37,105 nt of DNA from Promethearchaeota archaeon (GTDB lineage Archaea; Asgardarchaeota; Lokiarchaeia; Sigyniarchaeales; SOKP01): the NCBI GenBank assembly GCA_011364925.1, contig RDOA01000038.1, positions 1 to 37,105 on the forward strand. Direction: 5' to 3'. Position numbers and translations under genes: made by a program. This document shows positions 1-37,105 of this stretch, in pieces; positions within the stretch are counted from its first letter, which is position 1; every line of letters begins with the position of its first letter. Under the pieces are notes generated by a model. It saw nothing but the letters and a program-made list of their open reading frames with translations. It had not been told where the DNA came from and made no database searches.

Positions 1-53
1 GTAAGCAATGAATTGCATATATAATTGGTTGATAAAAAAAGAAAGAAGGAGTA

Positions 54-557
54 TTATTCTTCTTTATTGATTTTTTCAGCTAATTTTGTGGCTTCTAAGA
101 GCTTTTTTACTTCGTCTACATCTGGAGGTATAACTTTTGGTAATCCCAGTTGTTCTCTTCTTCTTTCTATCGCCGGTTGCATAGGGATTGCTTTTCCATT
201 CTCTAATATTGTTGAAGCTTGTGTAGTGTAGTAATCAGGAGCTTCACTTTTTTCTACACTGATGTTTTTTAAAATGGTAAAAATCTCTGTGAGTTCTACT
301 TTTTGGGGACATACTTCATCACAAGTATCACAAACTGTGCATCCCCATATGTTAAATGCATTTTCTTTACCAAAGATTTTTTCTTTTAACCCAAGAAGAG
401 CGTCCAGTATTAGTCTTCTAGGATTATAACGACCATTTGTTATTTGTGCCACAGGACAAGCACCACTACAAGTAGCGCATTGATAGCAATAGGCTAATGT
501 ACTACCAATGTCCGATTGGATAATTTGATTCCGAAATTCAAAATCTATGGTTGCCAT
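54..557 (-). CDS. hdrC: Heterodisulfide reductase subunit C (2x[4Fe-4S])
   Basis: Two ferredoxin motifs CYQCATCSGACP and WGCTVCDTCDEVCPQ, NPRR motif and C-terminal RREQLGLP typical of HdrC. Confidence 0.9.
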   Translation of the reverse strand: MATIDFEFRNQIIQSDIGSTLAYCYQCATCSGACPVAQITNGRYNPRRLILDALLGLKEKIFGKENAFNIWGCTVCDTCDEVCPQKVELTEIFTILKNISVEKSEAPDYYTTQASTILENGKAIPMQPAIERRREQLGLPKVIPPDVDEVKKLLEATKLAEKINKEE

Positions 558-737
558 AATAATTTAGCTATTTTTTTTTAACTTATTTTATATAAATCTC
601 CTTTAAATTTTAAATTATTTCTTTTTACATTACAGTAAGAAAAGTTCTATTTTCCCTAGAAATGAAAAAATAAAAAAAATTCAAGTAATGATAAGTAATT
701 TCTTCAGAAAACGAGATCTCTTGTTTAATACTGAGAT

Positions 738-1103
738 TTATATTATTTTGCTAATGATTTCCCTAATTGTGTCTTCACTTCCCGCCCCTATCATTATCCC
801 ATCTCTCACTAATGGTTGGCCTTGAACTTCAATAATTCCGTTATACAGATCTCCATTTTTAAAGAAGAGTAGCGTAGGAATAGCAGTTATATTAAATCTA
901 TTGCCTAAAGATCTATTTTGGTCCAAATCAATTTTAATTAACTTAAATAATCCTTCTCTATTAAGTTTCTCCAATATTGGACTGAGGAATTTACACGGTC
1001 CGCACCAATTCGTGTATACATCTATTACAACAGGTCCTTCTTTCATATTGTCAGCAATTTTAATGCCAAAATCTTTCAATTCTTCAATTCTTGTCATAAT
1101 CAT
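738..1103 (-). CDS. trxA: Thioredoxin
   Basis: WCGPC active site, cis-Pro motif AIPTLLFFKNG; start may be the second Met (1097). Confidence 0.9.
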   Translation of the reverse strand: MIMTRIEELKDFGIKIADNMKEGPVVIDVYTNWCGPCKFLSPILEKLNREGLFKLIKIDLDQNRSLGNRFNITAIPTLLFFKNGDLYNGIIEVQGQPLVRDGIMIGAGSEDTIREIISKII

Positions 1104-1268
1104 CAGAATAACAATTTAGTATTTGAAGAAGTTAGAAAATTTAAATTCTATGTTTATTATTAGTCAAAATAAATATTTAATTGCTTTTATTAGTATCAAT
1201 TATAATCGTTTAAGCTACATTCGGGAAAAATCGTGAATTTTTTTTCACAGTCAAATTAATTAGATGGG

Positions 1269-1871
1269 TTATGAATCCATCGAATGTTTGTCAGCAATTA
1301 CTTTTAATTCAGCTATTAACCAGCAAATTTCTTCATATGTAGATGATGATTGGAATATTTCTTTTGTTTTCTTCTCTATTTCGCTTTTAGAAGCTTTGTT
1401 TGAACCTTTAACAAGTTTCAGTTGCATCTCTGCGAGAAGGCGACATAAGTTTTTGTAAGATAATTCTTTTTTTAACAATTTATGTGCGGCTAGTGTAATT
1501 TCTGCTTCTAAATCTGGAGTTAATCCTGCGTCAATCAATTCCAATGTCTCGTCAAACTGAATTTCTAACTCTGGTCTTCTCTCCAACCCTCGTTTATTTA
1601 GCTCTCCTTTCATCAATGTGTCTTTAATAGCTATAAATGCTCCATATTCCTTATCTTGGTCTATTATCTGAATGTTAGCTGTACTGTCTTTTTCATTATT
1701 TAATAAATTTGTTTTATTTATCGATATTTCTCTTCTCTTCTCAGAAATTTTTGATCCAAACCATAAATATATTGTTTTAGAATCATCAATTAAATACACT
1801 TCGTCATCTCGAAAATAAGCTTTGTTCGTTTTCTTTAGTCCTCCCCTTACACCAACGCTATACAATTTCAT
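1269..1871 (-). CDS. Single gelsolin-domain protein with C-terminal helical domain (1DGelX-like)
   Basis: Gelsolin core DDEVYLIDDSKTIYLWFGS...IIDQDKEYGAF, then a helical tail with two similar units (SYKNLCRLLAEMQL / TYEEICWLIAELKV). Confidence 0.8.
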   Translation of the reverse strand: MKLYSVGVRGGLKKTNKAYFRDDEVYLIDDSKTIYLWFGSKISEKRREISINKTNLLNNEKDSTANIQIIDQDKEYGAFIAIKDTLMKGELNKRGLERRPELEIQFDETLELIDAGLTPDLEAEITLAAHKLLKKELSYKNLCRLLAEMQLKLVKGSNKASKSEIEKKTKEIFQSSSTYEEICWLIAELKVIADKHSMDS

Positions 1872-1948
1872 TTGTCATTCCACTTTAAATTATTTTTCTG
1901 CCAAAAACATTCTCAACCCATTTCAAAAAAGAATAAAAAATTAGATTA

Positions 1949-2596
1949 TTAGATTTTTAAAGATTTTGCCGACAATATTTCTACCCTTATATTTGGATCT
2001 TTCTTCGCCATAATATCTTTGAATGAATTTAAATCCTTATCCCAATTGTGCATTGGAACCACTATCTCAGGTTGTATGTCAACAGCTGCATCACTAGCCT
2101 CTTCAAAATCCATAGTATAAGTTCCTCCACAAGGAAGTAAAGCAACAGTTATCTTCCTATTCCTTAAATCTTTCATTTCAGGAATTCTCTCCGTGTCACC
2201 CGCGTGATACACGCTTTTACCAGCCGATTCTATTATAGTTCCCGTCCAATGATTACTTTTAGGATGGGTAGGTTTATTGATTGTATATGCTGGAAAAAGT
2301 TCTATAGAAAAATCTTTATAAGCGAACTTTTCTCCAATTTCCAAACCTTGACCATTAAATTTTTTTAAGCTACTCTCTATGCTAGCGGGACCTAATAGTA
2401 CAGTATCGTCTCTCCATATTTTCTTAATATCTGATTTCGAAAAATGATCCCCATGTGTATGGGACGATACTATAATATCGGCTTTCTCTTCTCCGTCTTT
2501 AATGTGATATGGATCTAAATATATGATCCTTCCACTAAACATCTTAATTTTAAAGCACGCATGCTGGAGCCAAAATATTTCCATTTGAGTGTCCAT
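1949..2596 (-). CDS. MBL-fold metallo-hydrolase (UPF0173/UlaG-like)
   Basis: HACFKI, IYLDPY, HTHGDH, YHAGDT, VVPMH motifs; GAGGT RBS upstream. Confidence 0.88.
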   Translation of the reverse strand: MDTQMEIFWLQHACFKIKMFSGRIIYLDPYHIKDGEEKADIIVSSHTHGDHFSKSDIKKIWRDDTVLLGPASIESSLKKFNGQGLEIGEKFAYKDFSIELFPAYTINKPTHPKSNHWTGTIIESAGKSVYHAGDTERIPEMKDLRNRKITVALLPCGGTYTMDFEEASDAAVDIQPEIVVPMHNWDKDLNSFKDIMAKKDPNIRVEILSAKSLKI

Positions 2597-2767
2597 CGTT
2601 ATAACCTCTTTTTTTAAGAAATCTAAAGTAACATGTCTATAAATGATTTACTAGATTATAATTCTAACTTGAAAAACATACTAATCATCTATAAATTGAA
2701 TTGAAAATATTAATATTGATGCCGATTTTTCATTAATTATTCAAACTTTTGCACCTAGAATGATTGA

Positions 2768-3271
2768 ATGATGAATTTAACAAGAGAAGATTTGATACAA
2801 TCAGACGCAACAATGAATCAAATGCGTAATATGGTTTATCACTTAGTAAGATTTATGAAAATCAACGGTATATCTGAAACAAAAGAAAACCTACGAAAGA
2901 TGGGACGAAATATTGCTTTAACTTATCTACAATATTGGAAACCAATTGAACAGGTAACTAAAGCAAATTTGACTAGTGTAATAACTACAATTTATAAAAA
3001 AATATTAAACAGCTCCGTTTCAGTAGTACTTGATGAAATTAATAATATCGTTATTGTGAAAGATAACGACTGCTCTCTATGTAAATACCAATTCAACGAT
3101 ATTGATGTCGCGGGATGTGAAGTTATAGTGGGAATGATATCAGAAATGATTTCTCAAATTAATAAAGAAAATCCTCTGATTGTTTTACAACCACGCGATA
3201 TTATAGAATCTCGAACATTTGGACACAAAGCCTGTGTCCAAAGTTTTAAATACAAAGAGGGGGGCGTTTAA
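2768..3271 (+). CDS. V4R-domain protein (V4R/Bet3-like fold)
   Basis: LRKMGRNIA helix, DCSLC, GCEVIVGMISEM, ESRTFGHKAC pattern of V4R domains. Confidence 0.7.
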   Translation: MMNLTREDLIQSDATMNQMRNMVYHLVRFMKINGISETKENLRKMGRNIALTYLQYWKPIEQVTKANLTSVITTIYKKILNSSVSVVLDEINNIVIVKDNDCSLCKYQFNDIDVAGCEVIVGMISEMISQINKENPLIVLQPRDIIESRTFGHKACVQSFKYKEGGV

Positions 3272-3273
3272 AA

Positions 3274-4749
3274 GTGGGTGCAGTTCAATGGTTATTGAAA
3301 AAAATTACGAAAGTTTTCGGAAGGAATACAAATTCCCTTTTTTATGTTCTTCTTTATCGCGAAATTTTAAAGGAAATCAATGAAATTACAAAAGATGAAC
3401 AAGATAGTATTGTAATTCTTAGGGAACTTGGGAAAAAGGCAGCAACTGAATCATGCGAACGACACACCGCTGTATTTAAATGGATGCCGGGGAGTCCAAG
3501 GAAAGTAATTGAATATTTTGAACTTTTATGGGTTGTTGTTTTTGGAAAAGAATTAGAAGAAGGAGATTTAACTTATGAAGAAATTCCTAAAGAAGGTTCG
3601 AAATATAGCGATTATATTGTTAAAATAAAAAGTTGTCCTCTTTGTGCGGGCTACGGACTAGATAATGAAGATACTTTTAATTTTCAAAAATTAATTAACA
3701 AGGATTCAGAAGGTCTCGCGTGTGGGTTAACGGGTATGTTAGAGTCTGTAGCAAATTTCATTTTAAAGATAAAAAGAAGCGATTACCGAATTAATATTAT
3801 TGAACAAAAATGTATATCCAGAGGTGAAGATCAACTTCAATTTATTTGTAAAATATATGATTCCTTAGAGTGGAAAGGGCTGAGTTCTACAAGAATTCAA
3901 GAAAAATTAAAATCGGGTGTAAAATTTGAAGATTCTTTGGAAGAAGACGTTGTTCAAGAAACTAAGTTGGATATTATTGATAAACTTCAAGAAGTTTTAT
4001 CCCTCGATAAAATAGAGGAATTACTTGATGAACCCTTAGAGGGTATTAAAAGTAAAGTCTCTGAGATCATTGAAGATAAATTGAATATGGAAACAGAACA
4101 CTTTTTCGATTACTTTAAAAATTACGAGGATGATCTTCTAAGAATCGTAGGTTACCTCGCAGTCCACTTGTTTAATGAGTACGGTGGATTAATCGAAAAA
4201 ATGTTGGGAAATACTACTTTTGCGAAAATAGCTGGATATCTTTTTAAGCAATTAAGAGAATTTGTGTTATTGTTCGTCCCTATTGATGTAATAAACGACT
4301 ATCATCAACTATTAATAAGCTTTCTTGATGGTTTAGCTCCACCAGAGATGGTAGAGAATGTAAGACAATTTTCAGGCAAGGACGATATGAACTTTGTTTT
4401 TGAAGGCGCTCAAATGGCACTTCAAAACTTAGGCATTGATTTTTCAGAGTTAAAAGATAATGTATGGGAAGAAATAAGAAGAGAGAGAGAAAATGGATTA
4501 ATTTCCTCGGAACAGTCAATGTTAGAAAAAACCGAAGAAAATATCCCTAAAGTTATTAGGATAATGCAGGAAATCTTAATGTTGTTAAGTGATATTTTAA
4601 CGCTTCCTATTCGTGTATTAATTTCAGAAAGTCATTATGGTTTAAAAACAGCAATAAACTCAGTAGTTTCTGAAGAAGAAGGATTGTTTGGTACTATGAA
4701 AGGACGAATCGACACAATTTTCGACTATGTACAAGAAATAAGAAAATAA
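3274..4749 (+). CDS. V4R-domain protein with long acidic helical C-terminal region
   Basis: LRELGKKAA, SCPLC, ACGLTGMLESVA, EQKCISRGED in the first ~195 aa; remaining ~290 aa helical-looking and unassigned; GTG start with GAGGGGG upstream. Confidence 0.65.
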   Translation: MGAVQWLLKKITKVFGRNTNSLFYVLLYREILKEINEITKDEQDSIVILRELGKKAATESCERHTAVFKWMPGSPRKVIEYFELLWVVVFGKELEEGDLTYEEIPKEGSKYSDYIVKIKSCPLCAGYGLDNEDTFNFQKLINKDSEGLACGLTGMLESVANFILKIKRSDYRINIIEQKCISRGEDQLQFICKIYDSLEWKGLSSTRIQEKLKSGVKFEDSLEEDVVQETKLDIIDKLQEVLSLDKIEELLDEPLEGIKSKVSEIIEDKLNMETEHFFDYFKNYEDDLLRIVGYLAVHLFNEYGGLIEKMLGNTTFAKIAGYLFKQLREFVLLFVPIDVINDYHQLLISFLDGLAPPEMVENVRQFSGKDDMNFVFEGAQMALQNLGIDFSELKDNVWEEIRRERENGLISSEQSMLEKTEENIPKVIRIMQEILMLLSDILTLPIRVLISESHYGLKTAINSVVSEEEGLFGTMKGRIDTIFDYVQEIRK

Positions 4750-4764
4750 AATTAAAAAAAAATT

Positions 4765-5487
4765 TTAAGCTCGTAATCCTAAATACATCAATATAATGCT
4801 AGTAATCATAGCTAATCTTACAATGATTAGCAATGGTCCAGGATAAACTAAGGCATCACCAGCACCAGCAATGGAAAATACAATAAATCCGAATCCTAGT
4901 AATAAGAATTTTTTTCTTAAAACTCCTGTTGATTTAGCAGCTTTTATCAAAAAACCAAGTCCGTGAAAAATTAGGATTGAAACGATGAATAGTGCCATCA
5001 ATAGGAATGTTGGATACAAAGTTACAAAGCTAGAATCTATTATCTCTCCCGCTAGTGGTGGAGGTATATTAAATGTCTCTGTATTATGAAACCATAGAAA
5101 GTATTCAAAAATTAAACCTAACACTAGGTAGATACCTACAATTATCCATTTTCTTTTAGGTGTTAGTAATTCTCCACCAATATACATTGCGCAAACTAAA
5201 GCAGGAGCTATCCATAAATAACTTAAAATACCATACACACCGTAACCCCAACCCCAAAAATCAGTATAAACATTAGTACCGGTTATTATCACTGTGAATA
5301 AATCAGTAGCTGGTCCGAGATACAAAAAACCTATGAAGAAGATGGCTAATCCTAAAATGGTAAGAAGTTTAGCTTTTAGCTTTCTTGCTTTAATAATAGA
5401 GATTAAACCAAATATTATCCCAACTAATACTACGCTTGCAGCTGTTAATCCCTCTAACCAAAAAGTCCATGATGTAGGAAAATACAT
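4765..5487 (-). CDS. Multi-pass (~7 TM) membrane protein, possible stand-alone 7TM sensor-like domain
   Basis: About seven hydrophobic segments, no catalytic motif recognised. Confidence 0.6.
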   Translation of the reverse strand: MYFPTSWTFWLEGLTAASVVLVGIIFGLISIIKARKLKAKLLTILGLAIFFIGFLYLGPATDLFTVIITGTNVYTDFWGWGYGVYGILSYLWIAPALVCAMYIGGELLTPKRKWIIVGIYLVLGLIFEYFLWFHNTETFNIPPPLAGEIIDSSFVTLYPTFLLMALFIVSILIFHGLGFLIKAAKSTGVLRKKFLLLGFGFIVFSIAGAGDALVYPGPLLIIVRLAMITSIILMYLGLRA

Positions 5488-5755
5488 TTTTCAAGATCAT
5501 CCTTTTTTATTATTAAATTTATATAGTTACTATTATAGATTAAAATCCGATGTAAATATTTTTTTCATAAATAAAATTTGAAAAAATATTCCTTTCTTAA
5601 AAATTGAAATAGAATTTTTATTTAAATTTATAGATAATATTCAGAACCTATATCATTTTTTGTAGTGTAAAAATGGAAAAATGGTCTATTCTGGCATTGA
5701 AAGCACTCTCCTCTAAGATTACAAGCAAAATAAACTAATAAAGAATAAAACACAT

Positions 5756-6127
5756 CTAATCTAAAAGTGAAGCAATTCTATTGGAGACGCTTTGAATATT
5801 TAGAAAAACCATTCCTAAACTAGAATTAGGGCTACATAATGTGCACAAAATTGCGTTTTCGCCAGCTTTAGAGAGAATAATTATACCGTTTAAGCCTTCA
5901 ATAAGGATCCTTTTTAATTCCCCCCTATCGAGTTCCTCAACAGCGCGTTCTGAAACGCTCTGAATGGCAGCAGACATGGCTGAAACTATTCCATCGTTCA
6001 CATTCCTACTTAAAACAGAACAAATTGGGAGTCCTTGAACACTAACAATGGCAGAACCTTCAATGTCACTATTCACCGCGGACAGTTTTCGAAGCAGATC
6101 CGTGAGTTCACTAATATTTTCAGACAA
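5756..6127 (-). CDS. Roadblock/LC7 (MglB-like) domain protein
   Basis: DIEGSAIVSVQGLPI, VSAMSAAI, ELDRGELKRILIEG, LGMVFL; TTG start with GGAGG RBS upstream. Confidence 0.92.
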   Translation of the reverse strand: MSENISELTDLLRKLSAVNSDIEGSAIVSVQGLPICSVLSRNVNDGIVSAMSAAIQSVSERAVEELDRGELKRILIEGLNGIIILSKAGENAILCTLCSPNSSLGMVFLNIQSVSNRIASLLD

Positions 6128-6347
6128 TCGTGATTGCCTCCCTAAATTTTGACGAAGGTTTTAAAAACTTTAAAATTAATCGACTCAATTATAAACAAAA
6201 CTAATGAGTGATAAATTTATTACTTATATGATCTATTAAAATTAACTTTATTTAATTATTAATGTTTACCTTATTTTTTCTATTTTATTAAATTTGATAT
6301 CCGTATTTAAAAAATATTTTTATCAATTTCTTCATTTATTGATTTTA

Positions 6348-7328
6348 ATGACTGCTAATAATAATTTAAAAAATCAACCTGCAAAAAAAATCAATAAAGA
6401 AGAAGCAGAAAAAACCGAGGAAGAAGAAAAGAATAAAATTGAATCTTTAAAAAAAGCGGGTGCAATAGCAAAAGAAGCAAAATTGTTTATTAAACCAGAG
6501 ATAAAAATTGGAACAAATATTTTCAATTTAATAGAGAAGGCAGAAGCAAAAATCGTTGATTTGGGTGGGAATTGTGCGTTTCCTATAAATGTAAGTATAA
6601 ACAACATTGCTGCCCACTATACATCTCCTATAAAGGACGATGAACTTACCATAAACGATGGAGATATCGTGAAAATCGATTTAGGTGTTCACATCGATGG
6701 TTATATTGTAGATACTGCTTTTAGTGTAACGTTTAGCGATGATCCAGCCCTTGAAAATATAATTCAAGCAACAGAAGTAGCTCTAGAAGCGTCAAAAATG
6801 ATGGTAAAACCAAAAATTAACACGAGAGAAATGGGTAAAAAGATCGAAGAAATCGTTAAAGGATTTAAATACAATCCAATTAAAGAGTTGGGCGGACACC
6901 AGATTGAACGGTGGACAGTCCACGGGAAAAAACAGCTCCCTGAATTGGGTACTCAAGGTGGCGATATCATGGAAGCAGGAGAGGTCTATGCTATTGAAAT
7001 TTTTGCATCAACAGGAGAGGGTACGATTCATAACACTAATTATTCCTATATATACGAATTGAATCCTTATGCGGGAAGAGTACCGCTACGAAGAAAAACC
7101 TCTAAACAAATATTGGGGCATATTAATAAAAATTATAAAACTCTTCCTTTCGCAGAAAGATGGTTAGCAAAAGATTTTAGATTAGGCGTTGTTTTTGGTT
7201 TGCAAGAATTAGTACAACAGGGAAAAATTAAAGCTCACTATGTTCTGGCGGAACAGAAAGGAGAATTTGTTGCCCAGAGTGAAGAAACAATATTAATTAC
7301 AGAGGATGGGTGTGAACAACTTACATAG
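6348..7328 (+). CDS. map: Type II methionine aminopeptidase
   Basis: AFPINVSINNIAAHY, KIDLGVHIDGYIVDTA, GGHQI, AIEIFAS, VAQSEETI; ATG at 6348 preferred over TTG at 6294. Confidence 0.95.
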   Translation: MTANNNLKNQPAKKINKEEAEKTEEEEKNKIESLKKAGAIAKEAKLFIKPEIKIGTNIFNLIEKAEAKIVDLGGNCAFPINVSINNIAAHYTSPIKDDELTINDGDIVKIDLGVHIDGYIVDTAFSVTFSDDPALENIIQATEVALEASKMMVKPKINTREMGKKIEEIVKGFKYNPIKELGGHQIERWTVHGKKQLPELGTQGGDIMEAGEVYAIEIFASTGEGTIHNTNYSYIYELNPYAGRVPLRRKTSKQILGHINKNYKTLPFAERWLAKDFRLGVVFGLQELVQQGKIKAHYVLAEQKGEFVAQSEETILITEDGCEQLT

Positions 7329-7365
7329 TAATGCGAGAATTAACTAGAATATCGTTAGATTTCAC

Positions 7366-8481
7366 ATGAAAAGACTAAAAATTTGTTTAGTTTCTTTAAC
7401 AGTTTCTCCTGATAGTGCTGATGGAGAAGCTAAGGTAGTTAGAGCGCTTTTTGAGCACTTAAAACACCAAGGTCATGATGTTACACTAATTACTGGAATG
7501 TGGAATAAAGATTTAGGGGAACCAGACATAATTCAATTTAAACTCATTAAAAGGAGATTTTTTTGGGTTCCTCATTTTTATTATAGAGTAATTAAATTCT
7601 TAAGAAAGAACAACTTCGATATTATTCACGCTAATAGTGCAAAAGCAGCACTACCAATTATTTTAGCAGGACGAACAAAATTCCTATGTACAATTCACGA
7701 TTTCACTCCTTTTGAAACAGAACTTACAACTATCCCAATAGAAAGACTATTAATAAAATTTGTCTCAAAAAGAGCTTCAAAAATTATAACGGTTTCAAAT
7801 TTTGTTAAGACAGAATTCTATCATTATATCCCAAAACTTGATAAAAATAAGATTGTCACTATTTATAATGGTATCGAAGAAAAGTATAAACCATATCCTG
7901 AAGAGGCTCAGCGATTAAAAGAAAGATTGAAAATCAAAGGACCAATACTCTTATATATCGGGAGAATAACTCCTTACAAAGGAGTAAAATATATAATTGA
8001 GGCTTACAAAAGAGTTAAAGCTGAGCTCCCCACAGTAAATTTAGTAATTGGGGGAAAGCCAGATTATTTGATGGAGAAAGAGTATGTTAATTGGAACGAA
8101 TTATATAATGACATACTTTTTACTGGATTTTTACCCGAAGACGAACTTGCTTATTATTTTTCGATGGGTGATATATTTCTTACTTATTCTTCATCATCCG
8201 AAGGATTTGGTTTAACACCCTTAGAAGCGATTGCATGTGGGACTCCGGTTATATGTTCATCACTTACAGTTTATAGAGAAATACTAGGAAACAACGCTAT
8301 TTTTGTTCCCCCTAAGGATTCGATAAAATTAGCTACTAAAATCCTTCATCTTTTAAGCAATAAGGAATTAGGAGAAAGTATGGTAAAAAACGCTCAGACT
8401 TTTATTAAGAAATACAGCTGGAATATGGTTGGGGAAAGATTAGAACAAGTGTATAAAAAATTTCTAAACAGCGAAGATTAA
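7366..8481 (+). CDS. Glycosyltransferase family 4 (GT-B)
   Basis: GHDVTLIT, DIIHAN, IYNGI, YIGRITPYKG, EGFGLTPLEAIACGTPVI. Confidence 0.93.
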   Translation: MKRLKICLVSLTVSPDSADGEAKVVRALFEHLKHQGHDVTLITGMWNKDLGEPDIIQFKLIKRRFFWVPHFYYRVIKFLRKNNFDIIHANSAKAALPIILAGRTKFLCTIHDFTPFETELTTIPIERLLIKFVSKRASKIITVSNFVKTEFYHYIPKLDKNKIVTIYNGIEEKYKPYPEEAQRLKERLKIKGPILLYIGRITPYKGVKYIIEAYKRVKAELPTVNLVIGGKPDYLMEKEYVNWNELYNDILFTGFLPEDELAYYFSMGDIFLTYSSSSEGFGLTPLEAIACGTPVICSSLTVYREILGNNAIFVPPKDSIKLATKILHLLSNKELGESMVKNAQTFIKKYSWNMVGERLEQVYKKFLNSED

Positions 8482-8483
8482 TT

Positions 8484-9581
8484 TTAAATCTCTTCTTTCA
8501 CATGATTGAAACAAATTTCGTTTGGATTATCAAATTTCATGATTTTTTTTTTAAATGTATCGTTAAATCTATCAGTGCTTGGCTTTGATGATAATATTTC
8601 GATAGACTTATTTACGATATCTTCGATTTCCCTCATATGATTCAAAGGAAAGCCGTTTTCTATTAAAAATTGTTCCTGAGGCGCTGTATCTCCTGGAAAA
8701 AATTCTATGCTTGGTATATTTAAGAGGCTTGACTCACGAACGATTGTTCCACCTCCACTAATTACTAATGCACTATAATAGCATAAATCCACCATATTTG
8801 GCATATACCTAGTAATTATAACGTTTGGATTATCAGCATAACTATGTAATTTCTTTTTAAGAAAATCCTCTTGCTTTTCTGTTCTTACTATTAAGTAATA
8901 CTTTAGATCAGGACATTGGACATATATCGGTGGAAAGAATTGGCTAATTAATGTCTCTTCGGGTTTAAGCTTATTAATAAAATAACTTGCAAAACTCGGT
9001 TCAGTCCGAATAATGACAAATTTTCCTTTTTCTAAGGAATATGTATTTAGAACTTCAGGATTTGGTTCATAATCGTTAAGCCATGCTATTTCATCAATAC
9101 CATTGTACTTTATTAACTTATTTGGCTCTGCGTGAAGTTTCACGTACCATTCTTCTGGAACACATGCAGGAATTATAATCTTATCTAAATATGGAAATAT
9201 CAGCTTACACACAGGAATGTTACGAGGTTCGTCATTATAACCTATCGAAGGAATTTTTAATCCGTAAGAGATCCTCGCACCCTCAACAGATGAAAAGGTA
9301 ACAAAATAATCGGGTTTGAAGTCAGTAACAAATGGAAATAACTCGGTTAAGCGATTTATATAAGTCTCTAATTTATCCTCTAGTTTTTCACCACCATGTT
9401 TTCCTATCTTATGATATTTAATGTGTAAATCATCTAAAATTTGAAATGTTGAATCGTAATCTCTAGCTGTGGTTAATAGTTCTACACCCTCGTTTTGAAA
9501 ATTTCTTATTAAGGACTTGAACATGATTGCTGTTTTTGGTTCTTCAATGTCAATCCAAATTCTTTTATTAGATAAACTCAT
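8484..9581 (-). CDS. DUF354-family GT-B fold protein
   Basis: IWIDI, TARDY, IGKHGG, YNGIDE, SGGGTIVRESSLLNIPSI. Confidence 0.8.
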   Translation of the reverse strand: MSLSNKRIWIDIEEPKTAIMFKSLIRNFQNEGVELLTTARDYDSTFQILDDLHIKYHKIGKHGGEKLEDKLETYINRLTELFPFVTDFKPDYFVTFSSVEGARISYGLKIPSIGYNDEPRNIPVCKLIFPYLDKIIIPACVPEEWYVKLHAEPNKLIKYNGIDEIAWLNDYEPNPEVLNTYSLEKGKFVIIRTEPSFASYFINKLKPEETLISQFFPPIYVQCPDLKYYLIVRTEKQEDFLKKKLHSYADNPNVIITRYMPNMVDLCYYSALVISGGGTIVRESSLLNIPSIEFFPGDTAPQEQFLIENGFPLNHMREIEDIVNKSIEILSSKPSTDRFNDTFKKKIMKFDNPNEICFNHVKEEI

Positions 9582-9633
9582 CTTTCACACAAGATTTGAT
9601 TTTGAAATCAAGATTATAATATTTTATTAATTA

Positions 9634-10389
9634 TCATTTCCAATCTTCAGGTTTTTTCTTTAACAGTTTTGCAGGATTTCCTACAACAATATCGTTCTCA
9701 TTAGTGTTCTTAGTAACTACACTACCTGCTCCAACAATAGTCCCCTTTTTTAATGTAATCCCCGGTAAAATTACTGAATTTGCTCCCAGTGAAACATTAT
9801 CCTCTATTATTGGACCCAGTAGAGCAAATTCTCTTCGCTTCATGTATTTATCATTTGTTAACTTACTGAACGGTCCCATAAAAACATTATTTCCAATTTT
9901 GCAATATAGTGGGATATAAACTCCAGTTTGAATGCTTACCTCCGCTCCTATAACTACATTTCCATCAATTATAGTGTTAGTCCCAATTAAGGAATTATTA
10001 CCAACATTCGTTTTTTCTCTAATCATAACATTATGTCCTGTTTGACATTTTTGACCTATACTCACTTCAGAATAAATTATCGTTCCCGCTCTTATGGTGC
10101 AATCTCTTCCGATTGTTACTAAAGGACTCTGATGTTCTGTGGGTGCTTTTTTTTCTTTTATTATTTGAGATAAATCACCTCGTTGTGGATGACCAATGAT
10201 ACAATTCTCCCCTATATAAGAACCAGCTTGAACCAATGCATTTCCATATATTTTTGCCCCATTGGAAATATAGACATCACTCTCGATCTTTACTCCTTTC
10301 CCTATTGTTGTATAACTATCAATATATGCATTTTCATGAACATTCGCTCTTGGATGTATAAAAGAGAATTTATTTCGTTCTAAATTCAC
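9634..10389 (-). CDS. Hexapeptide-repeat acyltransferase (WbpD-like sugar N-acetyltransferase)
   Basis: Left-handed beta-helix repeats, QTGHNVMIRE, TNDKY, VGAGSVVTK, VVGNPAK. Confidence 0.85.
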   Translation of the reverse strand: MNLERNKFSFIHPRANVHENAYIDSYTTIGKGVKIESDVYISNGAKIYGNALVQAGSYIGENCIIGHPQRGDLSQIIKEKKAPTEHQSPLVTIGRDCTIRAGTIIYSEVSIGQKCQTGHNVMIREKTNVGNNSLIGTNTIIDGNVVIGAEVSIQTGVYIPLYCKIGNNVFMGPFSKLTNDKYMKRREFALLGPIIEDNVSLGANSVILPGITLKKGTIVGAGSVVTKNTNENDIVVGNPAKLLKKKPEDWK

Positions 10390-10451
10390 TAAATGATTTC
10401 ACTTTTAACTTATTTTTAGGTGAATAATTTCTTTAAATATTATTAACTTAA

Positions 10452-10745
10452 CTATTTTCCACATTTACAAGGAGAAGAACTACATTTTTTGCATAATTTT
10501 GGATATTTAGCATCTAATGCTTTTTCGAGATCAATACCTAAAATATTTGCAATAGAAACAGTCCAAGCAACGATATCTGATAACTCTTGAGAAATCTTCG
10601 TTTTATCAAGGCTCTTTGAGTTCAAAAGAGTAGCTAATTCTCCAACTTCCTCCACTAACCAGATAAATGTTGAATGAACTCCTCTCTCTAAATCTTTTTG
10701 AAGATAGAGCTCTTTTATTAAATTCTGAAAATCTAATATTTTCAT
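10452..10745 (-). CDS. MazG-like nucleotide pyrophosphohydrolase
   Basis: WLVEEVGELA, QELSDIVAW, C-terminal KYPxxCxxCxxxPCxC. Confidence 0.88.
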   Translation of the reverse strand: MKILDFQNLIKELYLQKDLERGVHSTFIWLVEEVGELATLLNSKSLDKTKISQELSDIVAWTVSIANILGIDLEKALDAKYPKLCKKCSSSPCKCGK

Positions 10746-10776
10746 AATTTAGGCATCTAATTTTAAAGAAAAAGGT

Positions 10777-10986
10777 TTAAGTAAATAACCATCCGAAAAT
10801 CCCTAACCAAGCAAATACAACGATTAAAACTAAAGCGACAGCAAAAACCACTGTAGTTATTGGACTAACTTTAATTCCAATCGAGCTATCTTCAAAGAAT
10901 CTCATCAAACCAGCACCCCCCATAGGCATTGGGGCGTTACCACTTCTTCTTTTTTTACGTCTTGATTGAGAACGTTGTGTTGACAT
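10777..10986 (-). CDS. Preprotein translocase subunit Sec61beta
   Basis: Basic N-terminus, GAGLMRFFED, IKVSP, single C-terminal TM helix. Confidence 0.92.
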   Translation of the reverse strand: MSTQRSQSRRKKRRSGNAPMPMGGAGLMRFFEDSSIGIKVSPITTVVFAVALVLIVVFAWLGIFGWLFT

Positions 10987-11140
10987 TAAATTATGATCAC
11001 AATAATTTACATTTGATTAAATAAAATTAAAACATCAAAAATAATAAGTCTTATCTTGAATTATAAAAAAAAAATTAATAAATTTTTATTAAGGGTATTA
11101 ATTATTGGTAGTTAATTTGAGTAAGAAAAGGCATTTTATC

Positions 11141-13018
11141 ATGAGAAAAAGAATTAAAATCTTCTTAATATTAGGAATTCTCTCGTTTATTTTTTTATTC
11201 CAATACTTTGGTGGTGATTCCACATATAAATATCAAGATCAAAATGAAAACGAAGTACCAAATATATCGAATAGTTTAGAGGGAGCTGAAAACATTTTAA
11301 TAAATTATATCCTACGCAATACTAATTTAAGTGCCTCGGGTTTGATTAATACGGTAGATACCTTAACTATCTTAAATGAAAACAACAATCCAATTAACTC
11401 AATCCTAATAGGTGTGCCATTAGAGGATGCTAGCAATCTAATTTTCATAAGTGCAAGAAGCGAGGCAAAAAATACTTTAATAGTTGAAAGAAACTATGGA
11501 GTATTGCAAAATTTCGAAATGATAAAAATATATTTTGATGCCCCACTTTTACCATCCCAGGAAAAAACATTATCCGTTAAACAAAGCTACATTAATCATG
11601 TAACCTACGATATAGCTCAGCTCGAAGAAGGAGTAACACAAATAGTAAATTTTAATGGGGTGCTTTGGCCGATATTGCCTTATCGATGTGAAGGAAATAT
11701 AAGATCATTCTATCGCGTACCTAAGGGTATAGAAATATCTGACTATGCAAAATTTGGGGATATGGGCACGGTTGTCCAATTAAACCAACAGGACAGAGTA
11801 TATTATGATCTTGCAAACAGTATAGAATATAATTATCTAGATCCATTGTTAGAAAATTTAAACGGAGCCTATATGACTTATGTTGCTCTAAAAACAACTA
11901 TACAATCCAGTAAAACTGGATTAGAAATTGAAGAAATTAATCGAGAAATTACTGTCTCTCCATGGGGTATCATTAAAAATTTAGAAGAGGTTACTATACA
12001 AAATGTAGGAATTATACAAATAGCATATTTCACATTGAATATACCTAAAGTTGCAAGGAATGTGAGAATTTTCGACGATTTAGGTGAATTGGTTGGAACT
12101 TTGGATACATCTCCGGATGATAATACTTTACAGCTTTTAACTGTCCAACTCAGTCAAAATCGTGTATATCTAATACCCTCTTCAAAGTTTACATTTTCCC
12201 TTGAATATGAATTACAACCTCAAAATTATCTTTCATACAATTGGCTTCAACAGTCCATTTCAATTAATCTTCAAACAACGAGTTATAATTTTCTTATTCA
12301 TCGACAGACAACTAAATTAATTATTGAAGGTTGTAGCACAATTGATTACGCATCATCTCCACCAGAAGCAACTTATAACATTGGTGGTACAAGGGTTCTT
12401 GTTTATAGTTCGGATTTAGTAGGCTCTCTGGAAAAGGATCCCATTTTAATAAAATATACAGTTGACTTATTTGATCTAATTCTTAGACCTATCGTTTTTA
12501 TAATGATTATAGCTGCTTTATGTTCAATTTTTGTGTTGATTATAAAAACCCGAAAGAGAACGGAAGAAGTATCGGAATTCAAAAAAGAGTTCATTCCGTT
12601 GACTGAAATCAGAGAATTTTGTTCTTTATATGAAGAAAAAAATGCTTTAATCTTAGAAATTAGAAAGGCGGAAAGTGAAACAAAACGTAAAAAAATAGGC
12701 AAAAAAACCTATAAAAATCTATTAGCTAAAAATACTGCCAAAATAGACCAAATAAAAGAAGAAATCTTGCCCTTTAAAAAGACATTAATGGAAATAAGCG
12801 AATCTTATAATAATATTATCAAAAAACTTGATGTCTTAGATGCTGAGAGAGAAAGTGTTGACGATAGTTTAAACCTCTTGGAATCTCGGTATAAAAGAGG
12901 GAAATTGCCCTCAAAAGCTGCTTATCAAAAGTTATCAGACGATTTCTTTAACAGAAGGAAGAAAATTGATAGGACAATAGACAAATACATACAACAACTA
13001 AGAAGCTATTTATTATAA
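11141..13018 (+). CDS. Ribophorin I (Ost1/RPN1)-like oligosaccharyltransferase subunit
   Basis: N-terminal signal/anchor, beta-rich ectodomain with INREITVSPWG, EEVTIQNVG, IFDDLGEL, one TM, charged helical cytosolic tail; ATG 11141 preferred over TTG 11105. Confidence 0.8.
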   Translation: MRKRIKIFLILGILSFIFLFQYFGGDSTYKYQDQNENEVPNISNSLEGAENILINYILRNTNLSASGLINTVDTLTILNENNNPINSILIGVPLEDASNLIFISARSEAKNTLIVERNYGVLQNFEMIKIYFDAPLLPSQEKTLSVKQSYINHVTYDIAQLEEGVTQIVNFNGVLWPILPYRCEGNIRSFYRVPKGIEISDYAKFGDMGTVVQLNQQDRVYYDLANSIEYNYLDPLLENLNGAYMTYVALKTTIQSSKTGLEIEEINREITVSPWGIIKNLEEVTIQNVGIIQIAYFTLNIPKVARNVRIFDDLGELVGTLDTSPDDNTLQLLTVQLSQNRVYLIPSSKFTFSLEYELQPQNYLSYNWLQQSISINLQTTSYNFLIHRQTTKLIIEGCSTIDYASSPPEATYNIGGTRVLVYSSDLVGSLEKDPILIKYTVDLFDLILRPIVFIMIIAALCSIFVLIIKTRKRTEEVSEFKKEFIPLTEIREFCSLYEEKNALILEIRKAESETKRKKIGKKTYKNLLAKNTAKIDQIKEEILPFKKTLMEISESYNNIIKKLDVLDAERESVDDSLNLLESRYKRGKLPSKAAYQKLSDDFFNRRKKIDRTIDKYIQQLRSYLL

Positions 13019-13038
13019 ACAATATAATTGGTGGCTTA

Positions 13039-13662
13039 ATGAAACCGTGGTTATGTGATATTTTAGCTTGCCCAATAGATAAGTATTACCCTTTAGAGTT
13101 AACCATCTTTTCATACGAAACTATAGAGGATGATTTCAAAAAGATTCTATCAGTTTATGAAGAAAGAGATTTAAATCATATTCAAGCTGAAAATATCATT
13201 GTAATTCAACAGGAAAATGGAGTGATTTATTTAAAAGATGATATTCTTATAGAAAAGAGCCCAATTAATGAGTATATAAATGGAATAAAATCAAGCATCG
13301 AGGAAGTAGAGCGAATATATGATAAATCTCCTTTTGAATTGAGTAAAAAATGTTTTAATATAATCAGAAAAGATATAAAAACTAAAATAGCGAGCTTTAC
13401 AAATTATGATGAATTTGAAAAGCTAAAGAATATATTGCCAGAGCTGTATTTTTTAAATAAGATGAAAACTGAAATTGAAATTGAAACAGGATTGTTGTTC
13501 TGTGCACAATGCAAGAGATGGTATCCAATAATTGAAACAATCCCTCAAATGCTTCCGGATGAGTATAGAAATGAAAAAGAAGAAGTTGAATTCCTCAAAA
13601 CCAATAAAGATTTATTAGATTCTACATTTTTTAATCAAAATTTAAAACCTTACAATTTATAG
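13039..13662 (+). CDS. trm112: Trm112-family methyltransferase activator with large central insertion
   Basis: MKPWLCDILACPIDK...EIETGLLFCAQCKRWYPIIETIPQML. Confidence 0.88.
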   Translation: MKPWLCDILACPIDKYYPLELTIFSYETIEDDFKKILSVYEERDLNHIQAENIIVIQQENGVIYLKDDILIEKSPINEYINGIKSSIEEVERIYDKSPFELSKKCFNIIRKDIKTKIASFTNYDEFEKLKNILPELYFLNKMKTEIEIETGLLFCAQCKRWYPIIETIPQMLPDEYRNEKEEVEFLKTNKDLLDSTFFNQNLKPYNL

Positions 13663-13675
13663 TCATCATAACCTC

Positions 13676-13777
13676 AGCCCGGTAGTGTAGTGGCCAAGCA
13701 TATGGGGCCTTGAACCCCGGGACCACGGTTCGAAAGTTGTCGAGTCAACTCGATGATCGATATTCCGTGCCGGGCTA
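13676..13777 (+). tRNA. tRNA-Gln (anticodon UUG) with a 29-nt intron (13735-13763) in the T-loop at 59/60
   Basis: Acceptor AGCCCGG/CCGGGCT+A (A1-U72 typical of archaeal Gln), D stem GTGT/GCAT, anticodon stem TGGGG/CCCCG with loop CCTTGAA (TTG at 13710-13712), T stem CACGG/CCGTG; removing 13735-13763 restores TTCGAAT and a 73-nt tRNA; CCA not encoded. Confidence 0.9.
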
Positions 13778-13799
13778 TTTTCTAATTTTTTTATATTTT
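13778..13799 (+). terminator. Oligo-T tract after the tRNA (archaeal terminator-like)
   Basis: TTTTCTAATTTTTTTATATTTT directly after the discriminator base. Confidence 0.45.
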
Positions 13800-13912
13800 C
13801 GCTTTCCTTTAATTTTAGTGCTTTAAAACCATAACTCATCGTTATTATCTCAAATCAATTAAACTAAAACAAAAAATTATATTAGAACAAAATTAATTTT
13901 CTGTAAATACTA

Positions 13913-15313
13913 ATGATTCGGATTTCTAACTTAAATTGGGACATAATTGAGATTTTTTATTTAATAATCATTTTTATTGTTGGCTTTGCTATTACAATGT
14001 TTTTAATCCCCTATGTCATAAAATTTATGAAAAAGAAAGGATTTATTGGGATTGATATCCATAAAAGTTCAAGTCCAGAAGTAGCTGAATCAGGAGGAAT
14101 AGCCTTACTTATTGGAATTGCTGGTACTTCATTATTATTAATTATTTTTTTTCCAAATTTTTTTAATGAAATCTTAATCTTCATTTTAACAGTAGTAGTA
14201 TCTGGGATAATTGGATTTATTGATGATCGAATTAGATTAAAATCGAGATACAAAGTAATCCTGACAATTTTTACTGGTATTCTTATTTTCCTCGCAAATG
14301 TGTCCGGTTTTATTACTATCGAGGCTCCCACAATTCCTTTCCTTGGAAAATTAAGACTAAATATAATATATCCTATCGTTGTTCCGATAATTGTTGCGGT
14401 ATTTGCAAACACTGTTAATATGCTAGAAGGGTATAACGGTGAAGGTTCAGGTACAGCTATAATTGCTTTAATTAGTTTGTTTATTTGCTCAATTTTGTGG
14501 GATTCCGCAGAAGGATTGTTATTTACATTAGTCTCATTAGCCGTTTTAATACCTTTTTATTTTTATAATAAATTTCCCGCCAGACTCTTTCCTGGAGACG
14601 TTGGAACACTTAGTATCGGCGCTATTTTTGCAGGCATCGCTTTATTTGGATCCCTTGAGGCTGCTGTGTTTTGTGCCCTATTGATTCATATTTTTAATAG
14701 CTTTTATGTGTTGTATTCAGTAAAAGGATTTTTCGAGAGTAGTGAAATATTAGGTAATAAAACTGATATCATAATGCTGGAGAATGATCAAATTAAAGCG
14801 TCCGATCAAAAAAGCGCTGCTCTAACACTACCAAGATTGATATTGGCAAAAGGACCTTTAAGAGAACCTGATATAGTTAAGAACATCTATATTATTTCAA
14901 TGGTTTGTGGGTTTATTTCAATTTTAACTACATTATTAATGGTAATAACAGTAAAAAACCAAGATTTTACGATTTTCATCATCCTAGGCTCTATTTTCTT
15001 GGTGATTACGATAATATTACTGTACTTTTTTCCAAGAATTAGAGGTATTGTAATTCTGATGACAATTTTGATTGTGGTTGGCTATATTTATCTTGTTTGT
15101 ATTGAATTATTTATAATGCCATTGAACTTTATAGATATCAACATTTTTGGTTTAATCATTCCAACTAATATCCTCATTTCTTTAATTTTAGTGATCCCAG
15201 GACTTTTGGCTTGGTACTACATCACGATTAAATACTTTTGGTATGAGATAAAAAAAATGAAAAATTCGCTTCAAAGTAATGTTAGTAGTTCGATAGGAGC
15301 AACAGAAATGTAG
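13913..15313 (+). CDS. aglH: UDP-GlcNAc:dolichyl-phosphate GlcNAc-1-P transferase (AglH/ALG7/DPAGT1-like, MraY superfamily) with extra C-terminal TMs
   Basis: GIDIHK, PEVAESGG, GFIDD, NTVNMLEGYNG, NKFPARLFPGDVGT, LTLPRLIL. Confidence 0.85.
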   Translation: MIRISNLNWDIIEIFYLIIIFIVGFAITMFLIPYVIKFMKKKGFIGIDIHKSSSPEVAESGGIALLIGIAGTSLLLIIFFPNFFNEILIFILTVVVSGIIGFIDDRIRLKSRYKVILTIFTGILIFLANVSGFITIEAPTIPFLGKLRLNIIYPIVVPIIVAVFANTVNMLEGYNGEGSGTAIIALISLFICSILWDSAEGLLFTLVSLAVLIPFYFYNKFPARLFPGDVGTLSIGAIFAGIALFGSLEAAVFCALLIHIFNSFYVLYSVKGFFESSEILGNKTDIIMLENDQIKASDQKSAALTLPRLILAKGPLREPDIVKNIYIISMVCGFISILTTLLMVITVKNQDFTIFIILGSIFLVITIILLYFFPRIRGIVILMTILIVVGYIYLVCIELFIMPLNFIDINIFGLIIPTNILISLILVIPGLLAWYYITIKYFWYEIKKMKNSLQSNVSSSIGATEM

Positions 15314-15378
15314 TTTAATAGAGCTTTTATTTGTTATTTAAGTTGGATATATATAATTAAGGATTAGTTGATGTAAAT

Positions 15379-17928
15379 TTGAAAATATTCATTCGTTTCG
15401 GTCTATTATTTTTATATTTATTAATTTCCCTCGGTTCTGCGACAGTTTCATATTTTTTAATATGGAATGTTAGATTACCAGAACTTTTAAATGACTGGAC
15501 TTTCTATGTTCTGCTTATTTTTTTCTTATTGTCAATTGAAGAATTATACCGTTGGGCAAAAAATGGCAAAAGGAGCGAATTGAGTGATTTTGTCGCTATT
15601 ATATTCTTCTTTTTTCTTCTATTCTTTTTTTCAAAAGATATTTTAACTTCGATAATGGGTGCCTTTTCAATCTATTTATGGTTTGGAGTGTACGAGTTAA
15701 AAGATTACCCCGTATTAAATAAAATCTTAACAATATCTCTAGTAACATATAATATAATATTTGTTTCAGGAATAGTTTCAAATGTTTTAGGTAATCCAAT
15801 TGTTATTAACACTGCTTTTTCGTTTTCTTTTTGGATTATCCTTATATTAGGTTTTATTCTATTTGGTCGAAAGTACATAGTTATATGGAGATTCATGTCT
15901 CCTGAGTACTTGACATTATTTCTATATATTATTGCTTGGTTAGCCATTGTTTTTGTTACTGAATACACTCCTCTTAACTTTATTTCGGGTAAAGCCTTTC
16001 TTTTTGACTCTTTTTCAATTTGGGAACTTTTCATGAATGTATACATAGTTTTAATAGTAATAAATTGGATCATTTACTTTATTTCAGGGCCGATTTTGGA
16101 TTTCATGCTTGGGATTAAGCCATTAAAGGATAAAAAATTATTAAATTTAATAGAAAAAGTAAAATTAGATATTGGAATAAAAGGAAAAGTAAAGGTAGGG
16201 ATAGGAAACTATCCAATTCTAAATGCCATGGCATACGGTTCGCTTTTTGATAAACGGATTGCTCTTATCGCAGAACACTACAATTTAGTACCAGAAGATG
16301 AGGTTAAAGGTATTGTTGCTCATGAATTGGCACATACGAAAGGAAAACATACTTTAATCTTGACTTTTATTACATCGGGAGATTTGGTTATAAGAATGCT
16401 ATTTGGTATTCCTGCCACATACTACGATTATACTTTCGGGAACCCTCAGCTTCCATTTATTTTATTTCTTCTTTTAAACTTACTCATTTACATTATTTTG
16501 TTTATGTTTGTTAGAATTTTAGAAGGGAAAGCTGATCAAAAAACAAAAAGAATTGGGTATGGGAAGGAGCTGGTAAAAGCGCTTTATAATTTAGAGAGCT
16601 TTTACGCTACTGGGCGTGAATTTGGATTAAATACAATGCTTTTATCTGAAGAAAAAATTACAAAAAATAATGAAATTTTAAACTATTTAGAAACAGCAGA
16701 TTATATTAACAAATCCATAATTAAACCAAAGAGGGGATCTTTGGTAAGTAATATAATAAACTCTCATCCACTTACATACCACAGAATTGCTGCAGTACTA
16801 GATGATTCGTTAAAACCAACAAAAGAAATGCTTCTACCTTTTTTATGCTTAAAAAGATCTTACCAAAAAAAATACGCTAAATTATTTGATGTGGCACGTA
16901 GTAAATTTAAAGAGATCGCTAGCGAGAAATTTAGAGAGTATTTCAACATTAAAGATATCTCTGCTTATATGAACGCAATAAAGAGGCTTGAACTTTATAA
17001 ATTTGAACTCAACCAGGATTTTATATTTATTCATAAGATTACAGGTGAAGTGATCGTAGGAAAATTGGAAAACGTACGATTAATAGATGATGCCTGCGAA
17101 ATTGACGAATATATTGTTAGAGAATTTAAAACTGATAAAAAAGTATTCCTGAGTTCTTCGGAATATTCAAAATCTCATGTTTCACTAAAAGATGATTATT
17201 TTATGGAAAAATTGGGAACCTTGAAGCTTACAGATATCTCCTTAGGTTCAGATCAAAAGAATTCAAAATATATTTTTTCGGATAAAAATGGACAGAAAAT
17301 TTTAAAAAATTTAAAGAAGACAAAATTGCCAAATCCGATATCATTTATAAAATCATTTGCCGATAAAGATGTTTTTTTCACAACGAAAGGTGACACTCTC
17401 GTACTAAGGTGTACAAATGTTCAAATTTCAGATAATTTTAAAGATTCAGAGCTATTTCTCGAAAATTCTCCTGTGAATGAGAAGGCTGACAAGTTCCGAT
17501 TCAAATTTAAAGATTTAATAATAAAACCTAAAAACATTTATATTAATGTAAAAAGAAATGAAAAGGGGTTTAAAACAGAATCTAAAATTTTTGAATGGTT
17601 GATAGAAAAACAACTAAGGACCTACATCTATTTAAAAAAACCTGTCAATAACATACAAATAGGTTATATTCAAGAAATTCATTTTGTTGTTGAAAATTCT
17701 AAGAAAAAACAAAATGGAGGAGAATATGAAAGAGGTAGTTATATTATCATTAAAAATATTTTCGGTGAAACTCAAAAAATAATATACAAATCATTAGAAA
17801 CCGTATCCTTCGAATATATTACGGGGAAAATTCAAAAAAAGTCAGAATCGAGTATTTTTAGCAAGTTAGGATATGTATTGTTGAAAAAATTCAACCCAGA
17901 AAAGATAATTTACCTTAACAAACTTTAA
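15379..17928 (+). CDS. Large membrane M48-family (HtpX/Ste24-like) zinc metalloprotease with extra N-terminal TMs and C-terminal soluble extension
   Basis: NAMAYG, HELAH (16321-16335), EGKADQ, LVKALYNL, SHPLTYHRI. Confidence 0.85.
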   Translation: MKIFIRFGLLFLYLLISLGSATVSYFLIWNVRLPELLNDWTFYVLLIFFLLSIEELYRWAKNGKRSELSDFVAIIFFFFLLFFFSKDILTSIMGAFSIYLWFGVYELKDYPVLNKILTISLVTYNIIFVSGIVSNVLGNPIVINTAFSFSFWIILILGFILFGRKYIVIWRFMSPEYLTLFLYIIAWLAIVFVTEYTPLNFISGKAFLFDSFSIWELFMNVYIVLIVINWIIYFISGPILDFMLGIKPLKDKKLLNLIEKVKLDIGIKGKVKVGIGNYPILNAMAYGSLFDKRIALIAEHYNLVPEDEVKGIVAHELAHTKGKHTLILTFITSGDLVIRMLFGIPATYYDYTFGNPQLPFILFLLLNLLIYIILFMFVRILEGKADQKTKRIGYGKELVKALYNLESFYATGREFGLNTMLLSEEKITKNNEILNYLETADYINKSIIKPKRGSLVSNIINSHPLTYHRIAAVLDDSLKPTKEMLLPFLCLKRSYQKKYAKLFDVARSKFKEIASEKFREYFNIKDISAYMNAIKRLELYKFELNQDFIFIHKITGEVIVGKLENVRLIDDACEIDEYIVREFKTDKKVFLSSSEYSKSHVSLKDDYFMEKLGTLKLTDISLGSDQKNSKYIFSDKNGQKILKNLKKTKLPNPISFIKSFADKDVFFTTKGDTLVLRCTNVQISDNFKDSELFLENSPVNEKADKFRFKFKDLIIKPKNIYINVKRNEKGFKTESKIFEWLIEKQLRTYIYLKKPVNNIQIGYIQEIHFVVENSKKKQNGGEYERGSYIIIKNIFGETQKIIYKSLETVSFEYITGKIQKKSESSIFSKLGYVLLKKFNPEKIIYLNKL

Positions 17929-17956
17929 TTAGATTGGTTCTGTTTAAAAATTTATA

Positions 17957-18895
17957 ATGACCACGAAAATAAGAAGTATTTTCCACCTCTTAAGAATTAG
18001 ACAATATTATAAAAATGTATTAATCTTCGTCAGTCTTTTCTTTAGTTATAAGATTTTTCATCACACACTTTATTTGCCATTAATCTTGGGGTTTATATTA
18101 CTATGCTGTGCTTCCTCATTTAATTATATAATAAACGATATTATAGATATAGAATCTGATAAGCAACATCCGGAAAAAATAAAAAAAAAACCATTAGCAT
18201 CAGGAGAACTCCCCGTATATTTCGCAGTTTTACTCTTAGTAATCATCGTAGGAATTATTGTCCTTTCATTCATTTTCTTAATTCCAAACCTTGGCTTTCT
18301 AATAATGCTTATACTTGTGATATTAACAGGCCAGCTCTATAACCATTTCTTTAAGAATTACGCGTTCATTGACATATTAGTTTTATCGACGGGCTATCTT
18401 TGGAGAGCGTTAGCTGGAGTTGTTATAATCGATGACATCGTTTCTCCATGGCTATTTCTAGCAATTTTCGAAATTGCTATGTTCTTAAGCATCGCTAAAA
18501 GGAGGGGCGATTTGTTGTATCTTGGAAAAGACATAGCCATTGAACATAAAAAGGTATATGACAAATACTCTGTTAAACTTTTAGATCAATTCTATGTTAT
18601 AATTGCAGCTTCATTGTTTATGACTTACTCGCTTTATCTAATAACTAAATTTTTTATTATCGAAGGAGCAATAATAGTTCCAGACTTGCAAGTATTTATG
18701 GTAATTTTCACTATTCCTATTTCTCTCTACATAATAATGCGGTTTATGTATTTAACTTCGTCGAAACCAGAAATAGCAAGGAGAACTGAAAAAGTATTTT
18801 TCGATAAAGGGATCATTATTTCAGGATTGTTACTCTTTCTAATATTGTTTACTGCATATTATTATGATATCATTATAGGATTGATTGAAGGTTAA
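17957..18895 (+). CDS. UbiA-superfamily prenyltransferase, polyprenyl-phosphate phosphoribosyltransferase-like
   Basis: LRIRQYYKNVLIF, YIINDIIDIESDKQHPEK..KPLASG, KRRGDL, multiple TMs. Confidence 0.8.
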   Translation: MTTKIRSIFHLLRIRQYYKNVLIFVSLFFSYKIFHHTLYLPLILGFILLCCASSFNYIINDIIDIESDKQHPEKIKKKPLASGELPVYFAVLLLVIIVGIIVLSFIFLIPNLGFLIMLILVILTGQLYNHFFKNYAFIDILVLSTGYLWRALAGVVIIDDIVSPWLFLAIFEIAMFLSIAKRRGDLLYLGKDIAIEHKKVYDKYSVKLLDQFYVIIAASLFMTYSLYLITKFFIIEGAIIVPDLQVFMVIFTIPISLYIIMRFMYLTSSKPEIARRTEKVFFDKGIIISGLLLFLILFTAYYYDIIIGLIEG

Positions 18896-20082
18896 AGAGA
18901 TTCCATTTCTAAATCCATTTTTAATAAAGTATTATAACATATCGATGTACAACCCTTTAAACTTTCGACTGAGCATTTATCAGGTGTATCTTTGGAAGAA
19001 TGAATAAATCTTGAATCCTTGAATGAATGGAAAAAAGCTATTTGGAACTTTTTACTTTTTCTCTTAAATTTCCTCAATTCTCTGTGGTCGCTTCTAGGTT
19101 CTATCAGTACAGGATATACGATTAAAGGAACATTTAATTCATTTGCAGACTCCTTAATAAGGTTATTCAATTTATCATTCATTTTCCTCCTTCTTACAAT
19201 CCCTACCTTATCGATCAGTCCTAGATAAGTTCCTACCATATCAATATTAATGTTGCACGATTTATTGAGATCATATTTCTGCATTATATCCTTTTTATGC
19301 TCTCGATAAAAATTTTTTGCCCCCTTATTCCCCCATTCCTCCGCACCGGTCCAAAGGAATAAAACATCGATATTTTCTAATGGTTTTCTGTTAATTTCTT
19401 TAGCTAATTCGATTAAAATCGACACCCCACTAGCGTTATCTATCGCTCCATAGGAATTTTGGATCTCATAAACTAATAGAACTATTACAATAATGATAGC
19501 GAACTGAACTAAGGATGATATAATAACCAAATCAAAGATATACTGATTGAATCGATAATATACAAAATCGAGAATAAGTAGTGCTGAAATAAAAATAAGA
19601 AAACCTAAAAACGGCATAATGACGACTCTAAATATAAAAAATAACACTTTTTGAATTCTATAAGGTATTATCGAAGTAAAAGAGTCATAATGGGCAGTAA
19701 AAATAACAAGAGGTCGATGATCGACTTGATTTCTCGCTGGAATAACAGTATATAGGTTTTTAGACTCCTCCTTTTTAATTAAAGTTAGCCTACGTGTCGT
19801 TGCAAATAAATTTTTAACAATATAATAGATAATTATCGCAAGGAATAATCTAAAAATTAATAAGTAGGAAATGAGAAGTGTATAAAATATTCTCATAACC
19901 ATTCTTCTTGCTCCTGTAAAATTAAAATGCTCGATCGTAGAATATATTTGTTCTTTTTCTAATTCCGTTTTAATATAATTTATAGCTTTAGTTTCCCCTT
20001 CAGTTGAAGCATTTCGATTATGCGCTAAATTGTTTACATGCTCTAAAACTTGATATTGATAATCTAAACTTTGATTTATCAT
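18892..20082 (-). CDS. Membrane-embedded M28-family metallopeptidase
   Basis: AHYD, GAIDNASGV, GAEEWG, NIDMVG, SDH, IHSSKDT with hydrophobic segments inserted in the catalytic domain. Confidence 0.85.
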   Translation of the reverse strand: MINQSLDYQYQVLEHVNNLAHNRNASTEGETKAINYIKTELEKEQIYSTIEHFNFTGARRMVMRIFYTLLISYLLIFRLFLAIIIYYIVKNLFATTRRLTLIKKEESKNLYTVIPARNQVDHRPLVIFTAHYDSFTSIIPYRIQKVLFFIFRVVIMPFLGFLIFISALLILDFVYYRFNQYIFDLVIISSLVQFAIIIVIVLLVYEIQNSYGAIDNASGVSILIELAKEINRKPLENIDVLFLWTGAEEWGNKGAKNFYREHKKDIMQKYDLNKSCNINIDMVGTYLGLIDKVGIVRRRKMNDKLNNLIKESANELNVPLIVYPVLIEPRSDHRELRKFKRKSKKFQIAFFHSFKDSRFIHSSKDTPDKCSVESLKGCTSICYNTLLKMDLEMESL

Positions 20083-20510
20083 AAATTGTTGAATACCTAT
20101 TCTGTTTTTAAGTTATTTTAATTAAGAGAAAATGCATGTCAAATTATAAAGATTATTATGTATAAAGTGAAATCTTTTAACCTTTTCTGTTTTCTTTAAT
20201 GTTATATTGCTGTAAATCACACTCTACATCGCAATTTATGATTACAGTGTCCAGAAAAGGTTTTGATAATCTTAACATTAGAAATTTTGGTTTAAGGGTT
20301 CTTTATAACATTATTATTGCATTTTCTCTTTTTTTGAACATATTTCTGAAAATGTATTATTTTAAATGTAAAAAGGATAACGGCGGTAGTCTTTGTACAA
20401 CAATACATAAAAAAAAATAATAACTTTTATAAGTATACGAAACTAGGAAATTACTTAACCAAACATTTAAATTAAAAATTTTTAAACAAAATTTATAATG
20501 TGATTAAAAA

Positions 20511-22280
20511 ATGGAAAGGAAAAATATAGTAATAGTGCTTCTTGCGATAGCATTAATCTTTTCTGGTGTAGGAAACATAATCCTCGGTAGCTTCTTGGGA
20601 CTTATTCAACCTACTCCACCTGCGCCAAAACAAGAAGCTATTGTTGCTACAACAAACACTGTAGTAGATCTCGATCCTATGTACGCTTATGATACTGCTT
20701 CTAGCGCGGTAATCGAAAATGTTGCTGAGTCATTATATACAATAAACTGGTCTGATCCAACTTACCCAACTGTCCCATTATTAGCAACGGCGTTGCCTAC
20801 CATCTCACCAGATGGTAAAGAATATACTATTTCTCTTAGACAGGGAGTTTACTTCCACGACGGAACGTTATTCAACGCTTACGTCGCTAAATGGACTTTT
20901 GATAGGTATAATTACTTTATTAACTGGTCTGGTAATTCCTACTATCCTGATGGATATACAGCTGGTGGATACGATTTCCCATTCAATACTTCTTTACCTG
21001 TTACCGTTCTACCAACTCAGACTGCTATCTTATTCAAAACTGCTACTGGGTTGCTACTTATTAATAGGACAGAAGTAGTTTCAGATTACGTAATTAAGAT
21101 CGTGTTGAACGAAGTAAAAGCTTCTTTCATGGCTCTTTTAGGATTTTATGGCACTTCAATGTTATCTCCAAATCACGCTCCACCTCATAGATACTATCGA
21201 AACGACGAGAAGTTAGTAGGAACAGGTCCATTCGAACTTTCGTACATTTTAGCTGATGTCGAACAGAAGATAGTCAAATTCGACAACTATTGGAAAGGGC
21301 CCGCACAACTCGACTCCGTTATTTGGTCTGTTTTTGACGATATAAACACTATGAACCAAGCGTTCTTATCTGGTGATGTTAATGTATTGTTAGGACCGGA
21401 TAGACCATTCTTCACCCAAATTGAAGCTGATCCAAACTTAGACTTGGTTTATGTAGGAAACCTTTTTTCAAGTACCTGGATTACTTTCAATGTTGATCAT
21501 ATTCCCGTTGCTATGAGAAAGGCAATCGCCTACGCGTATAACTACTCGTATATAATTAATGTAGTTTATCTTGGCGATGCGATCAGATGGCCAACCTATA
21601 TACCAATGGGTATACAATATGCCAACTATAGTCTAAACTATCCTACCTTCGATCGAACCTTTGCGAGGAACCTTCTCTTAACTGATCCTACATATGGTCC
21701 GATTTGTGCCGCAGCCGGCTTAACTGCTGCAAGTACAGATGCCCAATGGATTGCTGTTGCTACTGGTCCTAATCCAATTGCTTCCTTTAACTATACCTGG
21801 AATCTCGGAAATACGAAAAGGCAAGGGATGGGAGATAGATTATCGTTTGATCTGCAATACATCGGTGTCGACTTATCGTCCTTAGGTGTCGCATGGGGCG
21901 ACTTGCTCGATGCACTCTTAGTTGATCGCCATAAATTAGATTCGTACTCTCTTGGTTGGGCGCCTGATTATCTCGATCCTGAGAACTGGTTTAACCCAAT
22001 TTGGAGTAACCAATCAGATATCAACGGTGGAAACTATAACGTAAATTATAACCCTGCTACGGCGCCTGCACAAAGACTGATGGACGCTGCGCTCACTGAG
22101 ACTGATCCACAAACAAGAAAGTTAATGTACTGGGAACTTCAAAGAGAAATGGTTGAAGTAGACTATCCTGGAATGCCACTTATCTCAGCCGTCAATTATG
22201 ATGCCTGGGTATCCAATTTCCATGGGTATGTTTCAAACCCTGCTTCTAGAGCGTATTGGTATGGATGCTACTTCAGTTAA
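20511..22280 (+). CDS. dppA: Peptide ABC transporter substrate-binding protein (family 5)
   Basis: N-terminal anchor, LDPMYAYD, PLLAT, YTISLRQGVYFHDGT, VGTGPF, MRKAIAYA, GWAPDYLDP. Confidence 0.92.
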   Translation: MERKNIVIVLLAIALIFSGVGNIILGSFLGLIQPTPPAPKQEAIVATTNTVVDLDPMYAYDTASSAVIENVAESLYTINWSDPTYPTVPLLATALPTISPDGKEYTISLRQGVYFHDGTLFNAYVAKWTFDRYNYFINWSGNSYYPDGYTAGGYDFPFNTSLPVTVLPTQTAILFKTATGLLLINRTEVVSDYVIKIVLNEVKASFMALLGFYGTSMLSPNHAPPHRYYRNDEKLVGTGPFELSYILADVEQKIVKFDNYWKGPAQLDSVIWSVFDDINTMNQAFLSGDVNVLLGPDRPFFTQIEADPNLDLVYVGNLFSSTWITFNVDHIPVAMRKAIAYAYNYSYIINVVYLGDAIRWPTYIPMGIQYANYSLNYPTFDRTFARNLLLTDPTYGPICAAAGLTAASTDAQWIAVATGPNPIASFNYTWNLGNTKRQGMGDRLSFDLQYIGVDLSSLGVAWGDLLDALLVDRHKLDSYSLGWAPDYLDPENWFNPIWSNQSDINGGNYNVNYNPATAPAQRLMDAALTETDPQTRKLMYWELQREMVEVDYPGMPLISAVNYDAWVSNFHGYVSNPASRAYWYGCYFS

Positions 22281-22310
22281 AAAAGCAAATTTAAATCAAA
22301 ATATTATTAA

Positions 22311-22330
22311 AAATTTTTTTTTTATTATTT
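22311..22330 (+). terminator. T10 tract downstream of dppA (probable partial terminator)
   Basis: Ten consecutive T at 22314-22323, about 35 nt after the dppA stop. Confidence 0.45.
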
Positions 22331-22361
22331 ATTATTCATTATATTAATGTTATTATTTTAG

Positions 22362-23207
22362 ATGACTCCTATAAAGAATCCTCCACATAAATTAAAGGCG
22401 TTTAAAAGAGATATTGCTCCTATTGGGTTCTTTTTTGATTTATTCTCAAATGAGAACTATGATTTACCAATTTTACCAGTTCCTATGAGGATTGATAAAA
22501 TAGTTAATGGTCAACCAACTCTCGTCGTTCCTTTAGATTTTCCAAAATTAGATCGTATATGCAATAAATATTCCCTGAATCTTGATTACAATCTATTTTT
22601 TAAAATAGGTATACATAATCTTGTAACAACGGCAAGACGAAAATATAAAGAGATAATAATACATCAATTAAAAGATAAATTTATAATTAATTGGTGGGAA
22701 CAATCCAAATTATTGAAAGCCGAAATCCCGAGTTTAACTAAAGATTTTTCATATATTCTGTCAAAATTCATTAAACTATATTCTAAATTCCTTGAATCCG
22801 ACGATATATCTAATCAAGTAAAATTATTAATTGAATACTGTGAGAAAATCGTTAAATATTTAAAAAGAAGGTTAAAATCCAATTGTATTTTAACATCTAA
22901 AAAAGGAAATACTTTTATTCAGAAGATCTATAACGAAAAAAAAAGGAGGATTTATCCCCAAATTGCCCCAGTTTCAGTTTATAATATTCAAACAGAAGAG
23001 GTGAAAGATATGTATTTTATCCCTTATCTAATATACGATGATCTTATCGATATTTTTTTCTATAATCTTCGGTTATTAAACGATAAAACACCTCATGTCA
23101 ACTTAAAAAGGTTCCAAGAAAATAGTATAATTAATAAAAGACCAAAAATTATTACTGTTAAAAAAGAAGATTTGTTAACCCGTATCGAAGCTGAGACGTT
23201 CTTATGA
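22362..23207 (+). CDS. Hypothetical soluble, basic protein within the dpp locus
   Basis: 281-aa ORF, ATG start, stop overlaps next start (ATGA); no family recognised. Confidence 0.7.
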   Translation: MTPIKNPPHKLKAFKRDIAPIGFFFDLFSNENYDLPILPVPMRIDKIVNGQPTLVVPLDFPKLDRICNKYSLNLDYNLFFKIGIHNLVTTARRKYKEIIIHQLKDKFIINWWEQSKLLKAEIPSLTKDFSYILSKFIKLYSKFLESDDISNQVKLLIEYCEKIVKYLKRRLKSNCILTSKKGNTFIQKIYNEKKRRIYPQIAPVSVYNIQTEEVKDMYFIPYLIYDDLIDIFFYNLRLLNDKTPHVNLKRFQENSIINKRPKIITVKKEDLLTRIEAETFL

Positions 23208-23716
23208 AGATTGAAATTAATAGGCAAGGTAATTTTATACTAGCATGTCTATTCATACACTTTCTGTTTTTTGGTTTTTTATGCAATATTTTTGACAAAG
23301 CTATAGGGGAAAATGTATTATATCTCTATAAAGTTATGTTTCAACCTGTATCGTTTCTTTCTACGCTAATTTTGTTTATAATCGTTTTTATAATGGCGTA
23401 CAGAGAGAAATTTTCCGAATTTAGCATTAAAAATAGTATTTGGCTTGTTCTCGTAATTGTTATCGAATCGTGGATCTGGTATTTCTTTATAAATCCGTCG
23501 ATTTTGGATCCCTCCTATCCCCACGAATATACCTTAGATATGTTCATCAGTACCTTCCTCGATATCTTTCCTGGTTATTTTATCAGATATGAAAGCTATT
23601 TAACTATCTTGATATTGTTAGGGTTTAATTTAGGAACCGCGTTTTTAGCCGGTTTTATTAAAGTAAAAGTTAGAGAGTATAGGAAAAAATTAATGGCTAA
23701 ACCAACTGTAATTTAA
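23204..23716 (+). CDS. Hypothetical ~4-TM membrane protein upstream of dppB
   Basis: Four hydrophobic segments, basic C-terminus, ATGA overlap with the upstream ORF. Confidence 0.7.
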   Translation: MKIEINRQGNFILACLFIHFLFFGFLCNIFDKAIGENVLYLYKVMFQPVSFLSTLILFIIVFIMAYREKFSEFSIKNSIWLVLVIVIESWIWYFFINPSILDPSYPHEYTLDMFISTFLDIFPGYFIRYESYLTILILLGFNLGTAFLAGFIKVKVREYRKKLMAKPTVI

Positions 23717-23720
23717 AAAA

Positions 23721-23727
23721 AGGTGAT
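23721..23727 (+). promoter_or_regulatory. Shine-Dalgarno site for dppB
   Basis: AGGTGAT, complementary to the archaeal 16S 3' end, 10 nt before the ATG. Confidence 0.6.
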
Positions 23728-23737
23728 TAATTAAAAA

Positions 23738-24790
23738 ATGAGTTTGTTAAAATACATAATTCGAAGAATCTTAATAATGATTCCGGTGTTATTCGGAGCT
23801 ATAACCGTAGTTTTTATCCTTTCAAGGCTGATGCCAGGCGATCCGACCTCTGCCTACTTACCTATTAACGCTTCTGTTGAGCAGCAAGAAGCTATTCGGC
23901 GTTATTTAGGTTTGGATCAACCGATGATCATTCAATATTTTAGATACATTGGAGATTTATTAACGGGAAATTGGGGGTTATCGTCTAACATTTCTAAAGG
24001 CCAACCTGTTTGGGAATTAATATGGGAGCGCTTTCCGCGCACCATGGAACTTACGATATTTGCGATCTTGATTGCTTCCTTAATAGGGATAAGAGCGGGA
24101 GTGTTAACCGCAAAGCATAGAAATAAAGCTCAAGACACCATCGTTAGAGGGTTTGCTTTGGTGGGGGTTTCGATTCCGGTGTTCTGGCTGGGCATGCTTA
24201 TGCAATATTCTTTGACCTACGTGCTCCCAAATTGGATTTACGCTACTTTTGGAGTAGACGTAAAGATATTTCCTGCAACCGGATATAAAACGCCTGGTTA
24301 CCCCGACCCACCGATGATCACTGGGTTTAGATTGATTGATTCACTGATGTCGGGACAGCTCTATTTATTTATCGATTATTTACACCACTTAATATTGCCG
24401 GTAATTGCCTTAGCGTTCATTACCTTAGCTTCGATCACGAGACAAACGCGCTCGAGCATGTTAGAAGTGTTACAACAAGATTATATTAGAACCGCTCGAG
24501 CGAAGGGATGCAACGAAAAAGACGTGGTCCATTCCCACGCGCTGAAAAACGCGTTAATCCCGACGGTAACGATTATTGGGCTTAACTTCGGAGGCTTATT
24601 AGGAGGCGCGGTTTTAACGGAAACGACGTTCAACCTAAAGGGTATGGGAAATCTGATCATTAACGCCATTCGACGCTACGATTATTACGTCATTAACGCC
24701 ACTGTGTTTTTAACGGCGCTCATCTTTGTCGTGGTCAATCTCTTAATGGACGTTATTTACGGATTGCTTGATCCGCGAATTAGATTTTAA
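23738..24790 (+). CDS. dppB: Peptide ABC transporter permease
   Basis: YIIRRIL, PGDP, LGLDQP, SIPVFWLG, EAA-like TRSSMLEVLQQDYIRTARAKG, LDPRIR. Confidence 0.95.
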   Translation: MSLLKYIIRRILIMIPVLFGAITVVFILSRLMPGDPTSAYLPINASVEQQEAIRRYLGLDQPMIIQYFRYIGDLLTGNWGLSSNISKGQPVWELIWERFPRTMELTIFAILIASLIGIRAGVLTAKHRNKAQDTIVRGFALVGVSIPVFWLGMLMQYSLTYVLPNWIYATFGVDVKIFPATGYKTPGYPDPPMITGFRLIDSLMSGQLYLFIDYLHHLILPVIALAFITLASITRQTRSSMLEVLQQDYIRTARAKGCNEKDVVHSHALKNALIPTVTIIGLNFGGLLGGAVLTETTFNLKGMGNLIINAIRRYDYYVINATVFLTALIFVVVNLLMDVIYGLLDPRIRF

Positions 24791-24814
24791 TGTGAGGAGG
24801 AGTGAAATAAAAAA

Positions 24815-25816
24815 ATGATTGAAGAACACGTAGTAGAAACCTACGAAGAAGAAAGGGAAAAGAAGGGCTATTTTGGTACCATTTTTTCGTGGCTTGGTAA
24901 GAATTTTAAATTCCTTTTTGTCCCGGGGTATATCCCAGAGGACTTAATCAAGCGCAGACAAGATTACGAAATGCTCAGAAGTAAGAGAAAGTTCATTCGT
25001 CGATTGAGATCCGCGTTAACGATGTTTGGAATTGGTCTCATCTTTACGATCGTCACATTTGCCGTGTTTGCGCCATGGATCGCTCAATACTCGTTTTACG
25101 ATTTAACATCGTTTTTCTGGAACGCGTGGCAAGCTCCGAGTAGCACACATCTCGCTGGTACGACCGATTACGGGCGCGACGTGTTAGGAAGATTAATTTG
25201 GGGAGCGAGGTCTTCGCTTACCATCGCACTTCCCGCGCTCTTATTTGCGGTGTTTTTCGGAGTGATCATTGGGATCGTTTCGGGATATTTTGGTGGTTGG
25301 GTCGACGGGATTCTCATGCGAATCATGGACATTTTCTTAGCGTTTCCGGGCATTATCTTGATCTTAGTGATGATTTCCATTTTTGGTCCGAGGATGGAAT
25401 TTTTTATGCTGGCTTACGGGATTTTAGGAGTTGCGGGCTATTCTCGATTGATAAGAGGGAGCGTATTGCAGGCTAAAGAGCTGCCCTACGTTGAAGCGGC
25501 TAGAGTATCCGGAGCAGGCCATTGGCGATTGATTTTTCGACACATCCTCCCCAACACGTTCCAGCCGGTCCTGATCTCGTTCACGTTTGATATTGGGGGG
25601 ATAATCCTCAGTTTAGCTGGTCTAAGCTTTCTCGGGTACGGCGACGCCCATTTAATTGAATGGGGAAACGATATCGCAATCGGACGATATCACTTATACG
25701 ACGCTCCTTGGGCGGCGTTGTGGCCTGGCTTCATGATTGTGTTAACAGTGTTAGGGTTTATGTTGCTCGGAGATGGACTGCGAGACGCCTTAGATCCGAG
25801 GTTAAAGAACTTGTAA
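24815..25816 (+). CDS. dppC: Peptide ABC transporter permease
   Basis: HLAGTTDYGRDVLGRLIWGARSSL, YVEAARVSGA, RHILPN, LGDGLRDALDPR; GGAGGAGTGA RBS upstream. Confidence 0.95.
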   Translation: MIEEHVVETYEEEREKKGYFGTIFSWLGKNFKFLFVPGYIPEDLIKRRQDYEMLRSKRKFIRRLRSALTMFGIGLIFTIVTFAVFAPWIAQYSFYDLTSFFWNAWQAPSSTHLAGTTDYGRDVLGRLIWGARSSLTIALPALLFAVFFGVIIGIVSGYFGGWVDGILMRIMDIFLAFPGIILILVMISIFGPRMEFFMLAYGILGVAGYSRLIRGSVLQAKELPYVEAARVSGAGHWRLIFRHILPNTFQPVLISFTFDIGGIILSLAGLSFLGYGDAHLIEWGNDIAIGRYHLYDAPWAALWPGFMIVLTVLGFMLLGDGLRDALDPRLKNL

Positions 25817-25845
25817 TAATATATTTTGATAAATGTGAGAAAGTT

Positions 25846-27105
25846 ATGGATACAGAAAAAGAACTAATGACTGTAGACAACACTAAACCCACAGAAATGG
25901 GAAATGATGTGTTACTTAGGGTAAATGGTCTTAAAACTCAATTTTTTACTGAAGAGGGAGTTGTTAAAGCTGTTGATGGCGTATCGTTTAACATATTTCA
26001 AGATGAAGTGCTTGGATTAGTTGGTGAAACTGGATGTGGAAAATCAGTTACGGCGCTATCTATATTACGTTTAGTAAGAGATCCTGGTAAAATTATAGAA
26101 GGCAAGATATTTTTCGATGGTTTAAATTTACTTGAATTAAGCGAAAAAGATATGAGAAAATATCGAGGTAATAAAATTACTATGATATTCCAAGATCCTT
26201 TGAACTCCCTAAATCCTGTTATTAAAGTTGGCGACCAAATAGGTGAAGTATTTATGCTTCATCAGAGAGAAATAATGCAAGATAGATTGGATAAGGAACG
26301 CTTAAGAAGAAAAGAATATAAGCAAAATTTAAAACTATTAACAAAAAGATTGAAAACTGAATCAGAAAGATTGACGAATGACGAAAAACTAGCCTTGGAA
26401 GCAGAAATCCAAGAAATAAAAAAAGAAGATACGGATTACATTGATATAAAAGAAATTGTTAAAGATGCAGCGGCTGAAATGATTAGCAAAGTGGGGATTG
26501 CAGATGCACGAAACATTTTAGATAGGTATCCTCATGAACTTAGTGGCGGTATGAGACAAAGAGTTATGATTGCTATGGCTTTAACTTGTAATCCTAAGCT
26601 ATTAATCGCAGATGAACCCACCACTGCATTAGATGTAACTATTCAAGCTCAAATTTTAGAATTAATGAAAGAATTGAAACAAAATTTTAAAACATCAATT
26701 CTAATGATTACTCATGATTTAGGTATCATCGCTGAAATGTGTGATAGAGTAGCAGTCATGTATAGTGGCAATATTGTTGAGTATGCTCCTTCAGAACAAT
26801 TATTTAAGAATCCACGTCATCCATACACACAAGGTTTAATCGGTGCCATTCCTCGTATTGATAAGCGGGGTCACAAGCTCAAAACCATTAGAGGCATGGT
26901 TCCAAATTTGATATACCCTCCTTCAGGATGCCGATTTCATCCACGTTGTCCTCAACGTCTTGAAGTTTGCGATCAAGTGCGCCCAGAATGGATTGAAATA
27001 GAAAACAAATATTTTATTGCTTGTCATCTTTTTGATGATAAATATAAAGATTCACCTAAATATCAGTGGGAAGAAGAAGAAAAAGAAGAATCTTTTCTAG
27101 TATAG
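25846..27105 (+). CDS. dppD: Peptide ABC transporter ATP-binding protein with coiled-coil insertion
   Basis: GETGCGKS, IFQDP, LSGGMRQR, LLIADEPT, HPYT, C-terminal Cys motif CRFHPRC; ATG 25846 preferred because the 25660 start overlaps dppC. Confidence 0.95.
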   Translation: MDTEKELMTVDNTKPTEMGNDVLLRVNGLKTQFFTEEGVVKAVDGVSFNIFQDEVLGLVGETGCGKSVTALSILRLVRDPGKIIEGKIFFDGLNLLELSEKDMRKYRGNKITMIFQDPLNSLNPVIKVGDQIGEVFMLHQREIMQDRLDKERLRRKEYKQNLKLLTKRLKTESERLTNDEKLALEAEIQEIKKEDTDYIDIKEIVKDAAAEMISKVGIADARNILDRYPHELSGGMRQRVMIAMALTCNPKLLIADEPTTALDVTIQAQILELMKELKQNFKTSILMITHDLGIIAEMCDRVAVMYSGNIVEYAPSEQLFKNPRHPYTQGLIGAIPRIDKRGHKLKTIRGMVPNLIYPPSGCRFHPRCPQRLEVCDQVRPEWIEIENKYFIACHLFDDKYKDSPKYQWEEEEKEESFLV

Positions 27106-27140
27106 TATACAAAAAAAATAAAAATGAGCAAAAAAGTAAT

Positions 27141-28199
27141 ATGACTGAAGTAGAACCAAGTGGAAAAATAGACATTTTACCTCCGGAAGACGAAGATGTA
27201 GTCTTATCTGTAAGAAATTTAAAAACTTATTACCCTATTCATGGAGGGTTAATAAAAAGAAAAATCGGAGATGTTAAAGCCGTTGATGGTGTTTCTTTCG
27301 ATTTAAGAAAAAATGAAACTCTCGGTATTGTCGGAGAAAGTGGTTGTGGAAAAACAACAATAGGAAATACTATCTTACATTTAGTACCAGCTACGTCAGG
27401 AGAAATTTATTATCGAGGTAAACGGATTGATCGCAAATTCGAAAAAAAATACAGAAAAAAAATTCAGATGGTCTTTCAAGATCCTGATTCTTCATTAAAT
27501 CCTCGAATGAAAATTGTTGATATTATTGGTGAACCGTTACGACTACTAATAGGTCTAAAAAAAACTAGAGAGATTCGTCAAAGAGTACTTGAATTGTTAG
27601 AAACAGTTTCAATGAAAGTTGAACACTTGGATCGATATCCCCATGAATTTTCAGGTGGTCAGAAACAACGAATTGTAATAGCAAGAGCTTTAGCTTGTAA
27701 TCCGGAAGTAATCTTTTTAGACGAGCCAACTTCTGCATTAGACGTATCAGTTCAAGCCCAAATATTAAACTTATTAAAAGATCTTCAAAGAGAGTTTGAT
27801 TTCTCATATCTTTTTATAACTCATGATCTCAGTGTTATCCAACATATTGCTGATAAAGTTCAGGTTATGTATTTAGGTAAATTCGTGGAAGGAGGGACTA
27901 TTGATGAGGTGTTTTACAATCCAACACATCCATATACTAAAGCTTTATTATCTGCAAGACCCACTTTTGATCCTTCTCTTAGACGTAATAGAATAATACT
28001 TGAAGGAGATGTACCTAGCCCTATAAATCCTCCTTCAGGATGTGCGTTCCATCCAAGATGCCAAGAAATGAATTCACATGAAGGCTGTAGTTTAAATAAT
28101 CCTACAAGAATCGATCTTGGTGGAGATCATTATATGTATTGCAATCCAGTTCTACATGAAGAAAAATCTTTTAAGGGCATGGATTATATCTCAGATTAA
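27141..28199 (+). CDS. dppF: Peptide ABC transporter ATP-binding protein
   Basis: GESGCGKT, FSGGQKQR, FLDEPT, HPYT, PSPINPPSGCAFHPRC; ATG 27141 preferred. Confidence 0.95.
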   Translation: MTEVEPSGKIDILPPEDEDVVLSVRNLKTYYPIHGGLIKRKIGDVKAVDGVSFDLRKNETLGIVGESGCGKTTIGNTILHLVPATSGEIYYRGKRIDRKFEKKYRKKIQMVFQDPDSSLNPRMKIVDIIGEPLRLLIGLKKTREIRQRVLELLETVSMKVEHLDRYPHEFSGGQKQRIVIARALACNPEVIFLDEPTSALDVSVQAQILNLLKDLQREFDFSYLFITHDLSVIQHIADKVQVMYLGKFVEGGTIDEVFYNPTHPYTKALLSARPTFDPSLRRNRIILEGDVPSPINPPSGCAFHPRCQEMNSHEGCSLNNPTRIDLGGDHYMYCNPVLHEEKSFKGMDYISD

Positions 28200-28277
28200 T
28201 TCAATTTTTTAACCTAATTTTATAGTTTTTAAGGTTTAATAAAAAAAATAAATCATAGTATCATTTTATATGTACTT

Positions 28278-29447
28278 ATGTCCAATCAATCAAAAATTTT
28301 TATTCTTAAAACTTCTCCAAAAACGGTATTAGACGATTATATGAAGCTCATGCATTTAGCAGAGTATGAGCATTATTTTCAAAAAGATGAAAAAATCATT
28401 ATAAAACTGAACCTAAGCTGGTCAAAATTTTTTCCCGCTTGTTCTAGCCCTCCGTGGCAAGTAGAAGGCGTATTAAAAACTCTTAACGATGATGGATATA
28501 ATCCTAAGAAAATATTTACTGCCGAAAATAGGACAGTTGTAACAAATATCGAAAAGGGCTTAAAAGGAAATAAATGGCATCCTATCATTAAAAAATATGG
28601 TGCGTGGTTTGTTCCACTAACAAGAATCCCATTTGAACCTTATGAATCTCTTCGATCAGAGTTTATTAATCTTAAAAATAAAAATTTGCATGTTTTGGAC
28701 TCAAAAATTTTTCCTAATGGATTTAAAATTCCACATTTTTATGTTGGCAAACCTATAATCCATCTCCCTACAATGAAGACCCATGGACACACCGGAGCTT
28801 TAGGCGGAGATTTAAAAAAATCTACAGAAGAAATGAAGCATGGTGGTATAACATGTGCCATGAAAAATGCTTTTGGAGGTTTACTCACAAAGCGAAGACA
28901 TTTTAGTCATCAATTTATGTCTGAAGTTTTAGTTGATTTACTTATAATTCAAAAGCAAATACATCCAAACGTTATGGCTATTGTAGATGGGACCGTATGT
29001 GGAGATGGAGCAGGACCAAGAACGATGATCCCCCGTATTAAAAATTATCTTCTCGCAGGATATGATCAGGTTGCTGTAGACACCGTTGTTGCTAAAATGT
29101 TAGGTTTTGAACCATTAAAATTACCTGCCATAAAATTAGCGCACGATGAAGGATTAGGGTGTGGAGATTTCGAAGATATTGAGATGATTGGAGAGGATGT
29201 CTCGAATATAAATTGGAATTTTAATGTAAAGAGAAGTCTTGTAATTTGGGGCGATCAAATGGTGAGAAAAGGACCATTACGTTTTTTAAATCCATTAATG
29301 CACAACAAAATCTTCTTTACTATACCAATATTGAGTTCCTTAGTGTACCATGACATGTTGTGGTATCCAACAATCGGTAAGAAAAGAATTAATAAATTTC
29401 TTGAAACCAATTGGGGACAACTTTTTAAAAGCTATCCTTATAATTAG
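28278..29447 (+). CDS. DUF362-domain protein
   Basis: IKLNLSW, HLPTMKTHG, TCAMKNAFGGL, IVDGTVCGDGAGP, DQVAVD. Confidence 0.8.
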   Translation: MSNQSKIFILKTSPKTVLDDYMKLMHLAEYEHYFQKDEKIIIKLNLSWSKFFPACSSPPWQVEGVLKTLNDDGYNPKKIFTAENRTVVTNIEKGLKGNKWHPIIKKYGAWFVPLTRIPFEPYESLRSEFINLKNKNLHVLDSKIFPNGFKIPHFYVGKPIIHLPTMKTHGHTGALGGDLKKSTEEMKHGGITCAMKNAFGGLLTKRRHFSHQFMSEVLVDLLIIQKQIHPNVMAIVDGTVCGDGAGPRTMIPRIKNYLLAGYDQVAVDTVVAKMLGFEPLKLPAIKLAHDEGLGCGDFEDIEMIGEDVSNINWNFNVKRSLVIWGDQMVRKGPLRFLNPLMHNKIFFTIPILSSLVYHDMLWYPTIGKKRINKFLETNWGQLFKSYPYN

Positions 29448-30237
29448 AGAGTAATTTTTTCACATCTCTGAACAACTTTTCGGCAATATGCTCAAAGTTA
29501 AAATTACAATCCTTATCAATCTTTAGATAGAGTAAAAATTCAATTGATCCTCCTTTTCCAAGTAAGGGAGAGACAATTAAATCCTTTGGAAAGAAAGAAT
29601 ATTTAAGACACCATTCTATTAAATTCCTCAAAATTTTCTTTAAAATCGATAAATCCGTTATTTTTTTAAGATGGAGTTCTTCTCGATAATTTGTTTCAAA
29701 AAGTGGTTTAATCAAGACGATTATATCTCCCTTCTTCTTTAAATAATTCTTAATATTTGGTAGAATAAATTTAAGTGAAGAAAATGTCACATCTATGGTG
29801 ACAATGTCTACATTTGTAGGCACTGACTTCAGCTTTCTTGCATCAACACCTAGAAGTTCAATTACCTCGTTTTTTTTACATCTTAACGACGGGTGTAACA
29901 AATCTTTGGCAGTATCAACCGCGTAAACTTTTAATGCTCCTTTTTGTAATAAACAATCGGTAAAACCCCCAATCGAAGCTCCAATGTCAACACACACTTT
30001 ACCTTTAACTACAATTGAAAATTCTTTTAGGGCTGCCTCTAATTTAAGGCCTCCTCTCCCAACATAAGGGAACTTTTGCTTTAATCTAATTATAGAGGTA
30101 TTTTCGATTCTCTTTCCAGGCTTTAGCATTTCCATATCATTTACGACTACATAACCATTTTTAATTAACCATTGTGCTTTCACCCTACTTTCCACAAGTC
30201 TTCTTTCAACTAATAGGATATCTAGTCTTTCCTTCAT
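29425..30237 (-). CDS. tlyA: TlyA-family rRNA 2'-O-methyltransferase (S4 + FtsJ-like domains)
   Basis: KERLDILLV..SRVKAQ, YVGRGGLKL, DIGASIGGFTDCLLQKGA, DVTFSSL, LIKPLFE; start 30237 or 30258. Confidence 0.9.
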   Translation of the reverse strand: MKERLDILLVERRLVESRVKAQWLIKNGYVVVNDMEMLKPGKRIENTSIIRLKQKFPYVGRGGLKLEAALKEFSIVVKGKVCVDIGASIGGFTDCLLQKGALKVYAVDTAKDLLHPSLRCKKNEVIELLGVDARKLKSVPTNVDIVTIDVTFSSLKFILPNIKNYLKKKGDIIVLIKPLFETNYREELHLKKITDLSILKKILRNLIEWCLKYSFFPKDLIVSPLLGKGGSIEFLLYLKIDKDCNFNFEHIAEKLFRDVKKLLSNYKDSF

Positions 30238-30349
30238 AAATCTTATTTTAGAATGCAAATTTTGAATTGTTTATAATAAGATACGCTCAAAATTATTTTT
30301 AATGCTTAACACAAATCATGAATTTTAAATTCTTTAAGTAAGAAATTAA

Positions 30350-30865
30350 TTGAGAATGTCTAATACTAACTTTGATGACTTATTTTTTTACCAAGTAGTA
30401 AGGGTTAAGAAACATTTCTTTAATACTGAATTAAAATTATCGAACTTCTTTTTTGAGATAACATCAATCTTCCCTGGAAGTATAATTCGCATTAAGAACT
30501 TTGTTTTCTTTTTTGTTAAACCAGAAGATTACTATGTTGCTAAATTAGGATTAAAGAAATTACGCTATTTACTAAAAGAAAAAAAGATTCTAATAATACG
30601 AGAAGACACAACATTAATTAAATTAGTTTTTAGTTTTTTCGAGGATGTGTATATTCACGATGTATTGTTGATTGAAAAGACTACTGGTGTTATATTAGAT
30701 GTAATGTTATTGTTTAAAAAAGACAGAGCAGTTGCGGTAGGAATTGAAGGCGCCTATATTAAGACTATTAATTATATTTTTCGAAATTATATTTCGTTCA
30801 ATTATCCATATAATAAAATGGATGGATCTCCAGTAGAATTAAGGTGTAGCCTTACAACTGTATAG
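30350..30865 (+). CDS. Divergent archaeal NusA-like (two KH domain) protein
   Basis: Colinear with archaeal NusA: FFEIT...FFFVK...LKKLRYLL.EKKILII...DRAVAVGIEGAYIK; first KH GxxG loop missing. Confidence 0.6.
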   Translation: MRMSNTNFDDLFFYQVVRVKKHFFNTELKLSNFFFEITSIFPGSIIRIKNFVFFFVKPEDYYVAKLGLKKLRYLLKEKKILIIREDTTLIKLVFSFFEDVYIHDVLLIEKTTGVILDVMLLFKKDRAVAVGIEGAYIKTINYIFRNYISFNYPYNKMDGSPVELRCSLTTV

Positions 30866-30892
30866 ATTAGAATGAGTATTTAATTTGCTTTT

Positions 30893-31987
30893 TCATTTAT
30901 TTATTTTTTCTTCAATCTTTTTAGCTATTTTAAAACTTAATCTTCCTAGTACTGCTTTTAAAGACGCTTTCCAACCCCATACTTTATATATTTGCCTTAA
31001 AATCGCCCAAAATATAAAAAAAGTTATTATAGAGGCAATCCAAATTTGAATCGGGTCAAGGCTTTGATAAAAAATGAAATACAAGAAATTATGCCCTAAA
31101 TAGACCGTAAAAGAGTAATACGAGAAGTAAAAAAAGACGCGATATTTTTTCCGAGTTTTCAATATGTGAAATTCTTCTAATACAATTAAGCCTAATAGAA
31201 TAAGTAAATCAATACCTATTGTATGAATAATCCAAGAAAAACTACCCCTAAATAAAAAATTTGGAAATTTAAATAATATTCCAAAAATAGTTAACCCTAC
31301 GCTTACAAAACCTATGGGAACTATTAATTTTTCCTTGATCTGTTTCCTTCTTTTTTCTAGATCATTGTTATTCCCCAATTCACTAATAACATCTCCAATA
31401 ACGGTTCCAAATAGGACGAAGGGAAAAAATAGCAAAATTGGATCTTGACTATAATCATTATATAGCAAGTGGTAAAGAACACCTTGTATATTAATTTGAT
31501 TTTTGAAAGGATCTAGGATAAAATAAAATAACTCATTTATAAGCCAAATAGAAACTCCAATAATGATTCTATTCTTTTTTGAAACCTTAAACAAGGGCCA
31601 AATTATTAGCAAAGAAACTGCAGCAGTCATTAGCACAAACCAAGTCCAAATCCATGATAAATTGTTTATTGTCAAAGCTATAGCTAGGTTATAGAGTATT
31701 GCAATTGTTAAGAGCAAAAAAGCTCGAATGTAGTAAGAGACTTTTACTCTAAAATAGCTTATTGTTTTTAAATCTTCTACCCGATACATACGGTTGCGAT
31801 ACGATAAGGTAATGCTCACACCAGAAATAAACAAAAATCCAGAGGCACCTATAGAATCGAAAATGCTAAAAGCGAGATCATTTAGCCAAGAAAATTCTGG
31901 TCTGACCCACCAACCTATTAAATGACCAAGGAACATCCACGCCATGCACATTCCACGAAAAATGTCTATGCTTTTAAGTCTCTGCAT
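30893..31987 (-). CDS. DUF1624/HGSNAT-like membrane acyltransferase
   Basis: RLKSIDIFRG..M..GH N-terminal motif, FLFISGVS, FPFVLFG, YYSFTVYLGH, ~10 TMs. Confidence 0.78.
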   Translation of the reverse strand: MQRLKSIDIFRGMCMAWMFLGHLIGWWVRPEFSWLNDLAFSIFDSIGASGFLFISGVSITLSYRNRMYRVEDLKTISYFRVKVSYYIRAFLLLTIAILYNLAIALTINNLSWIWTWFVLMTAAVSLLIIWPLFKVSKKNRIIIGVSIWLINELFYFILDPFKNQINIQGVLYHLLYNDYSQDPILLFFPFVLFGTVIGDVISELGNNNDLEKRRKQIKEKLIVPIGFVSVGLTIFGILFKFPNFLFRGSFSWIIHTIGIDLLILLGLIVLEEFHILKTRKKYRVFFYFSYYSFTVYLGHNFLYFIFYQSLDPIQIWIASIITFFIFWAILRQIYKVWGWKASLKAVLGRLSFKIAKKIEEKINK

Positions 31988-32201
31988 ATTTATTAATTAG
32001 ATATTTAAAGATTATTTTTAATAGCTTTTTTTAGCCTCTATGCAATTTACTATTCCAGAATTAAAATATATTTATAACTTATAGCTCGAAAATTTTCAAA
32101 AATTTTAACCCATTACTTTATTTCCCTTAATTCAAAACCTATAGATTTAAAATTAAAATAAAAAATTCAACATTTAATATAAAATTTCAATGAAAATTTT
32201 T

Positions 32202-33317
32202 CTAAAGCAATGAATCTTTGCCATACTTCCAGATTTTGATGGAATCAATTCTTTCTACCATAAAATTTGTAAACTTATTGATTAGAAATTTTATCGATGC
32301 GTATTTATTCCATTTTTTATAAACATACCGAATTAAAAATGTCCATATTATTAGTATGGGAATTACAACAAACCAAATCTCATATATATTGAAAAGTGGT
32401 TGAAATAGAAAGTAGAGGAGATGATGAGAAAAAAAAATAGTAAATGAATAAAATGAAAAAATCTCAAAAAATTTAAATCTTATTTGTAGTTTTGACTCTT
32501 TAAAATCTTTATAATAGACTAAAAAGGCTAATAAAATAAGTTGGATTCCAACAATAAACATATGAGAAGAGAAAGTTGTCTTATTTGAAAAATCTGGAAA
32601 TCTATACAAAAGGCCAAATGATATCAGAAGACTCCCATAAATCCCACTTGGTTTAAGGACTTTATTTTTTATAAACATGTGTTTTTTTTCTAAATCCTCT
32701 ATATTGCCTAACTCGAAGAATAAATCACCTAATACAGTTCCTAAGAGGAGGTATGGAAAGTAAGCTAATATAACATTTTGATCAGGACTGTTGTAAAGAA
32801 AATAGAATATATATCCAAGCATATTTTGTTCATTACTATATGGAGTTAACCAAAATAATACAAATTGGTTACTAATCCAGAATACAAAACAAATAACTAT
32901 TCTAAATAATCGAGATGTCTTTAAGAATATCCAAGCCATGAATAATGAGATTGAAATTGTTTGTATTACAAACCATAACCAAACGCCGGGGAGATCCATA
33001 AAAAGCGTGCCAATAAAGTTCCATAGGGTAGAGATTAGAAGTATGACTAAAGTTCTCAACATATAAGTATTCCTGGCTTTATTCATTGTAAATTCTTGAG
33101 AATTTTTAGCTTTTAACCAATCTCTTTTGTACGAAAGTGAGGCGCTCATCCCCGAAACTAATAAGAATCCTGCGCCACCGATTGGAGCTCCATAGTTCCA
33201 TATTAATTCATATAACCAGAAATCTGTGGGGGAAATCCACCAGTTAACCATATGTCCAAAAGTCATGTAGAATATACAGATACCTCTAAGAATATCAATG
33301 CTTCTAAACCTATTCAT
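32202..33317 (-). CDS. DUF1624/HGSNAT-like membrane acyltransferase (paralog)
   Basis: RFRSIDILRG..M..GH, FLLVSGMS, FPYLLLG, FYSFTIFFSH. Confidence 0.78.
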   Translation of the reverse strand: MNRFRSIDILRGICIFYMTFGHMVNWWISPTDFWLYELIWNYGAPIGGAGFLLVSGMSASLSYKRDWLKAKNSQEFTMNKARNTYMLRTLVILLISTLWNFIGTLFMDLPGVWLWFVIQTISISLFMAWIFLKTSRLFRIVICFVFWISNQFVLFWLTPYSNEQNMLGYIFYFLYNSPDQNVILAYFPYLLLGTVLGDLFFELGNIEDLEKKHMFIKNKVLKPSGIYGSLLISFGLLYRFPDFSNKTTFSSHMFIVGIQLILLAFLVYYKDFKESKLQIRFKFFEIFSFYSFTIFFSHHLLYFLFQPLFNIYEIWFVVIPILIIWTFLIRYVYKKWNKYASIKFLINKFTNFMVERIDSIKIWKYGKDSLL

Positions 33318-33455
33318 TTCAGCAAATATCCCTTAAGTTAAGATGAATATCAAAAAAAATCAGTAATAATGATTCCTTTGACATTTTTGTGATCATTCCT
33401 AATTTTTGATCACTTTCATTAATTGAAATAATGAAAAAAGTTAAAGTTTATTAAT

Positions 33456-34304
33456 TTATGTTTTATTATTGGTTAAGCTTGTTACTGCACCGCTCAGACT
33501 CAACTCTCCATTTAACACTTTACTTACTATTTCCTTTAATTCCAAAAGATTATCCTCATGATTATTGGTTTTCAATGTTTCTAAATTGTCTTTTTTTAAA
33601 TTTTTATTTTTGATTTGTTCAAATATATATTCGTAATTGTCTAGGTTAACAGAAATACCATTTCTAAAAGCTAAAATTAAAGCTGAAATTTCATCTTTTG
33701 AAATTTTTCGTACTTTTCTTTCTCCAGAAAGTTTGATCTTTGAGGATTTGAATTCGTCTATCAGATATACCATTAGATTTTTTCTACCGTTGAAAATTTT
33801 ATAAATATCATTTACTAGATTAAATGCAATAGGAAGGATGCCTCGTCCTATTTTGAAATTAATTTGTATTAGATTGGGGTTATCCTCTTGAAAGGTTTGG
33901 ATATAGCTCTTTATCGTTCTTAGTAACTCAGGCTTCTCAAAACAGCAATAAGAATTTAGATAAAAGTCATCCAGAAAAATCATCAAACCGAATTTATTAC
34001 CTGGATCTATAGAGAAAGTTAGTGTAGAATAGATCTCTTTATAACCGATTCTATAGGCAGCAATTACTCTTATTAAATACTTATCGAAATTACAATTCTT
34101 TACGTATACAAGGTAATTATCACGACTTCTGACTTCAAGTTTATCGAAATCTTCAGAAGTTGTAAGAATTAGAGACGATAAAGTAGGTATTTTTGCATCT
34201 AAATTAAGTATCTGAAATTCAATCTTATACTTATCTAACGCATTTTTAAGCATGTAAAAAAAATTCAAATCTTCTGTTAAGATATATAAGGATCGATTTC
34301 TCAA
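33456..34304 (-). CDS. Hypothetical protein with RNase H-like (YqgF/RuvX-like) domain
   Basis: SIDPGNKFGL, KIGRG, LIDEFKSS, KDEISALILA match the YqgF-like motif order; TTG start. Confidence 0.55.
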   Translation of the reverse strand: MRNRSLYILTEDLNFFYMLKNALDKYKIEFQILNLDAKIPTLSSLILTTSEDFDKLEVRSRDNYLVYVKNCNFDKYLIRVIAAYRIGYKEIYSTLTFSIDPGNKFGLMIFLDDFYLNSYCCFEKPELLRTIKSYIQTFQEDNPNLIQINFKIGRGILPIAFNLVNDIYKIFNGRKNLMVYLIDEFKSSKIKLSGERKVRKISKDEISALILAFRNGISVNLDNYEYIFEQIKNKNLKKDNLETLKTNNHEDNLLELKEIVSKVLNGELSLSGAVTSLTNNKT

Positions 34305-34347
34305 ATTAATATTATAAATTAAATAAATAAATTAAAAATTTTTAATA

Positions 34348-35040
34348 ATGCAATTTCCTCTCTCTAAAATTAGTGAGTTCTTTAAGCCTATCGATATTAA
34401 AGAGGGAATATACTCCGTATGGGGCGATTTTGGTGTGGGAAAAACTACTTATTCGCTTCAAACAGCGAAACTATACGCGTTAAAAAAAAGAAAAATTCTA
34501 TTTATTTACACAAAACCAAACATTCCGTACGATAAAATAAGTTTTGTGTTTGAAAACGCTTTGGAGGCTGTTTTAGATACAATTTCTTTTCAAAAGTTGA
34601 CTACTTTTGAGGAGATGTACAAGTTTATATTTAATTTGGAATTTTTTGTCTTGGAGGATTTAAAATCCAAGAAAAAGGTCTTTAACCTAATCATAATAGA
34701 TTCTATGACAGATCTGTATCGATTGGAATTAAATCGCGAAAAAAAAGGGAAAAACTTTATTCTGAATTTTAAGCTAAATCAGTTGTTAGCTAATCTAGTT
34801 TATTTAAACCAGAAATATGAGATTGAACTTTTGGTTGTTAATGAAATTAGTAGAAGAACTCAGGATGGACAAACTTATGAAGTGGAAAGTGGTGGTAATG
34901 TTATGGATTATTGGGTGAATAATTCTATCAAAATCGAACGAACGGATGTAGTAAACGAACGAAAATTTATTTTGCATAGAGGAAATGATAATAGCTCATT
35001 TGTTATAAATTACAAGTTATCTGAACATGGTTTTGAATAA
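34348..35040 (+). CDS. radB: RadB-like RecA-family ATPase
   Basis: Walker A GDFGVGKT, Walker B LIIIDS..LYR, VVNEI, SGG, LHR resembling the RadB KHR patch; no N-terminal HhH domain. Confidence 0.7.
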   Translation: MQFPLSKISEFFKPIDIKEGIYSVWGDFGVGKTTYSLQTAKLYALKKRKILFIYTKPNIPYDKISFVFENALEAVLDTISFQKLTTFEEMYKFIFNLEFFVLEDLKSKKKVFNLIIIDSMTDLYRLELNREKKGKNFILNFKLNQLLANLVYLNQKYEIELLVVNEISRRTQDGQTYEVESGGNVMDYWVNNSIKIERTDVVNERKFILHRGNDNSSFVINYKLSEHGFE

Positions 35041-35111
35041 AAAAAATATAAAATGTTATCAATTATAGCTCATTATTCTTAATAGATAACTATTCTTAGC
35101 AAGTTTTTTTC

Positions 35112-36107
35112 ATGAGTGAAAGACGAGAAAATATTAAATTGTCAAGATGGCTGGAAAATGAAGTGCCTTCATCTTTTTCAAATAGAAACGAATTAGTTGA
35201 TATTATTGAAACTATTGCTGAATCCACGATTCCGATTAGAGGTTTATTGGAAAGGGGAATAACTTCTCGAGAAATTGAACAGAGAATGGAAATTGAAAAA
35301 GCAGGAAGTCATTCTATAAATTTATATGGAGAATTCCAAATTCACGAGGATATTTTGACTCACAGCATCATTTTAAAAGCACTTCAGGAAAGTGATATTG
35401 ATTTTTTATTTATCGCTTCTGAAGAAGCTGAACCTGTATTAGGTAAGGGGAAGTTTGGAATCACAATAGATCCCGTTGATGGATCCTCTAATGTTATAGT
35501 AAATAGAACTGTAGGGACAATTGTAGGGATATATAATGAGATGGGCCATATTACTTGTAGTTTCTATGTTCTATACGGAATTTACACTAACCTGATCATA
35601 GCTTTTAATGGTAAAGTTGCAGAATTCATTCTAGATACATCACCCTATAGTATGACTTTTTATCATTATATCTATCAAGAACTAAAAGATTTACCCAATA
35701 ATGAAGAGGAAGGAATAAGGTGTCTAGGAGGAAATTCAACACAGTGGTCGAATAAATGTAAAGCTTATGAAAAAGAGTTAATTAGACGAAATTTTAAAGA
35801 TCGATATAGTGGTAGTTTTGTGGGAGATATACACGCAATAATAAATTATGGGGGCGTATATTCGTATTTCCCTTCCCCAAAAGCTAAAATTCGTATCTAT
35901 TATGAGTGGCTTCCTTTGGCATTTATCATTGAAACTTTAAAGGGAGTTTTCATAACCATCAGTACTGCTGAAAACATCGATGATGTAAAAAGAATAGGAG
36001 ACATTGAACCTTTAACTGCTAGTAATGTTCAAAGAATTCATACGAGAACTTCGGGTGGTTTATTAGGTAGCGAAAAACCAGTGAACCTTTTTCTATCAAC
36101 GATATAA
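35112..36107 (+). CDS. fbp: Class I fructose-1,6-bisphosphatase
   Basis: NLYGEFQ, ASEE, IDPVDGSSN, VGTIVGIY, RYSGSFVGDIH, GGVYSY, KIRIYYE.LPLAFIIE. Confidence 0.82.
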   Translation: MSERRENIKLSRWLENEVPSSFSNRNELVDIIETIAESTIPIRGLLERGITSREIEQRMEIEKAGSHSINLYGEFQIHEDILTHSIILKALQESDIDFLFIASEEAEPVLGKGKFGITIDPVDGSSNVIVNRTVGTIVGIYNEMGHITCSFYVLYGIYTNLIIAFNGKVAEFILDTSPYSMTFYHYIYQELKDLPNNEEEGIRCLGGNSTQWSNKCKAYEKELIRRNFKDRYSGSFVGDIHAIINYGGVYSYFPSPKAKIRIYYEWLPLAFIIETLKGVFITISTAENIDDVKRIGDIEPLTASNVQRIHTRTSGGLLGSEKPVNLFLSTI

Positions 36108-36134
36108 TTATATACTTAATATTTATAAGACGCA

Positions 36135-37105
36135 ATGGATATTATAAATCAAAATTTTAGAAATAGAGGGTATATCACTAAACAAGAAGGTTCTGTGAAG
36201 TTTCTAATATATGAAACTGACGATGATAAAATTCCTTCTAAATCTATGAATGTTTTTTATAATAAGAGAATGGAAATAAACAGGGATATTTCCATATTAG
36301 CGATTTTAGCATATAATAAACTGTTTAATCAAGAACCACTAGTGATCGTCGACTCAATGGCAGCTTCTGGTATTGGCTCACTTAGAATGTTAAAAAACAT
36401 CAAAAATATTGAAAAATTTTACATTAACGATATCAATCCCGACGCTGTTAAATTAATTGAAGAAAATTTAGAATTGAACAAACTTAAATCTGGAAAAATA
36501 GAATTAGTAAATTTAGATGCCAATCTATTATTTTCTGAGATTTCTCAAAACTCTATAATGCCGAACGTTGTTTCAATTGATCCATTTGGTACACCCAACC
36601 TTTATATTGACTCTGCCCTTAAATCAATAAAAAAAGAAAAAGGTTTACTATGTGTAACTGCGACAGATACAGCAGTGTTATTTGGTGTAAAACCCATGGT
36701 TTGTGTTAGGAAATATATGGCTAAACCGCTTCATACAGATTACTGTAAAGAAATTGGGGCGCGTATATTACTCTCTTTTATTTCAAGAATCGCAAATATA
36801 AATAACATAGGCATCATACCTCTTTTTACTTTTTATGCTAACCATTTTATAAGAGTTTTTGTTCTCACTTTCAAAGGGAAGTCAAAAATTTTAAAAGCAT
36901 TACCAAAAAATTATGGATTTATTGTTCACTGCAAGAATTGCGGGGATCGATCAATAATAGTAGAGAATCTCTTAAAGTTACCTCAAAAGTGCTCAGTTTG
37001 TTCAAGTAATAGTCATCTTTCCTATTCAGGACCTTTATGGGTTGGGGATTTGCATCAAAAGTCATTTTTGCAGGAGTTGGATTTTTTAATTGAGAAATTT
37101 AATTT
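36135..37105 (+). CDS. trm1: tRNA (guanine-26-N2)-dimethyltransferase, cut off by the window edge
   Basis: Manual translation from ATG 36135: EGSVKF, VFYNKRMEINRD, DSMAASGIGSLR, INDINP, SIDPFGTP, CVTATD, EIGARIL, CxxC..CxxC, GPLW. Confidence 0.93.
   Translation, partial: MDIINQNFRNRGYITKQEGSVKFLIYETDDDKIPSKSMNVFYNKRMEINRDISILAILAYNKLFNQEPLVIVDSMAASGIGSLRMLKNIKNIEKFYINDINPDAVKLIEENLELNKLKSGKIELVNLDANLLFSEISQNSIMPNVVSIDPFGTPNLYIDSALKSIKKEKGLLCVTATDTAVLFGVKPMVCVRKYMAKPLHTDYCKEIGARILLSFISRIANINNIGIIPLFTFYANHFIRVFVLTFKGKSKILKALPKNYGFIVHCKNCGDRSIIVENLLKLPQKCSVCSSNSHLSYSGPLWVGDLHQKSFLQELDFLIEKFN

Follow-up and report, generated by a model that had tools for sequence, protein, structure and literature searches.

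Gene Content of the Locus

The window analysed here is a stretch of 37,105 nucleotides from a Lokiarchaeia genome (contig RDOA01000038.1), and the features discussed are collected in Table 1. All seven proteins named in an earlier note on this DNA exceeded the curated Pfam cut-offs as window ORFs, and each gene of that note, the tRNA included, was found in its place. The note had also put the catalytic STT3/AglB and SecY outside the window, which agrees with their location on contigs C28 and C64, respectively; OST3/6 likewise lies elsewhere (contig C3). Four upstream genes, coding for GT1, DUF354, a QdtC-like N-acetyltransferase and MazG, fell outside the range that the note had covered. Below, f1 is the family of the window and f2 its sister family, the two together making up its order.

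Table 1. Features of the locus, with positions in the window.
Feature	Positions	Strand	Evidence
GT-B glycosyltransferase (GT1; Glycos_transf_1 / Glyco_transf_4)	7366-8481	+	Pfam 2e-36
DUF354 protein	8484-9581	-	Pfam DUF354, 164 bits
QdtC/WlbB-like N-acetyltransferase	9634-10389	-	Pfam Hexapep 7.5e-35
MazG-like nucleotide pyrophosphohydrolase, downstream of Sec61beta	10452-10745	-	Pfam MazG 1.6e-9
Sec61beta	10777-10986	-	Pfam Sec61_beta, 42 bits (cut-off 27)
Ribophorin I/OST1	11141-13018 (longest ORF from 11105)	+	Pfam Ribophorin_I, 55 bits
Trm112	13039-13662	+	Pfam Trm112p, split match, residues 5-165
tRNA-Gln(UUG) with T-loop intron	13676-13776	+	ARAGORN after insert removal
AglH/ALG7 (DPAGT1)-type GT4	13913-15313	+	Pfam Glycos_transf_4, 99 bits, 2.8e-28
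Long M48 zinc metalloprotease, 849 aa	15379-17928	+	Pfam Peptidase_M48, 59 bits
UbiA-superfamily enzyme, 28 nt after M48	17957-18895	+	Pfam UbiA
Membrane-anchored M28 aminopeptidase, convergent with UbiA	18892-20082	-	Pfam Peptidase_M28 1.6e-21

The OST1 gene, noted earlier as a ribophorin I homolog, is predicted to have the full RPN1 architecture. Its AF2 model (pLDDT 87) showed a signal anchor, two beta-sandwich outer domains, one transmembrane helix (TM) and a cytosolic helical bundle, and superposed on human RPN1 (8pn9_E) with Z 32.4 over 515 aligned residues and on yeast Ost1 with Z about 30. The tail matched PDB 8WHN both in structure (Z 19.6, rmsd 1.9, 46% identity) and in sequence (E 2e-35).

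Trm112 starts 20 nt after OST1, carries an insert of about 100 aa, and scored 51 bits with the NCBIfam model Trm112_arch, under its cut-off. The tRNA was called neither by ARAGORN nor by Rfam at gathering thresholds on the unaltered sequence, where Rfam gave a weak match of 14 bits. Once an insert of 27-31 nt following TTCGAA in the T-loop was removed, ARAGORN called a tRNA-Gln(TTG), which carries C33. Standard tRNA finders thus miss this gene because of a T-loop intron of the 59/60 type, about 29 nt long. Only its three closest relatives share the intron with the window, and an intron-less tRNA-Gln follows Trm112 in 8 other f1 loci. Adjacency of tRNA-Gln and Trm112 was observed in f1, f7 and f22.

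The Sec61beta-OST1 Pair

Sec61beta is tail-anchored, with a single C-terminal TM at residues 46-64, and is single-copy in f1 and f2 genomes. It was divergent from and adjacent to OST1 in 27 of the 28 genomes of these two families, the one exception being a contig break, so this gene order is not peculiar to the window genome. The wider arrangement, in which MazG and Sec61beta face OST1 and Trm112, was seen in 20/20 f1/f2 loci fetched, and in locus L042 a ubiquitin/E1/E2/JAB block takes the place of MazG beside Sec61beta. The pair persists despite OST1 identities down to 26-29% and changed flanking genes. Outside the order, in a sample of roughly 95 further Asgard genomes, this adjacency was absent, and the two genes were never closer than 16 kb and mostly over 90 kb apart; therefore, the pairing seems not to be an ancestral Asgard feature. 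The linkage described earlier thus stands throughout one order and is limited to it. As for the head-to-head gap, the 154 nt reported before hold if ribophorin I starts at ATG 11141, and become 118 nt if it starts at TTG 11105. We infer that the divergent spacer common to both genes probably co-regulates them in this order.

Glycan-Synthesis Genes Beside OST1

The GT4 had been proposed to be ALG7-like, and its best PDB match was indeed human DPAGT1 (5lev, 1.7e-11), ahead of MraY, which points to an enzyme of this type. It is the sole PF00953 gene in the genome. Its link with OST1 is the widest of the neighbourhood and covers seven families, in which about 6 kb at most separate the GT4 from OST1 (f1, 23/25; f7, 24/26; f12, 13/13; f13, 2/2; f16, 3/4; f19, 5/6; f26, 1/1). 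The linkage recurs in at least four different arrangements, with the GT4 at +2.7 kb, at -3.2/-4.1 kb, divergent at -1.2 kb, at -4.2 kb, or at +4.9 to +6.2 kb. The arrangement of f7, f19 and f26, with the GT4 divergent from OST1, may be one inherited state. In 13 families, the sister family f2 among them, no such linkage was seen.

An unbiased ranking of the neighbours of OST1 over 16 Asgard families, which do not amount to 16 independent events, placed the acetyltransferase (8 families), Trm112 (7) and the GT4 (7) at the top. The acetyltransferase is of the left-handed beta-helix NDP-amino-sugar type, judging from its nearly full-length match to QdtC (3fs8, E 5e-33, the best in the PDB). Its orthologs (E about 1e-100) account for the 8/16 families, and stand directly upstream of OST1 in f12, f16 and f24. 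GT1, which probably extends the glycan, has homologs near OST1 in f1, f16 and f5, and at the same position in locus L043. DUF354, for which the PDB gave no sequence match, was near OST1 in all f1 loci, in f16 and in f19. Glycan synthesis, in the form of GT1, DUF354 and the QdtC-like enzyme, thus shares the neighbourhood of OST1.

To our knowledge, Trm112, MazG and the tRNA have no role in glycosylation, and therefore part of the gene order may be neutral synteny. That most of it is neutral, with housekeeping genes still adjacent in slowly rearranging lineages and coupling limited to a few true operons, seems unlikely to us. MazG, Trm112 and tRNA-Gln are indeed equally conserved in place, OST1 of distant families also stands beside glycine-cleavage, MutS-like and RNA-cyclase genes, and the Sec61beta-OST1 adjacency traces to one evolutionary event within a single order. 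However, a single-copy GT4 stays within 6 kb of OST1 though its position and strand vary, glycan-synthesis enzymes lead the recurring neighbours, and the Sec61beta-OST1 pair outlasts the replacement of all surrounding genes.

The Long M48 Protease, UbiA and M28

HELAH (residue 315) and ExxAD (382-386) make up the zinc site of the M48 protease, whose catalytic residues do not vary among 36 homologs. The AF2 model (pLDDT 83) has about 9 TM helices and, from about 535 to 849, a cytosolic tail built of SH3/KOW/Sm-like beta-barrels, in which residues 727-819 resemble Hfq (Z 10.5). The top Foldseek matches of the model were ZMPSTE24/Ste24p (E 1e-6), and superposition by VIA of residues 110-475 on ZMPSTE24 72-471 gave Z 13.6 and rmsd 4.3 over 277 residues, a Z close to what helical bundles can attain by chance. 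Comparison with the HtpX domain gave Z 10.2 over 90 residues, and with BlaR1 Z 7.5. The Ste24-like character proposed earlier would thus be one of fold, and we regard this predicted fold as the most interesting new detail of the locus. The protein is most likely a chamber-type membrane-protein protease.

The earlier note went further and joined translocation, glycosylation and quality control in one system, in which M48 would clear clogged SecY/Sec61 as Ste24 does and M28 would trim secretory proteins. We consider this improbable. It is true that the fold is nearest to ZMPSTE24/Ste24p, that the long M48 is the only M48 enzyme in the window genome, that most f1 genomes have it about 4.4 kb away from Sec61beta, and that in the unrelated genome G092 (f24) Sec61beta is followed on the same strand, after a 197-nt gap, by a long M48. 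Nevertheless, that adjacency was present in 1/41 genomes of the order of G092 and is the only linkage to OST1/Sec61beta outside f1: in f2, f4, f5, f14, f18, f22, f25 and f27 the long M48 either sits hundreds of kb from these two genes or does not share a contig with them. Moreover, five same-genus genomes keep Sec61beta-OST1-Trm112-UbiA without the long M48, and have a different M48 of 576 aa elsewhere. Also, M28 belongs to a family with 13 matches in the genome and was at the locus in 3/20 related loci, all of the same genus; it is a bystander outside the conserved set. The quality-control half of the proposal is therefore without comparative support.

The gene with which M48 is stably associated is UbiA. 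Both f1 and f2 retain UbiA after M48, about 20-30 nt apart. The f2 pair is not on the contig that carries Sec61beta/OST1; it is divergent from a cis-prenyltransferase and adjoins HMG-CoA reductase, two kinases, an MVD-like enzyme, DegT and AglH, an isoprenoid/dolichol context. The specific tie of M48 is thus to this lipid-carrier block and not to the translocon. For UbiA, the best NCBIfam model was NF008977 (164 bits, below the equivalog cut-off of 234), and the sole PDB matches were decaprenyl-phosphate phosphoribosyltransferase (8j8j, 8j8k; best E 5e-23, residues 7-260). The enzyme therefore appears to resemble a polyprenyl-phosphate phosphoribosyltransferase (DPPR synthase).

By analogy with CAAX processing by Ste24, M48-UbiA might be an independent module whose targets are proteins or peptides with a lipid (prenyl) modification, with the glycosylation genes as incidental neighbours. 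The Ste24-like fold, the short gaps and the cis-prenyltransferase and mevalonate-pathway genes of f2 would suit such a module, which we nevertheless hold to be very improbable: the resemblance of UbiA is to a sugar-phosphate transferase that works on polyprenyl phosphate and not to a protein prenyltransferase, loci that lack M48 still have UbiA together with OST1-Trm112, eight other families have the long M48 without UbiA as a neighbour, and no candidate substrate is known.

A Proposed Mosaic Neighbourhood

With moderate confidence, we read the neighbourhood as a mosaic of three blocks of different evolutionary depth that all serve N-glycosylation on polyprenyl (dolichyl) phosphate at the cell membrane. 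OST1, Trm112 and tRNA-Gln would be an old Asgard block, paired head to head with Sec61beta (and MazG) only in the order of the window. GT1, DUF354, the QdtC-like N-acetyltransferase and AglH/ALG7 would form a second block for glycan precursors and lipid-linked oligosaccharide, recurrent beside OST1 in many Asgard families. The M48-UbiA pair would be the third. Against this reading, the locus has no linkage to the catalytic AglB, to OST3/6 or to SecY, and agl genes of a cultured relative have been described as dispersed. A single conserved "proto-ER" machine was rejected in favour of this patchwork of different ages; of the one linked system proposed before, Sec61beta-OST1 (in one order) and OST1-AglH (in seven families) remain, and M48 and M28 drop out.

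From the known functions of these families, AglH would put the first HexNAc-phosphate on the lipid carrier, and other transferases and the acetyltransferase would assemble the glycan. A lipid-linked pentose donor may come from the UbiA-type enzyme, a role that is a guess. AglB, encoded elsewhere, would with OST1 glycosylate chains leaving SecY/Sec61, and the cytosolic helical bundle of OST1 would dock the ribosome.

Comparison With Known Systems

The proteins themselves have already been published (Carilo et al., 2024, J Biol Chem, PMC11417166). Ca. Prometheoarchaeum syntrophicum MK-D1 has a Sec61/OST/TRAP translocon set, its OST1 cytoplasmic domain is PDB 8WHN, and the OST1 tail binds eukaryotic ribosomes (PMC11417166). 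The window shares with this set Sec61beta and an OST1 that combines luminal domains and a cytosolic helical bundle with a single TM. That paper treats the proteins singly, and the words operon, synteny, neighbor, adjacent and gene cluster are absent from it; therefore, the gene-order evidence (pairing of Sec61beta, AglH beside OST1) is additional. New here are also the resemblance of the UbiA enzyme to polyprenyl-phosphate phosphoribosyltransferase and the predicted Ste24/ZMPSTE24-like multi-helix M48 with a cytosolic tail of small beta-barrels. In the N-glycans of P. syntrophicum the second sugar is a pentose (PMC11284389).

Compared with mammalian OST-A/Sec61, the OST1 model aligns with RPN1 (8pn9, 6s7o, 8b6l) over 515-536 residues with Z 32, and among solved structures the GT4 is nearest to human DPAGT1/ALG7. 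In contrast, the archaeal STT3/AglB, OST3/6-type subunit and SecY are encoded away from the locus, and no internal membrane system is implied in the archaeon.

With Ste24/ZMPSTE24 (M48A), the long M48 has the HExxH + ExxAD zinc site in common, and the superposition of the multi-helix membrane domain reaches well past the catalytic core common to the HtpX domain and BlaR1. Unlike Ste24, it gave no Pfam match to Peptidase_M48_N and no sequence match to any Ste24 chain, even by profile. The model has about two extra N-terminal helices, and adds a barrel-bearing tail of about 310 aa that Ste24 does not have.

The only solved relative of the window UbiA is of the mycobacterial UbiA/Rv3806c type (8j8j). 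The window enzyme differs in its host, an archaeon with dolichol-type carriers, and DprE1/E2 or phosphatase partners were not seen at the window locus.

Finally, glycosyltransferases, sugar-nucleotide-modifying enzymes and an initiating transferase are grouped here as in the agl clusters around aglB of Haloferax and Methanococcus, and agl genes of a cultured relative are reported to be dispersed and not clustered near aglB (PMC11284389). The window cluster differs from those of Haloferax and Methanococcus in that it centres on the non-catalytic OST1 and not on aglB.

Gene content of the locus

OST1 (the ribophorin I homolog), Sec61beta, GT4 (the AglH/ALG7-type HexNAc-1-P transferase) and the long M48 protease were located in 151 genomes of the phylum, and 20-kb regions taken from 40 genomes for OST1 and from a further 20 for M48 were searched with iterated profiles. 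Families carry anonymous labels (the window belongs to f1, and f2 is its sister family in the same order), and related genomes are not independent, which bears on all family counts. The best reading of the locus is that three blocks have been brought together in family f1. The first would be an old OST1-Trm112-tRNA unit, joined to Sec61beta in one order; the second would comprise glycan-precursor and initiating-transferase genes, repeatedly associated with OST1; the third would be the pair of M48 and UbiA, found otherwise in the context of polyprenyl carrier synthesis. The earlier note had proposed a single linked system of translocation, glycosylation and quality control. Sec61beta, OST1, AglH, M48, UbiA and M28 did not recur as one set across independent lineages, and only sub-blocks were conserved: Sec61beta-OST1 in one order, OST1-AglH in 7 families, M48-UbiA in one order and M28 in 4 genomes. 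Gene order corrects the picture of a "proto-ER operon", and the proteases lie outside any conserved set.

The window is an entire 37-kb contig of a 3.9 Mb, ~30% GC Asgard genome (Promethearchaeota, Lokiarchaeia-type). All the protein genes named at the outset were confirmed, each by a family match above the Pfam curated cut-off, and the genes of the + strand are separated by short gaps of 20, 13, 136, 65 and 28 nt, in gene order. Directly upstream, beyond the coordinates given in the earlier note, lie further glycan genes, coding for a GT1 glycosyltransferase, a DUF354 protein, a QdtC-like amino-sugar N-acetyltransferase and MazG.

Features of the Sec61beta-M28 locus
Feature	Position	Strand	Basis
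Sec61beta	10777-10986	-	Pfam above curated cut-off
Ribophorin I/OST1 homolog	11141-13018	+	Pfam above curated cut-off; longest ORF from TTG 11105
Trm112	13039-13662	+	Pfam above curated cut-off
tRNA-Gln(UUG)	13676-13776	+	ARAGORN after removal of the T-loop insert
AglH/ALG7-type GT4 enzyme	13913-15313	+	Pfam above curated cut-off
M48 protease, 849 aa	15379-17928	+	Pfam above curated cut-off
UbiA-family enzyme	17957-18895	+	Pfam above curated cut-off
M28 peptidase, membrane-anchored, convergent	18892-20082	-	Pfam above curated cut-off

AglB/STT3 and SecY were rightly said to lie outside the window: both are on other contigs of the genome, as is an OST3/6-type gene. The STT3/AglB match (G000:C28:40820-41989) sits in an open frame of 1294 aa, unusually long for AglB. 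The only OST3_OST6-family match of the genome is a 181-aa ORF (G000:C3:4212-4547) and covers profile positions 178-288, the C-terminal membrane part only. Judging from the sequence, its size and region would be those expected of a DC2/OSTC-like small subunit.

Pairing of Sec61beta and OST1

The Sec61beta protein scored 42.3 bits against PF03911 (cut-off 27) and 49.5 bits against the NCBIfam equivalog, slightly below its cut-off of 55. With 69 aa, a transmembrane segment at 46-64 and a basic N-terminus, it is a small tail-anchored protein. Each of the 20 fetched loci that belong to the window's order (f1 and f2) has the arrangement MazG<-Sec61beta<->OST1->Trm112. Judged by coordinates, Sec61beta and OST1 are adjacent in 27 of the 28 genomes of these two families, the sole exception being a contig break, and the pair is kept down to an OST1 identity of 26-29% and despite changed flanks. 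No adjacency occurred in the ~95 Asgard genomes sampled outside this order: f3 and f21 have 16-17 kb between the genes, and elsewhere the distance is 39 kb to more than 350 kb or the genes are on separate contigs. The proposed linkage of Sec61beta to OST1 therefore holds across the window's order and fails in the other Asgard genomes sampled. The translocon link of OST1 is derived and confined to a single order, and co-regulation of the two genes in Lokiarchaeia-type genomes would agree with this arrangement. Alignment of the spacer between them revealed a conserved A/T-rich block (11065-11091), which we did not retain as a promoter, the signal being too weak in a genome of 30% GC.

In a complete Asgard genome (L042; CP070831.1, 565106-587577), a ubiquitin-like gene, ThiF (E1), UQ_con (E2) and a JAB deubiquitinase adjoin Sec61beta within positions 1-3600 of the fetched locus, and this block replaces MazG at the position that MazG holds in the window.

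Trm112 and the tRNA-Gln gene

Trm112 is a methyltransferase activator. The tRNA gene that follows it was missed by ARAGORN, with and without the intron option, and by Rfam at gathering thresholds. It is real, as had been claimed, since ARAGORN returned tRNA-Gln(UUG) once a T-loop insert of 27-31 nt was removed. Its anticodon loop, CCTTGAA, has C33 and not U33. Only the window and the three same-genus genomes closest to it (L002-L004) have the T-loop intron, of ~29-30 nt, and the tRNA-Gln directly after Trm112 is intron-less in 8 other f1 loci (L005-L007, L010, L011, L020, L021, L043), so that the gain of the intron looks recent. Also, a tRNA with the 5' end of the window tRNA-Gln adjoins Trm112 or OST1 in distant families (L037 in f7, L030 in f22, L022 in f3, L029 in f21); this distribution makes OST1-Trm112-tRNA look like a block of long-standing synteny.

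Ribophorin I and N-glycan assembly

OST1 is the sole Ribophorin_I gene of the window genome and matched PF04597 with 55.1 bits (cut-off 25) over profile positions 6-228 of 437. Its model (pLDDT 87) has two luminal beta-sandwich domains, a single TM and a cytosolic helical bundle, as in the mammalian type. It superposed with human RPN1 over 515 residues (Z 32.4) and with yeast Ost1 over ~390 residues (Z 27-31), and its tail matched 8WHN, the solved OST1 cytoplasmic domain of the cultured relative Ca. Prometheoarchaeum syntrophicum MK-D1, with Z 19.6 and rmsd 1.9 (sequence match, E 2e-35). As modelled, the OST1 protein of the window is a full ribophorin I. Co-folding of its residues 430-625 (TM and cytosolic tail) with Sec61beta gave no answer (score 0.00), a result neutral either way. 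OST1 of four loci of f7 and f26 (L023, L034, L037, L041) has 981-1034 aa, against ~580-720 aa elsewhere, the long forms carrying a large additional N-terminal (outer) region.

The resemblance of Asgard Sec61, OST and TRAP to the ER machinery has already been published, proteins included, and the OST1 tail of MK-D1 binds eukaryotic ribosomes; gene order was not discussed in that work (PMC11417166). A study of the glycoproteome reported that agl genes are dispersed and that OST1 is absent from P. syntrophicum (PMC11284389), the latter in contradiction with Carilo et al. (PMC11417166). Homologs of ER translocon and OST subunits in Asgard archaea serve the argument that co-translational N-glycosylation predates eukaryotes, for which the basis so far has been the occurrence of the proteins, together with heterologous assays.

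The GT4 enzyme, the only PF00953 member of the window genome (99 bits), resembles the GPT branch more than MraY: its best PDB match is human DPAGT1 (5lev, E 1.7e-11, against 2e-8 for MraY), and its scores against the MraY equivalogs, archaeal and bacterial, fell far short of the cut-offs. In f1, f2 and f12, GT4 is ~445-475 aa long and has additional membrane helices at its C-terminus; most other Asgard families have a GT4 of ~290-385 aa. The single-copy GT4 gene lies within ~6 kb of OST1 in seven families (f1, 23/25; f7, 24/26; f12, 13/13; f13, 2/2; f16, 3/4; f19, 5/6; f26, 1/1), in at least four arrangements; across the 151 genomes, such proximity was absent from 13 other families, f2 among them. 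When all the neighbours of OST1 were clustered without bias, the acetyltransferase (8 families), Trm112 (7) and GT4 (7) ranked highest, and GT1, DUF354, a GFO/IDH/MocA oxidoreductase and housekeeping genes were also repeated. As OST1 stands beside the sole initiating GlcNAc-1-P transferase and glycan-precursor enzymes in seven families, its neighbourhood lends independent if modest support to a functional tie between archaeal OST1 and N-glycan assembly.

UbiA-family enzyme, binding protein and M28 peptidase

The sole PDB relative of the UbiA protein is decaprenyl-phosphate phosphoribosyltransferase (E 5e-23). The score against the corresponding model NF008977 was 163.7 bits, below the cut-off of 234, and we regard the protein, on sequence grounds, as a homolog of this type and not as a proven equivalog. 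In the N-glycans of P. syntrophicum the second sugar is a pentose, and the main glycoprotein by far is a family-5 solute-binding protein (PMC11284389). A lipid-linked pentose might come from the UbiA enzyme; such a DPPR-synthase-like activity could explain the pentose of Lokiarchaeial N-glycans and is a concrete, testable lead.

A family-5 (DppA/OppA-type) solute-binding protein gene (20511-22280, +) follows the cluster together with an ABC transporter, as in most f1 relatives. We infer that it is linked to the main glycoprotein of P. syntrophicum; its sequons (8 observed for 5.1 expected) are unremarkable.

The M28 peptidase had been counted as part of the linked system, a place that its distribution does not bear out: the family is expanded in the window genome (13 matches, several with N-terminal membrane segments), and M28 occurs at the homologous locus in only three relatives.

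Context and fold of the long M48 protease

The long M48, the only M48 enzyme of the window genome, is present in at least 10 Asgard families, of which f1 alone has it near OST1. The M48->UbiA pair of f2 is on a different contig, where it diverges from a cis-prenyltransferase gene and is flanked by genes for HMG-CoA reductase, an MVD-like enzyme, a GHMP kinase, an amino-acid-kinase-family (IPK-type) protein, DegT and AglH. Five same-genus genomes keep OST1-Trm112-UbiA without the long M48, a loss in a sub-clade. These five encode, at other loci, a different M48 protein of ~576 aa that is missing in the window genome (G117:C17:5173, G109:C67:34427, G057:C53:18036, G099:C59:4305, G138:C119:1236), and it looks as if one membrane protease had been replaced by another. 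Outside the window's order, no neighbour of the long M48 was common to more than two families. In one genome of another order (G092; L053 8144-11543, G092:C88), Sec61beta->long M48 and an NTPase_I-T (ITPase-type) gene share one strand, with short gaps. We rejected this adjacency as an order-wide feature, as it occurred in 1 of 41 genomes of that order. A nucleotide house-cleaning enzyme is found in both groups, NTPase_I-T in G092 and MazG by Sec61beta in the window. With proximity to OST1 confined to f1 and Sec61beta-M48 otherwise seen only in G092, the suggested tie of the protease to the translocon lacks comparative support, and so does a conserved translocon quality-control component.

The zinc site of the protease consists of HELAH (315-319) and E382/A385/D386 (ExxAD), invariant in 36 homologs. 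We rejected an assignment to HtpX (M48B): the best HtpX model gave 31.6 bits for a cut-off of 341, and HtpX is a four-TM protein of ~290 aa, whereas the long M48 has 849 aa and ~9 membrane helices. Its residues ~535-849 form SH3/KOW/Sm-like barrels (cytosolic). Ste24 is defined by an N-terminal five-helix domain (Peptidase_M48_N) and by sequence relation, and the long M48 differs on both counts: Pfam gave no match to Peptidase_M48_N (PF16491) at E <= 0.01, and neither the single sequence nor a 36-sequence profile found anything relevant in the PDB.

An archaeal Ste24/ZMPSTE24 relative missed by sequence searches, and a precursor of ER membrane-protein quality control, seems to us an improbable identity for the long M48. 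On such a reading, the barrels could dock the protease at ribosome-translocon sites or at lipid-carrier enzymes, and the presence of the gene next to Sec61beta in both f1 and G092, two separate lineages, would be a functional trace. The arrangement that we favour for the locus keeps the protease in an M48-UbiA block. The authors of a 2023 review of Ste24 looked for the Ste24 protease domain in Asgard sequences themselves and called the outcome uninformative; a likeness to Ste24 at the fold level thus seems unreported in the literature searched.

The model of the long M48 (pLDDT 83) had ZMPSTE24/Ste24p as top Foldseek matches (E 1e-6). In Ste24 the active site lies inside a chamber of seven membrane helices. 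Superposition of the M48 model on ZMPSTE24 (VIA) covered 277 residues with Z 13.6 and rmsd 4.3, near chance level for helical bundles, so that for a modelled helical membrane domain this Z is suggestive of a Ste24-like fold and not conclusive. Such a fold in a widespread Asgard M48 would be a concrete lead, testable in cultured strains. The alignment runs from TM2 through the C-terminus of ZMPSTE24 (residues 72-471), and the overlap extends well beyond the catalytic core that is common with the HtpX domain (Z 10.2) or BlaR1 (7.5).
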